Part shown: positions 1 through 64,000 of the stretch, piece after piece
Numbering within the stretch: the first letter of the stretch is position 1
Layout of the letters: the number at the start of each line of letters is the position of its first letter
Source of the DNA: Candidatus Iainarchaeum sp.
GTDB lineage: Archaea; Iainarchaeota; Iainarchaeia; Iainarchaeales; UBA10191
Reading direction: 5' to 3'
Assembly (NCBI GenBank): GCA_030649735.1
Contig: JAUSFL010000036.1
Span: forward strand, 79,283 to 143,282
Length of the DNA stretch: 64,000 nt
Program-made: the position numbers and the translations under genes
Notes under the pieces: generated by a model
Seen by the model: only the letters and a program-made list of their open reading frames with translations
What the model was told of the DNA's origin: nothing
The model's database searches: none

Positions 1-216
1 AAAGTGCAAAGGACAGCGCTCGTAATGGAAGGACTGGGAATCAATCACGCGCACTTGAAGCTTTACCCAATTTACGGGCTTGATGAAAAATTCAAGGAAA
101 CATGGGCTTCAGAAAAAAGATTCTTCAGCCATTATGAAGGATACATTAGCACCCAGCTTGGCCCAAAGGCTGACGAAAAAAAGCTTAAAGCGCTTGCTGA
201 ACAGCTGAAAGAGTGA
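1..216 (+). CDS. Partial CDS (3' end only; 5' end outside window), product unknown; possibly a HIT-like paralogue
   Basis: ORF runs to the window edge. The C-terminal segment 'GINHAHLKLYP' loosely resembles the histidine-triad region 'VYHLHFHLIP' of the next gene. Confidence 0.3.
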   Translation, partial: KVQRTALVMEGLGINHAHLKLYPIYGLDEKFKETWASEKRFFSHYEGYISTQLGPKADEKKLKALAEQLKE

Positions 217-227
217 AAGTGAAAAGA

Positions 228-641
228 ATGAAGCACGAATGCAGTTTTTGTAGGATTGTTGAAGGAAAAATCCCTTCTTTCAAGATTGCGGAAAACGAGC
301 GAGCGCTTGCGTTCCTTGACATTGCGCCAACAGCCAAGGGAACAGCGCTTGTAATTCCAAAATTCCACGCAAACGACATTTTTGGAGTCACTGAAAAAGA
401 CATTGAGGCTATTGGATTGCTTATTAAACAAGTTTCTGAAAAAATGAGAAAGAATTTAAACGCTAACGGAGTAAATATTCTGAACGCTTCAGGAAAGGCA
501 GCACAGCAAAGCGTTTACCACCTGCACTTTCACTTGATTCCAAGGTTTGAAAATGACGGCTTGAACGCGTGGCCTTTCAAGAAAACACTGAAGCTTTCAC
601 AGAAAGAATTCGAAAAAATAGCGCAAAAATTGAAAGAGTGA
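228..641 (+). CDS. HIT-family (histidine triad) nucleotide hydrolase/transferase
   Basis: Zinc-ribbon-like 'CSFCRI' N-terminus and the histidine triad 'HLHFHLIPR'. Start moved from 213 to the internal Met 'MKHECSFC'. Confidence 0.8.
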   Translation: MKHECSFCRIVEGKIPSFKIAENERALAFLDIAPTAKGTALVIPKFHANDIFGVTEKDIEAIGLLIKQVSEKMRKNLNANGVNILNASGKAAQQSVYHLHFHLIPRFENDGLNAWPFKKTLKLSQKEFEKIAQKLKE

Positions 642-646
642 AAAAA

Positions 647-1315
647 ATGAGTGAAAATTTTGCAAGATTATTGCTTTACACAGACCAGGAAGTTTTTGCC
701 GAAAAAAACTCTGGGAAAATCAGGCTTTTGGAGACAGAATTCAATGACGAGGAAATTCCTGAAGAAGCCCTTGCAAAAAAAGCCCAAGAAGTTTGGGGCG
801 TAAGGCCGGAAAACCTGAAATTATTGTGCGTTCTGCCAAAAGCAAACAGCGAATTTGTCCACTATTATGCCAGCAGGGACTGGAACGGAAGCTTTGAAAA
901 CTGCCAAGTTGAAGAAATAGTCACTGTAGACTTCAAGGAAATGACGGAATTTGCAGAAAAAAATGACATTCTTGCAGCGCAAGTCCTGGAAAAAATCGTT
1001 TTAGGAAAAGACTTCAAAAAGCCTTCAACAATTGCTGCATCGCAAGCGCAAAGGCCAATTAACGACGACTTTGAAATCATCAGGCCAAAACAGCAAAAAA
1101 CCGAAGCGCATGTTCCTGAAAGCACTTCAGACTTTGAAATAATCCGCGCAGTGCCTAAAGGAATGGGCCGCAAGCAGCAGGAATCAACGCGTGAAGGAAT
1201 AGACTTTGAGTTTTTGAGCCGCGGCGGAAAAAAGACAGAGCCCGGCCAAAAATCAAATTTCTTGGAGCCCCCAACCAAAACCAAGAAAGTGCAAAAAAGC
1301 GTTTTCGCCCCGTAA
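647..1315 (+). CDS. Hypothetical acidic protein with short 'DFEII' repeats
   Basis: ORF 569..1315 trimmed to the Met 'MSENFARLL', which follows the HIT stop. Three 'DFEIIR/IDFEFL' repeats near the C-terminus. No recognisable family. Confidence 0.4.
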   Translation: MSENFARLLLYTDQEVFAEKNSGKIRLLETEFNDEEIPEEALAKKAQEVWGVRPENLKLLCVLPKANSEFVHYYASRDWNGSFENCQVEEIVTVDFKEMTEFAEKNDILAAQVLEKIVLGKDFKKPSTIAASQAQRPINDDFEIIRPKQQKTEAHVPESTSDFEIIRAVPKGMGRKQQESTREGIDFEFLSRGGKKTEPGQKSNFLEPPTKTKKVQKSVFAP

Positions 1316-1341
1316 TTTTTAATTTTTATGAAGTGGTTTGG

Positions 1342-2355
1342 ATGATTATAGTTTTAGGCAAGGCCAGCGAAAAGCAAGTCCAGCAAATTCTTGACAAAAT
1401 CAAGGAGAAAGGCTTCAAGCCGCACGTCATTCAAGGAAGCCAAAAAACAGTCATTGCAGTCATTGGAAACAATGCAGCCGCATTCATTGAAGAATTCAGG
1501 CAAATGCCAGGCGTTGAAAGCGTTGCGCAAGTCAGCGCCGCATTCAAGCTCGCGTCCAAAGAAACGCACCACGAAAAAACCAGCATTAAAGTCGGCAGCG
1601 AAGTTTTTGGGAAAGGAAACATTGGAATTATTGCAGGGCCTTGCGGAGTAGAGTCTGAAGAGCAAACTTTAAACACTGCAAAAGCATTGCAGCCTTTAGG
1701 AGTGAAGTTTTTCCGCGCCAGCATTTTCAAGCCGCGCACTTCCCCTTACGACTTTCAAGGAATTGGGCTGAAAGGACTGGAAATTCTTGAAAAAGTCCGT
1801 TCACAGTATGGAATGGCAATAGAAACTGAAGTAATGGACGTTCGGGATGTAAAGCCAGTCAGTGAAGTTGTAGACTGCCTGCGTATTGGCGCGCGCAACA
1901 TGCAAAACTTTGACCTTTTAAAGGAAGTTGGAAGGCAGGAAAAGCCAGTAATCCTAAAGCGCGGCCTTAGCGCGACAATTAAAGAATGGCTAATGGCTGC
2001 AGAATACATCCTAAGCGAAGGCAACAATAAAGTCATTTTGTGCGAGCGCGGCATTCGAACTTTCGAAACTGAAGCCAGAAACACTGCAGACATTTCTGCA
2101 ATTCCTTTAGTGCATTTAATGAGCCACTTGCCAGTAATTTTCGACCCAAACCATTCAACAGGCCGCAAGGACTTGATTCTGCCTTTAAGCAAGGCAGCAA
2201 TTGCGGCAGGAGCCGACGGATTGCTTGTTGAAGTGCACGAGCATCCAGAAAAAGCTCTTTCTGATGCAAAGCAGCAATTCACTCCAAAAGAATTCGCGCA
2301 GTTTTTGCAGGAAATTCGCCCAATAGCAAAGGCAGTTGGAAAAACAATAATTTGA
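1342..2355 (+). CDS. 3-deoxy-7-phosphoheptulonate (DAHP) synthase, class I-beta with N-terminal regulatory (ferredoxin-like) domain
   Basis: KDO8P/DAHP synthase family motifs ('GPCGVESEEQ', 'KFFRASIFKPRTSPYDFQG', 'ERGIRTFE') preceded by a ~70-aa regulatory domain as in Thermotoga/Pyrococcus DAHPS. KDO8P synthase cannot be fully excluded. Confidence 0.65.
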   Translation: MIIVLGKASEKQVQQILDKIKEKGFKPHVIQGSQKTVIAVIGNNAAAFIEEFRQMPGVESVAQVSAAFKLASKETHHEKTSIKVGSEVFGKGNIGIIAGPCGVESEEQTLNTAKALQPLGVKFFRASIFKPRTSPYDFQGIGLKGLEILEKVRSQYGMAIETEVMDVRDVKPVSEVVDCLRIGARNMQNFDLLKEVGRQEKPVILKRGLSATIKEWLMAAEYILSEGNNKVILCERGIRTFETEARNTADISAIPLVHLMSHLPVIFDPNHSTGRKDLILPLSKAAIAAGADGLLVEVHEHPEKALSDAKQQFTPKEFAQFLQEIRPIAKAVGKTII

Positions 2356-2366
2356 AGGAAACTGCA

Positions 2367-3149
2367 ATGCCAAAAAAGCCAGCAAAAATTGCAAAGCCAA
2401 TCCAACAACAGCCTAAAAAACGGTTTTTCAAAAGGGCTTTAGTGACTGGCGGAGTGATTGCTGGATTGACGCTTGGCGGAATTACAGCACTAAAAAATTC
2501 AGCATTGCGGGAAAAGATTGAATTCAAAAGAGCAGAGATTTCCGCAATTCGGGCTGAAAAAAAAGGCCAATTTTCAATCGGCTTTTGGGCAAATTCAAAA
2601 AAGCCAGAACAGCTTTCAAAGACAGTGAATTACGCGCTTGGCTTTTTGCAAAAGGAATTGCCTGCAGAACTGAATGGAAAAAAAGTAAGCGTTTACCTTG
2701 TGAACGAGCTTCCAAAGACAGGATTTACTGAATCTTACGATTTGGCGCTCGCTAAAGCTAAAACTCCAAAAAGATTTGTCGACACTCCGGTTAATTTTGT
2801 TCCTGGAGAAACTCCCGCATTTAATGTCCACTTGAACTTGCAAGAGGTTACAAACTCACTGGGCAAGCTTGCAAGCGTTGAAAGAATCAATGCAAGAAGC
2901 TTTGGGCTAATCTTCAACCAAGTTGCCGGAACCGCAATTATTTTTGAAAAAAACAGGAGCATAATTGACCGAAGATATGCCACAACTTCAGAAATGCGCC
3001 ATGAATTGGAATTAAAGACTTTTGAGAAAGGAATTGGGGCTCTTTCAAGATTCGCGCAAAACAGGCCAAAAAATTCCCGATTCAGGCAAAACCTTGAACT
3101 AGAGGTAAAATTCCAGCAAGGGCTTCTTGAAAGCTGGAAGCGTTTTTAA
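2367..3149 (+). CDS. Hypothetical membrane-anchored protein (basic N-terminus, one TM, extracytoplasmic domain)
   Basis: The stretch 'ALVTGGVIAGLTLGGITAL' is a TM helix. No family recognised. Confidence 0.4.
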   Translation: MPKKPAKIAKPIQQQPKKRFFKRALVTGGVIAGLTLGGITALKNSALREKIEFKRAEISAIRAEKKGQFSIGFWANSKKPEQLSKTVNYALGFLQKELPAELNGKKVSVYLVNELPKTGFTESYDLALAKAKTPKRFVDTPVNFVPGETPAFNVHLNLQEVTNSLGKLASVERINARSFGLIFNQVAGTAIIFEKNRSIIDRRYATTSEMRHELELKTFEKGIGALSRFAQNRPKNSRFRQNLELEVKFQQGLLESWKRF

Positions 3150-3179
3150 CTATTTTCCAAAACAAGTTCTAAAACAAGC

Positions 3180-3250
3180 GCAGCCGTAGTGTAGCGGTAG
3201 CATCCGACCTTCCCAAGGTCGTAGCCCGAGTTCGAATCCCGGCGGCTGCA
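3180..3250 (+). tRNA. tRNA-Gly (anticodon CCC)
   Basis: Cloverleaf with a 7-bp acceptor stem GCAGCCG/CGGCTGC, discriminator A, anticodon loop TTCCCAA and T-loop GTTCGAATC. CCA is not encoded. Confidence 0.8.
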
Positions 3251-3309
3251 TTTGAGAAAATAGCAGTAGATTCTTATACTACCTCCAACTTTTTGTTTGC
3301 TGGTTATAG

Positions 3310-4314
3310 ATGAAAAAGATTGTTTTTGGGCTAATTTTGTTAATTGCTTTGTTTTTGGTTTTTGGATGTACAAGCCCAAACACTATCCCAAATGATAGCG
3401 GCTCGAGCGCAACTCCAAATAATAGCGGCCCGAACGTAACTCCAGATAATGGCGGCTCAAATAATTCTGGCAACGGTCAGACTTCCCTGGAACTTACTTT
3501 TTTGCCGCCTGCTGTGCTTCCAGAAGCAGCGGAAGGCACTGATTATTTATATAGTTTTTGCAAACCGCAGTCTGCAATATCAAGCGATTGGAGTTGTGGG
3601 TATCGTGGAAGTCCAGGAGGGACAACAGATCCTAAGGGGGGAACTTGGGCGTATTCGTTCACACCTCAACCTAGCGAATCCTTGCCAGAGGGACTCTACC
3701 TTGGCTATAATGGATTATTTAAAGGCACGCCAAGGATTCCTGGAACCTATACTTTTGACATATGTGTACGCGAAGATCAACAAGTCAAACTTTGTAAAAC
3801 CACTTCTATAACTGTCGCGCCTTACAAGCAAAAAGTGGATTACAATGTTTCAATAACAATTGACTCGGCGGACATCAGCAAATGCAAAATAAGCACCTAC
3901 TATAACGGTGCTTGGGAAGTTACTGCCCATGGAACAATGACATCTAATGTAAACTTTCGAGAAGGGTATGGAAATACGAACGGAGATAAAGCCCCCGCTG
4001 TTGAATTTTGGATGCTAGCCACTACCGCAAAATATGGGGAGATGGGTTATACTGTAGATGCAGAAGATATGGATTGCGGGGCATGGAAATTAGTCGATAA
4101 AGAAGGACATTTACCGTATTGCGAGAAAGAAGCTGGAGACCCTGACACAGCCATTTGGAAACTCACTTATTCAAGGGGAACTATTGCATCAGAAATTGTA
4201 AGCGTTGGGGCAAGCATAACTTCTTACAATCCAAACTATTATGCAGATTATGTTCCGATTTCGACCGAGTTAACATTATATTCTAAGATTACAAAATCAG
4301 CCGGCACCTGCTAG
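3310..4314 (+). CDS. Secreted lipoprotein with Asn/Ser/Gly-rich linker
   Basis: Signal peptide plus lipobox 'LFLVFGC', a repeated 'PNNSGPNVTPDNGGS' linker, and a Cys-rich globular domain. Confidence 0.55.
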   Translation: MKKIVFGLILLIALFLVFGCTSPNTIPNDSGSSATPNNSGPNVTPDNGGSNNSGNGQTSLELTFLPPAVLPEAAEGTDYLYSFCKPQSAISSDWSCGYRGSPGGTTDPKGGTWAYSFTPQPSESLPEGLYLGYNGLFKGTPRIPGTYTFDICVREDQQVKLCKTTSITVAPYKQKVDYNVSITIDSADISKCKISTYYNGAWEVTAHGTMTSNVNFREGYGNTNGDKAPAVEFWMLATTAKYGEMGYTVDAEDMDCGAWKLVDKEGHLPYCEKEAGDPDTAIWKLTYSRGTIASEIVSVGASITSYNPNYYADYVPISTELTLYSKITKSAGTC

Positions 4315-4318
4315 TGTG

Positions 4319-4357
4319 GATATCTAACCCCAACCCGCTAAAACTCGGCGGCTGCAT
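4319..4357 (+). repeat. Direct repeat carrying a copy of the tRNA-Gly 3' end (…ACTCGGCGGCTGCAT), copy 2
   Basis: GGATATCTAACCCCAACCCGCTAAAACTCGGCGGCTGCAT. Its 11-nt core CGGCGGCTGCA is identical to tRNA positions 3240–3250. It is a near-identical 38-nt match to the copy at 8245–8282. Confidence 0.7.
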
Positions 4358-4549
4358 CAGCAGACGCGACTGCTTACTGCCAACAAACTAATAAAATAAG
4401 CAAAGACCGCAAAAATGGGCTTTAAGCTTGTTTTTGGCTTTTAACTGCATAATTGGCTTATTTTAAGCGTTTAAAGCAGGAGAAAGCTCCTGATTAAATC
4501 AAGAAAAGCTTTAAATATTGCGCAATAGTATTGTAATTACAATTAGTCC

Positions 4550-4599
4550 CCTGCCATTGCTTCGGCAACGGCAGGCTTTCTCTTATTCTCTTTTTTTTT
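4550..4599 (+). terminator. Stable hairpin with UUCG tetraloop followed by T9 run (terminator-like, or 3' end of a small RNA)
   Basis: CCTGCC-A-TTGC-TTCG-GCAA-C-GGCAGG, then CTTTCTCTTATTCTCTTTTTTTTT. It sits in a 320-bp intergenic stretch. Confidence 0.35.
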
Positions 4600-4638
4600 C
4601 CATTCTGCTTAAATATTTCTTCAGCAATAAATGATTCA

Positions 4639-5265
4639 ATGCTAAAGAAAATTGTATTTGTTGATGGGAGCAACTTGTACCATTCAATGAGAGATGACAA
4701 TATTGACCCAAGAATAATCGACTTGGCAAAATTCTTTGAGAAAATTAGCGGGGAAAAAGATCCAACAGTAAGGTATTATACTGCCCCGAGAAAAAGAGAA
4801 GAAGACGCTGAAAAATACGTTCAACAGCAAAGATTCTTTACAGAATTAAAGAACAGAAACCCGAATTTGACAATAATCTTTGGAAGGCTTCAAAAGAACA
4901 AGGAAGCAGACCCAAAAGCAAGAAGCCTGGTTGTGAAAGCATTGGGCTTTTGCGAGAATTGCGCTCAAAAAATACCCAAATTATTCTCAACACTAAGAAT
5001 TGACAAACCGCACCGGGAAAAAGGAGTTGACGTGAAAATTGCCTTGGACTTGGCAATAATGGCAGGAACAAATGAATTTGACTTAGCAATACTCCTTTCA
5101 GGAGACGCTGACTTGGCTCCAGCAGTCCAAATAGCAGTCAAGAACGGAAAGAAAGTAATTAACGGAAGATTCAAAAATTCAAGCTCCAGCGAACTAAGAA
5201 ACATTTGCACTTCCAACTTTCTAATAACCGAAGAAATACTGAAAGATTGCGTTAGAAAACACTAA
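4639..5265 (+). CDS. NYN-domain (LabA/PIN-like) predicted ribonuclease
   Basis: The N-terminus 'IVFVDGSNLYHS' and the segment 'GVDVKIALDLA…FDLAILLSGDADLAPAV…GKKV' match the NYN/DUF88 signature. Confidence 0.7.
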   Translation: MLKKIVFVDGSNLYHSMRDDNIDPRIIDLAKFFEKISGEKDPTVRYYTAPRKREEDAEKYVQQQRFFTELKNRNPNLTIIFGRLQKNKEADPKARSLVVKALGFCENCAQKIPKLFSTLRIDKPHREKGVDVKIALDLAIMAGTNEFDLAILLSGDADLAPAVQIAVKNGKKVINGRFKNSSSSELRNICTSNFLITEEILKDCVRKH

Positions 5266-5275
5266 GGTTGATTTT

Positions 5276-5767
5276 ATGAAAGAAAGAAAAGAAGAATTAG
5301 CAAAGGTAACAAGGCAAGAATTTTTCAAAGAACTCAATAAATTGAAAATCAGAAAAATATTGAAAGTACCTAATGAGTACCTTGTTGGAAAGGAGAGATT
5401 TTTAGGAGACTATTACGTTGGCTGGTTGGCTGATATTTTAGATTACCAAAATGAAGAGAAAATAGTAGATCTTGGAGTGGCTTACCTTTTTGGACGGGCT
5501 TTTGTTATTGCGCAGGACAGAATTCTAGATAATCCTTGCCAGGAAAACAAAGATTATGTAATTGCAGCCCCCATATTACTTAAAGAATTCTTAGAAAGAA
5601 ATCAAAAAATAGTTGGGAATTCTAATTTTGAAAAAGAGGCGGGCCAAGTACTATTTGAATACACGTTAGCAAATCTGAAAGAATCAAAAAGAAAGAAAAG
5701 CCCATTCACAAAGTTCCTCACTGAAGAAATAATAAAACAACATTCAAAGAAACAGAAAGTGATTTGA
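5276..5767 (+). CDS. Hypothetical protein
   Basis: 163-aa ORF packed tightly between the NYN and Nudix genes. No recognisable motif. Confidence 0.4.
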   Translation: MKERKEELAKVTRQEFFKELNKLKIRKILKVPNEYLVGKERFLGDYYVGWLADILDYQNEEKIVDLGVAYLFGRAFVIAQDRILDNPCQENKDYVIAAPILLKEFLERNQKIVGNSNFEKEAGQVLFEYTLANLKESKRKKSPFTKFLTEEIIKQHSKKQKVI

Positions 5768-6192
5768 TGCAAATTGGGAAAGACTTTATTGGAGTGAGTT
5801 GCGGAGCGCAAATAATCAATGAGAAAAAGCAGATTTTACTAATGAAAAGAAGCAAAAAATGCAAAAACAAGCCAGGCTATTGGATGAATGCCGGCGGAAA
5901 AGTCGAATTCTTTGAAAAAATAGAAAACGCGGTAAAAAGAGAGGTAATGGAAGAACTCGGCGTTAAAATCAAAATACTGAAATTGCTTCCAGTGCTTGAC
6001 GACATTAAAACAGCAGAAAAACAGCATTGGATAGCCCCGCAATTCCTTTGCAAAATAACAAAAGGCGCTCCGCGAAACAAGGAGCCGGAAAAATGCGAGG
6101 AAATCAAATGGTTTAACTTGGAGAAAATCCCAAAAAAGACAACAAAAACAACAAAAAACGGAGTAAGAGAAATCAAAAAGATAGTGAAATAA
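5764..6192 (+). CDS. Nudix hydrolase with Lys/Thr-rich C-terminal tail
   Basis: Nudix box 'GGKVEFFEKIENAVKREVMEELGV' (GX5EX7REUXEEXGU). Confidence 0.7.
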   Translation: MMQIGKDFIGVSCGAQIINEKKQILLMKRSKKCKNKPGYWMNAGGKVEFFEKIENAVKREVMEELGVKIKILKLLPVLDDIKTAEKQHWIAPQFLCKITKGAPRNKEPEKCEEIKWFNLEKIPKKTTKTTKNGVREIKKIVK

Positions 6193-6656
6193 TGATTATC
6201 CGAAAAGCCAAGCTTGAAAACGCGAGAGAAATAAGCCTGCTCTTATGCAATACAATAAAAACAGTGAATCGCAAGGACTATACTGCCAGGCAAATTAAAG
6301 CATGGTTAACAAGAAACGATTACAAGTCAATCAAAAATAAAATACTAAGCGGAAGAACCATCTTTGTCGCCATTAACAAATCAAAAATTGTCGGCATAAT
6401 CGCCTTATTTCTTAACGAATGCAAAATTGGCGCACTTTATGTCAAACACACCCTGCACAACCAAGGCATAGGCACAAAACTGTTAAATTATGCTGAAAAA
6501 CTGGCCAAAAGAAAAGGCTTGAAAAAGCTAAAGCTAAATTCAACAAAAACTGCTTTTGAATTCTACAAAAGCAAAGGATACAAAAAAATTAGAATGGCAA
6601 GCCATACAACAAATGGCGTCAAAACTCCAACAATACTAATGGTAAAAAATTTATGA
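6192..6656 (+). CDS. GNAT-family N-acetyltransferase
   Basis: Acetyl-CoA-binding motif 'HNQGIGTKLLNYAEKLAKRKG' on a GNAT-like fold. Confidence 0.7.
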   Translation: MIIRKAKLENAREISLLLCNTIKTVNRKDYTARQIKAWLTRNDYKSIKNKILSGRTIFVAINKSKIVGIIALFLNECKIGALYVKHTLHNQGIGTKLLNYAEKLAKRKGLKKLKLNSTKTAFEFYKSKGYKKIRMASHTTNGVKTPTILMVKNL

Positions 6657-6762
6657 ACCAACAAAATAAAGGAGTTGAAATTATGAAAAAAACCTTAGAA
6701 CTGGATCGAATCCAATCTTCCGAAAACCGCAAGCCTCAAACTGCCCACCCAGCAAGCAGAGG

Positions 6763-6776
6763 TCCCGGCGGCTGCA
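6763..6776 (+). repeat. Copy 3 of tRNA-Gly 3'-end motif (TCCCGGCGGCTGCA)
   Basis: 13 of 13 nt match tRNA positions 3238–3250. Upstream there is also 'GGATCGAATCC', which resembles the T-loop, but no acceptor-stem partner exists, so it is not an intact tRNA. Confidence 0.6.
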
Positions 6777-6819
6777 AAAATATTTAAAGCCAGCAAAACT
6801 TGATTCTATTGATGATTAA

Positions 6820-7602
6820 ATGAAAAAAGTATTTGCTTTAATTTTGATAATTATCGGCTTGGCTGCTGCTATTTTTCTTGGTAGTTCGCTGTTTGATAAA
6901 CTTAGTTATTTTTTGATTGCAGTCTTCGGACTATTTTTCATGCTTAAACCAGGAAAACAAGTGCAGATTAACAAAGAAACTGTCACTCCAGAATCAGCCA
7001 ATATTTTATTTAAAGAGCATGATTTTACAGAGAATGAAAAAGAATCATATCGAGAAGCATTGCTTCAGGTCAAGGACATTACAGAAAACCCTTCAAAATG
7101 GGCGGCCTTTATTATTTTTTCAGGAGTACTCTCAATTCCTGTTTTTTTAAGCAAAACCATGTCAACAATCCCTGCATTGCTTGTTTTAAGCATTGCATTT
7201 GTACTCGCTCTTTTCATTAAAGAGCTTAATATTTTTGCTATAAGAGGCAATAAGTTTTACCAGCTTATCGGGGGTTTAGCTTTTGTCTACGTCTTTACAG
7301 GGGCGGGGTTTTTAATTAGCGTTGGCGAGTCTGGCAAAACTTTCATTCCGATAAATTGGATTCAAATTGGATATTATTACTTGTATTTTTTATCATTCCT
7401 CACTTGTATTGCATTAGCAACCATTGGGCTTGTTTACTTCAAGAAAACAAAAAGAAACCTTTACGAAGCATTAGTGTATCGAGAAAACACAACCCTAACC
7501 AGCAGCATCTTATTTGCAAGAGGATATTTGATAGCTATCAACATTTTTTCAATTTTTATGATAGCTTACAATGTAGTGCTTGCAATTTTGTTCATCCAAT
7601 AA
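6820..7602 (+). CDS. Polytopic membrane protein, function unknown
   Basis: There are 6–7 hydrophobic helices. No family recognised. Confidence 0.5.
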   Translation: MKKVFALILIIIGLAAAIFLGSSLFDKLSYFLIAVFGLFFMLKPGKQVQINKETVTPESANILFKEHDFTENEKESYREALLQVKDITENPSKWAAFIIFSGVLSIPVFLSKTMSTIPALLVLSIAFVLALFIKELNIFAIRGNKFYQLIGGLAFVYVFTGAGFLISVGESGKTFIPINWIQIGYYYLYFLSFLTCIALATIGLVYFKKTKRNLYEALVYRENTTLTSSILFARGYLIAINIFSIFMIAYNVVLAILFIQ

Positions 7603-7648
7603 AAAAGAGAATATTTAAATATCTGCAGATAATATTAGGAACTGATAA

Positions 7649-7834
7649 TTGATGACTCTAGAATTTAATAACCCAATATTCCCTGCTTTGGGACTTTTAT
7701 TAATCGTCATTTCAATAATTGACATTTTTATCTCAAGCTCAATGCTTTCATTAGTTGGGGATGCCCTTGGAATTATTGCTGGTTTAGCGCTTATAATAAG
7801 ATACTTTTTAACAAAAAAAGGTGCGAAAAAATGA
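7649..7834 (+). CDS. Small membrane protein (two TM helices)
   Basis: 61-aa hydrophobic ORF whose stop is coupled to the next start. Confidence 0.3.
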   Translation: MMTLEFNNPIFPALGLLLIVISIIDIFISSSMLSLVGDALGIIAGLALIIRYFLTKKGAKK

Positions 7835-8223
7835 AATTGAGTCTTTTGATTATTTTTGGAATAATGTGTCTCGTAACTCTTAGTGGTTGCGCACAAAACC
7901 CCAGTGATACTCCATTAATTGTAAGACAAAACTTTGACAACATTGACTTAAGTAATTTCCAAAACTGCAAAGGCGTTTTTTTAGTACAAGACAGTTATGA
8001 TATCGGACTTGCAGTCTTTGTTGCGGGAGATGTTGCAAAGGGAGAAATAGCCGTTGGGGATAAAACTAATATAGATGGAAATACAATAGTAGTAAAAACC
8101 ATTGAAGGCAATAAGAAACAATGGGATAAAGCCATTAAAACATACCGTGTTGGGCTAAACTTTGAAAGACAAATTACAAAAGAGTCATATAAGCCAAACG
8201 ACCTTATCTGCTTCAACCCTTGA
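7831..8223 (+). CDS. Small secreted lipoprotein
   Basis: Signal peptide plus lipobox 'LVTLSGC'. Confidence 0.5.
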   Translation: MKLSLLIIFGIMCLVTLSGCAQNPSDTPLIVRQNFDNIDLSNFQNCKGVFLVQDSYDIGLAVFVAGDVAKGEIAVGDKTNIDGNTIVVKTIEGNKKQWDKAIKTYRVGLNFERQITKESYKPNDLICFNP

Positions 8224-8244
8224 TTACATTTAAGGAATCTGACA

Positions 8245-8282
8245 GATACTAACCCCAACCTGCTAACACTCGGCGGCTGCAT
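8245..8282 (+). repeat. Copy 4 of the 38-nt repeat ending in tRNA-Gly 3'-end motif
   Basis: AGATACTAACCCCAACCTGCTAACACTCGGCGGCTGCAT. It differs from copy 2 (4319–4357) at 2–3 positions. Confidence 0.7.
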
Positions 8283-8561
8283 TTTGCAGTAAGAATTTAA
8301 ACAACTTGATCCTTCAAATTAAGTGCTGGTTTTGAATGGGTGCTGAAGAAAAAATGAGCAGGGAAGCTTTTGACCGCTTCAACAACTTAAAAATGGCTTA
8401 CGGTTCAATGATTGTTGACTTCACTTTTAACGCGTTAAAGATCAGGATGCCAATGGCGAGCGATGACGAGCTGGTGGTTGCAGTCGCTAAACGCTTGAGG
8501 AAAAAAAAGAATGAAAAATTGCTGGAAAAGCAGAATTCGCTGTTGTAAAATCAAGAGAGAA

Positions 8562-9563
8562 TCATTTCTTTTTTTTCAGGAAATCCAGCGCTATTTCATT
8601 TATTGAATGCTTTGCAATAGTGAATTTTTCATAGTCTTTAAGGTAAAAGTAAACGCCCAGTTGGAAAAAGTCCTTGCCGACTTTTTCAATGTAGATTTTA
8701 AAAGATGATTTTTTTTCCAATCCTTCAATCCTGCCAGCGCCGGCCTTTTTTTCAAGCAAGGAAACCAGCTTTTTCACGCCAGCCCATGCCGGAACATCAA
8801 TCAAGACTATTGCATTAGAATCGTGGTATGTTCTGGAAAGGTTTGTAATGCGCTGTTTTGCAAACTCGCTGTTGGAAATTATTATTTTGTTTCCATTCAA
8901 GTCTTCAAGCATTGCGCTCCGCAATCCGATTTTTTCAAGCCTTGCAATTTCATCATTGTTGAGCTTTAAGAAATCCCCGTAATAGAACGGTCTGTCAAGC
9001 TGTAATGCCAGGCCTGCAAACAAATTTGCCAAGGTTTCCTGGGAAGCAAGCCCTAAAACCAGGACAGCAACGCTTGTTACTGCCAAGACTCCTGTCAAGT
9101 CAACGCCAATCACTGCCAGGCCTATTGAAATTCCCAATAAGGGGATTACAACACGGGAAATTTTCCTTACAAAAGGCAATAATGAAATGTCCATTTTGAA
9201 TTTTGAAAGCTCATTCCCTTCAACGTAATACCACCGCAATAAGGCCCCAAAAATTTCAGAAAGCATGAAAGAGGCAAGAATGATTATTATTGAAAGCAAG
9301 TATTTTGAAATCGCCTGGCTTATGGCCTGCAAGTTTGCAAAAAGCCCTGAAAGAAAAAACAATGCCAATAGAATGACTATTGTTTGAAGCGGCTTTTCCA
9401 TTGCCTCAATTAGGAAGTCGTCAAGCTTGCTTTTTGTTTCCCTAGTCAGCCTTTTGAAAACTAGCAAAATTGCCTTGTGCAGGAATTTTCCCAGAAAAAA
9501 GCCCAAAAAAGCAATGACTAGGATTTCAAATCCAAAAACCGCAAAATCTACCAGCAAAACCAT
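8562..9563 (-). CDS. Small-conductance mechanosensitive channel (MscS family)
   Basis: TM helices followed by 'GLASQETLANLFAGLALQLDRPFYYGDFLKL', the MscS pore and beta-domain signature. Confidence 0.75.
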   Translation of the reverse strand: MVLLVDFAVFGFEILVIAFLGFFLGKFLHKAILLVFKRLTRETKSKLDDFLIEAMEKPLQTIVILLALFFLSGLFANLQAISQAISKYLLSIIIILASFMLSEIFGALLRWYYVEGNELSKFKMDISLLPFVRKISRVVIPLLGISIGLAVIGVDLTGVLAVTSVAVLVLGLASQETLANLFAGLALQLDRPFYYGDFLKLNNDEIARLEKIGLRSAMLEDLNGNKIIISNSEFAKQRITNLSRTYHDSNAIVLIDVPAWAGVKKLVSLLEKKAGAGRIEGLEKKSSFKIYIEKVGKDFFQLGVYFYLKDYEKFTIAKHSINEIALDFLKKKK

Positions 9564-9624
9564 ACCATGTAACTTAATGTCAAAAGTTTAAAAAACACAT
9601 TATAAAAACAAAATCCTTGACTAA

Positions 9625-11967
9625 TTGATAATGCAGGCAAAAAAGCCAGAATTGATTCTTCCAGCCGGAAATTTCGAGAATTTGAAGGCCGCGGTCTTGA
9701 ACGGCGCAGACTCTGTTTACGGCGGGGCTAAAAAGTTTAATGCGCGCATTCCTGCAGCAAACTTTGCAGAAAACGAGCTGAATGACGGAATAGACTACTG
9801 TCACTTGCATGGAAAGCGCTTTTACCTAACGCTCAACACGCTAATTAAAGACTCGGAACTGGAAGAGGCGATTGGAATTGCAAAAAACGCTTTCGAACTG
9901 GGCGTTGATGCAATAATCTGCCAGGATTTGGGATTAATCAATGCTTTAAGAGAGCTTTTGCCAGAATTGGAAATTCACGCAAGCACGCAAACAACCTGCC
10001 ATAACAGCGCTGGCGCAAAGTTTTTGGAAAACTTGGGGGTTAAGAAAATTGTTCTGGCAAGAGAGCTTTCCCTGCAGGAAATCAAGGAAATCAAAAAAAG
10101 CACAAGTGCAGGAATTGAATGCTTCATTCACGGGGCATTGTGCTTTTCCTACTCGGGACAGTGCCTGTTCAGCAGTTTTGCATTCAATAAGTCTGGCAAT
10201 CGCGGGCGATGCCTGCAGCCTTGCAGGCTAAAGTTCGAGCTTTACTCAAAAGAAGGCATTGAGAAAGGATTTGTGCTTTCAATGAAAGACCTGATGACAA
10301 TTTACGGCATTAAAGAGCTCATTAACGCTGGAATTGATTCTTTCAAGGTTGAGGGAAGATTGAAGGGCATTGCTTACGTTGCGTCAGTCGCGCGCGCCTA
10401 TCGGAAAGCAATAGACTCTTGCTTTGGCAATTCGGAAAGGCCTTCTGAAGAGGATGTAAAACTAATGAAGATTGCATTCTTGCGCGAGGCGACTAAAGGC
10501 TATTTTTTCGAGCAGGAAACAATGACTTTTCCTGAAACTCCAATGAGAAAGGGAGTTCTTGCCGCAAAAGTCATTGGGTTCAAGGGAAGGGCAATCAGGC
10601 TGAAATTGTTTGAAAGCATTTACAAGTGGGACAGGCTCACTGCGTTAAAGGATGATTCTTTGGAAGAATTCAGCGCTGCAAAAATTTTCAGGGATGGAAA
10701 GGAAGTGCCAAAGGCAATCAAGGGAAACGAGATTGTGATTGAAACCGGCGAAAAGCCATTCTTGGAAATTGGGCAGGAATTGTTTTTTACCTCGCACAAG
10801 CTTTTGAAAGACCTGGAGGAAAAGGCATTGTTTGGCGGGAAAAAAGTTTTTTACTCATTGAAAGTTTTTGCAAAAGTGGGGGAAAACTTGAAGGCGATTG
10901 CGGAGTTTGCGGGCAAAAAATCCGAAGTCGAGTTTGACTTCAGGCCAGAGGCCGCAAAAACTTCGGAATTTTCTGAAAAAATGCTCAAAGAACGCCTGTT
11001 CAAAGAGGATGATTTTTTCAAGCCAGTGAAGTTTGAGGCAAAAATTGATGGCAAAATCTTTATTCCAGTAAGCAAGCTCAAGGAATTCCAAAAGGCAATA
11101 ATGGATTCAATGCGCGAAAAATTCTTTGAAGAATTCAGGAAAACTGCCGGAAGCGATTTTGAAGGCAGGATGAAAAGAATGCTTAATTTCAAGGCTCAAA
11201 AAATCGGGAAAGAAAAACGGGAAATCGCGGTTTTTTGCGACAGTGTTGAACAGGCAGGGCTTGCAAAAGAAAACGCGGATTTTATTGCATTCTATGATTG
11301 CGTGGGACTGGAAAAAATAGAGAAATTTGCAAAGGAAAATCCGGCAATAAAAATTTTTGTGAAATCTTCAAACATTCAGTCAGACAAGGAATTGCAAGAG
11401 TTCGAAAAAAACTTTCTGAAAGCAAAAACCCCAATAATTTGCTCTAACCTCGGGGTTTTGCAAAAGGCAATTGAGGCAAAATCAAGGTTTTGGGCTGACA
11501 GGGAATTGAATTGCTTTAATTCATTAAGCGCAAGGCTTTTGGCAGGCCTTGGGGCTGAAAGAATAATTCCTTCTTCCGAATGCTCTTTGCAGCAGCTGGA
11601 AATGATTTCAGAAAAGCAAAAGATCATGCCGCTTGTTTTCCAGTATCCTTTGCTAATGACTTCAAAGGCTTTTGCAAAGAACAGGAAGCCAGGCCGGCTT
11701 GATTTGAAGGACAGGAAAGGATTCGCTTACAGGGCGGTTGTTGAACAAAACGGATTGTTCAGGATTTACAATCCAGTGCCTTTAAGCATGATTTTTGAAG
11801 TTGAAAAATTTGGAGAGTTTTCAGCAATTGGGCTGGATTTCAGGGAAGCCGGCGTGAAAGAAGCCAAGGAAAGCCTTGAGTTCTTGCGTGAAAAGCTTGC
11901 TGGAAAAAGCCCCAGGAAAGAATTCGCGAAATTCACGCGCGGGCATTATTTCAACGAGCTTGAATGA
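9625..11967 (+). CDS. Peptidase U32-family protein (collagenase-like/PrtC family; long C-terminal extension)
   Basis: Conserved U32 N-terminal half: 'ELILPAGNFENLKAA…GADSVYGG', 'HGKRFYLTLNTL' and 'CFSYSGQCLFSSF…SGNRGRCLQPCR'. Confidence 0.75.
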   Translation: MIMQAKKPELILPAGNFENLKAAVLNGADSVYGGAKKFNARIPAANFAENELNDGIDYCHLHGKRFYLTLNTLIKDSELEEAIGIAKNAFELGVDAIICQDLGLINALRELLPELEIHASTQTTCHNSAGAKFLENLGVKKIVLARELSLQEIKEIKKSTSAGIECFIHGALCFSYSGQCLFSSFAFNKSGNRGRCLQPCRLKFELYSKEGIEKGFVLSMKDLMTIYGIKELINAGIDSFKVEGRLKGIAYVASVARAYRKAIDSCFGNSERPSEEDVKLMKIAFLREATKGYFFEQETMTFPETPMRKGVLAAKVIGFKGRAIRLKLFESIYKWDRLTALKDDSLEEFSAAKIFRDGKEVPKAIKGNEIVIETGEKPFLEIGQELFFTSHKLLKDLEEKALFGGKKVFYSLKVFAKVGENLKAIAEFAGKKSEVEFDFRPEAAKTSEFSEKMLKERLFKEDDFFKPVKFEAKIDGKIFIPVSKLKEFQKAIMDSMREKFFEEFRKTAGSDFEGRMKRMLNFKAQKIGKEKREIAVFCDSVEQAGLAKENADFIAFYDCVGLEKIEKFAKENPAIKIFVKSSNIQSDKELQEFEKNFLKAKTPIICSNLGVLQKAIEAKSRFWADRELNCFNSLSARLLAGLGAERIIPSSECSLQQLEMISEKQKIMPLVFQYPLLMTSKAFAKNRKPGRLDLKDRKGFAYRAVVEQNGLFRIYNPVPLSMIFEVEKFGEFSAIGLDFREAGVKEAKESLEFLREKLAGKSPRKEFAKFTRGHYFNELE

Positions 11968-12008
11968 AAGGATTAAAAACAAGAAACCAGTAATTCTTTC
12001 GAAGGCTA

Positions 12009-13769
12009 ATGAATAGGAAGCTGGCGCTGGTTTTTGTTTTTGCAATTTTTCTTTCAGGCTTTGCTTTCGCAAAGTCTTACTATTTACTTAATGTTTCAGT
12101 CGATTACAAGTTCAATGAAGACGCAAGCATTGACGTGACTGAAGACTTGGTTTTCCAATTCAGCGGGCCTTATAGTTTTGCATATCGGGAAATTACCTTG
12201 ACTGGAAGCCAAACTATTGAAGGCTTTCAAGTTTTTGAGAAAACCCAGAATGGGCTTGTTGAATTGACTCCGGAAATTCAGAGTTATCCTTTCAAGGCAA
12301 CCTGGAAATACCGGGCAGTCAATGAAAGCAGGGAATTTGTGCTAAAATACAGGCTGAAAAATATTGTAAAGTCTTACTCTGACTCTTTCGAGTTTTACTG
12401 GAAGATTTGGGGGGACTATTGGGATGCCCCAATCACGCAATTCAATGCAGTGCTTGAGTTTCCAAGGCCACTGGCTGAAGGAAGCAAGGTCTGGGCCCAT
12501 CCAGCACTAAACGGAAGTTGGAATATTGACGGAAAGACAGTCACGATTTCCGCCAGCAATATTCCCGCAAGGACTTTTGTCGAAGCTCGCGTGCTTTTCA
12601 ACAAGGACGTATTGAATGATGTTTTCACTGAAAAAATTTCAGGGCCCGGATTGCAGAAAGTCGAAAATGACGAAAGCACTAATGCTTTGATTTACGGCTC
12701 GACAGGCTTGCTTTGGGCCTGGCCGGTGATTGTGCTTTTGGTTTTGGCTTTCTTTTTTTGGGGGTTTTACAAAAAATACGGAATGGAACCGAAAGTGCAG
12801 GAAACAAAATACCAGCGGGAAATCCCTTTTGCGGACAAGCCATACTTGGTGGATTACTTGATGCATTTGAGAATCACTCCAAATGGAATGAGTGCGACAT
12901 TAATGGACCTAGTGAGAAGAAAGCACATCAAAATTGAAAAAGTCAAAAAGAAGGGAATTCTTGCAGGAATTTTTGGGGGGGAAGACTACAAGCTGACTAA
13001 ATTGCCAAGCGCTGACCTTTTGACAGCGCCGGAAAACTTTTTGATTAATTCAATTTTCAAAAAAAGAGTGGGAAAAGGAATTTTCAATTCAGGCCACCGC
13101 AAATCAGTCGTGGAAATCACTCTTTCGGAAATTGCAGAAACCAATAAAACTGAAACAACTTCACTTTTTGAGGACTGGAAGCAAGTGGCTGAGCAAAACA
13201 TTGAAACAAACAAGACAAAAAACAATTATTTTGACTTTACGGGAAACAAAAAGTTCACGGTTGTTTTAGGTATCTTAATGCTGACAAATTTTATAATATT
13301 ATGGGCTGGAGTCAAAATTATTGCTTTAGCCGCTATTTCGATTGCTGGTTTGGCAGTTTGCGTTGCATTTATTCTCATAGTGGCTATTTTCCCGCGCGCT
13401 TTGCCTTCAATGACACAGCTCGGAGCAGAGCATTACAGCAAATGGAATGCGCTGAAAAGGTTTTTTGACGATTTCAATTACATGAAGGAAAAGACAATTC
13501 CAGACATTGTGCTTTGGGAGCAATACTTGGTTTTCTCGACTGTTTTTGGAAATTCTGAAAAAGTGCTCAAGGAATTCAGGACGCCATTCTCTGCAGAAAT
13601 GCAAAAGCACAATGCTGGATTTTACGCTTTCTCAAGCCCTGCATTTTACAGCGCCTTCAACTCCAGCTTTTCCCAAGCAGGGTTTTCTTCAGCCTCAGCT
13701 TCTGGCTCCGGCGGGTTTTCCGGCGGCGGAGGCGGTGGTGGAGGAGGCGGGGGCGGCGGCGCAGGATAA
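12009..13769 (+). CDS. DUF2207-family membrane protein (signal peptide, extracellular domain, TM region, C-terminal poly-Gly tail)
   Basis: Architecture and the C-terminal 'SGSGGFSGGGGGGGGGGGGGAG' tail are typical of DUF2207. Confidence 0.55.
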   Translation: MNRKLALVFVFAIFLSGFAFAKSYYLLNVSVDYKFNEDASIDVTEDLVFQFSGPYSFAYREITLTGSQTIEGFQVFEKTQNGLVELTPEIQSYPFKATWKYRAVNESREFVLKYRLKNIVKSYSDSFEFYWKIWGDYWDAPITQFNAVLEFPRPLAEGSKVWAHPALNGSWNIDGKTVTISASNIPARTFVEARVLFNKDVLNDVFTEKISGPGLQKVENDESTNALIYGSTGLLWAWPVIVLLVLAFFFWGFYKKYGMEPKVQETKYQREIPFADKPYLVDYLMHLRITPNGMSATLMDLVRRKHIKIEKVKKKGILAGIFGGEDYKLTKLPSADLLTAPENFLINSIFKKRVGKGIFNSGHRKSVVEITLSEIAETNKTETTSLFEDWKQVAEQNIETNKTKNNYFDFTGNKKFTVVLGILMLTNFIILWAGVKIIALAAISIAGLAVCVAFILIVAIFPRALPSMTQLGAEHYSKWNALKRFFDDFNYMKEKTIPDIVLWEQYLVFSTVFGNSEKVLKEFRTPFSAEMQKHNAGFYAFSSPAFYSAFNSSFSQAGFSSASASGSGGFSGGGGGGGGGGGGGAG

Positions 13770-13809
13770 AGATTTTAAACACGCAATTCCTGAATTGAAT
13801 GGTGCCTTA

Positions 13810-14406
13810 ATGATTGGAATTCTTGGGAACGAACTGCAGCTGATAATCCTATTTTTCGTGATTTTTGACCCGCTCGCAAGCCTTGTTGTTTTTTTCACTG
13901 CAACCAAAAGCATGCCTGTTGAAGAAAAGAAAAAGATAGCCGCATTGGCAATCACTGTTGCTTCATGCATTTCGGCAGTGTTCTTGATTGCGGGGGAAAG
14001 CGTGCTTTACTTGTTCAACACAAACATCAACGAGTTCAGGATTGCTGGCGGAATAATTCTCGCAATTTTGGGAGTCAAAATGGCCTTGGGCCAGTCATTG
14101 ACAGACCCTGATTCAATCAAGGACAAGCCGTCAAGGGCGATTGCCGCAATCATTGGAACTCCCTTGATAACAGGGCCTGCCGCAATCACTTCAATAATAA
14201 TTTCAACGCACGATTACGGCTTTTTGCCGACCGCAATTGCAGTGATTACAGTCATGCTTTTGACTGCCGCAATGTTCTATAATGTCTCAAATCACGCAAG
14301 CATTGCAGAAAAAAACCAGACATTAATCAAAGTGCTTTCAACAATACTCGGGCTGATAACCTTGGCTTGGGGCGTCAACTTCATCAGGGTCGGGCTGGGT
14401 TTCTAA
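13810..14406 (+). CDS. MarC-family (UPF0056) integral membrane protein
   Basis: Six-TM protein with 'GNELQLIILFFVIFDPLASL' and 'IIGTPLITGPAAITS'. ORF 13507.. trimmed to the first Met after the DUF2207 stop. Confidence 0.65.
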   Translation: MIGILGNELQLIILFFVIFDPLASLVVFFTATKSMPVEEKKKIAALAITVASCISAVFLIAGESVLYLFNTNINEFRIAGGIILAILGVKMALGQSLTDPDSIKDKPSRAIAAIIGTPLITGPAAITSIIISTHDYGFLPTAIAVITVMLLTAAMFYNVSNHASIAEKNQTLIKVLSTILGLITLAWGVNFIRVGLGF

Positions 14407-14408
14407 AA

Positions 14409-15356
14409 ATGGCCGAATACGTTCTCTGGGCGATTCCCTCGCTTACCTTGATTCTTTGCTCAATCCTGTTCTTTCACTTTTACAAGAAATACGGCGTAGA
14501 GCTTTATTCAGGCCGAGAAATAGTCCAAGTCAAGGAAATTCCATTCAAGGACAAGCCGTACGTTGTGGACTACTTGCTTAATTTGAAGGCCACAACCAAT
14601 GGAATGGTCGCAACACTGATGGACTTGTTCTTAAGAAAGCACATCAAGATAGAGCGGGTTGAAAGCGAAAGCGTTCTCGGAATGATTTTCAAGGGATATG
14701 ACTACAAGCTTTCAAGGCTTGAAAGCAATGGCCCATTGGCCCCAAGCGAGCAGGCCCTTTTGGACCTGATTTTTATTAGGAAAGTCAGGACAGGCTGGTT
14801 TTCAACAAGCAAAATCCCATCCAATGACGTGACTATTTCTGGAATAATATTAAGGCAGGAGCAAGAGGAAACGCCATTAATAGTCGAATGGGCAAGGACT
14901 GCGGAAGCTGAAGTGAGAACAAACCATGTAGTCAATGACTTTTACAATTTCACGGGAGCAAGAAAATTCAAAATGTCGCTTATTGCATTAGAAGCCGCAT
15001 TAATTGCGCTCTTGCTTGCGGGAATTTTCGCCAAGATTCCAGAACTGGCAATAGGCGCTGTTTATTCAATCCCAATAGTGTTCTTATTCCTGCTGATTAC
15101 TGCATTGGCACCCAGGATTCTTTCAAAAATGACTTACTTGGGGGCCGAGCACTACATTAAATGGCTGGGGTACAAGAAATTCCTCACTGACTTCCATTAT
15201 CTGGAAAAGAAAATCCCTGAAGACATCACGCTTTGGGAAGAGCACTTGGTCTATGCCACTGTCTGCGGCAATGCCGAGACTGTCTTGAGGGAATTCAGCT
15301 ATGCGTTTGAAGCGCGCAAGGAGCCAAAAAACCACGCGGTAGTATTCCACCAATAA
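14409..15356 (+). CDS. Truncated paralogue of the DUF2207 membrane/C-terminal module (lacks extracellular domain and poly-Gly tail)
   Basis: 'EIPFKDKPYVVDYLLNLKATTNGMVATLMDLFLRKHIKIERV' is clearly homologous to residues ~265–310 of 12009..13769 ('EIPFADKPYLVDYLMHLRITPNGMSATLMDLVRRKHIKIEKV'), and the homology continues through the TM region. Confidence 0.55.
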   Translation: MAEYVLWAIPSLTLILCSILFFHFYKKYGVELYSGREIVQVKEIPFKDKPYVVDYLLNLKATTNGMVATLMDLFLRKHIKIERVESESVLGMIFKGYDYKLSRLESNGPLAPSEQALLDLIFIRKVRTGWFSTSKIPSNDVTISGIILRQEQEETPLIVEWARTAEAEVRTNHVVNDFYNFTGARKFKMSLIALEAALIALLLAGIFAKIPELAIGAVYSIPIVFLFLLITALAPRILSKMTYLGAEHYIKWLGYKKFLTDFHYLEKKIPEDITLWEEHLVYATVCGNAETVLREFSYAFEARKEPKNHAVVFHQ

Positions 15357-15398
15357 GCGAAAAGCAAGCATTAAAAACAAAAAAGCAATTTTATTCTT

Positions 15399-15884
15399 AT
15401 GGTTCGATTGGAAAGCGAGCTTTGGAAGTTTTCAGAGCTTTGCGAAACCCACAGCATTGAAAAAACCAATGATTTATTGAGCGAAGGCTGGGTTTTGATT
15501 GAAGCCCACGCGCGTGATGGAAAAAAGACATTCCTTTTAGGGAAAGAGAAAATCCATCAGGCCGCAAAACTGGATTTGGACAAGGAAATTGAGGCAGTGC
15601 TTGAAAAGCACGGGAAAAAATACGAGAACTTGGATTTTAACGAAAGCAAAGAAGCAATGGAAGTCAACAGTTCAACAATCAAGTCGTTAATCAAAGGCCC
15701 TGTTTTTTTAGGGCTGGGAATTTACATTTTCTTCCAGTCAGCCCAGAAAAGCCTGCTTCTTTTGGGAAGCGAATCAACTTTGCTGCAGAATGTGCTGTTT
15801 TTTGCGGGCGTGGTTTTAACTCTTGTTGGTTTAATGAATGTTTTAGGATTCATTGCAAAAAAAGAAGGCGGCAAAAATGAATAA
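15399..15884 (+). CDS. Hypothetical protein with soluble N-domain and two C-terminal TM helices
   Basis: ORF with two C-terminal hydrophobic helices. No family recognised. Confidence 0.4.
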   Translation: MVRLESELWKFSELCETHSIEKTNDLLSEGWVLIEAHARDGKKTFLLGKEKIHQAAKLDLDKEIEAVLEKHGKKYENLDFNESKEAMEVNSSTIKSLIKGPVFLGLGIYIFFQSAQKSLLLLGSESTLLQNVLFFAGVVLTLVGLMNVLGFIAKKEGGKNE

Positions 15885-18800
15885 GTCAAGAAAATTCATT
15901 GGAGTGGCCTTGGCTTTTTTTACAATCTTGCTTGCCCAGCTTGTTTTGGCAATTCCAGAGCCGGCAGCTTTGTGGAAGTTTGACGAAAGCTCTGGAAGCA
16001 CTGCCTTTGACACTAAAGGGGCATATAATGGGACTCTTGCAGGCAATGCGTCTTTTGTGGCTGGAAAGTTTGGCAATGCCGCAAGCTTTGACGGAACAAA
16101 CTCTTACATTACTGTAGGAACAGGCAAGTTTGGAATAACCACTGAATTTTCAATGGCTTACTGGATTTTCCTAAAAGGCTCTACTGGAACAAGCCAGGCA
16201 ATAATTGCAAGAAGCGCTTTCACAAGGCCTTTTGTGGCAAACTTGGAAAGCAACTTGAGGCAAAGGTTTGGAGTGAGGACTTCAACAACAAGCTATCTTA
16301 CCGCGACTTCAGCAATTCCATTAAGCCAATGGGTTCACGTTGCATTGACTTTCAAAAGCGGGGAAAGAATAGTTTACATTAACGGCCAGCCAATCACAAC
16401 CGATGCTTGGATTGGAAGCCTGAATTGGGTTTCAGACAATGAAATCACTGTAATTGGAATGAATCCCGGCTCGCCTTACAGCAATCCATTAAACGCAAAC
16501 TTGGATGACTTAAGAGTTTACAATACTGCATTAAGCGCTGCCGAAGTGCAGGAATTGTATTCTGGAATAGTGCAGCCTCCAACATGCACTTTGCCGCAAA
16601 TTCTTTGCGGAGCGAACTGCATTACTCCAGCATGCACTTCAAGCGCGCAGTGCAATGACTCAAACCCAAACACAACAGACACATGCAACAACGCAGGAAC
16701 TTGCACAGCAAACTGCACCCACACTCCAATAACTCCTCCCAGCACAGTTTATGTGGGCGGCGCAGAAGTGAACACTGAGTATGACACTTATGTCACTCCG
16801 CAATGCCTTAGCATTTTAAACACTAAAAGAATTTTAATGGCTGGAAAATCAAACCAGCATTACATGTTCATTGGAACAAGAAGGTTTGATTCTGGAATGG
16901 CAATTGATGAAGGCCCGCAGAATGTTCCTGGCCTGACTAATTATGGGTATGAGCCGTACAATGGCGAAAACATTCCCGCAAACATTTTTTCAGGAATATC
17001 GGGCCAAAAGACAGTGTATTACAGTGTTATAGACTCTTCAAACAGGTATGCTGAATTCAACGCGTTTTTCAGGAACATTCCTTTCAGTGGCAACGGTTAT
17101 ACTTACACTTACAATTTCAGCGATGATGGCGTGGATGCTGCAATGATGGATCCAAGGCTTTGGAGCACGCCGGAAATTTTATACAGTTCATACACAAGCA
17201 CTTTTGACGCTCTTCAAGCAGACTTTCCAGCAATAAAATTCATTTATTTTACGCACATTTATTATGGAAATGACCAGACTTTGCAAGGAATCCCGGAAGC
17301 CTACAATAATATGATTTATCAAAACAAGCTTGGGCAAGTTCCAATTTTTGACTGGGGAGACATTGTTTCAACACAGCAAAGCATTGGGGGAACCACTTGC
17401 ACCAGGCAATTGAACAATCCATTGGCAGCCTGGAATAATTCAGCATGCGTTTGCAAATACACTGACGGTTACAGGCACGGGTGCTCTGGCTATGACGGAA
17501 CTCATTATTCAGATCCTGCAATGGAAGACAGAATGGGCAAAGCATACCTTTTGATGCTCGCAAAATTGTTTTGTACTGCACCGCCAGCAAACAATCCCCC
17601 GATTCTTTCAGCCATTGGAAACAAGACAGTGACTGCTGGCCAGCAATTGCAGTTCACAGTAAGCGCCACTGACCCTGAAAGCAATCCATTGACTTATTCA
17701 GCCAGCAATTTGCCGAGCGGGGCAACTTTTAATTCATCAACAAGGGCATTCTCTTGGACTCCGACAACAACTCAAGCCGGCACTTACAGCAATGTCAATT
17801 TTTCAGTTAGTGATGGGCAGGCAAGCGATTCAGAAGCAATAACCATTACAGTCAATTCCGAAACGCCGCCAACAGGAGAGCAAATTTTCATTTCACAATC
17901 CGGGACTGGAACAGGCGCTTCCTGCTCAAGTCCAAGAAATGCCGCATGGTTCAATACTGCAGCCAATTGGGGAACTGGAGCGGGAAAAATCAGCGCTGGA
18001 GACACAGTGCACTTGTGCGGAGCCATTAATTTCCAGCCATTGCAGGGCGGCTTGAGAATTTACGGCAGCGGGACTGCTGGAAACCCAATAACAGTTTATT
18101 TCGAACCTAACGCAAAATTGAGCGCTCCAGTTTTTGGCGGAGATTACGGAGACAGTTCAGGAGGCGCAATTGACACTAGAAACAACAATTACTTGATAAT
18201 TGATGGCGGAACCAATGGAATCATTGAAAGCACTGACACTGGAATGGTCGGGTATTTCACATATTACAGGCAAAGCTCGACAAATTACAACATTCCGGCA
18301 AACATTGGCGTTGCAATAGGCTATTCAAACAATGTTGAAGTAAAAAACTTGAACATTAATAATTTGTTCCAGTCTATTGGAACAGAACCTTGCGGCTGCG
18401 GCTACACTGACAGAATGGGCGCTGTTGGAAAAAACACTGGGGCAGCGGCATTCAGGTTTTCAAACGCAACCAACATCAAAATTCACCACAACACAGTCAC
18501 AATGGCTGGAATTGGAATTGGCGCGGGAATTTACGGAAACGCAAACATTGAAATTTACAACAATGTATTCCGCAAGATTGGGGCAGCAACTCACATTGGA
18601 GTAAGCGGTGCAACTGCAGAAAAAACTCTTGACATTCATGACAATAGAATTGAAGACACTACTGACTGGGGATATAATGACGGGCTGAAAATTTTCGGAG
18701 ACATGATTCCTTTCAGCGGAATAAAAATCCACAATAACACCATAGGCCCTAACATGAGCAGGACAGGGCATCCTTCAACAGCATGGGTTTTGATTTCTGA

Positions 18801-19686
18801 CGGCTGGTTTACAGCGCCAGAAATTTACAACAACATTTTCCTAGTGGGGCCGGAAGATGGACTGACCAGTGGAATGACATATATCCTAAATCTTACTGCC
18901 TACCATGACACCGCCGGCGATCACGGCTATGCAATGAATTCAAAAGTTTACAATAACACAGTGATTTCTGAAAACACTAATGCATCTTACGGAATTACTT
19001 TTGCAGCATTCAGCACGGCAAGCTCTGGCCACAGGGTTTACAACAATGTGTTCAAAACAAAAGGAATGATGGGCACTTACTTATTCAATAATGGCGCCAC
19101 AATGGAAGAGTCAGGAAACAATGTCTTCTACAGTGCTGCGGGATTGCTTCGCTCAGACTTGAGGTATGTCGGGCCGACAGACAGGATTTTGACTGCAGAG
19201 CCGGCTTTAGGGACAGATTACAGGCCGACAGCAGGAAGCAGCCTAATTAACGCGGGCAGAAATCTTGGAGCAGGATATTACAACTTTGATTATGCAGGAA
19301 CTAACCGAAATTCTTACGCTCCATGGGACATTGGCGCTTTTGAGTATTACTCTGGACAGCCCCCAATTTGCACTCCTTCATGGTCTTGCACTGCCTGGTC
19401 TCCAACAGCCTGTCCTCAAAGCCAAACGCAAACACGAACTTGCACTGACTCACAAGACTGCGGAACAACTTCAGGCAAGCCCGCAGAAACACAAACTTGC
19501 ATTTACATTCCGCCAATAACCTGCTTTGACTTGACTGGCGATTCTAAAGTCGATGTTTTTGACCTGGTTTTTGTAAGCCTGCGCTTGGGAAATCCTGCAA
19601 GCGACCCTGCGGATGTCTTTGGAAACGACGGAGTCAACATTCAAGACCTGCAGGCAGTCGCTGGACAGTTAGGGCAGAATTGCTGA
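15877..19686 (+). CDS. Giant secreted surface protein: LamG_3/ConA-like lectin domain – Cys-rich region – dystroglycan-type cadherin-like domain – right-handed parallel beta-helix (PbH1 repeats) – C-terminal dockerin-like module
   Basis: Signal peptide 'MNKSRKFIGVALAFFTILLA'. LamG_3 pattern: 'GTLAGNASFVAGKFGNAASFDGTNSYITV…WVHVALTF…RIVYINGQP'. Cadherin-like: 'PPILSAIGNKTVTAGQQLQFTVSATDPESNPLTYSASNLPSGATFNS…FSWTPT'. Beta-helix: many 'hNNtV/IYNN' repeats. C-terminal module 'C…DLTGDSKVDVFDLVFV…GNDGVNIQDLQAVA…C' resembles the dockerin duplicated Ca-binding segment. Confidence 0.7.
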   Translation: MNKSRKFIGVALAFFTILLAQLVLAIPEPAALWKFDESSGSTAFDTKGAYNGTLAGNASFVAGKFGNAASFDGTNSYITVGTGKFGITTEFSMAYWIFLKGSTGTSQAIIARSAFTRPFVANLESNLRQRFGVRTSTTSYLTATSAIPLSQWVHVALTFKSGERIVYINGQPITTDAWIGSLNWVSDNEITVIGMNPGSPYSNPLNANLDDLRVYNTALSAAEVQELYSGIVQPPTCTLPQILCGANCITPACTSSAQCNDSNPNTTDTCNNAGTCTANCTHTPITPPSTVYVGGAEVNTEYDTYVTPQCLSILNTKRILMAGKSNQHYMFIGTRRFDSGMAIDEGPQNVPGLTNYGYEPYNGENIPANIFSGISGQKTVYYSVIDSSNRYAEFNAFFRNIPFSGNGYTYTYNFSDDGVDAAMMDPRLWSTPEILYSSYTSTFDALQADFPAIKFIYFTHIYYGNDQTLQGIPEAYNNMIYQNKLGQVPIFDWGDIVSTQQSIGGTTCTRQLNNPLAAWNNSACVCKYTDGYRHGCSGYDGTHYSDPAMEDRMGKAYLLMLAKLFCTAPPANNPPILSAIGNKTVTAGQQLQFTVSATDPESNPLTYSASNLPSGATFNSSTRAFSWTPTTTQAGTYSNVNFSVSDGQASDSEAITITVNSETPPTGEQIFISQSGTGTGASCSSPRNAAWFNTAANWGTGAGKISAGDTVHLCGAINFQPLQGGLRIYGSGTAGNPITVYFEPNAKLSAPVFGGDYGDSSGGAIDTRNNNYLIIDGGTNGIIESTDTGMVGYFTYYRQSSTNYNIPANIGVAIGYSNNVEVKNLNINNLFQSIGTEPCGCGYTDRMGAVGKNTGAAAFRFSNATNIKIHHNTVTMAGIGIGAGIYGNANIEIYNNVFRKIGAATHIGVSGATAEKTLDIHDNRIEDTTDWGYNDGLKIFGDMIPFSGIKIHNNTIGPNMSRTGHPSTAWVLISDGWFTAPEIYNNIFLVGPEDGLTSGMTYILNLTAYHDTAGDHGYAMNSKVYNNTVISENTNASYGITFAAFSTASSGHRVYNNVFKTKGMMGTYLFNNGATMEESGNNVFYSAAGLLRSDLRYVGPTDRILTAEPALGTDYRPTAGSSLINAGRNLGAGYYNFDYAGTNRNSYAPWDIGAFEYYSGQPPICTPSWSCTAWSPTACPQSQTQTRTCTDSQDCGTTSGKPAETQTCIYIPPITCFDLTGDSKVDVFDLVFVSLRLGNPASDPADVFGNDGVNIQDLQAVAGQLGQNC

Positions 19687-19701
19687 AAATAAAGTGAGCT
19701 A

Positions 19702-20385
19702 ATGAAAAAAATTACAACTCCCTGCAAACCAGATTACAAGAAGCAGATTTTCTCTGAAGGACTGAATTATTTTGCTACTGGAAAAAAATCAATTTGGGGA
19801 AGCGGCGACAAAGAAACACTGAAATTCTTAAAGAAAGAAAAAATCAGGGGAAAATGGCTTAATTTAGCGGCGGGCGACGGTCGTTATAATTTGAAACTGC
19901 TGAGAAAAGCAGGTTTTGTTATCGCTTCAGACATTGACAAAAGCGCATTAAGCAAATTATACCAGGGAACCCCAAAAGAATATCTGCCAAAATTGAGGAT
20001 TAAAGTTTTTGACATTACTAAAAGATTTCCTTTTAAGGATTCTTCATTTGACGGGATTTTCAGCGCGGGGGTCCTGCACCTTTTTTCAACTCAAATTCTT
20101 AAAAAGATTGTTCATGAAATGGACAGAACACTAAATGCTAAAGGAAAAGTCCTGATCGACTTTGCCACAGACATTAAGAGAGTCTCAAAAAACGGAGAAT
20201 TAATCGTGTTTGAAAGTGAGCCGCAATACAAATTAAACGAGGCCAAGAAACTGCTTAAAACTGCTTTCAAAAAGTACAGGGTTAAAATTCACGAACTGCG
20301 TGTTTTTGAAGAAGAATTCAAAGCAGTCGATAAGCAATACAATTTCAGCTGTAAGGGATTCTTGCTAGTGGCTGAAAAAAATTAA
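19702..20385 (+). CDS. Class I SAM-dependent methyltransferase
   Basis: Motif I 'WLNLAAGDGRY' and motif II 'ASDID'. Confidence 0.6.
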   Translation: MKKITTPCKPDYKKQIFSEGLNYFATGKKSIWGSGDKETLKFLKKEKIRGKWLNLAAGDGRYNLKLLRKAGFVIASDIDKSALSKLYQGTPKEYLPKLRIKVFDITKRFPFKDSSFDGIFSAGVLHLFSTQILKKIVHEMDRTLNAKGKVLIDFATDIKRVSKNGELIVFESEPQYKLNEAKKLLKTAFKKYRVKIHELRVFEEEFKAVDKQYNFSCKGFLLVAEKN

Positions 20386-20397
20386 AAAGAAAGGAAT

Positions 20398-20685
20398 TCA
20401 CTTCTTTTCAGCAAATTCCATCTTTTTCATTCTTTTAGGAATTATGAAATAGCAGATTTGATGGCAAACAACGCATTCAGCCAAGAAGGCGGGCTTTTTG
20501 TTCTGCTTTTTTGGCTGTTTTGGGAATTTTGACTTTCCGCCATATCCTTGCTTTGTCTTAAACAAGTGCTTTCTCTGGCCCTTGCTTACTGCCCTTGCAG
20601 CAGCTGGCTTGAATTGCTTTAGCTTATGGTCAGTGTGCTTTTTGCACTTTTTACAGTAAGTCTTGATATTTTTTGGAATGTTCAT
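20398..20685 (-). CDS. rpl44e: Ribosomal protein L44e (eL42)
   Basis: 'IPKNIKTYCKKCKKHTDHK…GYGGKSK…AECVVCH' is the CxxC…CxxC zinc-ribbon pattern of L44e. Start trimmed to 'MNIPKNIKTYC'; the track ORF extends to 20715. Confidence 0.65.
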   Translation of the reverse strand: MNIPKNIKTYCKKCKKHTDHKLKQFKPAAARAVSKGQRKHLFKTKQGYGGKSKFPKQPKKQNKKPAFLAECVVCHQICYFIIPKRMKKMEFAEKK

Positions 20686-20857
20686 TCTAAAATTCACCGC
20701 TAGAATCTTTTTCAAAAAAGGCCTAAAAATTAGGTTTTTTGTTAGAAGATATTGCGGGGAAAAGCATTTATAATATTACTGCAAAAAAACCCAAAAAAGC
20801 GCGAAAAGCCTTAAAAACTAAAACAGCATTAGCTTTACGAGTTACAGGGTTTTTTCA

Positions 20858-21700
20858 ATGTTCAAGAGCTTGATTGGGAGTTTGGGCCAGATTGCCGCAA
20901 AACCGCAGGTTTTATTGGCCGGCATTATTGCAACAGTCTTCCAGACAATAATATTCTATTTTTCCCTGACGCCTTTGGCGAATGTATTTGATAATGCAGT
21001 ATTGCTTGGGGAACTGCCTAATGTAAGCCTGATTGAACTGCCTTTCCAGTTTTACAAAATGTACGCAAGCGACTTGAACGTAATTTTGGTTTTTCTCCTG
21101 CTTTCAATGATCGTGCAGTTCTGGCTTGCAATAGTTGTTGCAAGGTTTGCCGAGAACACAATGCACAAAAAGCAAGGCATTTTGGAGGCAATAGGGTTTG
21201 GGATTGCAAGCTTTTGGAAAATCATTGGGGCAATAGTTTTCCTATTGGCTGCCGCGGGGATTTTTTTTGCATTGTTTCAAATAATAATCTGGCTTTCGGA
21301 CTTTTCGCAAGAGCTTTCCCTGATTTTGATGCTCTTGCTTGCGGTCTTTACAGCTTACTTGTTTGTGAAACTGCTTTTTTTCCTCCAGATTATGGGGGCA
21401 AAGGCAGCGAATGCAAGGATTGCATTGCTGGAATCCTGGAATTTCAGCAAGAAAAGATTCTGGTTCATTGTAATATTGATTGTGATTCTTTCAATAATTG
21501 CGGGATTGATTGACTTTGCCGGAAGCCTTGCTTCAGAGCCTTTCGGAGACTCAATAATTGCGACAATTGTCCTGGCTTTCTTTTCAATCCTGGGAACGAC
21601 TTATTCAACACTGGTTTTGGCAAACTATTACCTGAACCATGAAGTAGAGCACGGAAAGCTCTTTTACGAAGGCCGCAGAAGGCATCATGAGAGCAAGTGA
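20858..21700 (+). CDS. Polytopic membrane protein, unknown function
   Basis: About 7 TM helices. No family recognised. Confidence 0.45.
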   Translation: MFKSLIGSLGQIAAKPQVLLAGIIATVFQTIIFYFSLTPLANVFDNAVLLGELPNVSLIELPFQFYKMYASDLNVILVFLLLSMIVQFWLAIVVARFAENTMHKKQGILEAIGFGIASFWKIIGAIVFLLAAAGIFFALFQIIIWLSDFSQELSLILMLLLAVFTAYLFVKLLFFLQIMGAKAANARIALLESWNFSKKRFWFIVILIVILSIIAGLIDFAGSLASEPFGDSIIATIVLAFFSILGTTYSTLVLANYYLNHEVEHGKLFYEGRRRHHESK

Positions 21701-22488
21701 TTCTTTTGGAAGAAAAAAAGCTTTTGATAATCTTAGCGATTGCCGTAATAGCAGTGGTTGCATTATTTGCTTTTGGTTTCCTTTTCATGGCCGCAAGGTT
21801 TGGCAATTTTTTCCCCGCTGAACATCCAGCCACAATGCTTATTATTGGAACTCCAAGCAAATACACAATGGAAGTTTTAAACGCAAATAGGGAATTGGTT
21901 TATCCAATAACAACCCGCACTGCTGACGCAATGTCGCGCAATTCAGAACAGCAATTAGCCCAATATGATATTGTAATGTTGGACCAGTCACAGCAAGAAA
22001 ATAAAGAAGTTTCCCGGGCTTTAGGGGAAGCCTTGCAAAAATACGTGAATTCTGGCGGAAAACTTATTACAGTGCTGGATTCTGGAATCAAAGAGCCAAA
22101 TGAATCCGGAAACATCGGGTGGAAAACAACTTTTGGAACAATCATTCCAGTGGAATGCAGGCTTGAAAGCATGACAAACCAGCCAGGCTGCACAAAGAAA
22201 GTCACGCTTAATGGAAGGATTTTTCCCGGAGCTTACGGGCACAATCATGCAATAATGAGGGGAATTACGCAATATCCTGCAGAACAGTCAAAGCTCTTAA
22301 GGGAAACCGTGCTTGACATTACAAACACAGGCAATGAAATAGCATACATTGAAGACGCAAGGACAAAAGTCCAGTACACTGCAATTACTGAAGCTCAGAC
22401 TCTTGTTGGAAAAAGCATTTACTTCAATTATGACCCCGGAACAACTCCGGCAATTCTTGAAACAACCTTAGACTACATGACCAAATAA
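21697..22488 (+). CDS. Membrane-anchored extracytoplasmic protein, unknown function
   Basis: N-terminal TM 'LLIILAIAVIAVVALFAFGFLFMAA'. Translationally coupled to the upstream gene. Confidence 0.45.
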   Translation: MILLEEKKLLIILAIAVIAVVALFAFGFLFMAARFGNFFPAEHPATMLIIGTPSKYTMEVLNANRELVYPITTRTADAMSRNSEQQLAQYDIVMLDQSQQENKEVSRALGEALQKYVNSGGKLITVLDSGIKEPNESGNIGWKTTFGTIIPVECRLESMTNQPGCTKKVTLNGRIFPGAYGHNHAIMRGITQYPAEQSKLLRETVLDITNTGNEIAYIEDARTKVQYTAITEAQTLVGKSIYFNYDPGTTPAILETTLDYMTK

Positions 22489-22529
22489 TGTAATGCGGGA
22501 AAAATTATCTTTAAAAGGAGTGATTTTAA

Positions 22530-23261
22530 ATGAAAAAAGCAATAATTTTGATTGCAATAATCGCATTGATTGCTCTAGCGGGCTGTTCACAGCCGCCAAG
22601 CAATCCGCCAACAACCCCTGCAGGGGCAAACAATAGAACAGCCCCCTCGGGAAATACTACAGCACCGCCGGGAAACAATGCAGGCACGGTCGCAAGCCAG
22701 CCTGCATTCAGCGACGTGGCAAGCAAGCTCTTGACAGCAAAGTTCAAGGCAACTTATCAAATGACTTCAACAGCACAACCCGGGCAAAACATTGAATCCA
22801 CCCAATACATGCTATACCCAAAGCAAAGAACAGACATGACAGTTGAAGGAAAAGAAATAAGGACTTTAATTAATCTTTCAAGCGGAGAGTACATTTCTTG
22901 CTTTAACAATTCAGGCTGGGCTTGCATGAAATTGCCAAATCCCCAAGCAGGAAGAACAGACACTGCTTTTGAAGCAAGCAAAAACCAAAGCGATTTTGAC
23001 ACTTCATTCGACGGCACAATGACTGTTGCAGGAAGGACTGGAAATTGCTACAAAATCTCCAAAAAAACAGGCATAATCTTAAAGTCAAGGATTTGCGCAA
23101 CAACTGACGGAATATTGCTTTACACAATGACTGAAACAGAGCAAGGAAGCAGTACAACCCAAGCGACTTCAATATCAACAGATGTTTCAGAAAGCGACTT
23201 TACGCCCCCGGCAACCCCTCAAGACTTGAGCGGAACAATTCCCGCAGGCCTGCCGCAGTAA
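22530..23261 (+). CDS. Secreted lipoprotein with Pro/Thr/Asn-rich linker
   Basis: Lipobox 'LIALAGC' and a low-complexity linker. Confidence 0.5.
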   Translation: MKKAIILIAIIALIALAGCSQPPSNPPTTPAGANNRTAPSGNTTAPPGNNAGTVASQPAFSDVASKLLTAKFKATYQMTSTAQPGQNIESTQYMLYPKQRTDMTVEGKEIRTLINLSSGEYISCFNNSGWACMKLPNPQAGRTDTAFEASKNQSDFDTSFDGTMTVAGRTGNCYKISKKTGIILKSRICATTDGILLYTMTETEQGSSTTQATSISTDVSESDFTPPATPQDLSGTIPAGLPQ

Positions 23262-23389
23262 AATTTTTGGAAAAGGGAAAAAAATTCCCTTTCCTTTTAT
23301 TTTTCATAAAAAAAACTCTCAAAGAAGACTTTTTAATCTTTAACTGCCTTCTAATATGGGATTTTCCAATAGGCAATAGCGGTTTTTTA

Positions 23390-26293
23390 ATGATAAAGCT
23401 CAAGAAATTAGAGTTCAAAAACTTCAAGTCTTTCAAGAAAGCCAGCATTCCAATGGCTGAAGGATTCACTGCAATTGCGGGCCCCAATGGATCGGGAAAA
23501 TCAAATATTTTAGACGGCTTGTTGTTTGTTTTGGGAATTACAAGCATGAAAATGCTCCGCGCCGACAAGCTTACAGAACTAGTCAATCACGAGGCAGAAG
23601 ACAGCACAGCGCGCGTTTCGCTGATTTTGAAAGACAAGGAGCAAGAGTTTGAAATCAGCAGAAGCATTGACAGGCAGGGAAAAAGCGTTTGCAGAATGAA
23701 CGAAAAGCGCTGCGGGCTCAATGAAATTGCAAGCTTTTTGAACGAGGTCGGAATAAAGCCGACAGGCTACAACATTGTCGTCCAAGGGGACATTACCAGA
23801 ATCATTCAAATGAGCCCTAAGGAAAGGCGCGGAATAATTGACGAAGCCGCAGGCATTAGGGAGTTTGACGAAAAGCGCGAGGAAGCGCTTAAAGAACTGG
23901 ACAAGGTTGAAATCAAAATCAAGGAAGTCCGCATAGTGCTTAATGAAAGAGAGCAATTCTTGCGCGAGCTCGCGAACGAGCGCGAGGCAGCGAACAAGTA
24001 CCTGCAATTGACGCGCGAGCTAAAGCAAAGCAAGGCAACGCTTTTCAAGCTCGAAATTGGCGAGTTGAATGCTGAAAACGCAAAGTTTGAAATGAAAGAA
24101 AGCAAGATTGCCGAAGAATTAAAGGCGTTCACAGACCAAAGGAATGAAGTTTCGCAAAGAATTGCCGAGCTTTCCGCAAAAATCGAAGAATTGAACAATT
24201 TCCTCATTTCCTCTGGAGAAAAAAACTTTGAAGAATTTGGAAGGGTTTTTGAAGAGAAAAAATCAGAGCTCCGCATTAGCGAGGAAAGAATCAGCGAAGG
24301 AAAAAAAGGCCTTGAAGAATTCACAAAAAGAGAAGAAAGCATTCACGGAGCATTAAAAGAGCTTGAGGAAAGGAAAAAACAGCTTGCCGAAGGCCTAAAG
24401 GCAGCCGCAAAAGAATTGAAAGCGCTTGAAGAAAAATTAAAGCAAGAGGCAAGCATCAAGGAAGGCAACATTAATGAATTGCAGAACGCGTTGCAAAAGG
24501 CGGCAAAAGCAATGGAAGAAAAGCGGGCTGAACTCCGGATTGCTGAAGAATTCGCAAAGCAAGACGCACGGGCAATCACTGAAAGAAAGAATCGCTCTGC
24601 AATCCTGAAAAGCCAATTGGAAAGCATTGAAGAAAGGAAAAGCCAGGTTTCTGGAAAATTCAAGGCAGAAAACGCAAAAGTCAAAGAGCTTCAAGGAAAA
24701 GTCTCAAAATTTGAAAGCGAAAAAGTGACTGAAAACTTGAATGACAGCATTAAAAAACACGGGATTCTGGAAGGAGAATTAAAGGGCTTAAAGGATTCCT
24801 TGAAGGAATTGAAAAAGGCGGCTGCAAAATGCCCTGTTTGCGAAGCAAGCCTTAAGGAATCAAGAAAAAAAGAGCTTGCTGAAAATAAGGAAAAAGAAAT
24901 CGCAAAGCTTGAATCCAAGGCAAGAACTCTGGAAGAAAAAACCAGAGAGTTTGAGGAAAAGTTTTCCGAATTAAGCCAAGCCAAAGCCGAATTCAACATA
25001 ATTAATTCTGGCTTTCAAAAAACAGAGTCTGAATTAAAGCACTTTGAAGAAAGAGCAGCTGAACTTTCAAAAGAATCAAAAGAAAACGAGAAACTGCTTT
25101 CAGAAATCGAGCTAAAAAATTCCAATGCAATCGAGCAAATCCCAAAACTGAAGCAACAGCTTGGAGAACTTGAAAGCGAGCATTCCAAAAGGCTTGAAAA
25201 GCACAACAGCATTCAAGAAATTGAAAGAGAATTCCAAAAACAAAGCAATGAAAGGCTGCGCCTGGAATTCGAAGAAAAAAGCAGTGCTGAAAGAATTGCA
25301 GAATTGGAAAAGGAAACTCCATCAATTGAAAAATCAAGCATTGAAATTGCGGAGAGAATAAAGCTTGAAAGCGAAAAAGCCAGGCATTTGGGCAAGGAAT
25401 TGCAGGAACTCGAAATCCAGCAGAAAAAAAGCCTTGAGAAAAACAAGCGCTGGCTTGACGAAAAAGAGCTATTGAAGGGAAAAAACGAAGAGGCTTTTGC
25501 AAAAAAGCAAAAAAGCGAAGAAATCATCAGAAAGCAGGAAATGCAATTAAACGAGCTTGCCTTGGAAAAAAGCAAGAATTCAGTTCGCTTGACAGACTTG
25601 CAGGAAGAGCAAAAGAATTTCATTGAAGAAAAAATCATTGAAAACATGAACTTGGATGCTTTGAGAAGGAGAATTCCCCAAATAGACAAGGAATTGAATT
25701 CTCTTGGCGCAATAAACATGAAGGCCTTGGAAAGCTTTGAGAATTTGGGAAGGGAAGTAGGGGAAGTGCGCGCAAAAGCCAACAAGCTAGAGGAAGAAAA
25801 AATTTCAGTAATGGACTTGATTCAAAAAATCGAGGTCAAAAGGCTTGAAGTGTTTGCAAACTGCTTCAACAAAGTCAATGAAAACTTCAACAAACTGTAC
25901 TTTGACTTCTTTGAAGGCAAAGGCGCTTTGCGCCTGACTGACGAGAAAAGCCCTTTCGAGGCAGGACTGATCATAGAAGTTGCCCACAAAAACAACAAGA
26001 CATTAAGCATTGACCTGATGAGCGGCGGAGAAAGGACTTTGGCCGCGCTTGCCTTCTTGTTTGCAATCCAATTCTATGAGCCTTCGCCATTTTACGTTTT
26101 TGACGAGGCAGACGCCGCACTCGATGACGCCAATTCCATAAAATTTGCGAACATGATCAAGGAAATTTCAAAGCAAAGCCAATTCATTGCAATAACCCAC
26201 AATGACGTTGTCATAAAGCAAGCCGACCAAATAATCGGAGTTGCAACCAACAAGCAAAAAAGCAGTTCAGTGATAGGGCTGAAAGTCCAGTGA
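23390..26293 (+). CDS. SMC-family ATPase (SMC-type head, long coiled coil with central Rad50-like CxxC hook)
   Basis: Walker A 'GPNGSGKSNILDGLLFVLG', the SMC signature 'LSGGERTLAALAFLFAIQFYEPSPFYVFDEADAALD', and D-loop/H-loop 'QFIAITHN'. The mid-coiled-coil 'KCPVCEASL' is where an SMC hinge would be. Start trimmed to 'MIKLKKLEFKNF'; the track ORF begins at 23267. Confidence 0.75.
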   Translation: MIKLKKLEFKNFKSFKKASIPMAEGFTAIAGPNGSGKSNILDGLLFVLGITSMKMLRADKLTELVNHEAEDSTARVSLILKDKEQEFEISRSIDRQGKSVCRMNEKRCGLNEIASFLNEVGIKPTGYNIVVQGDITRIIQMSPKERRGIIDEAAGIREFDEKREEALKELDKVEIKIKEVRIVLNEREQFLRELANEREAANKYLQLTRELKQSKATLFKLEIGELNAENAKFEMKESKIAEELKAFTDQRNEVSQRIAELSAKIEELNNFLISSGEKNFEEFGRVFEEKKSELRISEERISEGKKGLEEFTKREESIHGALKELEERKKQLAEGLKAAAKELKALEEKLKQEASIKEGNINELQNALQKAAKAMEEKRAELRIAEEFAKQDARAITERKNRSAILKSQLESIEERKSQVSGKFKAENAKVKELQGKVSKFESEKVTENLNDSIKKHGILEGELKGLKDSLKELKKAAAKCPVCEASLKESRKKELAENKEKEIAKLESKARTLEEKTREFEEKFSELSQAKAEFNIINSGFQKTESELKHFEERAAELSKESKENEKLLSEIELKNSNAIEQIPKLKQQLGELESEHSKRLEKHNSIQEIEREFQKQSNERLRLEFEEKSSAERIAELEKETPSIEKSSIEIAERIKLESEKARHLGKELQELEIQQKKSLEKNKRWLDEKELLKGKNEEAFAKKQKSEEIIRKQEMQLNELALEKSKNSVRLTDLQEEQKNFIEEKIIENMNLDALRRRIPQIDKELNSLGAINMKALESFENLGREVGEVRAKANKLEEEKISVMDLIQKIEVKRLEVFANCFNKVNENFNKLYFDFFEGKGALRLTDEKSPFEAGLIIEVAHKNNKTLSIDLMSGGERTLAALAFLFAIQFYEPSPFYVFDEADAALDDANSIKFANMIKEISKQSQFIAITHNDVVIKQADQIIGVATNKQKSSSVIGLKVQ

Positions 26294-26302
26294 GGAAAAA
26301 GA

Positions 26303-27400
26303 ATGCACGCTAAAAAACTGGTTTGCTTCAAGTGCGGGAAAGAATTTCCAGCAAATTCGAGAATTTTTTGGTGCTCTAAATGCGGCTATTCATTAGATGT
26401 TGAATACCATTATAGTGAAATCAAGAACTTGGTGGAAAGAGAAGAGTTTTTGAGGGCGCCAGTAAAGCACTGGAAGTACTGGATGTTCTATCCAGTGCAG
26501 GATTTGCAGAAAGTAGTTTCAATGCATGAGGGCGGAACAGCGCTAATTAAATCACGGCATTTCAAGGATTACTGGTTCAAGTTTGAAGGCGTAAACCCGA
26601 CAGGCAGTTTCAAGGACCGCGGTTCTACAATCGAAATAACCAAGGCAATTGAAAATTGCGAGAAAGAAGTCTTGTGCGCTAGCACTGGAAACATGGGCGC
26701 TTCAATTGCAGCTTATTCTGCACGCGCTGGAATTAAGGCAAGCATTTTCGTGCCAGAATTCGCAAGCAGTGAAAAAATCCGCCAGATTAAGGCTTATGGA
26801 GCAAGCGTTACAAAAGTAAAAGGAACTTACGACCACGCGCTGGAATTGACAAAAAAAATTTTTGAAAAAAAAGGCACTTACTTGACTGGAGATTATTATT
26901 ACAGGGCTGAAGGCCAAAAAAGCGTTGGATTTGAGATAATAGACCAGTTAAACTGGGAAAGTCCGGAAAACATCGTGTGCCCGGTAGGCAATGGCACTTT
27001 ATTGTTTGCTGTCTTCAAGGCATGCAAGGAATTTGCGAAAGTCGGCTTATTGAAAAGCATGCCCCGCATTTACGGAGTGCAGGCGACAGGCTGCAACCCA
27101 ATCAAAAAAGCCAAGGTTTTGCCAGTCAAAAACCCGAAAACTGAAGCAAGCGCCATTGACTGCGGAAACCCAGTTTACGGCCTTGAAGTCTTGAAAGCAA
27201 TCAAGGAATCAAAAGGACAGATTGCCGCGGTTTCTGACAAGGAAATGGCAAAAAGCATGAAAAGCCTTGCAAGCGAAGGCATTTTTGCAGAATTAAGCGG
27301 AGCAGCAAGCTTGGCCGGAGCATTAAAGCTTGGCTTGAAGGGAAAAACAGCGTGCATTGTTTCAGGCCACGGGTTGAAAGAAAGCAAAAGCTACTACTAG
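26303..27400 (+). CDS. thrC: Threonine synthase (with N-terminal zinc ribbon)
   Basis: PLP-lysine motif 'GSFKDRGS', the Gly-rich 'ASTGNMGASIAAY', and an N-terminal 'CFKCGKEF…CSKCGY'. Confidence 0.8.
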   Translation: MHAKKLVCFKCGKEFPANSRIFWCSKCGYSLDVEYHYSEIKNLVEREEFLRAPVKHWKYWMFYPVQDLQKVVSMHEGGTALIKSRHFKDYWFKFEGVNPTGSFKDRGSTIEITKAIENCEKEVLCASTGNMGASIAAYSARAGIKASIFVPEFASSEKIRQIKAYGASVTKVKGTYDHALELTKKIFEKKGTYLTGDYYYRAEGQKSVGFEIIDQLNWESPENIVCPVGNGTLLFAVFKACKEFAKVGLLKSMPRIYGVQATGCNPIKKAKVLPVKNPKTEASAIDCGNPVYGLEVLKAIKESKGQIAAVSDKEMAKSMKSLASEGIFAELSGAASLAGALKLGLKGKTACIVSGHGLKESKSYY

Positions 27401-29862
27401 CGTTTTTTCTTTTTTTTCTGCAAAGGCCTTCTGGCCTGCACTTTTGAAGGCTTTTTTATCTGAGAGGCAATGTCATTCAATGCAGTGCTTGAAAAGCTTT
27501 TATCCCTTGCACTTGCAGTTTTGGCTGCGACAATTGGCTTTGGCTTTCCCGAATCAGTCAAGGAATCATTCAAGCGCTTTATTTCAGAGCCAATCTGCCT
27601 TAAGGCTTCCTGATAGTCTTCTTCAAGGATTTTTCCGGCGGCATAATCCCTCTTCAGCACGCGGATTGAATGCTCTAGGCCAGAGCTTTTTGAATGCAAG
27701 TAATCCAATTCCACAGTGTTGTGGGATTTTGACTTTGCGGAAGTTTCTATTTTTGAAATGCTTTCAGAAAGCTTTTTTGAATGCTCCAGGAACTCTTGCG
27801 CGCTGATTTTTCCAACAGCGTAATCCTGCGCTAGCCTTTTCTGCTGTTTTGAAAGCTCGCCAAACTCGTGAACTTCAAGCACGCCTTTAGAGCGCTTTCT
27901 TACAATCAAAATAATCAATACAACAGATGCAAGAAGCCCAACGCCTAAAACAAAAATTATCAAAAACAAGTAACGCGTGTTGTCTTGAGTCACTGTGACA
28001 TTCACTCCCAAAGGCTGCTTTCTTGGAATGTTGACTAATTCAGAGTCTGGAATGATTGAATAATGCGCGAAAGCCAATTTTGCGGCGTTAAGGTTGCTTT
28101 CAGCCAAGAACGCGAGCGAAACCCCGCTTTTGAGCATTTCAGCGGCAGTGCCTGCCTGCCCATTCTGCTGGTAGAATTTGGCGCCATTCAAGTAATAGCG
28201 CGCGTGATCCAAGTACAAGTTTGCCCAAACAGGCTTGAAATTCAAGTCCTTCAATTGGGAATCAAGGGCGGCAATCTTGCTGACTAGAATGCTTTCCAAG
28301 GCATTGGCGTCCTTTCCATTAACCGCTGATTCTGCATCAAGCAATGACTGGGCTGAAACAGCGTCAAAATACCCGCCTAAATTCCATTTGAAGGCCTGCT
28401 CTATTTTTGCAGAATTCACTCTTCGGGTAATGTCTTCCTTTTCTGAAGCGCCGTTAATGCTTAAGCCATTCTCTGCCTTGATTATTGCAGCGCTTAATTC
28501 TGGCTTTAAAAAATCATTCAAGGACGCCCATTTTTCAGAATTGCTTCCAAAATCGTAAAAGTTCACTGCAATGTCAAACCATGCCTGGGCGAATTCAAAA
28601 TCCTGCACTTTTTTCACGGCGGTCGTAGAGTCTGTCTGCTGGACTCCATTAATCACAATGATTGTTTCAGGCTGCGCTAGCTGTTCCAGGTTAATGCGTG
28701 CCCAAGTCAAGCGCTGCTGTGCCGCGGCATACCATTCAAAATCATTGGTTGGAATTCCCTTGTCAATTTCTTCCTCTAATGCCTTGACTTTTTCCTGCAG
28801 GTTTTGCACTTTCACTTTCAATACTGTTGAATTGTCCGAAAGAATTGACGGGTTTTCAGCAATGTCTTTTATTGTCAAAGCGTTCACGCGCGCAAGGAAA
28901 GTGTAATTTGCCGAAGAGTACAAGTAATTGGCGTCATTCAGTGTTTGCGCTTCCTTCAATGCGTCTTCAGTGTCCCCAAGCTGTGAAAGCAGGCTGTTGA
29001 TTACTGAAGTGTCATTGATTAAAGTCGTTGACAATGAATTCCTTGCGGAATTGATCAAGTCTTTTGTTTCAGAAAGGAATTTTGAATTCTGCCTCTGCAA
29101 AGGCGCAAGCGAGCTTGCCTGGCCTATTGGCTTTGGCACAAAAACCAATTGGGGCTGCTGCAGTGTTTTGTTGACGTCAATTTTTGAAATGTCAGAAAAA
29201 GCAAGCTTTAACGCAGTGTCCAATTTGTCGACTTCAATGACTTTCATCCCCCACTCTTTCAGCGCATAATCAGGCAATGAAATGTTTTGGACTCCGGAAG
29301 GCAATTTTACAGTCTGCTTTGCCTCTCCTTTCGGAATCATGAAAAGCTTTATCCCAATTTTTGCGGCCTCTTGGCTTTTTTCAAAAACCCCGCCAACAGG
29401 CCCTATTGTGCCGTCTTCGGAAATAGTTCCGGTCATTCCAACCTGCGCCGGGATTGCCTTGTTTTGAAGCGAGGCAACAGTCAATAACGCCATTGCACTG
29501 CCTGCAGAAGGGCCTTCAACAACTGACGCCTGGCTTTTAATTTCAAACAAGTAGTCAAAATTGTCAACTTCTGGAGAATAGTTCTTTGCCAGCCTTACAG
29601 CAACCAATTCTGCATTCTGCGTTGTGGTTCCAACCAATGGAACAACAGAACTCCACACTTTTCCAGACCCGTTAGGCAGGATTTTCAAGGTCAAGTCCGC
29701 AGAAAGGCCTTTGCCTTCAGAAGTGACGGCAAAAATCTTCATTGAAGCCTGCGAAGTCACTGCAAGAACCGCGGTTGCGGAAAAAAGGACAAAAAGCAAA
29801 ACAAGCAATTGCCGAAAATTCATTCTAAAATTAGTGAAAAAAGTGTTTAAATTCCTTTGCAA
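27397..29862 (-). CDS. Extracytoplasmic Lon-like (S16) protease-domain protein with TM anchor and cytoplasmic SHOCT-like repeats; no AAA+ module
   Basis: Signal peptide. Lon proteolytic-domain signature 'VEGPSAGSAMALLTVASL…GMTGTISEDGTIGPVGGVFEK…AAKIGIKLFMIPKG' (Ser-Lys dyad). A long helical region follows, then TM 'LFLIIFVLGVGLLASVVLIILIV'. The C-terminus has two 'DYAxGKIxxEEY/F' SHOCT-like repeats and a poly-Lys end. Confidence 0.6.
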   Translation of the reverse strand: MQRNLNTFFTNFRMNFRQLLVLLFVLFSATAVLAVTSQASMKIFAVTSEGKGLSADLTLKILPNGSGKVWSSVVPLVGTTTQNAELVAVRLAKNYSPEVDNFDYLFEIKSQASVVEGPSAGSAMALLTVASLQNKAIPAQVGMTGTISEDGTIGPVGGVFEKSQEAAKIGIKLFMIPKGEAKQTVKLPSGVQNISLPDYALKEWGMKVIEVDKLDTALKLAFSDISKIDVNKTLQQPQLVFVPKPIGQASSLAPLQRQNSKFLSETKDLINSARNSLSTTLINDTSVINSLLSQLGDTEDALKEAQTLNDANYLYSSANYTFLARVNALTIKDIAENPSILSDNSTVLKVKVQNLQEKVKALEEEIDKGIPTNDFEWYAAAQQRLTWARINLEQLAQPETIIVINGVQQTDSTTAVKKVQDFEFAQAWFDIAVNFYDFGSNSEKWASLNDFLKPELSAAIIKAENGLSINGASEKEDITRRVNSAKIEQAFKWNLGGYFDAVSAQSLLDAESAVNGKDANALESILVSKIAALDSQLKDLNFKPVWANLYLDHARYYLNGAKFYQQNGQAGTAAEMLKSGVSLAFLAESNLNAAKLAFAHYSIIPDSELVNIPRKQPLGVNVTVTQDNTRYLFLIIFVLGVGLLASVVLIILIVRKRSKGVLEVHEFGELSKQQKRLAQDYAVGKISAQEFLEHSKKLSESISKIETSAKSKSHNTVELDYLHSKSSGLEHSIRVLKRDYAAGKILEEDYQEALRQIGSEIKRLNDSLTDSGKPKPIVAAKTASARDKSFSSTALNDIASQIKKPSKVQARRPLQKKKKKR

Positions 29863-29879
29863 TTTGAAAGGCCGTGCTT

Positions 29880-30164
29880 TTATTTCATGTCTTTTTTCAG
29901 TTGCGTTTCAAACGCAACGCGCTTTCTCTGGACTGAAAAAATCAGAACTATGCCAAACGCTATTAAAGCGGTTATCAATGCCGGAAGAGAGTAAGAGTTT
30001 TGCATTGAAGGGACAATTTGGACTAGCATGAAGTAATTCATGAGCATTAAAAGCGAAAGCAAAATCGCGGTGAAAAAAACAAGGTAAGTCAATTGGTTTG
30101 TCCACTCAAGAAAAGCGTACAAGTCCATCAAAAACTTCTTGTTCTCTGTTTTTTTCAAAGCCAT
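29880..30164 (-). CDS. Small membrane protein (three TM helices)
   Basis: Track ORF 29880..30344 trimmed to the internal Met 'MALKKTENKK' to avoid overlapping the divergent gene. Confidence 0.35.
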   Translation of the reverse strand: MALKKTENKKFLMDLYAFLEWTNQLTYLVFFTAILLSLLMLMNYFMLVQIVPSMQNSYSLPALITALIAFGIVLIFSVQRKRVAFETQLKKDMK

Positions 30165-30263
30165 GATATAAAAATGAATTAAGAGTTTAAAAATTTTGTC
30201 ATTGCAAAAAACAAGGCTTTTTATTGAAGAAAGCGCTAATTTTTTCAGCAAAGAGTTGAGCAA

Positions 30264-30644
30264 ATGCCTTTCAAGAAACCAAGGGAAAGAATTCTTCCAA
30301 ACAATATCCATTATTGGCGTGGAAGAAAATGGCGTGAAATCCAAATGATAGAGGCAATGCCTGGCGATGGATTAAGGCGCTCTAAAGGAATAAACCGCAT
30401 TGTGCAAATATTCAACAAAAGGCTCATTAAAGGCCAGCTTTCCCAAAAGCAAGCTTACAATGCTGCCAGGGCAATTGAAATACTGGCTTCTGAAATCACT
30501 GACGAGGCAATCCAAAGAATGGACCAAAATAGCATGAAGCACGGAAGCTGGAACGAGGAATACATAAACTGCCTGAAGCATTACTGGCAAATAATGCCAA
30601 GAAAGCTTAAGGCAGAGCTAATAAGGCAAAGCAGAAAAGAATAA
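30264..30644 (+). CDS. Hypothetical protein
   Basis: 126-aa basic ORF. No family recognised. Confidence 0.35.
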   Translation: MPFKKPRERILPNNIHYWRGRKWREIQMIEAMPGDGLRRSKGINRIVQIFNKRLIKGQLSQKQAYNAARAIEILASEITDEAIQRMDQNSMKHGSWNEEYINCLKHYWQIMPRKLKAELIRQSRKE

Positions 30645-30716
30645 GCCTGAATTTGGCATGGCTTGCCTTAAGCTCAAGCTAGGAAATGAAAAAGAAAAAA
30701 AGGTCAAAGGCTGGCT

Positions 30717-31016
30717 TTAACCAAATAAGCTTCCGAGTCCTTCGGCCGCTGCTTCTGCTGCTTTTGCTGAGTCTTCTTCTTTCTTTTCAGCCTTTGCCGC
30801 TGTAGGAGCTGCTGTTGGGGCTGCGACTGCAACTTGGGCAACTGCTGCCTGTTTTATTGCTTCTTCAATGTTTATTCCTTTCAATGAAGCAACCAAAGCC
30901 TTGACTTTTGAAGAGTCGGCATTAACTCCAGCGGCCTTTAAGACTGCTGAAACCTTTTCTTCGCTAATGTCTTGCTTTGCAGCGTGAAGCAACATTGCAC
31001 TATAGACGTATTCCAT
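30717..31016 (-). CDS. rpl12: Ribosomal stalk protein P1 (L12e)
   Basis: 'MEYVYSAMLLHAAKQDISEEKV…' followed by the Ala-rich hinge and the acidic 'EEDSAKAAEAAAEGLGSLFG' C-terminus. Confidence 0.8.
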   Translation of the reverse strand: MEYVYSAMLLHAAKQDISEEKVSAVLKAAGVNADSSKVKALVASLKGINIEEAIKQAAVAQVAVAAPTAAPTAAKAEKKEEDSAKAAEAAAEGLGSLFG

Positions 31017-31046
31017 TATTTCACCTCATTAATTGTAAAATTTTAG

Positions 31047-31910
31047 TTAAGCGTTTTCCTCTTTAACCAAGGCCTTCAATGCCATTGCCTGCCTTTCAGC
31101 CTTTGCCAAAATGTCTGCTGCGGTTTCAGGCTCAATGAATTCTGCCTCTATTGAAACAGCCTTTGCTTCCCTAAAGGCCTTCTGTATCATTATTGGAGTT
31201 GATTCGTTATTGAAAATTCCGGCAAACACCGCCACATTCAATGCATTATTGAATGCCTGGGCAATATTCTCCAAAGTTTGCTCTTCATCAATGTCCAAAA
31301 CACTTGCCATGAAAATTTCATTGTTTTCAAAAACCGCAACCAAGTTCAAGCCGACCTTGATTGGCCTGATGTCAAGCTTTTGCAAAACTGAAGCAACTGC
31401 AGGAGTGACTGCAACGCCTTGTTTAGTGACTACCTTGTCTTCAACGACTGAAATTGTGGAACCCATTATTCTAACATTCAATCCAGCCGCCTTCAATTCT
31501 GAAAGCGCTGGCCCTGGAGGCAATCCAGTGTCCATTGCGGGAACCATCAAGTCAAAAGGCGCAAGCATTCCTGCCTTTGCAGCCATGCTTCCCTTGCTTT
31601 TTTTCAAGTATCCAAAAAGCTCGAAAGGATTCATGCTTGTTCCAATTATTGCAATGCTTCCTTCAGCCAATTCCTTAAGCTTTGAGTCCTTCAATTTTGA
31701 GGCTTCCAATGCCTTTTGTATAACGCGGACTTTGGAAACGTGAACTTCTGCCTTTCCATGAAGCTTTTTCCTGATTTGCGCGAAAAGCTTTGCTGGAAAT
31801 CCTTCCAATGAAGCAATTGCGATTACAGGATAAGATTCAACGAGCTTTTTGACTTTTTCAAGCTCTGAATGCTTCCAGGCTTTAGTATGAGATTTCACTT
31901 TCTCACCCAT
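31047..31910 (-). CDS. rpl10: Ribosomal protein P0 (L10)
   Basis: P0 N-domain homology and its position between L1 and P1. Confidence 0.8.
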   Translation of the reverse strand: MGEKVKSHTKAWKHSELEKVKKLVESYPVIAIASLEGFPAKLFAQIRKKLHGKAEVHVSKVRVIQKALEASKLKDSKLKELAEGSIAIIGTSMNPFELFGYLKKSKGSMAAKAGMLAPFDLMVPAMDTGLPPGPALSELKAAGLNVRIMGSTISVVEDKVVTKQGVAVTPAVASVLQKLDIRPIKVGLNLVAVFENNEIFMASVLDIDEEQTLENIAQAFNNALNVAVFAGIFNNESTPIMIQKAFREAKAVSIEAEFIEPETAADILAKAERQAMALKALVKEENA

Positions 31911-32563
31911 TCGACCTTTACTGCAGGAGTCATTGTCATTTTCAAAAACATTGATTTGACGTTCAAGTCCCCGTCAGGCAATTTTGCAACCAAAGTCTGA
32001 TAGACCGCCAATGCATTTTCTGCCAATTCTTCATCCTTTGAGTCTTCCTTTCCCAATAAAACGTGAACTACTGGCAAGTATCTGCCTTTCTTGTTTGTGA
32101 CTTTAACTCCGGACTTGATTGTCCTTAAGGCGCTTTCAAGGGCTGAAAGTTCTGGCTGGATTGGCCTTGGCATTTTTCCCTTAGGCGCCAAAGCCTGGCC
32201 CAAGTATTTTCCGACAGTCAGCATTACAGGGCCTTCAGCAACAAAGCCGTCAAATTCTTCAGCGAGCTTTCCCGCCTCTTTCTTGTCCATTTGAGTGATT
32301 TCATTCTCTGTAATGACGCGCGCGACTTTGTCCTTGATGATTGCAATGAAGTTTGCGTCTTTTGCAAAAACGCAGATTTTGCCGCTGGCTTTTCCGCTGC
32401 TGTAAGGCAGGCTTACTGTAACGTCAATTCTATTTTCTGACTTTTTGAAGTCAATTCCCCTAAAATTGACAGCGAGCTCTACAGACTGCTTGAATTTTCT
32501 TTGCTTGTTCGAGTCCCGAACTTTCTGCAATGCGACTAAAAAATCTTTTTTTTCCACTTTCAA
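31895..32563 (-). CDS. rpl1: Ribosomal protein L1
   Basis: L1 family homology across the 222-aa ORF and its position upstream of P0. Confidence 0.8.
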   Translation of the reverse strand: MKVEKKDFLVALQKVRDSNKQRKFKQSVELAVNFRGIDFKKSENRIDVTVSLPYSSGKASGKICVFAKDANFIAIIKDKVARVITENEITQMDKKEAGKLAEEFDGFVAEGPVMLTVGKYLGQALAPKGKMPRPIQPELSALESALRTIKSGVKVTNKKGRYLPVVHVLLGKEDSKDEELAENALAVYQTLVAKLPDGDLNVKSMFLKMTMTPAVKVEWVRK

Positions 32564-32762
32564 AAACCTCCTAATTGGATTCCGTGGCGGAAGCCATTAG
32601 TGAGCGGCTGCAAAAAAATTGCAATTAATACTATACTCTTCCGAAGTAATGTTTTTAAAGCAGAGCTTTAAAAATTTTCAAACCCGAGGTTTGAAATGTT
32701 TTTAAAAGAAAGCCTTAACGGGCCAATTGCCAGAATGGCAAAAATGGGGAGCATTGCCCCAA

Positions 32763-33203
32763 TTATTGCTTGTCAATGACTTTTAAAGTTCCCCACTGGC
32801 CAAGCTCCCTATGCATTGGCTTGCTGCAGTAATAGACAAACTCCCCGGTTTTGTCAGCCAAAAACTCGACAGTCACTTCCTTATTGAGCGGAGTTTCTGC
32901 AAAGGCGTTGAATTCGTCAATCTTGAAATCATGCATTCCGCTGGTCATTGTTATTTTGATTCTCACCAAATCGCCCTTATTCACTGTAATTTCTTTCAAT
33001 GAAAACTTTGGGTAATATTTGCCGTCAATTACGTCAGTATAAGACTGCATTACAAACTCTTTGACCGGGCTGGCTGTCTTTTCATTGGCTTGAGAAACCG
33101 CAAGATTTCCAGTCGCATTCACATTAGAAAACAAGCTGAAATATATTCCGATTATTGCTATTACTGCAATAATGGCCGCTCCGGCAATCATTTTTTTATC
33201 CAT
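32763..33203 (-). CDS. Membrane-anchored cupredoxin-like (type-1 blue copper) protein, possibly Gln axial ligand
   Basis: N-terminal TM, then 'GMHDF…YYCSKPMHRELGQWGTLKV'. This is a His…Cys-x3-His pattern with Gln in place of the usual Met ligand. Confidence 0.45.
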   Translation of the reverse strand: MDKKMIAGAAIIAVIAIIGIYFSLFSNVNATGNLAVSQANEKTASPVKEFVMQSYTDVIDGKYYPKFSLKEITVNKGDLVRIKITMTSGMHDFKIDEFNAFAETPLNKEVTVEFLADKTGEFVYYCSKPMHRELGQWGTLKVIDKQ

Positions 33204-33303
33204 TCAATCACTCCTGATGGTTGTTTTTTTAAAGTGTTAATACTATTATTTTTGAAGCAATTAATAAATAATAAAGTAAACGAAAGTAAAGTATTGTGAT
33301 TTT

Positions 33304-33612
33304 ATGGAAAAAGCCTGCCCTGTTGCCGGAATAATAAATATTCTTGGAAAAAAATGGGCGTTATGGATTTTAAAAAAATTAAGCGAGAATGGCAAAATGA
33401 GATTCAATGACCTGCTAAATGAAATCGACCGCATAAATTCAAGCGTATTGTCCAAAAGGCTTAAGGAACTTGAAAAAGCAGGGCTTTTAAAAAGAAAAAA
33501 ATTCAATGAAATCCCCCCAAGAATAGAATACTCGCTTACAAAAGCAGGAAAGGAATTGATTAAATGCTTCAAATTCTTGGGCGATTGGGCGAAAAAACAC
33601 GGAAATAACTAA
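33304..33612 (+). CDS. HxlR-family winged-helix transcriptional regulator
   Basis: 'CPVAGIINILGKKWALWIL…RFNDL…SVLSKRLKELEKAGLLKRK…PPRIEYSLTKAGKEL'. Confidence 0.75.
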   Translation: MEKACPVAGIINILGKKWALWILKKLSENGKMRFNDLLNEIDRINSSVLSKRLKELEKAGLLKRKKFNEIPPRIEYSLTKAGKELIKCFKFLGDWAKKHGNN

Positions 33613-33624
33613 TTAAAAGAGATC

Positions 33625-34191
33625 TTACTTCCAGAATTTTTTGGCTTTCAAGTAATCTGCTTTTAGCATTGCGTAAATGAACTCGTCATGCATTTTTCCA
33701 GTCGCCTTGCAGCCAATTGCCTGCCTTTGCAGGCCTTCATTCACAAAGCCAAGCTTTTCCAAAAGCTTTGCTGAAGGCGGGTTTTCGACAAAAGCCCCTG
33801 CCGCAATCCTGTTCATTTTCAACTCTTCAAAATAGAACTTTAAGACTGCCTTCAAGGCTTCGCTCATAATGCCTTGCCGCCAGTAATTTTCCCCAAGCCA
33901 ATAGCCAAAACTGCAGGCTTTCAAGTCATAATCAATATGCGATAAGCCAATTGCTCCAATGGCTTTTTTTTCAGGCTTTAATTCAATGACAAATTCTATT
34001 CCTTTAGGCCGGGTTTCTTTCGCAAGCTCTGAACAATGATTGAACCAACCTTCAGCATCCTTTAAAGTGTAAGGAAAAGCCACTACAGCCAAATTTTGAG
34101 AAACTTTCAAGTTGTTGATGTTTTCAAGCAGTGAAGGAATGTCTTTCCTTTCCTGCTGGCGCAAAACCAAACGTTCAGTTTCAAGACGCAT
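33625..34191 (-). CDS. GNAT-family acetyltransferase (RimJ/RimL-like)
   Basis: 'FGYWLGENYWRQGIMSEALKAVLKFYFEELKMNRIAAGAFVENPPSAKLLEKLGF'. Confidence 0.7.
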   Translation of the reverse strand: MRLETERLVLRQQERKDIPSLLENINNLKVSQNLAVVAFPYTLKDAEGWFNHCSELAKETRPKGIEFVIELKPEKKAIGAIGLSHIDYDLKACSFGYWLGENYWRQGIMSEALKAVLKFYFEELKMNRIAAGAFVENPPSAKLLEKLGFVNEGLQRQAIGCKATGKMHDEFIYAMLKADYLKAKKFWK

Positions 34192-34260
34192 GCAAAATTA
34201 GTGGAAAATAGGGTTTAAAAATTAAAAATATGGTTTTTTAAAGAAAAAAGTTGAAAAGAT

Positions 34261-34740
34261 TCAGTCTTTTCCAATTGCTGAATCCCACTTGCCGGCTTTG
34301 ATTTCTTTTGTGATTTCGCGGGCGTCTTTGCCTTCAATTGTTATTCCCATTTGCTTTGCGGTTCCCGCAATTTCGTTCATTGCGCTCTTGATTTTGCTTG
34401 AGGAAAGCCCGATCATTTTCATTTCAGCGACTTTCTTTAACTGCTGGATTGTCAAGTTTCCGACTTTTTCAGCCTTTGGAGTTGCTGCGCCCTTGGCAAT
34501 TCCTAATTCTTTAATTATCAACGCGGAGGCCGAAGGGCTTCCGACCTTGATTTCAAAGCTCTTGTTTTTTGCGTCAATTGAAATTGTCACCGGAATTTTC
34601 ATTCCTTCAAAAGCCTTTGTTTTCTCGTTGATTTCAGCAACCACTGCGCCAATGTTAACTCCAGTAGGCCCTAAAGCCGGGCCTAAAGGCGCTCCAGCGC
34701 TTGCTTTTCCAGCATCAACAATTGCCTTAACATCTGCCAT
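34261..34740 (-). CDS. rpl11: Ribosomal protein L11
   Basis: 'APLGPALGPTGVNIGAVVAEIN…' L11 signature. Confidence 0.85.
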   Translation of the reverse strand: MADVKAIVDAGKASAGAPLGPALGPTGVNIGAVVAEINEKTKAFEGMKIPVTISIDAKNKSFEIKVGSPSASALIIKELGIAKGAATPKAEKVGNLTIQQLKKVAEMKMIGLSSSKIKSAMNEIAGTAKQMGITIEGKDAREITKEIKAGKWDSAIGKD

Positions 34741-34776
34741 TCCAAATCACACCCATTCTAAAAAATCCTAAACTTT

Positions 34777-35280
34777 TCATTCTTTGATTATCCTAATGTG
34801 CTCTGCGCTGATAGTGACTGGAATTTTCACGCTTGCTTCAAGCAATTCAACAGTCACTTCTTCCTTTGGGTCATTGACGCGCAGCACGCGGGCTTTTTCT
34901 CCCTTGAAAGGTCCGGCAATCAATTCGACCTTTTGGCCGACCTTGATGCTTTTCATCAATGGCTTGCTTTCAAGCAAGGAATCAAGTTCCGCAATTTTCA
35001 CTACGCGGACTTCGCCGCCGACAACGTCTTCTTCCTCGCCTTGGGATGCTCTTTTTTTCAAAAAACTGGTTCCGACAATTCCTTTTCCCTTAATGTTTGG
35101 AACATTGGCAATTGCCCTTCGAACTGTCATTTCATTGTCTGCTTCAACCAGAATATATCCTTTCAGTCCTGGAAGCACTGCAAAAGAGTAAATGTTCAAG
35201 TCTTCATGCCTTACCTTTTCTGTAAGAATGTCAACAACCATGCTTTCCTGATTTACTGTTGTCCTAATCGTGAAAATCAA
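34777..35280 (-). CDS. spt5: Transcription elongation factor Spt5 (NusG)
   Basis: NGN domain plus KOW 'KVGQKVELIAGPFKGEKARVLRV', in the conserved position upstream of L11. Confidence 0.8.
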   Translation of the reverse strand: MIFTIRTTVNQESMVVDILTEKVRHEDLNIYSFAVLPGLKGYILVEADNEMTVRRAIANVPNIKGKGIVGTSFLKKRASQGEEEDVVGGEVRVVKIAELDSLLESKPLMKSIKVGQKVELIAGPFKGEKARVLRVNDPKEEVTVELLEASVKIPVTISAEHIRIIKE

Positions 35281-35300
35281 ACCAAACTACCCCTTTTTTT

Positions 35301-35489
35301 TCATTGAATTGGAAAAATCAAAAAATTGAAAACCAGCGAAATAATGTATCCAATCACTCCAATAATGATTATTCCAATGCCCGTGGCTTTCAGCATTGCA
35401 AAAAACTCTTCCTTTGTCGGCTTTTTGCTGATTGTCAAAATCCTTTTCGAGTCTTCAATAAACCCTTTAATTTTGCCTTTAATGTCCAT
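35301..35489 (-). CDS. secE: Protein translocase subunit SecE (Sec61-gamma)
   Basis: 62 aa with a single C-terminal TM, in the conserved position between ftsZ and spt5. Confidence 0.6.
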   Translation of the reverse strand: MDIKGKIKGFIEDSKRILTISKKPTKEEFFAMLKATGIGIIIIGVIGYIISLVFNFLIFPIQ

Positions 35490-35584
35490 AATTAAAATCC
35501 GCCAAAAAAAGCGTTAAAACTCTTGATTAAAAGAATAATAACAATAAAAGTTTTAAAAAGAAAGCCTTTTAAAACCCAGTTTTT

Positions 35585-36718
35585 TCACGTGAATTCAATG
35601 CCCAAGTCGACTTCAGTCTTTCCAGTCTTGGCTTTTCCCAGGTCCAATGCGTCCAAGTAAGGGAATTTTCCCCCCGCAATGACAACCATTGCCTGGATTT
35701 GAGACCTTGGAATGCCTTCGTCAATCATTGCGCCCCAAATAATGTGCGCGTTAGGGTTGATTTTTGTCGCAACTGCCTCAACAATCATTTCAGCCTCTCT
35801 CAAGGTCATGTCGCTTCCGCCAATAACATTCACTAAAGCCTTTGCCGCATCGCTGATGTCAACATCCAAAAGCGGCGATGTTAACGCGTTTTCCACTGCT
35901 TCTAAAGCGCGCGCGTCAGAAGCCTTTTCTGTAACGCTTTCTCCAAGGCCAATCATTGCGGCACCGCCTTTTGAAAGAATAGTCCGCAAGTCTGCAAAAT
36001 CCAAGTTAATCAAGCCGGGCTTTGTAATCATTTCAGTGATTCCCTTCACTGCATTAGTCAATACTTCATCAGCCACTTTGAAGGCGGCATTCACTGGCAG
36101 GTCCGGGGCAATTTCCAAAATCTTGTCGTTTGGTATTACAATTAAAGTGTCAACTTCTTTCCTTAGCTTGTCAAGGCCTTCCATTGCGTTTTCCATTCTC
36201 TTCCTGCCTTCAACAGTGAATGGAATCGTGACAACTCCAATGGTCAATGCCTTGATTTCTTTCGCAATGTTTGCAATGACTGGCGCGGCTCCAGTTCCGG
36301 TTCCGCCGCCCATTCCGCAAGTAATGAAAATCAAGTCTGATTTTGAAAGCAGGTCTTTCAATTCTTCACGGCTTTCCTTTGCAGCGCCCTCACCCACCGA
36401 AGGATCGCTTCCAGCACCAAGCCCGCGCGTCAATTGCTTTCCAATGAGGATTTTCCTGTCAGCGCTGACTCCAAGCAATGCCTGGGCGTCAGTGTTTACT
36501 GCGTAAGTTTCAGCTCCGTGAATTCCAATCTCCGCCATTCGTTGAATAGTGTTGCTTCCGCCCCCGCCAACCCCGATAACGCGAATTTTTGCCTTTGAAG
36601 CCTCAAAAAGCTTCACCAGCTCTTCATCGTCTTCCTGGATTGAACGCTTGAAGCCTGAAGACTTTTTCGCGCTTTCTTCCTTTGCTCTCTTGATTGCATT
36701 GCTGACTACTGTTTTCAC
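35585..36718 (-). CDS. ftsZ: Cell division GTPase FtsZ
   Basis: 'IGVGGGGSNTI' and the tubulin signature 'GMGGGTGTGAAPVIA'. Confidence 0.9.
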   Translation of the reverse strand: MKTVVSNAIKRAKEESAKKSSGFKRSIQEDDEELVKLFEASKAKIRVIGVGGGGSNTIQRMAEIGIHGAETYAVNTDAQALLGVSADRKILIGKQLTRGLGAGSDPSVGEGAAKESREELKDLLSKSDLIFITCGMGGGTGTGAAPVIANIAKEIKALTIGVVTIPFTVEGRKRMENAMEGLDKLRKEVDTLIVIPNDKILEIAPDLPVNAAFKVADEVLTNAVKGITEMITKPGLINLDFADLRTILSKGGAAMIGLGESVTEKASDARALEAVENALTSPLLDVDISDAAKALVNVIGGSDMTLREAEMIVEAVATKINPNAHIIWGAMIDEGIPRSQIQAMVVIAGGKFPYLDALDLGKAKTGKTEVDLGIEFT

Positions 36719-36846
36719 GATTTATCACTTTTCCCCAAATTCAATAAAAAAATATAATAACCCAAAAGGGCTCTTATAGTCTGAAGCTCTAAGTGTTTAA
36801 AAAAATATAGGCGTTTTGCAAAATTTGTTTAAAAGGCGGTTTTGAA

Positions 36847-36990
36847 ATGATTGCCAGAAGGCCAAAAATCAGAAAGCCAATTCCATTCAGTATTAATCCG
36901 GAAATTGTTGCAAAATACAAAAAACTGCAGGCAGAAATTGAAGTGAACCCAAAAGCCAGGATTGTTGGCGCCAAAAAAAGAAGATGGTAA
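36847..36990 (+). CDS. Possible small basic protein (47 aa)
   Basis: Unlisted short ORF 'MIARRPKIRKPIPFSINPEIVAKYKKLQAEIEVNPKARIVGAKKRRW' in the ftsZ–e2b2 intergenic region. Coding status uncertain. Confidence 0.2.
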   Translation: MIARRPKIRKPIPFSINPEIVAKYKKLQAEIEVNPKARIVGAKKRRW

Positions 36991-36994
36991 AAGA

Positions 36995-37954
36995 ATGCTT
37001 TCAAAAAAATTCTTGAAAACAGTCAAAGACATCAAGTCCTTGAAGATTCAAGGCGCGTCAAATGTGCGAAAGGCCGCAGTTGAAGCATTGCTTGAAGAAG
37101 TCAATGAGTTCAATGACTCCAGCATTTTGCACTTCAAGGCAGACCTTTTCAAGTCAGTGAAAGAATTGATCAACGCGCGCCCGACAGAGCCAGAGTTAAG
37201 GAGCGCTTTAAGGATTGTGCTGCATACTGCGCAGTCAAACTCTCACAGCCTGTTTGACTTGAAGAAAGAAGTCAAAAATTCCTTGGGCTATTTTGAAAAG
37301 CAAAGGAATGAAGGATTGAGAAAAATTGCAACTTACGGGGCAAGGGAAATTCCCAATGATGCAATTGTCATGACTCACTGCCACTCGCACACTGTAATGG
37401 AAATCTTGAAAGAAGCGCACAAACAAGGCAAAATTGAAAGAGTCATTTGCACAGAGTCAAGGCCTTTATTCCAGGGAAGAAAGACAGCCGAAGAATTGAC
37501 AAAAGCAGGCGTCAAAACCACAATGATTGTGGATTCTGCAGTTTCAAGCATTGTGAAAGAATGCGGCTTGTTCTTGAGCGGCGCTGATGCAGTATTGAGC
37601 GACGGATCTGTGGTGAACAAGATTGGAACCCAGAATGTGTCAATGCTTGCCGAAAAATTCGGAGTGCCGCACTATGTTGCTTGCGGTACAGCAAAGTTTG
37701 ATCCAGTCACTTTTTTCGGGTTTCAGGAAATCATCGAACAGCGTGCGCCTGAAGAAGTTTGGGACAAAAAATTAAAGAATTTTGAAATCAAAAACCCAGC
37801 CTTCGACATAACAGCTGCGAAGTATGTAAAGGCATTAATTACAGAAAAAGGAGTCTTTCCGCCAACAGAATTTGCAGGAATGATGTACAAGGATTTGCAG
37901 CTTGAAAAGCACGAAAAAGAATTTCTAAGCCTGATTAGCCTGATGAAAAAATAG
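36995..37954 (+). CDS. eIF-2B alpha/beta/delta-family isomerase, most likely ribose-1,5-bisphosphate isomerase
   Basis: eIF-2B-family fold with 'ICTESRP'. Assignment to R15P isomerase rests on adjacency to AMP phosphorylase. Start moved to an ATG; the track begins at a TTG at 36962. Confidence 0.65.
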   Translation: MLSKKFLKTVKDIKSLKIQGASNVRKAAVEALLEEVNEFNDSSILHFKADLFKSVKELINARPTEPELRSALRIVLHTAQSNSHSLFDLKKEVKNSLGYFEKQRNEGLRKIATYGAREIPNDAIVMTHCHSHTVMEILKEAHKQGKIERVICTESRPLFQGRKTAEELTKAGVKTTMIVDSAVSSIVKECGLFLSGADAVLSDGSVVNKIGTQNVSMLAEKFGVPHYVACGTAKFDPVTFFGFQEIIEQRAPEEVWDKKLKNFEIKNPAFDITAAKYVKALITEKGVFPPTEFAGMMYKDLQLEKHEKEFLSLISLMKK

Positions 37955-38011
37955 GCTTCAATAAGCAAGTTTTTTATTTCCAATTCACTTAATTGTAAAG
38001 GTTTTAGAAAA

Positions 38012-39514
38012 ATGAAGTATTCTTTAAAATTGAAAACACAGCATTTTCACTTGTCTGCCGGAGTGTTTGTTGCAGTAATGCACGAAGACGACGTGCATGA
38101 TTTGGGAATTCATGCTTTGGACAAGGTTGAAATCATAAATCCCGGAGTGAAAAGGACTGCAACTGCAATTGTTAACATAACTCACGAGGAAATCAGAAAG
38201 GGAAACATTGGATTATTTGAAGAATTAAGGCTGCAATTGCTCATCAAAAAGCCAACCGTTGTTGAAGTAAGGCCTATTCCGCCATTGGAAAGCATTTCTT
38301 TCATCAGGAAAAAAATTCGCGGAGAAAAGCTTTCAGCGCAAGAAATCAAGCAAATAGTAGATGACATTAATGAAGGAAAGCTTGCAGAACTGGAAATCAG
38401 CGCTTTAATGACTGCCGTGCAAATCCGCGGCTTCGACATTGAAGAATCGGCTTCAATGGCAAGGGCATTGATAAGCAATGGAAAAAAAGTTGAGTTTGCG
38501 AAAAAGCCAATCTTGGACAAGCACTGCATTGGAGGAATCAATGGAAGGACAAGCCTTGTTTTAGTTCCAATTATTGCCGCGGCAGGATACTGCATTCCAA
38601 AGACTGCAAGCCGTGCAATAACAAGCTGTGCTGGAACTGCAGACGCAATGGACTGCCTTGCAAAAGCAGGATTGGGCCTGAAAGAATTCAAGAAAGTCGT
38701 GGAAAAAACCAACGGCTGCATTGCATGGGGCGGCAGTTTAGATTTGGCGCCAGTTGACGACAAAATAATCAAAATAGAGTATCCTCTAAAGCTAGACCCT
38801 AAAGGCCAAGTGACTGCGTCAGTAATGGCAAAAAAGGCAAGCGTTGGAGCGCAGTTTGTTGTTTTGGACTTGCCTGTCGGGCCAGAAGTCAAAGTCACAA
38901 GCGCCGATCAAATAAAAGATTACACTGAAAGGTTTTCACAAGTTGGAAAAATGCTCGGCATTAACGTGAAAGTAATTCCAACAGACGGCACAATGCCTTA
39001 CGGGCCAGCATTCGGGCCAGCGCTTGAAGCAAGGCATGCATTGCAAATCCTTGAAGGAAAGCGCTTTGACAACCTGGCTGAAAAATCAGTAATGCTTGCC
39101 GGAGAATTAATGGCAATGACTGAAAAATCCACTGTCCAGCAATGCACTGCAAAAGCGAAGGAAATTTTGAAAAGCGGAAAGGCATTGGAAAAAATGCGGG
39201 AAATCATTGTCGCGCAAGGCGGAAAGAAAATAACTTCAGAGCAAGTTCAGGTTGGAAAATTAAAAAGGCAAATCTTTGCAAAGCAGGATGGAAAAATCAA
39301 AAAATTGAATGTACAGCTTTTCACTGTAATCGCGCGAGAGACTGGCGCGCCTTCAGACAAGGGAGCTGGAGTCTTGCTTAATGTAGTGCCAGGCCAGCAA
39401 GTGAAGAACGGCGATTTATTATTTGAGATTTTTGCGGAAAACGAAAGAAAGCTTGTGGAAGCATTAAACCTTGCGGAAAGAATGAATGCAGTGGAATTTG
39501 AGCCATTAAAGTAA
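38012..39514 (+). CDS. AMP phosphorylase (thymidine-phosphorylase family with N-terminal extension)
   Basis: 500 aa. Pyrimidine-nucleoside-phosphorylase family motifs ('KHCIGGINGRTSL', 'TSCAGTADAMD') plus the ~80-aa N-terminal domain typical of archaeal AMPpase. Confidence 0.75.
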   Translation: MKYSLKLKTQHFHLSAGVFVAVMHEDDVHDLGIHALDKVEIINPGVKRTATAIVNITHEEIRKGNIGLFEELRLQLLIKKPTVVEVRPIPPLESISFIRKKIRGEKLSAQEIKQIVDDINEGKLAELEISALMTAVQIRGFDIEESASMARALISNGKKVEFAKKPILDKHCIGGINGRTSLVLVPIIAAAGYCIPKTASRAITSCAGTADAMDCLAKAGLGLKEFKKVVEKTNGCIAWGGSLDLAPVDDKIIKIEYPLKLDPKGQVTASVMAKKASVGAQFVVLDLPVGPEVKVTSADQIKDYTERFSQVGKMLGINVKVIPTDGTMPYGPAFGPALEARHALQILEGKRFDNLAEKSVMLAGELMAMTEKSTVQQCTAKAKEILKSGKALEKMREIIVAQGGKKITSEQVQVGKLKRQIFAKQDGKIKKLNVQLFTVIARETGAPSDKGAGVLLNVVPGQQVKNGDLLFEIFAENERKLVEALNLAERMNAVEFEPLK

Positions 39515-39542
39515 GCAGCCGCAGCATTTACAAGAAAATAAC

Positions 39543-40337
39543 TCAGTTGCTTCTTTCCCTGAATGATTTGGAAAGTCTGGGAGAAGAGCCAAGCGCAAGA
39601 GCCTGCCTTTGCAATTCTGCCTTCAATTCAAGGCTTGCGCTTTCCAAAGCAATTAAAAAAAGCGATTTCTGCTCTGGCCTGTTAAAGGTTATTGAATTAA
39701 TCCTGTCAATCAATTCAAGCGCGCACTCGTTTGCTGGCAATTTTCCGAATTTGACGAGCAAGTCAAAATCCAATGGAATGACTCCTTTCTTTGCATCAGT
39801 GAATGGCTCTATAAGGTCTGGGGCAGGATAATAGCCAGCATTTGCTGTCTTAGTCAATTCAAAAATTGCTTGCCTTCTTGCGCCCGGATCAGTAATCCTA
39901 AAATGGCTTTTTGAGGAAAGCTTTGAGCCTTTTGAAACCGAACCGAACAATTGAGAAACCTTCACCCATTTTCCTGCAAAAGGCCCTTTCGCAACCTGAA
40001 ACATTGAAGACTTTGGAACTCTCACTCCGGCCTTGCGCAATTCAGCAATTACCTGCTGGGTTTTAATTGCGGTTTCATCATCCATTGGTTTTTTGAAAAC
40101 CTTGATTGCAACAGCGTAAGACTTTCCGTTCTTGAACCGCATTCTTCCGGCATAAACATCGCCATACTGTGTTTCAGGATGGCCAATCCTGACAAGATGC
40201 TTGTCTTTGCCCCTTGAAAATGAAAGCCTTTTCACGTCAATTAGAGTCTTCCACGACTGTTTTGCTGCAGGCGCTTTCGCTTCTGGCTTTTTTCGGGAAA
40301 AAAGTTTTCCAACCCAAGCAGGCTTTTTCCAAGGCAT
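39543..40337 (-). CDS. Hypothetical protein with weak protein-kinase-like N-lobe motifs
   Basis: 'GDVYAGRMRFKNGKSYAVAIKVFKK' is a Gly-rich loop plus a VAIK-like lysine, and 'PLDFDLL' is DFG-like. The catalytic loop is not recognisable. Confidence 0.35.
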   Translation of the reverse strand: MPWKKPAWVGKLFSRKKPEAKAPAAKQSWKTLIDVKRLSFSRGKDKHLVRIGHPETQYGDVYAGRMRFKNGKSYAVAIKVFKKPMDDETAIKTQQVIAELRKAGVRVPKSSMFQVAKGPFAGKWVKVSQLFGSVSKGSKLSSKSHFRITDPGARRQAIFELTKTANAGYYPAPDLIEPFTDAKKGVIPLDFDLLVKFGKLPANECALELIDRINSITFNRPEQKSLFLIALESASLELKAELQRQALALGSSPRLSKSFRERSN

Positions 40338-40431
40338 AAGATAAAATTGGTTTCGAAGTTTTTAAAACCAAGAGCCCAAAGGCCGCAAAGAGTTTAAAGG
40401 TTTAAATAGTAAAAAGGACTTTCTAGAAAGA

Positions 40432-41169
40432 ATGAGGAAATTTTTCATTGCATTGCTTTTGCTCTTGATTGCAGGCGCGGCCTCGGCGCAAGAATGCCGC
40501 AATGATGTTTCGCAGGCAAATGAATTGATTTTTGAAATAAAAATCGACAGTCAAGGAAATGCAATCTCTAATGAAATCTTGACAATTCCATTCTCTGAAG
40601 AATGCCTTGTTGAAAAAGGCCTGCAAAGGCTGAATGAAAGCAAGGCAGTCTGCAGCGACATTATGGAGTCATTCGGGGAATTGAACCAGGAATTCATGCT
40701 TGCAAGCAATTGCACAATAGGCTTTGACAGCAATGAACTGAAAGTTTATTTTTCATCAAAAGGCGCAAATGTAGTGAGAGTGCAGGATGGAAAGCTCACC
40801 GCAGTCTTTGGCGAAATCAGCATTCGCGGATTGAACCCCCAAGCAGACACTACTTTGCGCGTTTCTTTGCCCGAAGGATTTGAGCTATTGGATTACTCCC
40901 CAAAAGAGCGCAGCATTGCGACTTCATCACAGGTTTTCTGGATGAAAATCCCAAAAGAGCCAATTTCAATCCAGTACAATGCGGCAGATAATGGCAGCCA
41001 GCAGTCATTGATTGTTTTGGCAATTGCAATAATAATCGCAATTGCGATTCTCGCGTTTGGGCTGCTTTTCAAGAAACGAAGCGATTTTTTGAAAAAAAAG
41101 CACTTGGAAAAAAGCAAAATGCAGCACGGAAAGCTTGAAGAATTAAAGGCGCCGCGCGCGAAAAAATAG
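40432..41169 (+). CDS. Surface-anchored protein (signal peptide, ~190-aa extracellular domain, C-terminal TM)
   Basis: 'MRKFFIALLLLLIAGAASA' signal peptide and the C-terminal TM 'LIVLAIAIIIAIAILAFGLLF'. Confidence 0.45.
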   Translation: MRKFFIALLLLLIAGAASAQECRNDVSQANELIFEIKIDSQGNAISNEILTIPFSEECLVEKGLQRLNESKAVCSDIMESFGELNQEFMLASNCTIGFDSNELKVYFSSKGANVVRVQDGKLTAVFGEISIRGLNPQADTTLRVSLPEGFELLDYSPKERSIATSSQVFWMKIPKEPISIQYNAADNGSQQSLIVLAIAIIIAIAILAFGLLFKKRSDFLKKKHLEKSKMQHGKLEELKAPRAKK

Positions 41170-41177
41170 CGCTCGAA

Positions 41178-41219
41178 AAATCACGCCTTGCAAAGCTGGT
41201 TGAACACTTTCACAAAATC
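41178..41219. repeat. Duplicated copy of the ksgA 3' end (last ~14 codons + stop), direct repeat partner of 45232..45273
   Basis: AAATCACGCCTTGCAAAGCTGGTTGAACACTTTCACAAAATC versus AAATCAGGCATTGCAAAGCTGGTTGAACACTTTCACGAACTC at 45232–45273. On the minus strand this copy still reads …VKVFNQLCKA*. Confidence 0.75.
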
Positions 41220-41332
41220 AGCGCATGAAATAGAATCATTTTCAAAGTTTTTGAAAAGTGGGAGCCTTTGAGATTTTTAAACGCAGGTCGTGAAAGTTAG
41301 TTTTTTATAATCATAAACTCTGAGAACATATT

Positions 41333-44300
41333 ATGCGTTCTCAAATTCTCTTGATTTTAGCGCTCTTGCTTTCATTAAGCTTTGCAAGTGCTCTGCTGCT
41401 TGATGAAAAGCCTGGCGCAATAGCTGCCTACAGCCTTCGAAAGCTTTCCTCAACTTACGCTGGCCCTGCAATTGAAGTGCAAAGAGCATCTGACAATCAA
41501 ACTCTGGCCATTGGGTTTGATTTTGACGGGCTTTTGGATGCGTCTGCAATTTTGTCATTCTGCACTTCTAAAAGCAGTGCTGACAGTTTATATGTGAAAA
41601 CTTGGAATTCTCAAATTTCCGGAGTTCCTGCATTTTCAGAAACCAACATTAACAAAATGCCGCTCATTTGCGAAAACGGCCAAGTGACAAAAGACCAAGA
41701 CGGTTATCTGGCAATAAAATTCATGCGCAGCATGGATGGGCCATTCAGCGCTACAGGTTTAACACAATACAATGCTAGAAACGTGGACGTTTTCGTGGTT
41801 GAGGATGTAATAAATCCGGATAATTCTGGGGGCATTCTTTTTACGCTTGCACCAATTGGAACTGAAGCTGATGATTTTCCATTCATGAAGTTTGGTTCTG
41901 GGGGAGAATCACTCTCTTATGGGGGCGGATCCAATAGCATGAGATACGCGAATACTACAACAGACCGCGCTGTGCTTGGCTTGCAAGTAACTTCGGCAAA
42001 ATTTTCAGTTTATGTAAACCAGATATTAAAGCACTCAACAAGCAAGGCAATGATTGAATTGAATTCATCAAGCATTTCAATAGGCGCGGAAACAAAAAGC
42101 CCTTCTGCAAATTCAGGCATTGATGCATACGTCAGCGAGTTTTTGGTTTACCCGCAAAGCTCGCTTTCTCCAGAAGCACGTAGGCAAGTCATTGCAAACA
42201 TTAATGGCTTTTGGAAGGCGGGGCCTTCAAGCTGGAATGAAGGAGCATTATTGCCACAGACTTACGAATACCAAGTGGAATTGTACAATTGGCTCAAAAC
42301 CAACACTGTAAATAACACCAGCATTCCTGCTGGTTTAAAACCGGCTTGGAATGGTTATTTTGAGAATGAAAATCAACTGGCTTCATTATGGGTTGACATG
42401 ATGCAGTCTGGCGACTCCAAAAGAGTCGTAACCACAGGCATGATGTATGAGCCTGGCTGGTTCACGCTTAATGATGGCACAGGAAAAGGCATTGAAGCAA
42501 CTGGGCAAGTGAGAGTTCCTGATGAATATACTGCCGGCTATAATTATCATTTGAGTCGCAGTACTGCCTTTTGGTACCCGTTTCATATTCCATTGGCAGG
42601 CGGTGGTGAAGGAAACCCTTACTATCATAATGAGGCAATAGCCAGGAGAGCGCTTACAATTGCAATCGTCAACATGATGATGGTTGATGGCTTGTTTGAT
42701 TCAAATGGCAACACTTACACAAGGCATACTTATTACAGTGGCTGGCCACTGGACATTGCCGACACTTACAGCCTGGCTGGGGATTTTCTTCCTGAAAATG
42801 CGCAAAAGGCTTTTGAAAGGGGATTGCTGCGCTTGATAAGGCATCAATCAATTGTTGCAACTGGCGGCAGTTTTGCTAACATGGAAAGCAAGGGAATAGC
42901 AGGCGGCGCCAAAGCTTGTGTTAGCGCCAAGCATTATAAAAAAGAAATGTGCGATGCCGCATTGGCTGCAGTAAAGAAAGTATTGTTTGGCTTAAGCAAT
43001 GGCTCTCCAACTAATTTCAATACCATCGGAGGCTGGTATCCTGAAGGCAGCATGCGTGAAGCTGAAGGCCCTGAAACCACTTACAACAATCGCGCTTTGG
43101 ACCATATTGCTGACGCGCGGGCAGTAACTTACGGCGTGGAAGGAATTGGAGACTGGTCATTCCTTGACACAGTGATGGAGAGAAATACTGATTTCATTTC
43201 TTACCAAGGATTTACTGAACCCGGGGGAAGCGAAATCACGGACGGCCCTTCAGGCTATGCAGCACGAACTCCAGGCACTGCAATCAGCGGCGCACAAGGA
43301 ACAGCGCACATGAAGTATACTTTGGCATCACTTTACCCTCAAGGGCAATTTTATTTAAGAGAAGTAGCCAGCCGCTTCATAAATAATTCAGAACTTGTTT
43401 CAAGCGTGAAAACTTCACTAAATAATGTTTCGGCTTCTTCAGTAATTACAACAGTGCCGCCAGTTTTTATGAGAGATGCTGCAGGTAAGGAAGCTGGATG
43501 GGCTCCTTGGCCTTCACGCCTGCCTTATCAGCCCCCAAAGGCAAATTGGCTTTCTTATTTAAGGTCGCTTGTCTTGGAGGACAAAAGCACAACTTATACA
43601 TTGCCGCACCCAAGCAGGGGAGAAACTTATGTCAAGACTCTTCCAGCAGCTTCAGAAACTTGGGGTCCGCAATTCCTTGCCGCAAGGCAATGCCCTTCAA
43701 TCGGCAATTGCTGGGCAGGCTTTGTTGAAGCAACAAGCTGGAATGGCGAATGGGGTGGAGCACACAGCGGCAAGCTTGAAACATTCTGGAGCGAACGCGT
43801 TGGAATTGTTCTATTGAACAGGCGAACCGAGAGTGGGTTTTTTGACCAGACAAAATTAGTGGCTGAAGGAATTTGGGGCAAGGATGACAAAACCACTCCA
43901 ACGATTTTCAATTTCATGGCTGACAATGGCTGCGTCAATTGCGCCAGCAAAAGAATTATTGCCTGGGATTCTGGCTCCAAAAGCATTAGCATTCCAAGCA
44001 AAATAGTTTCCAGAGGCATGCAGAACAATAATGAAATCACAGGCAGTTATTCGCATAATAGGACTTTTCAAGTTTTGCCTGATGGCATGCGGGCAACTAC
44101 TGTCTTGACTTACACTGGCTCTGATCAAATAAAGGAATTATGGTATCAGCTTCCCTTTTATGTCAAAGGCATTTCCAAAATGTATTATTGGGCTAATGAT
44201 TCATGGAATCTTGCAAGCCCAAATGTTTTATTCAATGCGAGAAAAATTCGCTGGGCAAGAGATTATAATGACAGTCACGGCGAGAGGTTTGCATGGATTG

Positions 44301-45229
44301 AATTCAACAATAATTACAACATGATTTTAGGAAATGACTTTTCACAAGACGGTACTTTCAGAGTGCTCAAAATAGACTTGCACGGCAATCCTGGAACAGC
44401 ACGGGCAATTCCAGCAAGCCAAACTTTTATTTACACTATTTCAGTCACTGAAAACGGCGTTCCCCCCCAAAGCCCAAATAGCGCTCCACTGGCAGCAAAT
44501 GATTCTTACACTGTCGAGAAAGATAAAACTTTAACAGTCCAAGCGCCGGGAGTCCTTGCCAATGACACTGACGCTGATGGTGATGCGCTTACTCCCTGGC
44601 TTGTCAGTAATCCAGGACATGCTAAAGGTTTTAGGATGAGGTCTGATGGTAAGGGGTATTTCTACTACACTCCAGAAACTGGCTTTGTAGGAACAGACTC
44701 TTTCACTTACAAGGCCAATGACGGCATTGCCGGTTCAAAATTGACAACAGTGACCATTACTGTGACAGGCACGCCAACCACAAACCAACCGCCAGTCCTT
44801 TCAACCATAGGCCCAAAAACAGTGGTTGATGGAAACAGGCTTTCCTTCAATCTTTCAGCAACAGACCCTAACGGTGGCACTCTAATTTATTCTGCACAAG
44901 GACTGCCTGCCGGCGCAATCATTACATCAGCTGGCGCTTTCACTTGGATTCCAAGTTCCAGCGCTGTTGGAATTCACTCAGTGAATTTTATTGTGAGTGA
45001 TGGCAGTCTCACTGATTCAGAACAAGTCAGCATTACTGTAAATTCATCAAGCACGCCTAATGAATGCTTTGACTTGACTGGCGACTTGAAGGTTGACTTG
45101 TTTGACTTGGTGTTTGTTGCTTTAAGGATTGGCCAGCCTGCAGGAAATCCAGCAGACGTGATCGGAAATGACGGAGTCAACTTGCAAGACTTGCAGGAAA
45201 TTGCGAAAAAACAGTTTTCGACTTGCTAG
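41333..45229 (+). CDS. Giant secreted surface protein: large N-terminal region of unknown fold – bacterial cadherin-like (DxDxDG) domain – dystroglycan-type cadherin-like domain – C-terminal dockerin-like module
   Basis: Signal peptide 'MRSQILLILALLLSLSFASA'. Cadherin-like: 'VLANDTDADGDALTPWLVSNPGHAKG…FYYTPETGFVGTDSFTYKANDG'. Dystroglycan-type: 'PPVLSTIGPKTVVDGNRLSFNLSATDPNGGTLIYSAQGLPAGA'. The C-terminal 54 aa are ~60% identical to the C-terminus of 15877..19686. Confidence 0.7.
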   Translation: MRSQILLILALLLSLSFASALLLDEKPGAIAAYSLRKLSSTYAGPAIEVQRASDNQTLAIGFDFDGLLDASAILSFCTSKSSADSLYVKTWNSQISGVPAFSETNINKMPLICENGQVTKDQDGYLAIKFMRSMDGPFSATGLTQYNARNVDVFVVEDVINPDNSGGILFTLAPIGTEADDFPFMKFGSGGESLSYGGGSNSMRYANTTTDRAVLGLQVTSAKFSVYVNQILKHSTSKAMIELNSSSISIGAETKSPSANSGIDAYVSEFLVYPQSSLSPEARRQVIANINGFWKAGPSSWNEGALLPQTYEYQVELYNWLKTNTVNNTSIPAGLKPAWNGYFENENQLASLWVDMMQSGDSKRVVTTGMMYEPGWFTLNDGTGKGIEATGQVRVPDEYTAGYNYHLSRSTAFWYPFHIPLAGGGEGNPYYHNEAIARRALTIAIVNMMMVDGLFDSNGNTYTRHTYYSGWPLDIADTYSLAGDFLPENAQKAFERGLLRLIRHQSIVATGGSFANMESKGIAGGAKACVSAKHYKKEMCDAALAAVKKVLFGLSNGSPTNFNTIGGWYPEGSMREAEGPETTYNNRALDHIADARAVTYGVEGIGDWSFLDTVMERNTDFISYQGFTEPGGSEITDGPSGYAARTPGTAISGAQGTAHMKYTLASLYPQGQFYLREVASRFINNSELVSSVKTSLNNVSASSVITTVPPVFMRDAAGKEAGWAPWPSRLPYQPPKANWLSYLRSLVLEDKSTTYTLPHPSRGETYVKTLPAASETWGPQFLAARQCPSIGNCWAGFVEATSWNGEWGGAHSGKLETFWSERVGIVLLNRRTESGFFDQTKLVAEGIWGKDDKTTPTIFNFMADNGCVNCASKRIIAWDSGSKSISIPSKIVSRGMQNNNEITGSYSHNRTFQVLPDGMRATTVLTYTGSDQIKELWYQLPFYVKGISKMYYWANDSWNLASPNVLFNARKIRWARDYNDSHGERFAWIEFNNNYNMILGNDFSQDGTFRVLKIDLHGNPGTARAIPASQTFIYTISVTENGVPPQSPNSAPLAANDSYTVEKDKTLTVQAPGVLANDTDADGDALTPWLVSNPGHAKGFRMRSDGKGYFYYTPETGFVGTDSFTYKANDGIAGSKLTTVTITVTGTPTTNQPPVLSTIGPKTVVDGNRLSFNLSATDPNGGTLIYSAQGLPAGAIITSAGAFTWIPSSSAVGIHSVNFIVSDGSLTDSEQVSITVNSSSTPNECFDLTGDLKVDLFDLVFVALRIGQPAGNPADVIGNDGVNLQDLQEIAKKQFSTC

Positions 45230-45231
45230 AC

Positions 45232-45273
45232 AAATCAGGCATTGCAAAGCTGGTTGAACACTTTCACGAACTC
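45232..45273. repeat. Native ksgA 3' end; direct-repeat partner of 41178..41219
   Basis: Sequence comparison with 41178–41219 (see that entry). Confidence 0.75.
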
Positions 45274-46062
45274 TTCAACTTCAATCAAGTAGACTTTTAC
45301 TCCTGCAAGCTCTGAGCTTTCCAAAAAATCTTCAAGCGCTTTGTTTGGAGTGCGCAGTTTTGCCTTGACCCAGTCTTCAGTGTAATTCAGCGCATTGCCC
45401 AGGTTTTTGTTCTTGTAACGGAACAATTGCTCGACAAACTGCTCGAACAGCAAATCATTTTCCGCAATTCCGTGCTTTTTGCTCTTTTCAAGCCCAATTA
45501 TTTGCGATGTTGTTTTAGGCTGCGGGAAAAAAGCGTCTGAAGGCACTTCGCCAATAATGGTTGTTTCAAAAAAATACTGCGTCAAGACTGCTGTCGCGCA
45601 ATAGTCCCTGAACCCAGGCAAGGAAGTGATTTTTTCAACAAAGGCCTTTTCAAAAAGCAATACTCCGGATTCAAAATCAAGCTTGAACAAGGAATGCATT
45701 ATGTCAGAAGAAATATTGTAGGGCGGAGAGCTCACTATTTTTGAAAATTCTGGAAGCTCTGCCTTCAAAAAGTCCTGCTTGAAAAGCCGAAAGTTTTTTG
45801 CTGCAATTTCTGCTTCAAGGACTTTTTGCAATATCTCATCAGTTTCAAAGCCGACAACGCTGCAATGTTTTAAAATTTCCCTTGTGAGAAAGCCAGTGCC
45901 GCAGCCGATTTCCAAAACAATGTCCTTGTCTTTCAATTCCGCGGCCAAAACAATTCTTTCAATGAATTGCCTTGAGACTAGAAAGTTTTGCGAAAGCTTC
46001 TTGCTTGGCTTGAACCTGTATTTTTGCATTAAAAGCTGCAATTCCTCAAACAAGTCCTTCAT
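45235..46062 (-). CDS. ksgA: 16S rRNA (adenine1518/1519-N6)-dimethyltransferase KsgA/Dim1
   Basis: 'LSQNFLVSRQFIERIV…VLEIGCGTGFLTREIL' and 'IVSSPPYNISSDIM'. Confidence 0.85.
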   Translation of the reverse strand: MKDLFEELQLLMQKYRFKPSKKLSQNFLVSRQFIERIVLAAELKDKDIVLEIGCGTGFLTREILKHCSVVGFETDEILQKVLEAEIAAKNFRLFKQDFLKAELPEFSKIVSSPPYNISSDIMHSLFKLDFESGVLLFEKAFVEKITSLPGFRDYCATAVLTQYFFETTIIGEVPSDAFFPQPKTTSQIIGLEKSKKHGIAENDLLFEQFVEQLFRYKNKNLGNALNYTEDWVKAKLRTPNKALEDFLESSELAGVKVYLIEVEEFVKVFNQLCNA

Positions 46063-46385
46063 TAAAAAACCGTTATTTAATTAGGCAAGGGCAGTTTTTA
46101 AAAAAGCCTGTTGCGTTAAAGAATACCATGCGCGCAAGAAAAGGCTGGCAGAGAATCATAAGCCCGGACTTAAGAATCAAAAGCATTACTCCCTGGGGCA
46201 GTGGAAAGGAAAAGAAAAGCCACACTTTAATGCCTGGAGAGCTTGCGACAGCAAAATTGCACAGGCAATTCACTCTGCCTGACAGGCAAGGCCAGTCGCC
46301 GCTGCCCTTGACTTCAACAAGAAGCATTCTTGCAAGGCTTGGCGTTGAAGTCCACAATTCCCAAGGCAGGATTCCTGAAACTCTC

Positions 46386-46943
46386 ATGCAGGGAAAAACT
46401 CCAAGCGAAGTCATGCTATTGCATCACGGCGAAGTTCCTGTAAAAATGCGCCGCGGAAACAGGATTACCAGAATGTACTTTCCGCAATTGACAAAGCCTT
46501 TAAGGCACGCTGAAATCCAAAAAATGAGAAAGTCCGGAGAACTGGTTTTAGGAAAAGACTGCAAGGTCCATTCTAACGGGCTTGTGGAAATCCGCGTCAT
46601 TCCAGTAGTTTATGAAATTCCACCAGATGCAAAAAAGCTCCTTGCGAAAGAAAACTGGCTTACTGGAAGCAAAAGGAACGCATTCATGCAATTGCTCAAG
46701 AGAGTGAAAAAGCCAGTCAGGATTCACTCAAACCACATTATATTGACTGAAACTCTTCCAGTAAAATTGCCTAAAGATGTCGCAATGTTTTTTCAAAGGA
46801 CAACTGACGGAAGCAGCGTCCACATTCAATCGCACTTGATAGACCCTGGATTTAAGGGCCCAATTGCAATGGAATTGCTTGGCTTTCATGAAAAAAAATC
46901 AAGGCCGGACACAGTGCTCGCATGGCTTTGCAGGGCAGAGTGA
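46386..46943 (+). CDS. dCTP deaminase/dUTPase-superfamily protein
   Basis: 'RTTDGSSVHIQSHLIDPGFKGPIAMELLGF' matches the dCTP deaminase 'SSLGRLGL…IDPGFRG…LEL' signature. The track ORF starts at 46128, but the first 86 codons have non-protein-like composition, so the start is placed at the Met 'MQGKTPSEV'. The choice is uncertain. Confidence 0.5.
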   Translation: MQGKTPSEVMLLHHGEVPVKMRRGNRITRMYFPQLTKPLRHAEIQKMRKSGELVLGKDCKVHSNGLVEIRVIPVVYEIPPDAKKLLAKENWLTGSKRNAFMQLLKRVKKPVRIHSNHIILTETLPVKLPKDVAMFFQRTTDGSSVHIQSHLIDPGFKGPIAMELLGFHEKKSRPDTVLAWLCRAE

Positions 46944-46948
46944 AATAA

Positions 46949-48715
46949 ATGCCAAAAGTTGTTCTTTTTGACTTTTCAGAACAGCCAAGCCTTGGGCTTG
47001 CCTCATTGCAGCATTCTCTCCAAGAGAAAGGAATTTCCTGCCTGATTGTGAATCTTTATGCAAAAGAAGAGTTTGACTTCAAGGCAAGGGTTGAAAGCGC
47101 GCTTAAAGCAATAATGAAAAACCGCGAGGCAATTAAGGAAGCAAAATACCTTGGGATGCCATTTTTCAGGCAGGATTTTGAAATCCGCGCGCGAATGCCA
47201 ATAGCAAAAGGCCTGAAAGCCAGGTTTCCTGAAAAGATTTTGATCGGAGGCGGAGTAGGCCTCATTTCAAACCCGCGCGGATTTTTCAGGAAGGGAATGC
47301 TTGACTATGCATTGATTGGAGAGGCAGAGAAAACATTGCCTCAGCTAATTATTGCGCTTGAAGAAAGGCGTAGCGCGCAAGAAATTGAAAAAATTCCTGG
47401 AATCATAATGAAAAAAGGAAGCAGGATTTTTGTTTCAAAAACTTCAGGCAGGCTTTCACAAACAGAGCTTGAGAAAATGCCCTTGCTTTCTTCATTACTT
47501 GGAAAAAGAGCAATTGTGTTTACCGAGCGGGGCTGTCCTTTCAAATGCATTTTCTGCTCATGCCCTAATGTTGGCAGTGTAAGGTACATGAGCGAAGACA
47601 GGATTATTCAAGGATTAAAGGAACTCGCCCAGAATAAAAAAATCACTTTAGTCCAATTCCAGAACGACCAATTCCTTGCAAACAGGCAAAGGGCGCTTTC
47701 ACTGGTCAGGCGGCTTTCAAGCGAAGGATTAAACAAAAGATTCAAGTTTGGAATGATGACTTCAGTGGACTTATTCTACAGGAAAGGAGTCATTGACGCT
47801 GAACTAATTCAAGCATTAAAGAAAGCAAGATTTGGGGAAATCGCGCTGGGAGTCGAGGCATTCAATGACAACATCCTAAAAGAAATAAAGCATGGAAGAT
47901 ATACTGCAATCCAGGCTTCAAGGCTTATTAAAGAGCTTTCAAGGAATGGATTCCACACAGATTTATTGACCATTGCGGCAAGCATTAAAACAAAACCTTC
48001 AGAATTCGCCCAATCAATTTACACAATGGCTGCATTGTCCGCAAGGAGAAGAGCAAGCGTTGTTTCTCCAGGAATGATTCATGCGACTCCAGACATGCCA
48101 GTCTTTAAGACTGCCGCAAGGGAAGGAGTGCTTTACGGCCTTAATGGAAAAAAAGCAAACGAAAGCACTGCAAGAAAGAATTTGAAAAATTATTACGCAC
48201 TGCCAAAAGATGAACGATTAAGGGAATTATTCATTAGGATTTTGAAAAAGAAAAGGATTGACGGCTTTATCACAAGCGGAAAAGACCTGGCTGACTTGCG
48301 AAAATTTGTTGAAGAGAACGCGCCAGAATATTCAGAAAAATTCAAGAGGCTTGAAGGATTAATGAGGGCCAATGCGCTTGACCGCAAGGTGAAAGACGTA
48401 GTGCTTAAGGCAAGCGTTCGCGGGCTCATGCGGGAAAAGACAGGCGCTGAAAAGTCAGGCAGCAAAGACGTGGAAAAATTCTACGGAAGCCTTCCACTTG
48501 GGAAAAGAAAGGCGCTTATCAGGGGCGCTGTTGATTTTGTTGAGGATTACAGGAAAGTGCAGGGAAGAATTGCAAGAATTGACGGCAGGAGCGAAAAGCT
48601 TTCGCAAGGGCAAGGCCTGAAAAGACTGCGAATGATTCAAAAGGCCAGAAGCAAGTTCGGCATTTCTCCAATTTCAGGATTTAACGCAATTTGGAGAAGA
48701 AGGCTTCCAAAATAA
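46949..48715 (+). CDS. B12-binding-domain radical SAM protein with long basic C-terminal extension
   Basis: N-terminal cobalamin-binding-like domain, then the radical SAM cluster motif 'CPFKCIFCSC'. The C-terminal ~150 aa are basic. Confidence 0.6.
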   Translation: MPKVVLFDFSEQPSLGLASLQHSLQEKGISCLIVNLYAKEEFDFKARVESALKAIMKNREAIKEAKYLGMPFFRQDFEIRARMPIAKGLKARFPEKILIGGGVGLISNPRGFFRKGMLDYALIGEAEKTLPQLIIALEERRSAQEIEKIPGIIMKKGSRIFVSKTSGRLSQTELEKMPLLSSLLGKRAIVFTERGCPFKCIFCSCPNVGSVRYMSEDRIIQGLKELAQNKKITLVQFQNDQFLANRQRALSLVRRLSSEGLNKRFKFGMMTSVDLFYRKGVIDAELIQALKKARFGEIALGVEAFNDNILKEIKHGRYTAIQASRLIKELSRNGFHTDLLTIAASIKTKPSEFAQSIYTMAALSARRRASVVSPGMIHATPDMPVFKTAAREGVLYGLNGKKANESTARKNLKNYYALPKDERLRELFIRILKKKRIDGFITSGKDLADLRKFVEENAPEYSEKFKRLEGLMRANALDRKVKDVVLKASVRGLMREKTGAEKSGSKDVEKFYGSLPLGKRKALIRGAVDFVEDYRKVQGRIARIDGRSEKLSQGQGLKRLRMIQKARSKFGISPISGFNAIWRRRLPK

Positions 48716-48721
48716 GAAATT

Positions 48722-49309
48722 CTAGAATCTTCTATTGAATCCAAACTCATGCTCTGGCGGAGTTGGAGGCCTGGCGAACAAGAAATGTTTTGGATCATCG
48801 CCGCGCAGTTCTTCAATGATTCTCTTGATTATTGTTTTCAAGGCGTCAGGCATTAAAGGAACGCGCGTTTCAATCTCTTTCAAGTTCTCGAACTGCTTTT
48901 TTTGCCTTTCTGCAAGAATGTCCATCATGTGCTTTTTTCCCAAGCCGGGCAAGAGCTCTAGCTGGTGCCTCTTAATGGTGATAGAGCCCGCAGTGTTAAA
49001 GAATTTCACAAACCTTGGCTCGTCTTCCAAAACTACTTTTTCAATTGCCTTTTCCAATTCAGCAACAGCAGTGGACGTAAGCTCGTTGAAAGTAAGGCGC
49101 TTTTTGATTTGAAGGATTTTGTCGCGCTTGTCCCTGCCGACATAAACTTTTTCCAAAGTCAAAAGCTCGTCTTTTGGGACAACTTCCAATAGAGTGAAGA
49201 ATGCAATTCCCAAAACCTGGGCTACTGGCTCTGGCCTGAAAGAAGCGCTCCGGCCTTTAGCCAAATAATCCAATACAATCGCGTACTCTTCATTAGGCAT
49301 TCCGACCAC
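48722..49309 (-). CDS. DUF655-family archaeal nucleic-acid-binding protein (OB/HhH)
   Basis: Conserved archaeal neighbour of rpoF/L21e/ksgA. The 'LELLPGLGKKHMMDILAER' helix-hairpin-helix is present. Confidence 0.5.
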   Translation of the reverse strand: MVGMPNEEYAIVLDYLAKGRSASFRPEPVAQVLGIAFFTLLEVVPKDELLTLEKVYVGRDKRDKILQIKKRLTFNELTSTAVAELEKAIEKVVLEDEPRFVKFFNTAGSITIKRHQLELLPGLGKKHMMDILAERQKKQFENLKEIETRVPLMPDALKTIIKRIIEELRGDDPKHFLFARPPTPPEHEFGFNRRF

Positions 49310-49335
49310 TCTCTCATTGAAAACCCATCTGCTAA

Positions 49336-49668
49336 TTATTGCGCGTTTTTAACTGCTTTCAAAATGTTCTGCAAATCATCGTCCTTGATTTTGCTTCCTT
49401 TCTGGACAATCAATCTCAAGACATCCATGTTTTGCGGCAAAATGTCAATTATTTTCACTGCCAATTCATCATTCATTCCTTCAATTTGCCTTAATTCTTC
49501 CAAAAGCTTTGCTGCCTTTGTTTTAGCGATCTTCGCGTATTTTTTAACGTAATCATTGGTCAAGTTTTGCTCGTAAGTCAATTCGCCCTGCTCAGAGCGC
49601 TCTTTCAAGTAATCCTTCACGTCAACCAATGGAATTGGTTTAGTGGCCAAAAGTTTTTTTCCAATCAT
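49336..49668 (-). CDS. rpoF: DNA-directed RNA polymerase subunit F (Rpb4 homologue)
   Basis: 110-aa ORF in the conserved position beside L21e, with an Rpb4-like helical pattern. Confidence 0.6.
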   Translation of the reverse strand: MIGKKLLATKPIPLVDVKDYLKERSEQGELTYEQNLTNDYVKKYAKIAKTKAAKLLEELRQIEGMNDELAVKIIDILPQNMDVLRLIVQKGSKIKDDDLQNILKAVKNAQ

Positions 49669-49683
49669 TCAAATCCACACCCT

Positions 49684-49986
49684 TTAAGCTGCCTTTCCAA
49701 CCTGCAAAGTCTTCAAATGCGCCGCAGTCACAATCAAGGTTCTCGGGGCATTTCCTTCCCTTAATGCTACCTTGAATGCCTTGCCTTGCTTTCCAATGAC
49801 TTTTCCGGAAATTCCCTGGTACCGCCTGAATGGAATTCCTGAATGATGGCTGGAATTAATGTTAATTTGCACTGTAGTCCCTTCGGGAAACTCTTTCAAA
49901 AGCCTGCTTACTGAAAGCTTGCTTCCCTTTCTCTTGAATTTATCCCTGGTTTTTGCCCTGATTCCCTTTGCTTTCTTGTTTGTCAA
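49684..49986 (-). CDS. rpl21e: Ribosomal protein L21e
   Basis: 'KGIRAKTRDKFKRK…VQININSSHHSGIPFRRYQGISGKVIGKQGKAFKV' L21e signature. Confidence 0.8.
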   Translation of the reverse strand: MTNKKAKGIRAKTRDKFKRKGSKLSVSRLLKEFPEGTTVQININSSHHSGIPFRRYQGISGKVIGKQGKAFKVALREGNAPRTLIVTAAHLKTLQVGKAA

Positions 49987-50134
49987 AAAAACTCACCACT
50001 CTTCATTTAAAGTTTATAAATACCACTATTCAAGACTAACGAATAGAATACAATAAAGTTCAAGCAAAAGCCTTTTTAAAGAAAGCGTCAATTAAAGAAA
50101 AAACAGAAAAAAAGGAAAAAGAAGAAGAGCGATT

Positions 50135-50638
50135 TCAAGCGCTCTTCAAAATTAAAAGGCAGACTGTTTGTGCAGTGTTTTCAGGAAGTGTATTACCATT
50201 GCCGCATTGCATGTCGCCAGCTTGAATCTGCAGATCTTGCAAGTCATTCATTAAGCTTTGGCTATCATCACAGATTACGCCAATGCTTGCCCTTTGCGGT
50301 CCAGAGCCAGTATAGATTAGCATTACACCACCACCTGAACTAGGACTAGGAAAATGAAAGTTGGAGTTTCCTGCAAAATCGCCAGTGCCAATGCAGATTT
50401 GCTCTGAAGCAAGTTGCTTAGAATTGGCTGAAATTACTTTTGAACTTAAATTGCTGTTTTGTGAATCAAAAACAACAACTTGGCTTTGAACATATTCTGA
50501 AGGCTGGTCTACTTGGTTTTTTATCATGTCTGAAGCCACATCATTTGGGGAAGTTTGCGGGAATGTTGGAGAACCAATGCACCCAAACAATAAGACTGAA
50601 AATAATGCTAAAATCGTTAGAATTGCTAATTTCTTCAA
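50135..50638 (-). CDS. Secreted lipoprotein, unknown function
   Basis: Signal peptide plus lipobox 'VLLFGC'. Confidence 0.5.
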   Translation of the reverse strand: MKKLAILTILALFSVLLFGCIGSPTFPQTSPNDVASDMIKNQVDQPSEYVQSQVVVFDSQNSNLSSKVISANSKQLASEQICIGTGDFAGNSNFHFPSPSSGGGVMLIYTGSGPQRASIGVICDDSQSLMNDLQDLQIQAGDMQCGNGNTLPENTAQTVCLLILKSA

Positions 50639-50809
50639 TAAACCACCTCAAAGGATTAGAGATTAAGCCAAAGGTAGTATTTATTGGTTTTTACAATAAA
50701 ACCTCCCAAAGCCTCAAAGTCACTTTATCCAGGGAATGAGATGTTTGTTTATAAAGGTTTGTTCCCAGTATTTTAATAGGTTTTTAAAGGCCTTTTATTT
50801 AAAGGGCTT

Positions 50810-51580
50810 TTGAATGGGGAGTGGGTTTTAATGGATTATCAAATTGTGAATCTTGTTGCGTCGGCAAACTTGAATGCTACTTTGGACTTGTACAATTTGG
50901 CTGTTTCAGTGCCTAACATTGAGTACGAGCCAGAACAATTTCCCGGAGCAATCCTGAAATTGAAAGAGCCGAAAGTCAGCATGCTCTTGTTCAAGAATGG
51001 AAAAGTAATCTGCTCTGGAGCAAGCAGCGAAGAGCAAATCGAGCAAGGCATAAGGAAAGCAAGCAAATTAATCCATGAAATCCAGCCAAGCGTTAAAGTA
51101 TTGGACAAGGTCACTTACACTGTTGTAAACCTTGTTGCCACTGGAAACTTGCATCAAACCCTTGACCTTTTCAAAACCGCAATGACTCTTGATAATGTAG
51201 AGTACGAGCCAGAGCAATTTCCTGGAGCAATTTTGCGCATTACAGACCCTAAAATTACCTTGCTGCTTTTCAAGAATGGAAAAGTAATTTGCGCGGGCGC
51301 CAAGAAAGAAGAAGATTTGAGGAGGGGCCTGGAAAAAGCGCAGAAAATGGTGAAAGGAATCAAAGGAAACACTTCAAAAACCTTTGATGACGAGGAAGAC
51401 ATTGAGGACGAAAAGCCAAAAGCCCCAAAGAAAATTGCAATGCCCGCAAAGGCAGAAAAGCCAGTGGAAGTCAAGGCAGCCCAAAAAACAGTGGTTAAAG
51501 CAAAGCCTGCAAAAGCCAAGGCAAAGCCAGCGGCAAAAAAGGCCTTAAAGCCTAAAGCAAAGGGAAAAAAGAAAAAGTAA
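50810..51580 (+). CDS. tbp: TATA-box binding protein with acidic-then-lysine-rich (histone-H1-like) C-terminal tail
   Basis: Two TBP repeats ('VNLVASANLNATLDL…FPGAILKL…LLFKNGKVICSGA' and 'VNLVATGNLHQTLDL…FPGAILRI…LLFKNGKVICAGA'). The tail 'DDEEDIEDEKPKAPKK…KAKPAKAKAKPAAKKALKPKAKGKKKK' follows. The true start may be the Met at 50831. Confidence 0.8.
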   Translation: MNGEWVLMDYQIVNLVASANLNATLDLYNLAVSVPNIEYEPEQFPGAILKLKEPKVSMLLFKNGKVICSGASSEEQIEQGIRKASKLIHEIQPSVKVLDKVTYTVVNLVATGNLHQTLDLFKTAMTLDNVEYEPEQFPGAILRITDPKITLLLFKNGKVICAGAKKEEDLRRGLEKAQKMVKGIKGNTSKTFDDEEDIEDEKPKAPKKIAMPAKAEKPVEVKAAQKTVVKAKPAKAKAKPAAKKALKPKAKGKKKK

Positions 51581-51588
51581 ACGCTGGC

Positions 51589-51596
51589 TTTATAAA
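51589..51596 (+). promoter_or_regulatory. Putative TATA box (TTTATAAA) for the 5S rRNA gene
   Basis: It is centred ~30 nt upstream of the predicted 5S 5' end and is preceded by purine-rich BRE-like sequence. Confidence 0.4.
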
Positions 51597-51621
51597 AGTT
51601 TTTTAACAATAATTAGTTTGA

Positions 51622-51737
51622 TTGGCGGTCATGCCGCAAGGGCAACACCCGGACTCTTCCCGAACCCGGAAGTGAAGACTTGCAGGGTATAGGATAGCAC
51701 TGCACTTATGTGTGGAGCTTCTTGGACGCTGCCAATC
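51622..51737 (+). rRNA. rrf: 5S ribosomal RNA (stand-alone copy)
   Basis: '…GCGGTCATGCCGCAAGGGCAACACCCGGACTCTTCCCGAACCCGGAAGTGAAG…GGATAGCACTG…GACGCTGCCAA' matches the universally conserved 5S core (ACACCCGG…CGAACCCGGAAGU.AAG). The 5'/3' ends pair as helix I. Confidence 0.7.
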
Positions 51738-51837
51738 ACTTTTGATATTTTACATATTTTCTAATGCCTGCAATTGGCACTCTGCCCAAAAGCATGTTTT
51801 TATACTACCTCAAGTCTATTTTCAGTAAGGTAAGAAC

Positions 51838-52353
51838 TTGGTTGATAAAGAAAACAGTCCGCCTACAATAAGGCAGTATCCTCTTGAAAGAAGGAAGATA
51901 TTGAAAAGGTACTTGGCAAGCGAGTTAGGCAAGCTAGTTTTGTGGGCTGTAATTTCAGTCGTTTTATTGCTTATTTCTTTTTCTCCACAGCTTTCTGGCA
52001 GTGCTTTTTTGATTTGGGGATTTATAACCGGTTTGTTTGTCGTATACTCGATAGTCAACTGGTGGTACCAGAACAAATATTTTGAAAGTTACTATTATGA
52101 CATAAGAAAGAATTTTTTAGTCATAAAAAAAGGCGTTTTCATGCCTAGGGAAACCACTTTGCCTTTTGACAAGCTTCAGGACGTTTACATGGACCAGGAT
52201 TTCTTGGACAGATTATTTAACTTATGGGACTTGCACGTGTCAACCGCAACAATATCATCAGGCTTCAACGCCCACATTGACGGAGTGAGCAAAGAAAACG
52301 CAGAATTAATGAGAGAAATGCTTTTGTCAATGATTAAAAAAGAGCAAAAGTAG
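51838..52353 (+). CDS. bPH_2 (YdbS-like) membrane-flanked PH-domain protein
   Basis: Two TM helices, then 'IRKNFLVIKKGVFMPRETTLPFDKLQDVYMDQDFLDRLFNLWDLHVST'. Confidence 0.6.
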   Translation: MVDKENSPPTIRQYPLERRKILKRYLASELGKLVLWAVISVVLLLISFSPQLSGSAFLIWGFITGLFVVYSIVNWWYQNKYFESYYYDIRKNFLVIKKGVFMPRETTLPFDKLQDVYMDQDFLDRLFNLWDLHVSTATISSGFNAHIDGVSKENAELMREMLLSMIKKEQK

Positions 52354-52380
52354 GTTTGCCGGCAATTAAAAGGAGAATTT

Positions 52381-53862
52381 TTGGTGGCTTTAGAAAAAAG
52401 AGTTTTTCAACCAAGCCTTTTGAGAGTCTGGGTTAATTCTGCAGTTGCGGCTGTTTTCCTTCTTTTCTTTATGGGTTTCCTTTTGATTCACCCAGTAGGC
52501 TTGCTCATTTACTTGACTATTGTCTTATTAGTTGCTGTCGTGAGCTACCTTGGCATTAAGCAAACATTTGTCGAGCTTAAAGAAAATGGCATTCAAATCA
52601 AAAGGGGAATAATACAAAAATCACAGTCGCTTTTTCTTTTTTCAGAAATGCAAGACGTTAATGAAAACCAAAGCTTTTTGGATGTCATTTTAGGGCTTAA
52701 ATCACTAAGCATTAAAACAATGACTTATTCTTCAGCAGTCCTGGGGATAATAGCTGGCTTGCGCGCTGAAGATGCCCAAGCAATAAGAGATTATGCTTTG
52801 GAGAACATAGAACGCGCATCCGTGAGTAAAGCAAAATCAAAAAGCCTTAAAGAAGACAAGGCAACAGTCATGATGCCTGAAAATGAAAAGGAGCTGGTGC
52901 AAAATCCATGGCCACTTCACTTCTTTAAACCAGTTGCAATTTATTTTGGCTTTACAATTATAATTTCAATTTTACTGGCAGTTTTATGGCTGGCTTTTCC
53001 CCAATCTTCAGTGTTTTGGTTGATTATTATCATGGTTTGGGCTGGCCTTGCATTTGCAGTCATTAGAGTTGGGATACAGTCAATATCCTACAATTATTTC
53101 ATGGGTAAAACTCGCTTGAGCATAGTTCAAGGAATAATCTCTTTCAGGCGTCAAAGTATTCCATTCAGCAAAGTGCAGGATATTATCATAAGGCAGAGCT
53201 TTTTCAACAAAATAATTGGCTTAAGCAGTGTTTTTGTTGATACTGGCGAAGCAATGGTTTTCGACAATTCAAGCGAGAGAAACTCGTTTCTTGGAAATAT
53301 GGTTCCTTTCATTTCTTTGGAGAATGCAATTGAATTCAGGAAGAGAATATTTGATTATTTGCGCATTGGATTGATTGAAAAACCAGTCCCGCTCAGCAAG
53401 AGCATTCCTTTGGAGAAAAAGAAAATAATGAAAGAATCATTAAGGGCAATTATCGGGCTTGGCATTCTTTTCTTGATTGCAATAGGACTCTGCGCCACGC
53501 TGCAAAGCTTGCAACAATATCTTCAATTGGTTACGGCTATAGCCTTGGCTGGAATGGCAATTATAATACCTTTAACCATAATTTTCAATTATTTCTACTG
53601 GAAGAGCTATTACTACAACTTTTCTTCTGATGCTATCATTATTCGCAAGGGAGTTTTTGGCGTGAACGAGATTGTTCTTCCTTTTGAGAGAATACAAAAT
53701 GTCTTTGTTGACCAGGATTTCATAGACTGTGCATTAGGGTTGTATGATGTGCACTTTTCAACTGTCGCATGGCAGTCTTCATTTCTTTGCCACATAGACG
53801 GGCTCAACAAGGAAAATGCCGAGAAAATAAGGGACTTAATCAAAAACAGCATTGCTAACTGA
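52381..53862 (+). CDS. YdbT-like membrane protein with three bPH_2 domains
   Basis: Three repeats of the 'I.rkG.f….iP…iQdv…qsf….ig…l.v.T' pattern, separated by TM pairs. Confidence 0.6.
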   Translation: MVALEKRVFQPSLLRVWVNSAVAAVFLLFFMGFLLIHPVGLLIYLTIVLLVAVVSYLGIKQTFVELKENGIQIKRGIIQKSQSLFLFSEMQDVNENQSFLDVILGLKSLSIKTMTYSSAVLGIIAGLRAEDAQAIRDYALENIERASVSKAKSKSLKEDKATVMMPENEKELVQNPWPLHFFKPVAIYFGFTIIISILLAVLWLAFPQSSVFWLIIIMVWAGLAFAVIRVGIQSISYNYFMGKTRLSIVQGIISFRRQSIPFSKVQDIIIRQSFFNKIIGLSSVFVDTGEAMVFDNSSERNSFLGNMVPFISLENAIEFRKRIFDYLRIGLIEKPVPLSKSIPLEKKKIMKESLRAIIGLGILFLIAIGLCATLQSLQQYLQLVTAIALAGMAIIIPLTIIFNYFYWKSYYYNFSSDAIIIRKGVFGVNEIVLPFERIQNVFVDQDFIDCALGLYDVHFSTVAWQSSFLCHIDGLNKENAEKIRDLIKNSIAN

Positions 53863-53965
53863 CTCCAAAAACCGCCTTTGAACCAAAGGGCAGCTTTACA
53901 AAAGGTGTTTCTATTTAAACTTTAACCTGAATTAATTATAGAATAACACTTCTTGGTTTTAGCAA

Positions 53966-56038
53966 ATGAAGCATCATATTGACAAATTGAAAGAAAAGAT
54001 TTCAGAGCATAGAAAAGAGCTCTTTTTTGCATTCCTTATATTCCTGCTTGCCTTTGGAACCCGCGCGTTCTTAATGAAGTATGAACTGCCTTTCGAGTTT
54101 GACCCTTACTGGCATGCAAGAATGGTTTCTTACATTGTGCAAGGCCAGCCAGTGCCTGCGTTTGACCCAATGGCCTACTATTATAACCCGCAGCAAACAG
54201 ATTTTGGCTCTCCTTTGTTTTGGTATGCTGCGGCAGGCTTGTACACTATTGTGCATCCTTTCGGGCCTTACAGCAAGGATGCATTGATCTTAGTGATGAA
54301 TCTTTTGCCAGCGCTTTACGGCGCATTGGCAGCTTTCGTGGTTTTTTTCCTTGTAAAGGAAATTTACGGAAGAAAGCCGGCAATTGCAGCAGCAATTCTT
54401 GCAGCAGTGATTCCCGCGTTTGTTTATAGGACAATGGCTGGATTCTTTGAGCCAACTTCAAGCGGTTTTTTCTGGCTTGTTTCAGGGCTTTACTTCCTTG
54501 TAAAGGCAACAAACAATACTGAAAATCTCAAGAAAGGAATTATTTTTGCAATAGCAAGCGGCGCAATGCTTTCATTAATGGCTTTAAGCTGGAAGGGATT
54601 CACTTTCACTTACCTGTTCCTTTTGCCAATCGGATTTTTCACTCTCTTGAAAATCCTGACAAAGTCTGAAGTCAAGGATGGATTGAATTATGCGATTTAT
54701 TACTTGATTTCAATAGGCCTGATGACCCTAACTGGCTGGCTTATAGTGCAGGACAGGATTTTTTACAGCATTTTTGACAGCTTGAGCGGAATTGCGGGAA
54801 ATATTTTTGGAGGGTCGGGAAACTTGATTGTTGCCGGATTCCTGGCGCTTACAGTGCTGCTTGTAGTATTTGTTTTTGCTTTTGCAAAATTTTCAAAAAA
54901 AGAGTCAAAAGAAAAAGTGCTGTCTTATGCAAGCATTGCATTGCTTTACTTGTTTCTTATTGCATTTCTCGGAGTAGTCCTTTCAGGCGTGAACTTGAGC
55001 ACTACTGGAATTGGCTCAATGGTCGGCGAGGAAAGCAGGGGATTTGATTTTTTTGGGAACAAGTATAATGCTTTATTCTTCCTTGGCCTACTTGCCTTGG
55101 TTCTGATTCCTTTAAAAAATTATTTTGACGACAAGGACAGGAACAGCAACTTGGTGTTTTTCCTGGCTTTGGCGACTCTGGCGCTCGCATACATTAAATT
55201 GAAATTCACTTTCCTTTTTGGCCTGCCTTTGGCTGTTTCTTCATCAGTGGTTTTCTGGTTCGCTTTTGAAAAGCTTAAAGGAAACGCAAAAAAGGCAACA
55301 GTGTTGTTTTTGGGGTTTTTATTGCTGGTTGGAATTGCCGCCGGAACTTTCTTTGTTTCGCAAAACGTTCCAAACATTGAGGCAAATGACGGGTGGAAGG
55401 AAGCCTTAAAGTGGATTAGCACTAACACGCCAAAAGATGCAAAGTTTTTCAACTGGTGGAATCAAGGGCACTGGATTACTTTCATTGGAGAAAGAGCTGT
55501 CTTGATAGACAACAGGAATGCTGAAGGCCAGGGAAGAAGCGACAGCGCAAGGTTTTTCACTACAGACAATCCGGACATTGCCATCGGAATTATCCAGAAA
55601 TACAAGTCAGATTATATCATTGCCGACGAAGGCACTATTAGCTCGCAGTCAGGCCTTGTCCCTTACGCCATTGAACGCAACAAGGACGCCAATGAAGTGC
55701 AGAACAAAACTTTTTTCATGTTTTCATTGGATTGCTCGAAAACAGTCGCTGCAGTAAGCCTGACTGAAACTTTTGCCTGCGGGGGAAACAATTACACCAA
55801 GGAACAAATGGCACAGTTTCCAACAATTTGGCAGTCAAGCCCAAACAACATAATCAATGAAAGGACCCCAATATTCATTTACAGGGCCGCTGACAATTCC
55901 AAAATATTCGCATTATCTCCAGAAACAAACAACACTGTAATTGCAAAAATGTGGTTTAAGGAACCTACAATGATGAAAAACTTTGAAGAAGTTTATTCTG
56001 TAAAACAGGTTAAAGTCTTCAAGGTGAAAAAAGATTGA
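53966..56038 (+). CDS. aglB: Oligosaccharyltransferase AglB (STT3 family)
   Basis: 'FEFDPYWHARMVSY' (compare STT3 'EFDPWFNYR'), 13 or so TM helices, and 'FFNWWNQGHWITF', a WWDYG-type catalytic motif variant. Confidence 0.8.
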   Translation: MKHHIDKLKEKISEHRKELFFAFLIFLLAFGTRAFLMKYELPFEFDPYWHARMVSYIVQGQPVPAFDPMAYYYNPQQTDFGSPLFWYAAAGLYTIVHPFGPYSKDALILVMNLLPALYGALAAFVVFFLVKEIYGRKPAIAAAILAAVIPAFVYRTMAGFFEPTSSGFFWLVSGLYFLVKATNNTENLKKGIIFAIASGAMLSLMALSWKGFTFTYLFLLPIGFFTLLKILTKSEVKDGLNYAIYYLISIGLMTLTGWLIVQDRIFYSIFDSLSGIAGNIFGGSGNLIVAGFLALTVLLVVFVFAFAKFSKKESKEKVLSYASIALLYLFLIAFLGVVLSGVNLSTTGIGSMVGEESRGFDFFGNKYNALFFLGLLALVLIPLKNYFDDKDRNSNLVFFLALATLALAYIKLKFTFLFGLPLAVSSSVVFWFAFEKLKGNAKKATVLFLGFLLLVGIAAGTFFVSQNVPNIEANDGWKEALKWISTNTPKDAKFFNWWNQGHWITFIGERAVLIDNRNAEGQGRSDSARFFTTDNPDIAIGIIQKYKSDYIIADEGTISSQSGLVPYAIERNKDANEVQNKTFFMFSLDCSKTVAAVSLTETFACGGNNYTKEQMAQFPTIWQSSPNNIINERTPIFIYRAADNSKIFALSPETNNTVIAKMWFKEPTMMKNFEEVYSVKQVKVFKVKKD

Positions 56039-57042
56039 ATCCTTTTATTTCATCGGCCTTTTTGATAATCTGCGCCGGCGCAGTGACTTTCATCATAACG
56101 CCTAAAATAATCAACAGGATGAAAATGCGCGGGCTTGTCGGAAAAGACATGAACAAGCTTGGAAAGCCCGAAGTTTCAGAAATGGGCGGCATTGCAGTCC
56201 TTTTCGGCTTCAGTTTTGCAATCCTTGCGGCAATTTTCATACACACTTACTTTGGGCAGTTTCAAGGAATTGACTTGATTTCCTTAGTTGCGGGATTCCT
56301 GACAATCTTATTAGTGGGGTTTTTGGGGGTTTTTGACGACTTGATTGGCTGGAAGAAGGGAATCAGGCAATGGCAGCACGCCTTGATTCCAGCGCTTGCC
56401 GCACTGCCTCTAATGGCATTCAGTGTGGGAATCAAAACAATGAGCTTTCCAGGCATTGGAGTTTTTGCCTTTGGAATATTCTATTCGCTAATCATTGTTC
56501 CAATTGGAATCACTGGAGCCGCGAACGCGTCAAACATGCTTGCCGGATTGAACGGCCTGGAAACCGGGCTTGGATTGATTAACGCGGCAACACTGCTGAT
56601 AATTGCAGTAATGCTTGGCAAAACAAACGCGATAATTTTTCTCGCGGCAATGATCGGCGCATTGCTCGCTTTTTTGTATTACAACTGGCATCCTGCAAGA
56701 ATTTTTCCAGGAGACTCCTTGACTTTAATGATTGGGGCAGGAATTGCAACCGCTGTAATTCTTGGAGACATGGAAAAGTATGGAATAATGCTTTTTGCAA
56801 TGTATTTCATTGAATTGGCAATAAAGTCAAGGCACAAGTTCCAGTCGGAAAATTTTGGAATCCCGCAAAAGGACGGAACCCTGGCTCCAAACCCTAAAGG
56901 CGGTTCTTTGACTCATTTTTTCATGCGCTTGGGAAAATTCAGCGAAAAGCAAGTCGTATTATTGATTCTTGCAACGCAGGCAGCGATTGCAATCCTGACT
57001 TTCATAGTGTTTTACACCGGATTTTTGGAGGCAGGATTGTGA
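56035..57042 (+). CDS. Dolichyl-phosphate GlcNAc-1-phosphate transferase (MraY/WecA/AglH family; ALG7-like)
   Basis: Polytopic. 'GVFDDLIGWKKG' and 'NASNMLAGLNGLETG' are the GT4/MraY-like DDxxD and NxxNxxDGxDGL motifs. Confidence 0.7.
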   Translation: MNPFISSAFLIICAGAVTFIITPKIINRMKMRGLVGKDMNKLGKPEVSEMGGIAVLFGFSFAILAAIFIHTYFGQFQGIDLISLVAGFLTILLVGFLGVFDDLIGWKKGIRQWQHALIPALAALPLMAFSVGIKTMSFPGIGVFAFGIFYSLIIVPIGITGAANASNMLAGLNGLETGLGLINAATLLIIAVMLGKTNAIIFLAAMIGALLAFLYYNWHPARIFPGDSLTLMIGAGIATAVILGDMEKYGIMLFAMYFIELAIKSRHKFQSENFGIPQKDGTLAPNPKGGSLTHFFMRLGKFSEKQVVLLILATQAAIAILTFIVFYTGFLEAGL

Positions 57043-57485
57043 AAGTCTGCATTGCCGCGTCAGGCGGAGGCCACTTGACCGAAATCCTGCAAGTGAAAAA
57101 AGCATGGTCGGGAATGCGGCATTACTTCATTTCTGACGTGCGAAACAACTCCAAAGAGCTTGCAAAAAGCGAAAAAGTCTATTTTTTTGAATGCCCGCGC
57201 AGGAATCCAATCAGTTTTTTGAAAAATTTTTTCCAATCCTTGAAAATCCTGCTTAAGGAAAAGCCAGACATTATTGTAAGCACTGGCGCAGACACCGCGC
57301 TTTCAACCTGCGTTTTGGGAAAGCTTTTGGGAAAAAAGCTTGTTTTCATTGAAAGCTATTGCAGGGTTAGCGAGGCAAGCCTTTCCGGGAAGATATGCTA
57401 TAAAATTGCTGATGTTTTCTTCGTGCAATGGAAGGAAAACCTGAAGTTTTTCCCAAACGCAAGATTTGCGGGCGGAGTTTTTTGA
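57039..57485 (+). CDS. Alg14-like glycosyltransferase membrane-anchoring/acceptor-binding subunit
   Basis: 'CIAASGGGHLTEIL' and 'IESYCRVSEASLSGKI', the Alg14 (PF08660) pattern. Confidence 0.6.
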   Translation: MKVCIAASGGGHLTEILQVKKAWSGMRHYFISDVRNNSKELAKSEKVYFFECPRRNPISFLKNFFQSLKILLKEKPDIIVSTGADTALSTCVLGKLLGKKLVFIESYCRVSEASLSGKICYKIADVFFVQWKENLKFFPNARFAGGVF

Positions 57486-57496
57486 GGCGATATTGA

Positions 57497-57991
57497 ATGA
57501 TTCTGGCAATGGTTGGAACGCATAACCAGCAATTCAACAGGCTGCTAAAAGAGCTTGATTCTTTGGTTGAGCGCGGAAAAATAAAAGAGGAAGTTTTCGC
57601 GCAGACCGGCTGTTCTGACTTTGAGCCAAAAAATTATAAAACGCAAAAAATGCTTTCTTTGGAAGAGTACAAAAAACTGATAAGAAAAGCCAGCCTTGTA
57701 ATAACTCACGGCGGGGCAGGGTCAATAATTGACGCGCTTAATGAAAGAAAAAAGCTCATCATTGTGCCTCGCTTGGCAAAGTTTGGAGAGCACACCAACG
57801 ACCACCAGTTGGACTTGGCTGAAGCGCTGCAAAGGCAGGGAAAGGCAATCACTATAAAAGACATTAAAAAACTGGAAAGCGCAATCAAGGACGCAAGGAA
57901 AGGCAAATCAAGCTTTGAGAAAGACTCAAGGCTCGGGGCAGAATTAAGGAAATGCCTGGAAAATCATGAAACATCGGGAAGTGCAAAATGA
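57497..57991 (+). CDS. Alg13-like (Glyco_tran_28_C) catalytic subunit of a bipartite UDP-sugar transferase
   Basis: 'ASLVITHGGAGSIIDAL…LIIVPRLAKFGEHTNDHQLDLAEAL'. Confidence 0.6.
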   Translation: MILAMVGTHNQQFNRLLKELDSLVERGKIKEEVFAQTGCSDFEPKNYKTQKMLSLEEYKKLIRKASLVITHGGAGSIIDALNERKKLIIVPRLAKFGEHTNDHQLDLAEALQRQGKAITIKDIKKLESAIKDARKGKSSFEKDSRLGAELRKCLENHETSGSAK

Positions 57992-57992
57992 C

Positions 57993-59051
57993 ATGCTGCA
58001 GAGCAAAAAAGACCTTTTCTTGAAGGCATTGAAAAACAACGGGCCTTTAGGAATCTTGAACATTGGATTAAGGACAGTTGACGCAAGGCTAAAGCCCGCA
58101 AGAACAAATTTTGTCCCATTCACCATCCAAATAGACCTGACGACAAACTGCAATCTAAAATGCAAAATGTGCGAGCACACTTACTGGAAGGAAAAGAACA
58201 GGAACTTGAGCCTTAAGGAATTCAAGAAAATCATTGACAACATTCCATCGGCCGCACTAGTGAATCTCACGGGCCGCGGAGAGAACTTGATGAACCCGGA
58301 AATCTTCAAAATGATCGAATACGCAAAAAGCAAGAACATTTACGTTTGGTTCAATGACAACATGACTTTAATGCATGAAGCCAACGCAAAAAAAGTGATT
58401 GACTTGGGCCTTGATTGCATTGCAATCTCTTTTGACGGAGCGACAAAAAAGACCTACGAGCACATTAGGAACGGCGCAAACTTCGAGAAAACAATCAAGA
58501 ACATCAAAAGGCTGCAGGAATTGAAGAAAGAGGCAGGAACAACAAAGCCTGAATTGTTCCTTGTAATGATTGTGATGAAAGAAAACTACAAGGAAATGCC
58601 GAGATTTGTCGAGCTTGCAAAAGAGCTTGAAATTCCGGAAATTGTGTTTGCTGGGGCATTGACTTTCAAGGGAAGCAAGGCAAAATCATTGAAAGAAAAC
58701 CCGAAAAAAGAGCTTGAGGAAATCAACAGGAAAACACAGGAAAAGGCGGACGAATTAGGCATTAAAATAACGCTTCCATTGCACGAGCCAAAGGCATTCG
58801 CGCCAAAAGACTGCTCTTATCCTTGGACTACAGCATACATTGACTGTTACGGAAACGTGATTCCCTGCTGTTTTTCAACGCAAAGGAATGACTCTAAAAT
58901 GCACAAGGAAAGCATTTTGGGAAATGCAATCAGCCAAAAATTTGCGGAAGTCTGGAATTCAGAAAAATACATTGGCTTCAGGAAAAAGCTCCTTTCAAAA
59001 GACCCGCCGCTAATCTGTAAAACCTGCGAGCGAATCAAGGGATATTACTAA
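57993..59051 (+). CDS. Radical SAM enzyme with C-terminal SPASM domain (paralogue 1)
   Basis: 'TTNCNLKCKMCEH' CX3CX2C cluster and the C-terminal Cys-rich 'CSYPWTTAYIDCYGNVIPCCFS…CKTCE'. Start trimmed to the Met after the Alg13 stop. Confidence 0.65.
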   Translation: MLQSKKDLFLKALKNNGPLGILNIGLRTVDARLKPARTNFVPFTIQIDLTTNCNLKCKMCEHTYWKEKNRNLSLKEFKKIIDNIPSAALVNLTGRGENLMNPEIFKMIEYAKSKNIYVWFNDNMTLMHEANAKKVIDLGLDCIAISFDGATKKTYEHIRNGANFEKTIKNIKRLQELKKEAGTTKPELFLVMIVMKENYKEMPRFVELAKELEIPEIVFAGALTFKGSKAKSLKENPKKELEEINRKTQEKADELGIKITLPLHEPKAFAPKDCSYPWTTAYIDCYGNVIPCCFSTQRNDSKMHKESILGNAISQKFAEVWNSEKYIGFRKKLLSKDPPLICKTCERIKGYY

Positions 59052-59749
59052 TGAACATTCCCATTTTTCAGAGAAAATTCGACCTGCATGTTCACTCAAA
59101 ATACTCTCAAGACATCAACTCAAAGGAAGAATTGCAAAAAATAATTTCGCGGGCAAAAAAGCTCGGGCTTGCAGGAATTGCAATAACAGACCACAACACT
59201 GCAAAAGCATTCAAGGAAATTGACACAGCCAGAAAGCAAGCGAAAGAATTTCTTATAATCAAAGGCGAAGAAGTAATGGTCAAGGAAAATGGGAAAATTT
59301 GCGGAGAACTCCTCTGCTATTTCCTGCAGGAAGAAATAAGACCGGCTGGCTTTCAGGAAATAATTGACGCGGCCAGAAAACAGGGCGCATTAGTGAGCAT
59401 TGCGCACCCATTTGACACTGCAAGGATTTCATTCCAGCAAATCGAGAAAAGGTTTCCCAAAGTTGATGCCATAGAAATTCTCAACTCGCGCGCTTCAACA
59501 GAAGAAGTGAACAAAAAAGCCGAAGAGTTTTCAGCAGCAAAGGGAATTCCTTGGACTGCGGGAAGCGACGCGCACTCGCTGCTTGAAATCGGCAGGGCGG
59601 GAATAGTTTCAGACGCTTCAAGCGAGGAAAACTTAAGGAAAGCGATTTCAAAAAAGCTAGTCACTGTCTTTGGAAAGCGCGCGAGCGCTGCGGCAAAGCT
59701 TGACTTAAAGGCAAAAGCGCTGCTTAGACGGCTGGGTGCAAGAAAATGA
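59051..59749 (+). CDS. PHP-domain metal-dependent phosphoesterase
   Basis: 'FDLHVHSKYSQD…IAITDHNT…SIAHPFD…GSDAHS'. Confidence 0.65.
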   Translation: MNIPIFQRKFDLHVHSKYSQDINSKEELQKIISRAKKLGLAGIAITDHNTAKAFKEIDTARKQAKEFLIIKGEEVMVKENGKICGELLCYFLQEEIRPAGFQEIIDAARKQGALVSIAHPFDTARISFQQIEKRFPKVDAIEILNSRASTEEVNKKAEEFSAAKGIPWTAGSDAHSLLEIGRAGIVSDASSEENLRKAISKKLVTVFGKRASAAAKLDLKAKALLRRLGARK

Positions 59750-60711
59750 AAAGCAAAAAAAGCCCTGGAAAAAAGCAGGAAATGGCCTCGATAATAATTG
59801 CAAGCGCAAACCGGAAAGAATTCATTCTGGACTGCCTGAAGTCAATCAAGGAAAATACCAAGTACGCGAATCTTGAAGTACTGGTTTTTGACGAGGCAAG
59901 CATTGACGGCAGCGTAAAGGCAATCAGGCAAAAATTTCCTTGGGTAAAACTTTTCGAGAACGGCAGAGTAATCGGCCACCAGAACATAAATAATCTGGGT
60001 TTTGAAAAGGCAAAAGGAAACTACATAATGCTCTTGAACAATGACACAATTGTGGTAAAAGGCTGGCTTGAAAATGCAGTCAAGGAATTGCAAAGCAATG
60101 AAAAAATCGCGTCCGTAGGATGTGAACTGATTTCTGAAGGCCAATTCAAGAACAATTCTTTTGTTGAGAAACCAGCAGTTGAAAAAATGTCGGTCTGCTC
60201 TGGCGCAATGCTTTTGAGAAAAAGCGCTGTTGAAAAAATAGGCAATTGGGATTCAAAAAACTTTCACCCAATTTACGGGGGGGAAACAGACTGGTGCTAT
60301 AGGGCAAGGCATTTTGGCTACAGGCATTTGCAATTACGGAACAGTTTTGTAGTGCACAGGCATAATCCAAAAAAGAAGAAAAACAAGCATGAGAGAATGG
60401 AACTGCTTTACACTCACGGCCTGCGGGCAATGTTCTTCAATCTTTCAACCACTGAATTCTTGAAAATGCTTCCTGGGCTTGGAATGGTCTTCGCAAAAAG
60501 CATCAGGAAAGGCACAGCGCCTGATTTTTTGAAATGCTGGTGGAACAATTTGCTTGACGTCAAAAGAATTTTAAGGGAAAGAAAAAAACGCCTGGCAAGA
60601 CAGAAAATCCTCGGAATGGACTTAAAGCGCATTGATGAAGAACTGTCAGAATACAAGGACATTAAGGCAGCCAGAATCAGGGATGGAAGCGACATGGACC
60701 AAATAGTCTAG
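59746..60711 (+). CDS. Family 2 glycosyltransferase
   Basis: 'ASIIIASANRKEF…LEVLVFDEASIDGS' and the DxD-like 'LLNNDTIV'. Confidence 0.65.
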   Translation: MKSKKSPGKKQEMASIIIASANRKEFILDCLKSIKENTKYANLEVLVFDEASIDGSVKAIRQKFPWVKLFENGRVIGHQNINNLGFEKAKGNYIMLLNNDTIVVKGWLENAVKELQSNEKIASVGCELISEGQFKNNSFVEKPAVEKMSVCSGAMLLRKSAVEKIGNWDSKNFHPIYGGETDWCYRARHFGYRHLQLRNSFVVHRHNPKKKKNKHERMELLYTHGLRAMFFNLSTTEFLKMLPGLGMVFAKSIRKGTAPDFLKCWWNNLLDVKRILRERKKRLARQKILGMDLKRIDEELSEYKDIKAARIRDGSDMDQIV

Positions 60712-60787
60712 GCTTCAAAGGCGCATACCAAAAGCCTTTTTAAACAAAAAAAAGCCAATCTATAGGATAACCCTCACTTGTGATTCA

Positions 60788-61942
60788 ATGAAAATTCTCT
60801 TCATAACCCACACTTACAACCTTGAAGGCGGAGGCGGGGGAGAAGTCAATGTTTCGGGAATTCTTCGCGAATTGTGCAAAAAAGGCCACGAAATACTTGT
60901 TTTCACTCCAGACTGTCCGCCATACGCTGAAGAATTAAAGCTTGGCTTGAAAGTTTACAGGGCAAAGGCATTCGGGCATCCGGCATTCCACAAAGTGGAA
61001 TACTCATTGCAGGCAGGAAAGGCAATCAGCCTTGCAAGAAAATTCCAGCCAGACATCATTCACGCGCACAATGACGCTTTTCCAGCAATAATTGGCGACA
61101 AAACCAAGAAAAAATTGGGAATTCCATTGACAGTCTACATTGAATACGTGAGCGAAAAGGCAAGCTCTTGGAATTTGAAACTCATTTACCAAATGAACAG
61201 GCATTTTTTGCCCCGTGTCAAGGCAGACAGGATGATTTCAATGAGCAAGTTTGCCGCAGAAAAATACCTGATTCCTTGGGGGATTCCAAAGGAAAAAATC
61301 AGCATTATTCCCGCAGGGCTTGACTTGAAAAACTTCATTCACGCAAGGCCAGACAAGGAATTGATTAAAAAATACGGAAAGCACTTGCTTGTTTCGCTAA
61401 GGCCGCTTCATTCAACGCATTCCAAAGGAATAGCATACATCATTAAGGCAATGAAAATAGTCCACGAAAAATATCCCGCGTATAAATACTTGGTTTTTGG
61501 GGATGGAAGCGGAAAAAGAAGCCTTGAAGAGCTTGTCATGGAATTGCACCTGGAAGACACAGTGAAGTTTCCCGGCAGCATTCCTTACAAAAAAGTGCCT
61601 TCAACATACTGCACTTCAGAATTCATGGTGCACTCGCTGGTTTTTGAGGCCACAACAAGCATGTCAATAATTGACTCAATGGCTTGCGGAAAGGCAGTCA
61701 TTGCAACAGACATTGGCGAGACAAAAAACGCTTTTGGAAAAGCGGCCTTGCTTGTTCCTCCAGAGAATGAAAGCGCGCTTGCGGAAGCAATTATTAATTT
61801 AATCGAGCATCCTAAATTACGCAAAGAGCTAGAGAAAAAAGCCAGAAAGCTTGCTGTTGAAGAATATTCAATTGAAAAAATTGCCGGAAAGTTCGAGAAA
61901 GAGTTCAAAAAAGCGGCAAAAAAAAGAGGCAGTGCAAAATGA
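60788..61942 (+). CDS. Glycosyltransferase, GT4 family (GT-B, 'group 1')
   Basis: 'VFEATTSMSIIDSMACGKAVIATDIGE' EX7E motif. Confidence 0.7.
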   Translation: MKILFITHTYNLEGGGGGEVNVSGILRELCKKGHEILVFTPDCPPYAEELKLGLKVYRAKAFGHPAFHKVEYSLQAGKAISLARKFQPDIIHAHNDAFPAIIGDKTKKKLGIPLTVYIEYVSEKASSWNLKLIYQMNRHFLPRVKADRMISMSKFAAEKYLIPWGIPKEKISIIPAGLDLKNFIHARPDKELIKKYGKHLLVSLRPLHSTHSKGIAYIIKAMKIVHEKYPAYKYLVFGDGSGKRSLEELVMELHLEDTVKFPGSIPYKKVPSTYCTSEFMVHSLVFEATTSMSIIDSMACGKAVIATDIGETKNAFGKAALLVPPENESALAEAIINLIEHPKLRKELEKKARKLAVEEYSIEKIAGKFEKEFKKAAKKRGSAK

Positions 61943-62994
61943 GCTATTTTTTGTTCCAAATGAAAAGGTCGCTGGAAAGGTTTGTTTTCACAGAATACTT
62001 TACTTTTGGAAAATTCCTGAATGCCGCAAGCATTTTCTCGCAGGCATTCATTTTCAAAAACTCGAAAGTCTTTGCGCATCCAATAAAGGTGACTTTAGAC
62101 CCGACAAACATTTGCATGCTTTCCTGCCCGTTATGCCCGACAGGCCAAAAGAGAAAAGAAAGGCCTTTGGGAAAAATGAAGTTTGAGGATTTTAAGAAAC
62201 TCGTTGAAGAAATCTCACCATACTTGTACGAAATAGACTTGAACAATTGGGGAGAGCCCTTCCTTAATGACGAAGTTTACAAAATGATAGAATTCGCGCA
62301 TTCCAAGAAAATCAAGACAAGCGTCAACACAAACCTTAATGTCAAATTCACTGAAAAACAGGCCGAACGCATTGTAAAATCAGGGCTTGACGTGCTGTAC
62401 TGCTCTTTTGACGGAATTTCGCAAAAAACTTACGAAAAATACCGCATTAACGGAAAATTAAAGACTGTTTTTGAAAACATCAGGCTAGTTAACAAGAAAA
62501 AAAAAGAGCTTGGCTCCAAAAAGCCTTCAGTCACCTGGCAGTTCCTTGTAATGAAGCATAATGAAAAAGAGCTTCCTGAATTGCAAAAGATAAAAAATGA
62601 GTTGGAAATTGACACTTTGCTTGTCGGGGCAGTAAGGACTGACTTGGGAAAGGAAATCTTCCAGTCAGACAATGAAAAAGTAAGCCAGCTTGAAAAATGG
62701 CTTCCGCAAGACTCGCAATTAAGCAGGTACGATTATGAAAGCAGGAAAAGAAAGCTTCAAAGAGAATACTGCTATTTTCCATGGCTTGTCGCAGTAATCA
62801 ACTGGGACGGCTCAACAAGCCCTTGCTGCGCAGTCTACCAAAAAAAAGACGATTTCGGGAACGTGTTCAAGGACGGCTTCAAAAAAGTCTGGAATAACGA
62901 AAAATACAGGCAAGCCAGGAGAATAATCGCAAAAAAAGCTCCCGAGGCAGGAAACGTCTGCTCAAACTGCATCAGGACAGGATTTATAGACTGA
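61939..62994 (+). CDS. Radical SAM enzyme with C-terminal SPASM domain (paralogue 2)
   Basis: 'PTNICMLSCPLCPTG' and 'CYFPWLVAVINWDGSTSPCCAVYQ…CSNCIR'. Same architecture as 57993..59051. Confidence 0.65.
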   Translation: MSYFLFQMKRSLERFVFTEYFTFGKFLNAASIFSQAFIFKNSKVFAHPIKVTLDPTNICMLSCPLCPTGQKRKERPLGKMKFEDFKKLVEEISPYLYEIDLNNWGEPFLNDEVYKMIEFAHSKKIKTSVNTNLNVKFTEKQAERIVKSGLDVLYCSFDGISQKTYEKYRINGKLKTVFENIRLVNKKKKELGSKKPSVTWQFLVMKHNEKELPELQKIKNELEIDTLLVGAVRTDLGKEIFQSDNEKVSQLEKWLPQDSQLSRYDYESRKRKLQREYCYFPWLVAVINWDGSTSPCCAVYQKKDDFGNVFKDGFKKVWNNEKYRQARRIIAKKAPEAGNVCSNCIRTGFID

Positions 62995-63011
62995 AAAAAA
63001 ACGGTGAATTC

Positions 63012-63890
63012 ATGAAAGCAAGCATTATTACAGCAACCCACAATCGCGCAGACTTTCTGGAAAAATGCATTAACGCGATTTTAGCCCAAAGCTTCAAGAG
63101 TTTCGAGCTTATAATCGTTAATGACTGCTCTACAGACAATACCCGCGAGGCATTGCAAAAATTTTCAAAAAGCAAAAAAGTCAAAATAATCAATCTTGAA
63201 AAAAACTTGGGACCTGTAGGGGCAAGAAACAAGGCTTTTGAAATTTCACGCGGAGAAATCATAATAGTGATGGATGACGACTGCGTTGCCGAAAAAAAAT
63301 GGCTTTCAGCAATAATGCAGCCTTTCAAGAACAAGAAAATTGGAATGGTGACTGCTTACGGAGAAGGCGCCGGAACAAGCACTGCATACTTGCGCAAGGC
63401 TATTGGAAAAAAATTCTTTGACGAATGCTTCAAGGTAGAGCCGTTCTCTAGCTTTTCATTCAGGGAAGACACAGACTTGACTTTCAGGATTTTGGAAAAA
63501 GGATTCTTGAAGGTTGAAGTGCCGCACTTGTTCGCGCACTACCACAGGCAGCCGCAAACTCTCCTGAAAAAAGTCAAGTACGCCTGGAGCAGGCTTTCAA
63601 ACCACGTTGTAGACCCATTGCTTTTCAAGAAACATCCGGCAATGACTGCAAAATTCCTGAACATAAAGTTCGGCTTTTTGAGAAACCCTTTGGACGACTT
63701 CAAGACAGCGACCGGCCTTTGGTTCAGCAAGGAAAATTACGGTTTGCGAAGCCCGCAAGGCGTGAAGTTCATTGACAACAAGACAGTGCTTCACGAAATC
63801 GCTATAATAAGCACTGGAGTAATTTATGTGCTGCTGGTGAAAGCAATAAGGCTTTACGGCAGCATAATCCATGAAAAATTCATGGTGTAA
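63012..63890 (+). CDS. Family 2 glycosyltransferase
   Basis: 'ASIITATHNRADFLEKCINAILAQSF…LIIVNDCSTDNT' and 'IVMDDDCVAE'. Confidence 0.65.
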   Translation: MKASIITATHNRADFLEKCINAILAQSFKSFELIIVNDCSTDNTREALQKFSKSKKVKIINLEKNLGPVGARNKAFEISRGEIIIVMDDDCVAEKKWLSAIMQPFKNKKIGMVTAYGEGAGTSTAYLRKAIGKKFFDECFKVEPFSSFSFREDTDLTFRILEKGFLKVEVPHLFAHYHRQPQTLLKKVKYAWSRLSNHVVDPLLFKKHPAMTAKFLNIKFGFLRNPLDDFKTATGLWFSKENYGLRSPQGVKFIDNKTVLHEIAIISTGVIYVLLVKAIRLYGSIIHEKFMV

Positions 63891-63897
63891 AAAAAAG

Positions 63898-64000
63898 GTG
63901 AATTCTTTGAAAATAATGCTCTTGAACCCGCCGTTCTTTCCAAAATTCTCGCGCTCTTCACGCTCGCCGGCAGTTGCCAAAGGCGGGACAATTTATTATC
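63898..64000 (+). CDS. Partial CDS (5' end): probable B12-binding radical SAM protein
   Basis: '(VNSLKI)MLLNPPFFPKFSRSSRSPAVAKGGTIYY' is the characteristic N-terminus of class-B radical SAM enzymes. It is truncated by the window end, and its start codon is uncertain (GTG 63898, TTG 63907 or ATG 63916). Confidence 0.4.
   Translation, partial: MNSLKIMLLNPPFFPKFSRSSRSPAVAKGGTIYY

Follow-up and report, generated by a model that had tools for sequence, protein, structure and literature searches.

How does the 3' end of a tRNA gene come to recur, always in the same orientation, at the limits of successive groups of accessory genes in a region with no integrase gene of its own? The question is raised by a locus of about 5.1 kb in a stretch of 64,000 nucleotides (hereafter the window, with positions counted from its first letter) from a Candidatus Iainarchaeum sp. 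As far as sequence can tell, it is probably a tandem array in which three integrase-less cassettes have been stacked at the 3' end of a tRNA-Gly(CCC) gene by site-specific recombination, with the enzyme encoded elsewhere.

Copies of the tRNA-Gly(CCC) 3' end

The tRNA-Gly(CCC) gene (3180..3250, + strand) is intact, as conservative integration predicts. It is identified by both ARAGORN and Rfam (RF00005, 58 bits), the latter marking a non-standard pair in the T-stem, an A52:C62 mismatch. The last 11 nt of the gene, CGGCGGCTGCA, constitute an attL-like core copy 1 (3240-3250, +), and exact copies start at 3240, 4346, 6766 and 8271, all on the + strand, confirming the four co-oriented copies described in the earlier note. 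All four fall within 5.1 kb, directly downstream of the intact tRNA; there is no fifth exact copy anywhere in the 64-kb window, and shuffled versions of the window contain a mean of 0.02 copies, none reaching four. In a blastn-short comparison of the tRNA with the window the three top non-self matches are these same copies (14, 11 and 11 nt), and every copy ends at tRNA position 71, the discriminator base. A core of 11 nt is short for an att site.

Copy 2 (4346..4356, +) has the arm GATATCTAACCCCAACCCGCTAAAACTCGG before it and TCAGCAGACGCGACTGC, a near-palindrome of 16 nt (4359-4374), after it, and copy 4 (8271..8281, +), the most distal and attR-like, is preceded by the arm GATACTAACCCCAACCTGCTAACACTCGG. 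Both lie within the longer near-identical repeat that had been reported as 38 nt: positions 4324-4357 and 8249-8282 share 94% identity over 34 nt, and a one-base gap extends the repeat to GATA(T)C at 4319 and 8245, for a length of 34-38 nt. With up to three mismatches allowed, the window still has just two occurrences of the arm motif. The 38-nt motif is absent from three public collections, and within the 64 kb it does not behave as the generic gene-end signal that the earlier note had named as a possible refutation. Copy 3 is identical to the tRNA end over 14 nt (6763..6776, +; TCCCGGCGGCTGCA), with an upstream arm that bears no relation to the arms before copies 2 and 4. The nearby GGATCGAATCC, once described as T-loop-like, was over-read; it shares only an 8-mer with the tRNA, and about a dozen other chance tRNA matches of 8-9 nt found by blastn-short are at least as good. 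No single attP consensus emerges, since conservation of the arms does not extend to copy 3 or to the tRNA-proximal junctions.

The three downstream repeats begin 31, 109 and 47 nt past stop codons and delimit segments of 1095, 2409 and 1494 bp, matching the earlier description of 1.1-, 2.4- and 1.5-kb segments with a repeat just downstream of each gene stop. A T follows copies 1, 2 and 4, the last of which has a weak terminator-like score. No second tRNA is found in the window by ARAGORN or, even at E<=10, by Rfam, and copies 2-4 have no T-arm upstream; with a single tRNA and no T-arms at the copies, split or fragmented trans-spliced tRNA halves are ruled out. Folding of the junction DNA on both strands gives z-scores of -0.15 to -0.91 relative to shuffles, revealing no significant secondary structure.

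Cassettes and their counterparts in other archaea

Cassette A (3251..4345, +) consists of a 59-nt leader with a TATA-like TTATAC, a gene for a 334-aa lipobox/He_PIG lipoprotein (3310-4314, +; Pfam He_PIG), and a 31-nt tail that carries the conserved arm (4319-4345, +). Cassette B (4357..6765, +) has a 282-nt non-coding leader, four genes and a 109-nt tail. The genes encode a NYN protein (4639-5265, +; Pfam, and HEC-09 in PADLOC), a 163-aa protein of no assigned family (5276-5767, +), a Nudix protein (5764-6192, +; Pfam, and PDC-S07 in PADLOC) and a GNAT protein (6192-6656, +; Pfam). In cassette C (6777..8270, +) a TATA-like leader precedes genes for a 260-aa membrane protein (6820-7602, +), a 61-aa membrane protein (7649-7834, +) and a 130-aa lipobox protein (7831-8223, +), the last of which is rare, with ten matches among 1.8 billion representatives; its tail again contains the conserved arm (8245-8270, +). 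Pfam and lipobox assignments thus agree with the gene content first proposed, namely a lipoprotein, a NYN/Nudix/GNAT set, and small membrane proteins or lipoproteins. Only about 12% of the region is non-coding (a coding density of about 88%), and pseudogene debris is not visible. To the left lie genes for HIT and DAHP synthase, each followed by a gene without assignment, and then the tRNA. The presumed chromosomal DNA on the right (8283..9563, GC about 0.39-0.41) contains a 70-aa ORF (8336-8548, +) and an MscS channel gene (8562-9563, -; Pfam MS_channel), with a U32 peptidase gene beyond.

Cassettes B and C are compositionally foreign and cassette A differs in GC3 only. At 36.1% GC, cassette B is below every 2.4-kb stretch elsewhere in the 64 kb, and cassette C, at 33.5%, is below every 1.5-kb stretch elsewhere, the remainder of the window having 42.3% GC (+/- 1.6-2.1); composition returns to normal past copy 4. 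GC3 is <=0.42 in all seven of the cassette genes measured, versus 0.453 +/- 0.048 in core genes. The earlier impression that the segments are A+T- and Lys-rich holds on both counts for cassette B (Lys 11-20%) and for A+T only in cassette C (Lys 6.5% and 8.4% in the two genes measured), but fails for cassette A, where GC is 42.4%, the genome average, GC3 is 0.355 and Lys is 5.7%. Cassette A is nearest the tRNA and nominally the newest, yet it is the most native in composition.

A comparison is available with one close relative, L081/L083, the only one found and represented by 3-kb contigs, so that presence or absence is covered for the first position only. The left flank is collinear at 84% DNA identity as far as the final tRNA base; the tRNA is itself identical in L081, and homology stops exactly at its end. 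There the relative carries an unrelated 0.6-kb cassette encoding a 165-aa lipoprotein instead of cassette A, after which L081 2757-2787 is 97% identical to window 4344-4373, a 31-nt junction containing copy 2; beyond this junction the DNA is unrelated once more. Since both the cassette and the later DNA of the relative are unrelated to the window, the content differs on both sides of a conserved copy 2 junction. The check proposed earlier was whether the segments are independently present or absent in relatives, and such independence is borne out for the first position; conservation of the whole block with identical boundaries, which would have spoken against the proposal, is not what this relative has. 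The arm of the L081 cassette shares TTAAGGAATC...GAT.CTAAC with the window arms, and upstream arms are common to cassettes with unrelated cargo (94% between A and C), while the arm downstream of copy 2 is common to the window and L081 although the genes that follow differ.

The cassette A gene is mobile in two other archaea, L085 and L086. In L085 its homologue lies between different direct repeats of 54-68 nt, and in L086 it is flanked by perfect 18-nt inverted repeats beside a DDE transposase fragment. Homology to both begins about 45 nt before the ATG and goes no further than the stop codon, and relative to the L085 gene unit, which is homologous from TATA box to stop, about 12 nt plus 31 nt are specific to the cassette. 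With so little specific sequence in cassette A and about 12% of the region non-coding, there is no room for a decayed integrase.

Origin of the array

Among the 70 ORFs covering the window none has an integrase, recombinase or transposase Pfam domain at E<=1e-3, and those without a Pfam match resemble nothing of the kind in NCBIfam either. ORFs reading across the cores (44-95 aa) likewise have no matches, so neither an intact nor a split (SSV-type) integrase is found. The search covered 64 kb of a 160-kb contig from an incomplete MAG, and within this range it upholds the earlier observation that no integrase or transposase is visible.

A plausible scenario is that a circular cassette would arrive with an attP-like site made up of an upstream arm, a core and a short downstream arm, and would recombine with either the tRNA end or a core copy already in the array. 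The exchange would be conservative and use the last 11-14 nt of the tRNA as its core, and each insertion would restore a whole tRNA and add one more core copy at the insert's distal end. The recombinase would act in trans, most likely be of the tyrosine type, and be encoded at another place in the genome or by a virus or plasmid sharing the cell, so that the cassettes would resemble bacterial cis-mobilizable elements (CIMEs), Xer-dependent modules or integron cassettes more than self-sufficient proviruses. Surface and accessory genes would be the cargo (lipoproteins, small membrane proteins and the NYN/Nudix/GNAT set), moving as minimal units. The initial reading of the repeats as att-type scars of serial integration into a tRNA 3' end is supported by their common orientation, their shared end at the last tRNA base, the foreign composition of cassettes B and C, and the replacement of the first cassette in L081/L083. 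Points that weigh against it are the shortness of the core, the unconserved arms of copy 3 and of the tRNA-proximal junctions, the native composition of cassette A in spite of its place beside the tRNA, and junctions devoid of significant secondary structure.

The most serious competing explanation, which we regard as possible though distinctly less probable, is that the cassettes are decayed remnants: three ordinary viruses or plasmids, each with its own integrase, integrated serially at tRNA-Gly, and internal deletions then removed integrase and backbone, so that only immobile cargo remains between fossil att sites. Integrase loss after integration is documented in archaea (PMC8371274), as is tandem integration (PMC6563490), and the window, as noted, has no integrase. 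Near-complete decay between att copies does occur, since in L086 the 3' 12-mer of a tRNA-Gly(GCC) is repeated after only 98 nt, and cassette B retains its 282-nt non-coding leader. However, deletion would need to have spared intact promoter-bearing genes and both att sites four times, in A, B, C and the L081 cassette, and to have done so without pseudogene debris at such a coding density. Nor does decay readily account for arms so well conserved between cassettes of unrelated cargo, or for cassette A ending within about 12 and 31 nt of a gene unit conserved in other archaea. The close packing of the genes, together with the arms common to unrelated cargo, makes us lean towards mobilisation in trans over integrases lost from old insertions or a new capture mechanism.

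Homologous or microhomology-based exchange without a dedicated recombinase, in which the tRNA end and its copies are mere patches of identity for swapping the DNA of relatives, seems improbable. The 31-nt junction and the identical tRNA shared with L081 could flank a replacement of the first cassette, and module swaps between tandem elements by homologous recombination have been proposed in archaea (PMC8371274), but 11 nt is very short for homologous recombination, and such exchange explains neither the origin of the tRNA-end copies nor why identity stops at the last tRNA base in all of them. More improbable still is that the repeats are functional RNA or transcription signals at gene ends, such as terminators, processing sites or tRNA-like 3' tags. 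Their positions 31-109 nt past stop codons fit that idea, as do the T after three of the copies and the weak terminator-like score of copy 4; against it, among the roughly 60 genes of the 64 kb the motif is found only beside the tRNA, the folds are no more stable than shuffles (z -0.2 to -0.9), neither Rfam nor ARAGORN finds a tRNA-like structure, and the cargo is foreign in composition and differs between relatives.

Relationship to known systems

Stacking by site-specific recombination would make the array a variant of known tandem integration and CIME-like arrays, unusual in its tiny units and in having no recombinase of its own. Tandem integration and integrated elements without an integrase have both been documented (PMC8371274, PMC6563490), and the extreme tRNA 3' end is the preferred att sublocation of archaeal integrated mobile elements (iMGEs), whose att site can be no longer than the acceptor end, re-use of the site giving rise to arrays (PMC8371274, PMC6563490). 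As in the tRNA-gene arrays of SNJ2-, pT26-2- and SSV-type iMGEs, which use tyrosine recombinases, tRNA 3' direct repeats bound each insert and the tRNA is rebuilt. Repeats with an intact tRNA, variable presence with breakpoints at att sites (in one relative, at the first position) and deviant composition are all features of tRNA-targeted iMGEs; the one missing from the 70 ORFs of the window is an element-encoded integrase. Whereas archaeal iMGEs are usually 5-50 kb with an integrase that is intact or split across the att site, the units here are 1.1-2.4 kb (0.6 kb in the relative), with one to four cargo genes and neither an integrase nor a fragment of one.

The CIMEs of Streptococcus and other bacteria, described together with the accretion concept (PMC5704250), likewise have attL and attR at their ends but no genes for integration or transfer. 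They are stacked in tandem at a target gene's 3' end, and an integrase supplied by a related element can mobilise them (PMC5704250); the present cassettes also have att sites at both ends and no integration or transfer genes inside. CIMEs, however, are recognisable decay products of ICEs or IMEs with a known cognate ICE, whereas the present units are far smaller, occur in a DPANN archaeon and have no known parent element. Xer-dependent modules (IMEX and the pdif modules of Acinetobacter) are similar in being small, of one or a few genes, without a recombinase and with short sites, and are shuffled by a host tyrosine recombinase (PMC6449649, PMC13141974). The pdif sites are 28-bp dif-like imperfect palindromes that alternate in orientation on plasmids, in contrast to the direct tRNA-end repeats of this chromosome. 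Dif-like sites consist of two inverted half-sites of about 11 nt around a 6-nt spacer; here, as read by eye, the copy 2 junction has an imperfect palindrome, GCGGCTGC-ATCA-GCAGACGC, with 8-nt arms (7/8) and a 4-nt spacer, and copies 1, 3 and 4 have none.

With their very small genomes and their dependence on host cells, DPANN archaea are expected to change their surface proteins quickly; to our knowledge, little has been established about how they acquire genes. A fixed chromosomal site that stacks and swaps single-gene cassettes, mainly for lipoproteins and membrane proteins and none carrying a recombinase of its own, would be an economical route to surface turnover, and archaea would then share the principle behind CIMEs, pdif modules and integrons. 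More speculatively, and as a possible but less likely reading, the locus may represent a tRNA-anchored, integron-like gene-capture system in DPANN, in which minimal cassettes with their own promoters (0.6-2.4 kb, mainly for surface lipoproteins and small accessory modules) would be inserted, excised and shuffled by a recombinase encoded elsewhere at a site of about 50 nt (conserved arm, 11-nt tRNA-Gly 3' core and short downstream arm). If so, the L085 ladder, with other repeats and the same cargo gene, would be a sister system anchored on the 3' end of a protein gene, and reduced-genome symbionts would have a dedicated locus for diversifying cell-surface genes. Should the cassettes instead be ordinary decayed proviruses, this would be one more tRNA-linked genomic island, still of use for tracking strain variation and as a warning when tRNA fragments are annotated.

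The resemblance to integron cassettes lies in small co-oriented units, a site downstream of the gene, related sites on unrelated cargo and a fixed insertion point. An integron proper is rejected, as the flanks contain no IntI and the junction folds (z -0.15 to -0.91) include no attC hairpin. The anchor is a tRNA end rather than attI, the site is not a folded attC with R and L boxes, and, unlike those of integrons, the cassettes here appear to carry their own TATA-like promoters.

Repeats of the tRNA-Gly 3' end and the segments they bound

The window carries archaeal genes, including those for ribosomal proteins L12/P0/L1, TBP and AglB (with DP2-type neighbours in relatives), and has a GC content of 41.9%. 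ARAGORN and Rfam find just one tRNA in it, a tRNA-Gly(CCC) at positions 3180-3250 on the forward strand. Its terminal 11-mer, CGGCGGCTGCA, is present exactly four times in the 64 kb, with starts at 3240 (within the tRNA), 4346, 6766 and 8271, all on the forward strand, and a mean of 0.02 copies is expected from dinucleotide-preserving shuffles; the four co-oriented copies described in the earlier note are thus real. When the whole tRNA is compared with the window, its three highest-ranking matches outside itself are the displaced cores, copies 2 to 4 (14 nt for copy 3 and 11 nt for each of the other two), and all three matches end at the discriminator base, position 71. Copies 2 and 4 do lie within a longer near-identical repeat, as had been noted, with 94% identity over 34 nt and an extension to 38 nt with a one-base gap; the arm portion of this repeat (CTAACCCCAACCYGCTAAMACTCGG) has no third copy in the window even with three mismatches allowed. 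The displaced cores start 31, 109 and 47 nt past stop codons, in keeping with their description as lying shortly 3' of genes. The T-loop-like motif reported near copy 3 was over-read, because it shares only an 8-mer with the tRNA, a match at chance level. Within the 64 kb the motif is found only near the tRNA and not at unrelated gene ends.

The cores separate segments A, B and C of 1095, 2409 and 1494 bp, and all nine genes of the region share the orientation of the tRNA. The product of cassette A (3251-4345, forward strand) is a 334-aa lipobox protein bearing a He_PIG Ig-like domain; cassette B (4357-6765, forward) has a 282-nt non-coding leader followed by genes for NYN, a 163-aa protein without a family match, Nudix and GNAT; and cassette C (6777-8270, forward) encodes membrane proteins of 260 aa and 61 aa and a 130-aa lipobox protein. 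Open reading frames and family matches agree with the sizes and contents first described from the sequence. Direct reading places a TATA-like box about 25-45 nt 5' of the first ATG in every cassette, and about 12% of the region is non-coding. Segment A has an average GC content (42.4%), and those of B (36.1%) and C (33.5%) are below those of all stretches of equal length elsewhere in the 64 kb. GC3 is ≤0.42 in all seven of the cassette genes measured, compared with 0.453 +/- 0.048 in core genes. The segments had been described as A+T- and Lys-rich; the A+T enrichment holds for B and C, but the description fails for A, which is also low in Lys.

Several smaller features of these segments are also seen. 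The NYN (4639-5265) and Nudix (5764-6192) gene products match the PADLOC candidate-defence models HEC-09 (E = 5.6e-20) and PDC-S07 (E = 9e-17), respectively, and cassette B is possibly a module of defence or toxin type, although these matches could stem from shared domains alone. Its leader (4357-4638) opens with a 16-nt near-palindrome, AGCAGACGCGACTGCT (4359-4374), that is kept in the related contig L081, and later contains a G+C hairpin, CCTGCCATTGC-TTCG-GCAACGGCAGG (about 4551-4577), followed by a T-run; as a whole it is not recognisable as a structured RNA (fold z = -1.4). A 44-aa open reading frame (6653-6787) overlaps the GNAT stop codon (ATGA), crosses core copy 3 and ends 11 nt beyond it, but it matches no family and probably does not represent a gene. 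Elsewhere in the window (12009-15356, 15853-19686 and 41333-45229) are two adjoining DUF2207 membrane-protein paralogues and two very large surface proteins of 1277 and 1298 aa; the latter have Laminin_G/He_PIG/Big_9/cadherin-like domains, of which He_PIG is shared with the cassette A lipoprotein.

A different gene at the same tRNA in a close relative

The 260-aa protein encoded directly 5' of the tRNA, which is distinct from that of cassette C, has two non-self homologues among 5.8 billion proteins. One (71% identity, contig L082) has no tRNA at this position. The other (78% identity) comes from L081, a 3.2-kb ENA contig whose sequence recurs on a JGI contig, L083; these 3-kb contigs represent the only close relative in the searched collections. 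They are collinear with window positions 1093-3251 at 84.4% DNA identity, and the L081 tRNA is identical to that of the window; the homology stops at the last tRNA base. In L081 the tRNA is followed by an unrelated 165-aa lipobox gene and then by ...TTAAGGAATCAAGTGGATTCCTAAC...CTCGGCGGCTGCATCAGCAGACGCGAACTGC, of which the last 31 nt are a 97% match to window 4344-4373, and beyond this conserved junction there is a gene without a counterpart in the window. The two genomes thus differ on both sides of the 31-nt junction, with breakpoints that coincide with the core copies. The content 3' of the tRNA is therefore not conserved, and the coincidence of breakpoints and cores in this one relative supports the serial integration into the tRNA 3' end that was proposed from the window sequence.

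The arm upstream of the core in L081 has TTAAGGAATC and GAT.CTAAC in common with the copy 4 arm, and each of the three members of this arm family lies behind a lipoprotein gene, these genes being otherwise unrelated in sequence. We note that the tRNA has an A52:C62 mismatch in its T-stem (CCGAG...CCCGG, 3227-3244), as does that of L081 (2153-2170). In copies 2 and 4 and in the L081 copy the sequence is CTCGG, whose T would restore a perfect T-stem pair; one possibility is that the ancestral tRNA end survives in the displaced copies and that an incoming element supplied the current one, and the other is that the base is part of the cassette arm. In L081 the gene beyond the junction has a leader (2790-2880) with two direct copies of GGTGGTGATAACT at a distance of 44 nt, which may be an operator.

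Probable recombination at the tRNA 3' end

No integrase, recombinase, transposase or excisionase domain is found by Pfam in 70 ORFs covering the 64-kb window, or by an NCBIfam scan of those ORFs without a Pfam match, as expected from the initial reading; those ORFs that span a core are short and match no family. Several other types of element can be set aside. An SSV-type split integrase is excluded because, on direct reading, the ORF across copy 3 would stop after 16 more codons in the left end of cassette B if that cassette were circularised. A retroelement primer-binding site does not fit either, since the copies run in the tRNA's own sense and have no CCA. Nothing tRNA-like is present at copies 2-4 in Rfam at E<=10, and the tRNA-Gly(CCC) is the sole ARAGORN call, so these are not split or pseudo-tRNAs. 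Folds of the junctions on both strands are no stabler than those of shuffled sequences, as would not be expected of attC-like or terminator hairpins.

The feature is real and non-random, and its interpretation as a footprint of tRNA 3'-end integration is supported. The scenario that we consider rather probable is an accretion of integrase-less cassettes with the recombinase supplied in trans. Conservative site-specific recombination would occur at the extreme 3' end of the tRNA, with cassettes moving as minimal units and the recombinase coming from elsewhere. In the usual notation the array would read tRNA-O-P'A [A] PA-O-P'B [B] PB-O-P'C [C] PC-O-flank, in which the L081 arm is related to PA and PC, and the arm beyond the L081 junction equals P'B; written in this way, the shared arms make sense. 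The main rival is that three ordinary integrated elements have decayed in place, and some support for such decay comes from a JGI contig, L086, in which a 98-nt 'empty' interval separates a tRNA-Gly(GCC) end from its 12-nt repeat. Minimal units and a recombinase in trans are nonetheless favoured because the segments are tightly packed with no gene debris and because the arms are conserved beside unrelated cargo, and we regard decay as distinctly the less likely history. Homology-driven exchange and an RNA or terminator function jointly take the remaining probability, the RNA function being at odds with the lack of Rfam matches at copies 2-4, with folds that resemble those of shuffles, and with the confinement of the motif to the tRNA neighbourhood.

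A review of archaeal tyrosine recombinases names the extreme tRNA 3' end as the preferred sublocation in archaea, where an att site need be no longer than the acceptor end (PMC8371274); elements integrated in tandem, and integrated elements that lack an integrase, are also documented (PMC8371274; PMC6563490). The closest analogues of the array include bacterial CIMEs and site-specific accretion (PMC5704250) and Xer-dependent pdif modules, with integron cassettes a looser one. The locus belongs to an established class, in which site-specific accretion takes place in tandem at the 3' end of a tRNA, and its unusual side is the presence in a DPANN archaeon of minimal, integrase-less, promoter-bearing cassettes with shared arms.

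Cassette genes and motifs in other settings

The cassette A lipoprotein has two homologues (55-56% identity), neither of which has a window-type arm or core beside it. In L085 (CABMEU010000010.1, uncultured archaeon) the homologue lies between copies of a different direct repeat of 54-68 nt (core GCCAKTGATGAAGTAAAT), of which there are three copies (9254-11112), beginning within the 3'-terminal part of an Asp/Glu-racemase-like gene. These bound two single-gene units, the cassette A homologue and a 149-aa protein, and no integrase is present on the 12-kb contig. This is a second cassette 'ladder' of the same logic, anchored on a protein gene rather than a tRNA; an 18-mer of its repeat matches only phage coding regions in IMG/VR. 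Homology between the window and L085 spans only the TATA box to the stop codon, so that cassette A consists of that gene unit with about 12 nt to its left and the 31-nt arm to its right.

In L086 (JGI Ga0315289_10000204, 9561-11639) the homologue lies between perfect 18-nt inverted repeats, AGCTTTGTGTAAGTAATG / CATTACTTACACAAAGCT, and adjoins a 77-aa DDE_Tnp_1 fragment; it looks like a passenger in an IS-derived element. Elsewhere on this contig (13548-13871) the 3' 12-mer of the tRNA-Gly(GCC), CGGTGGTCGCAC, is repeated 110 nt downstream, and directly after it is an apparent intron-containing tRNA-Gly(UCC)-like gene, GCAACCGTGATGTAGTGGTAGCAT...GGGTTCGAATCCCGGCGGTTGCA, which is not called by ARAGORN.

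Scans for the 33-nt arm-plus-core motif gave nothing in IMG/VR, in the GTDB species representatives or in JGI metagenomes; the copy 2 junction 23-mer is likewise without a match in IMG/VR, as is the junction, by blastn, in INPHARED phages and PLSDB plasmids. The one IMG/VR match to the tRNA-end 19-mer (contig L084) is put down to chance, as it lies within coding DNA of a high-GC bacterial phage. Viral contigs contain no relatives of the cassette proteins, relatives of the DAHP synthase are at most 54% identical and none has a tRNA nearby, and the nearest non-self homologue of MscS, in the right flank, is 50% identical. The sole homologue of the cassette C lipoprotein (43% identity) belongs to arrays of pilin-like genes that show no link to a tRNA (L087-L092, for example L087 2000-7200). 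These arrays consist of small paralogous genes with an N-terminal KGISPLIAAVLLI, separated by spacers of 200-330 nt that are full of hairpin repeats (GAAACTTTTT...AAAAAGTTTC), and their content varies by sample, as between L092 and L087.

Follow-up and report, generated by a model that had tools for sequence, protein, structure and literature searches.

A single-gene, 4.0-kb insertion between two copies of the ksgA 3' end in a Diapherotrites archaeon

In the 64-kb stretch of DNA from a Diapherotrites (DPANN) archaeon that was analysed here (the window), ksgA and the gene convergent with it are separated by a large gene for a secreted protein, and the 3' end of ksgA is present on both sides of this gene. 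The features at the locus are as follows.

40432..41169, plus strand: gene for a 245-aa protein with signal peptide and transmembrane anchor; left flank of the insertion, convergent with ksgA
41171..41219, minus strand: copy A, the orphan ksgA tail, with 12 codons and TGA at 41181-41219 plus about 10 nt of the old spacer between ksgA and the 245-aa gene; now non-coding
41188..41213, no strand assigned, partner at 45242-45267: identical 26-nt segment, outside which all six differences between the copies fall
41220..41332, plus strand: upstream region of 113 nt brought in with the cargo, as read from the sequence
41333..45229, plus strand: cargo gene for a 1298-aa secreted protein, described from domain searches and fold comparison
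45225..45273, minus strand: copy B, the live ksgA 3' end, with 12 codons and TGA at 45235-45273 plus a short spacer
45235..46062, minus strand: ksgA/rsmA, 16S rRNA adenine dimethyltransferase, intact, 275 aa (PF00398, E 6.5e-44)

The RrnaAD domain spans the full length of KsgA, the product is 100% identical to NCBI MDO8647788.1, and it aligns over its full length and without gaps with the ortholog in L002, the closest relative found (87% amino acid identity). In L002 the site is empty, with 2 bases between ksgA and the ortholog of the 245-aa gene (296 aa, 47% identity), and a member of the same gene family also adjoins ksgA in L007 (ksgA 59% identical) and L011 (ksgA 56%), where it measures 313 and 301 aa, respectively; the gaps in these three relatives are 2-8 nt. 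Since the 245-aa family gene adjoins ksgA in L002, L007 and L011, this arrangement is ancestral, and the empty sites indicate that the insertion is specific to the lineage of the window. The sequence-only reading had proposed a search for relatives in which ksgA directly abuts the 40432..41169 gene, and this is what L002 shows, with the same gene family in L007 and L011; the opposite situation that it had envisaged, with both copies in all relatives, is not found, as a second ksgA tail is absent from all eight related loci. A scan of genome contigs returned one distant relative only, L001 at 59%, and the contig index gave no exact match to the KsgA product.

The order TBP-L21e-Rpb4-DUF655-(DCD-like)-ksgA is kept in L001, L007, L010, L011 and L013. 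The interval between ksgA and the AMP phosphorylase gene has a different content in each of the lineages examined, with between 0 and 3 genes, and is a gene-turnover hot spot of the phylum. In L002 there is another deletion nearby, which has cut a radical-SAM gene to about 47 codons.

Sequence reading and a repeat search of the window both give a single direct-repeat pair at the ksgA tail, 41171-41219 and 45225-45273, of 49 nt with 43 of 49 positions identical and a start-to-start spacing of 4054. The earlier estimate of a 42-nt repeat with four mismatches has the right count for 41178-41219 and is slightly short, as about 10 nt past the ksgA stop are also common to both copies. In copy B, the first five of these, GCTAG (45225-45229), fall in the last codon and the stop of the 1298-aa ORF, and their match may be due to chance. 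The exact 26-nt core, TTGCAAAGCTGGTTGAACACTTTCAC, occurs twice in the window, even with three mismatches allowed, and 100 shuffles gave an expectation of 0 chance matches.

Read on the minus strand, copy B closes the 275-aa RrnaAD/KsgA ORF at 45235-46062, with ...EFVKVFNQLCNA before its stop, and copy A reads ...DFVKVFNQLCKA before its stop, confirming the claim that the upstream copy is a ksgA tail with a stop codon (CNA at the live end, CKA at the orphan one). No similarity was found further into ksgA beyond the repeat, the codons upstream of copy A (KNFENDSISCA) being unrelated to ksgA, and the right flanks of the two copies do not align either. Copy A is collinear with the junction of ksgA and the 296-aa gene in L002 (L002 2344-2469 matches window 41222-41091), and the 45-nt tail of L002, 2344-2388, aligns to both copies.

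No tRNA and no Rfam family was found in the repeats, and they fold no better than their shuffles (z-scores +0.3 and +1.0), with no structured site of the attC type. I also considered a duplication that takes in the last four codons of the 245-aa gene, as GCGAAAAAATAG and GCGAAAAAACAG match at 11 of 12 positions with a 9-nt indel offset (p ~0.03). However, the cargo tail, ...IAKKQFSTC before the stop, aligns residue for residue with the tail of a 1277-aa paralog, ...VAGQLGQNC, so that this match is probably chance or junction microhomology.

As the source is a metagenome-assembled genome, the contig could be chimeric at one of the junctions. This is scarcely credible, as 6 of 49 positions distinguish the copies and their identical stretch of 26 bases is too short to mislead an assembler, and both junctions lie in coherent gene order with intact ORFs and uniform composition across them. 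The insertion is real, its boundaries are fixed to about 5 nt, the site is empty in relatives, ksgA is intact and the insert lacks a recombinase.

The insert comprises 4,005 unique bases, consisting of the 113-base putative promoter region, one ORF and no other content. About 27 nt ahead of the ATG, at 41301-41311, the insert contains an A/T-rich stretch that resembles a TATA box, TTTTTTATAAT, and going by archaeal promoter architecture the region 41220..41332 probably acts as promoter; neither the related loci nor the remainder of the window contain a sequence with significant similarity to it. The encoded protein starts with a signal peptide followed by an N-terminal beta-sandwich, residues ~30-1040 are predicted to form an (alpha/alpha)-toroid and a beta-sandwich in a polysaccharide-lyase-like fold, and the C-terminal part holds a Big_9/cadherin-like domain (1049-1145), a He_PIG Ig domain (1153-1237) and a 57-aa Ca-binding-like module that ends in Cys. 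Pfam hits are confined to Big_9, Cadherin-like and He_PIG, and no Pfam or PDB sequence match covers the lyase-like region. The AF2 model (pLDDT 74.8) was matched by Foldseek in the PDB to xanthan, alginate, chondroitin and PL33 lyases, with E 1e-8 to 1e-6, TM 0.3-0.5 and 10-12% identity; the secreted protein is a candidate polysaccharide lyase. The protein had been called dockerin-like, for which there is a sub-threshold match: Dockerin type I (PF00404) is the best Pfam match of the C-terminal 57 aa at 15.6 bits against a threshold of 22.9, and the corresponding module of the 1277-aa paralog, at 14.9 bits, is also below it.

The sequence-only reading had taken the gene as acquired cargo, and this is borne out in part. 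The first ~1040 residues, and only these, look distantly bacterial (~31% identity), whereas the last ~150 residues are modules common to the 1277-aa ORF of the same window, and GC and GC3 are host-like; this composition and the shared modules argue against a recently arrived foreign element. The best explanation would be a protein of distant bacterial ancestry fused to surface modules native to the genome. The databases searched hold no homolog of the cargo above 33% identity and no genome with the cargo adjoining ksgA; a link to plasmids was not found either, as only generic Ig-domain matches were returned.

No integrase or other mobile-element gene and no tRNA was found in the insert, and none of the ~55 ORFs scanned across the 64-kb window has an integrase or transposase domain. 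The claim of site-specific integration at ksgA is supported as far as the insertion split and regenerated the 3' end, as the empty site in L002 shows, but not as to its site-specificity. With bounding direct repeats, an empty site in a relative and an intact target whose end is the insert-proximal one, the locus resembles an integrated mobile element (iMGE) or genomic island, yet it has no integrase gene of its own, nor was the same att or target found again in the related loci and viral or metagenome contigs searched. The core has 0 matches in IMG/VR and in the JGI metagenome contigs which, together with the lack of a second tail in the eight loci, gives no sign that ksgA is a recurrent target; it also speaks against a widespread intergenic motif, the possibility that the earlier reading had named against itself, as the window holds two copies and these contigs none. 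A transposon, IS or casposon does not fit, with no inverted ends, no transposase or Cas1 and a duplication of 42-49 nt, and neither does an integron-type gene cassette, with no attC-like fold and no integron integrase near the repeats. Target duplications of known prokaryotic transposons measure 2-15 nt.

Elsewhere in the window, a second repeat-flanked segment lies at 4324-8282, a low-GC stretch of 3.9 kb with 34-nt repeats (32/34 identical), six small genes and no integrase. Duplicated flanks were not found around the radical-SAM gene or the 264/245-aa gene pair.

Known systems resemble this locus in different respects. Staphylococcal SCC elements lie at the 3' end of rlmH (orfX), with ccr serine recombinases and 15-bp repeats; they likewise have the 3' end of an rRNA methyltransferase gene as target, keep it intact and are bounded by direct repeats, but the ksgA insert is in another domain of life and the enzyme is a different one. 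Archaeal att sites 29-69 bp long (median 45) have been described, as have elements that integrate into the 3'-distal part of protein-coding genes and rebuild the ORF with sequence of their own (PMC6563490). The thaumarchaeal NitEve-E2 and crenarchaeal elements with att sites of 29-69 bp share with the ksgA locus repeats of att length (42-49 nt here), a housekeeping-gene 3' end as target, an ORF rebuilt with partly different codons supplied by the insert, and an empty site in a relative. In contrast to these (PMC6563490), the ksgA insert has no integrase, replication, virion or conjugation gene but a single 4-kb gene of cellular type, and its target and att sequence were not found in the other genomes or viral contigs searched.

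Islands without integrase that are flanked by att-like repeats, decayed or mobilisable in cis, such as the microcin H47 island (PMC3191183), are similar in their repeat-flanked cargo without a recombinase of its own, and in both cases any mobility would come in trans; these islands, however, are bacterial and have known integrase-bearing relatives, whereas the ksgA insert has no known parent element. Casposons inserted at the EF-2 gene 3' end also combine an archaeal housekeeping-gene 3' end with a flanking duplication, but their terminal inverted repeats, Cas1, PolB and duplications of 14-15 bp are all missing here (PMC6563490, PMC4046053).

In ksgA orientation, the copies differ at positions 3, 6, 33, 36, 43 and 46, none of which lies inside the 26-nt core, and all four coding differences, outside the core, are at third codon positions. 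This bears on the foremost alternative, an unlikely one, in which a staggered double-strand break or replication template switching with fill-in copied ~45 nt of target afresh, and the copies diverged later, possibly with conversion of the core. Under a null model in which the copies start out identical and decay randomly, an identical run of at least 26 has a probability of 0.05, four of four third positions one of 0.03, and the joint probability is 2.5e-4, rising to ~0.03 when core conversion is allowed, although these statistics concern six differences only and were framed after the data had been seen. The third-position bias is not expected of a copy A that no longer codes for protein, there are no inverted ends, and 42-49 nt is far above the duplications left by transposons. 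On the other hand, an insert without a recombinase or the genes of an att-bearing element fits such a duplication, the repeated stretch takes in a few bases of the old intergenic spacer besides the ksgA tail, and core conversion would also explain the clustering of the differences, which counts against a reading of the copies as two alleles.

In the flanking codons, four of five third positions differ, while the window and L002 differ at 32% (89/276) when the gene is taken as a whole; this suggests that one of the tails goes back to a more distant allele. TTT and Lys are common to copy A and L002 (CKE), TTC and Asn to copy B and the more distant L001 and L003 (CNA, CNR). Both copies, however, have GTG and CAGCTT where L002 has ATC and CAACTC, so that they resemble one another more than they resemble L002, which would favour a fresh duplication; taking L002 as outgroup to polarise the differences does not decide the matter. 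On balance the pattern favours recombination of two diverged, att-like ksgA tails over fresh duplication, and the two copies were probably never identical.

No mosaic structure was found in ksgA: in all 30-codon windows scored, which reach at least codon 270, L002 is clearly the closest relative with an identity of 0.75-0.94, so that the imported part would be confined to the tail, a short patch and not a long anchor. A long anchor is what one-sided homologous recombination (homology-facilitated illegitimate recombination, or displacement) would use. Here a linear fragment from a related Diapherotrites, with the 1298-aa gene already convergent to ksgA, would have recombined within ksgA at one end and joined illegitimately 42 nt inside the recipient tail at the other, pushing the old tail downstream. 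Such a donor is plausible given the hot spot next to ksgA, with its 0 to 3 genes in each lineage examined, and a cargo with host-like composition and with native modules at its C-terminus agrees with a same-lineage donor. Displacement with orphaned 3' regions has been described for T6SS effector-immunity arrays and Rhs/CDI loci (PMC5361080), where a new 3' end is likewise supplied and the old one kept downstream as an orphan; those cases have a long conserved 5' anchor and a variable 3' payload, however, whereas replacement in ksgA affected only ~13 codons and a separate, convergent gene makes up the payload. With no anchor visible, though the test would miss a donor more closely related than L002, and no genome with the cargo beside ksgA in the databases searched, I consider this course of events improbable.

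It could also be asked whether the arrangement with flanking repeats is an old one and the empty sites are secondary, L002 and the others having lost the cargo by deletion between the repeats. Recombination between copies A and B would give exactly the L002 arrangement, and L002 has its other deletion nearby. However, the cargo would then have to have been lost precisely and independently in L002, L007 and L011, or the insertion would have to be very old, while copy A retains its open frame and stop with no first- or second-position change, and no cargo homolog above 33% identity turned up in the databases searched. Such loss, which I regard as very unlikely, concerns the timing only, as an insertion into the junction of ksgA and the 245-aa gene is still required.

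The explanation that I prefer, with a probability of about one half, is integration of the one-gene, 4.0-kb DNA by recombination between a short ksgA-tail patch and the chromosomal tail. The DNA, one gene with its own promoter, would have entered the last 13-14 codons of ksgA, bringing a short ksgA 3' end of ~40-49 nt of its own, and the crossover between this patch and the chromosomal tail probably lay within the 26-nt core, in a geometry that would equal Campbell-type integration, attP x attB, of a small circle of DNA. The ksgA frame would thereby be complete, ending in partly imported codons (...CNA), and the displaced tail (...CKA) would stay beside its old neighbour, the 245-aa gene, with the cargo between direct repeats. 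The recombining enzyme would have acted in trans, be it an integrase of the host or of a lost element, or host homologous recombination on the short patch; a capture of the Xer/dif type (IMEX-like) is conceivable as well. That a single ORF fills the insert, unlike in known archaeal integrated elements, counts against integration of the att type.

DPANN archaea have tiny, tightly packed genomes, and their gene gain is poorly documented at the level of single events. The ksgA locus offers one that is cleanly resolved, with both junctions known to a few bases and an empty site in related genomes: a gene for a large, enzyme-like secreted protein was placed between convergent genes 2-11 bases apart, and neither was damaged. 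It is a long shot that Diapherotrites move single genes or small sets as integrase-less cassettes, with a recombinase elsewhere in the genome that captures them at short patches; if so, the ksgA insertion would be one product and the segment at 4324-8282 a second, and it would then be no coincidence that so compact a genome has two such structures within 64 kb. Should a recombinase acting in trans be found, the locus would provide a defined attB/attP pair for an uncultivated lineage; without it, the ksgA insertion is a genuine but rather ordinary trace of gene acquisition.

At the 3' end of ksgA, a repeat search of the window returned a single direct-repeat pair, 49 nt long with 43 of 49 positions identical and a spacing of 4054. 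The sequence-only reading had claimed that the ksgA tail is duplicated on either side of an inserted gene, and the duplication is borne out; it is even slightly longer than first described, as about 10 nt past the ksgA stop are also common to both copies. The features at the locus are as follows.

Features of the ksgA locus (window positions)
40432-41169, plus strand: gene for a 245-aa protein
41171-41219: copy A, the orphan ksgA tail
41333-45229, plus strand: gene for the 1298-aa secreted protein (the cargo)
45225-45273: copy B, the 3' end of the live ksgA
45235-46062, minus strand: ksgA, a 275-aa ORF ending in copy B, with a full RrnaAD/KsgA domain (PF00398, E 6.5e-44)

The two copies share a 26-nt core (41188-41213 and 45242-45267) at which all positions are identical, and which occurs no more than twice in the 64-kb window even with up to 3 mismatches, where shuffles expect 0. 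Copy A reads ...DFVKVFNQLCKA and a stop on the minus strand, and the sequence preceding it is unrelated to ksgA. The unique sequence between the copies amounts to 4,005 bases (41220-45224): a 113-nt stretch carrying a TATA-like box about 27 nt ahead of the ATG, then the ORF of 1298 codons, whose stop is at most 5 nt from copy B, leaving no space for another gene. No inverted ends of the insert, no secondary structure in the repeats and no tRNA or Rfam match at either were found, and none of the approximately 55 ORFs scanned across the window has an integrase or transposase domain. The window is ordinary chromosome, and its genes include L1, L10, L11, Spt5, FtsZ, TBP, AglB and an aIF-2B-family member. 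A further match, 11 of 12 positions, exists between GCGAAAAAATAG (41158-41169, the end of the 245-aa gene) and GCGAAAAAACAG (45203-45214, within the end of the 1298-aa ORF); it is 9 nt out of the main repeat register (p ~0.03), its equivalent in the closest relative is GCAAAAAAGCAG, and chance or microhomology at the junction is the probable cause.

Relatives were collected via the ksgA protein and their contigs then retrieved. In the closest one, L002 (ksgA 87% identical in amino acids, ~83% in nucleotides), ksgA (1558-2385) is separated by 2 nt from a convergent ortholog of the 245-aa gene (2388-3278), which has 47% identity and the same signal peptide; the 264-aa gene's ortholog comes next. 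By blastn, positions 2344-2388 of L002 match window positions 45276-45232 and also 41222-41178, so that one tail in L002 corresponds to two tails in the window. A member of the 245-aa family also adjoins ksgA in L007 (59%) and L011 (56%), while AMP phosphorylase lies directly beside ksgA in L004 and L013, and two unrelated small genes in L001. From these neighbours it follows that ksgA beside a 245-aa family gene is the ancestral order of the window's sub-clade, that the insertion of the 1298-aa gene is specific to the window's lineage, and that the interval between ksgA and AMP phosphorylase is a gene-turnover hot spot. The comparison with relatives, the check that the sequence-only reading had put forward, confirms its central inference of an insertion that rebuilt the ksgA end and carried the surface-protein gene as cargo. 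An old insertion with secondary losses in the relatives is very unlikely. A second ksgA tail was seen in none of the eight related loci. That the assembly is in error is hardly credible. A Candidatus Diapherotrites MAG encodes, on a 160-kb contig, proteins identical to the products of ksgA (MDO8647788.1) and of the 1298-aa gene (MDO8647787.1).

Genes in the interval between ksgA and AMP phosphorylase
Window, 39515-45234: 3 genes
L001, 10781-11973: 2 unrelated genes
L002: at least 2 genes
L004, 1313-1378: 0 genes
L011, 7756-8674: 1 gene
L013, 10823-10824: 0 genes

The ksgA and AMP-phosphorylase genes are convergent. At 296 aa, the L002 ortholog of the 245-aa protein has 51 residues more, the length gap falling in the Lys-rich tail past the TM segment, and both proteins end in ...KLEELKAP.AKK. 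On the other side of ksgA, the window, L002, L001 and L007 have a 271-aa dCTP-deaminase-like gene (46128-46943 in the window) separating DUF655 from ksgA, and DUF655 directly adjoins ksgA in L010-L013. Between DUF655 and the deaminase-like gene, the window has a B12-binding radical SAM gene (588 aa, 46949-48715), which is not at that position in L001, L003, L007 or L010-L013, and of which only the first ~47 codons are left in L002 (419-700), a deletion of ~1.6 kb; no repeats flanking this gene were found.

The differences between the copies bear on how the second tail arose. In ksgA orientation they fall at positions 3, 6, 33, 36, 43 and 46, none of the six inside the central 26 nt, and the four coding differences are all at third codon positions (GAT/GAG, TTT/TTC, AAG/AAT, GCG/GCC). 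I modelled copies born identical, with copy A decaying neutrally and copy B under selection; in this post hoc test on six differences, the probability of an identical run of at least 26 is 0.05 and that of 4/4 third positions is 0.03, with a joint probability of 2.5e-4. A fresh 45-nt duplication that then decayed, with or without gene conversion, is on balance unlikely, though the least so of the alternatives. Of the flanking third positions, 4 of 5 differ between the copies, compared with 32% for the window versus L002 across the gene as a whole, and copy A matches L002 in TTT and Lys, while copy B matches more distant relatives in TTC and Asn. One-sided homologous recombination with a long anchor, as modelled in PMC5361080, is rather less probable than such a duplication, and no imported stretch shows in the body of ksgA as far as the 30-codon windows were scored, to at least codon 270. 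The simplest reading of the copy differences would be that the incoming DNA bore a short patch resembling a ksgA tail, derived from a diverged allele, and that this patch recombined with the chromosomal ksgA tail inside the identical core, an att-type (Campbell) geometry. An enzyme acting in trans, host homologous recombination on the short patch, or an element of which decay left only the cargo could each account for this. Archaeal att sites measure 29-69 bp, with a median of 45, and there are documented cases in which an element integrates into the 3'-distal part of a protein-coding gene and the ORF is reconstituted (PMC6563490); the repeat found here is within that range of lengths. The recombinase and any element backbone are missing. 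The proposal of site-specific integration is plausible but unproven.

A whole-window repeat scan also returned a second direct-repeat pair (4324-4357 and 8249-8282) of 34 nt, 32 of them identical, with a similar ~4-kb spacing and the sequence CTAACCCCAACC[C/T]GCTAA[A/C]ACTCGGCGGCTGCAT, present in two copies only in the window. The first copy begins 10 nt past the stop of a 334-aa He_PIG secreted-protein gene. The segment in between (4358-8248) holds six small ORFs (NYN, 163 aa, NUDIX, GNAT, 260 aa and 130 aa), of which the four measured have the window's lowest GC (0.33-0.38 vs. a mean of 0.42), and no integrase. Searches of JGI and IMG/VR contigs, of Rfam and for tRNAs gave no match to the 34-nt repeat, and none of the relatives' contigs extends over this stretch. 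This second repeat-flanked segment is the basis for supposing that Diapherotrites move integrase-less cassettes by a recombinase encoded elsewhere in the genome, which I consider improbable.

As to the origin of the cargo, its GC (0.449) and GC3 (0.403) are within one standard deviation of the window genes, and its synonymous codon fit is 1.5 standard deviations low. Residues ~30-1040 have homologs at 27-33% identity only, the named ones bacterial (Rhodocaloribacter, Lentisphaerae and a gammaproteobacterium), and no sequence-level family match, with no Pfam model beyond a weak N-terminal match to PF09206. All five fetched homolog loci are in recurring bacterial polysaccharide-type clusters, two of them short contigs with a partial gene set.

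Cargo homologs on the fetched contigs
L005, 8001-11744
L006, 2621-6424
L014, 464-4171
L015, 8001-11933
L016, 5904-9836

Pooled across loci, their neighbours include GT2, sulfotransferase, ADH/GFO fusion, heparinase II/III, GT4 and UDP-GlcNAc-2-epimerase-like genes, as well as a second GT4, PqqD and Asn synthase; the L015 homolog has T9SS-tail neighbours. The AlphaFold model (pLDDT 74.8) has an N-terminal beta-sandwich, an alpha-helical toroid and a beta-sandwich, and by Foldseek it matches xanthan, alginate, chondroitin AC and PL33 lyases (E 1e-8 to 1e-6), and GH54 with its N-terminal domain. The last ~250 residues comprise Big_9/cadherin-like and He_PIG domains and a 57-aa module, whose best Pfam match is Dockerin_1, below threshold. 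Compared with the 1277-aa ORF at 15853-19686, this module is 67% identical in amino acids and ~72-81% in nucleotides, and the He_PIG domain is 43% identical. The He_PIG Ig domain is common to the secreted-protein genes at 15853-19686, 3310-4314 and 41333-45229, and the 57-aa dockerin-like end is found in two of the three (1277 and 1298 aa). All three have a Cys directly before the stop (...QNC, ...GTC and ...STC), and these ends together with the shared modules suggest that the three have one signal in common for processing or anchoring at the C terminus. Given its distant bacterial homologs and the modules in common with the 1277-aa ORF, the cargo is a chimera: an enzyme-like body of distant bacterial origin joined to surface modules that are native to this genome. 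This argues that the gene had already resided in this archaeal lineage, or in a related one, when it landed at ksgA. Acquisition, as had been proposed, holds for the ksgA locus and for a compositionally similar source; the bacterial ancestry of most of the protein is much older.

The ksgA locus belongs to a kind already known, att-like scars at the 3' ends of protein-coding genes; it is notable mainly because the insert is a single gene, has no integrase and lies in a DPANN genome.
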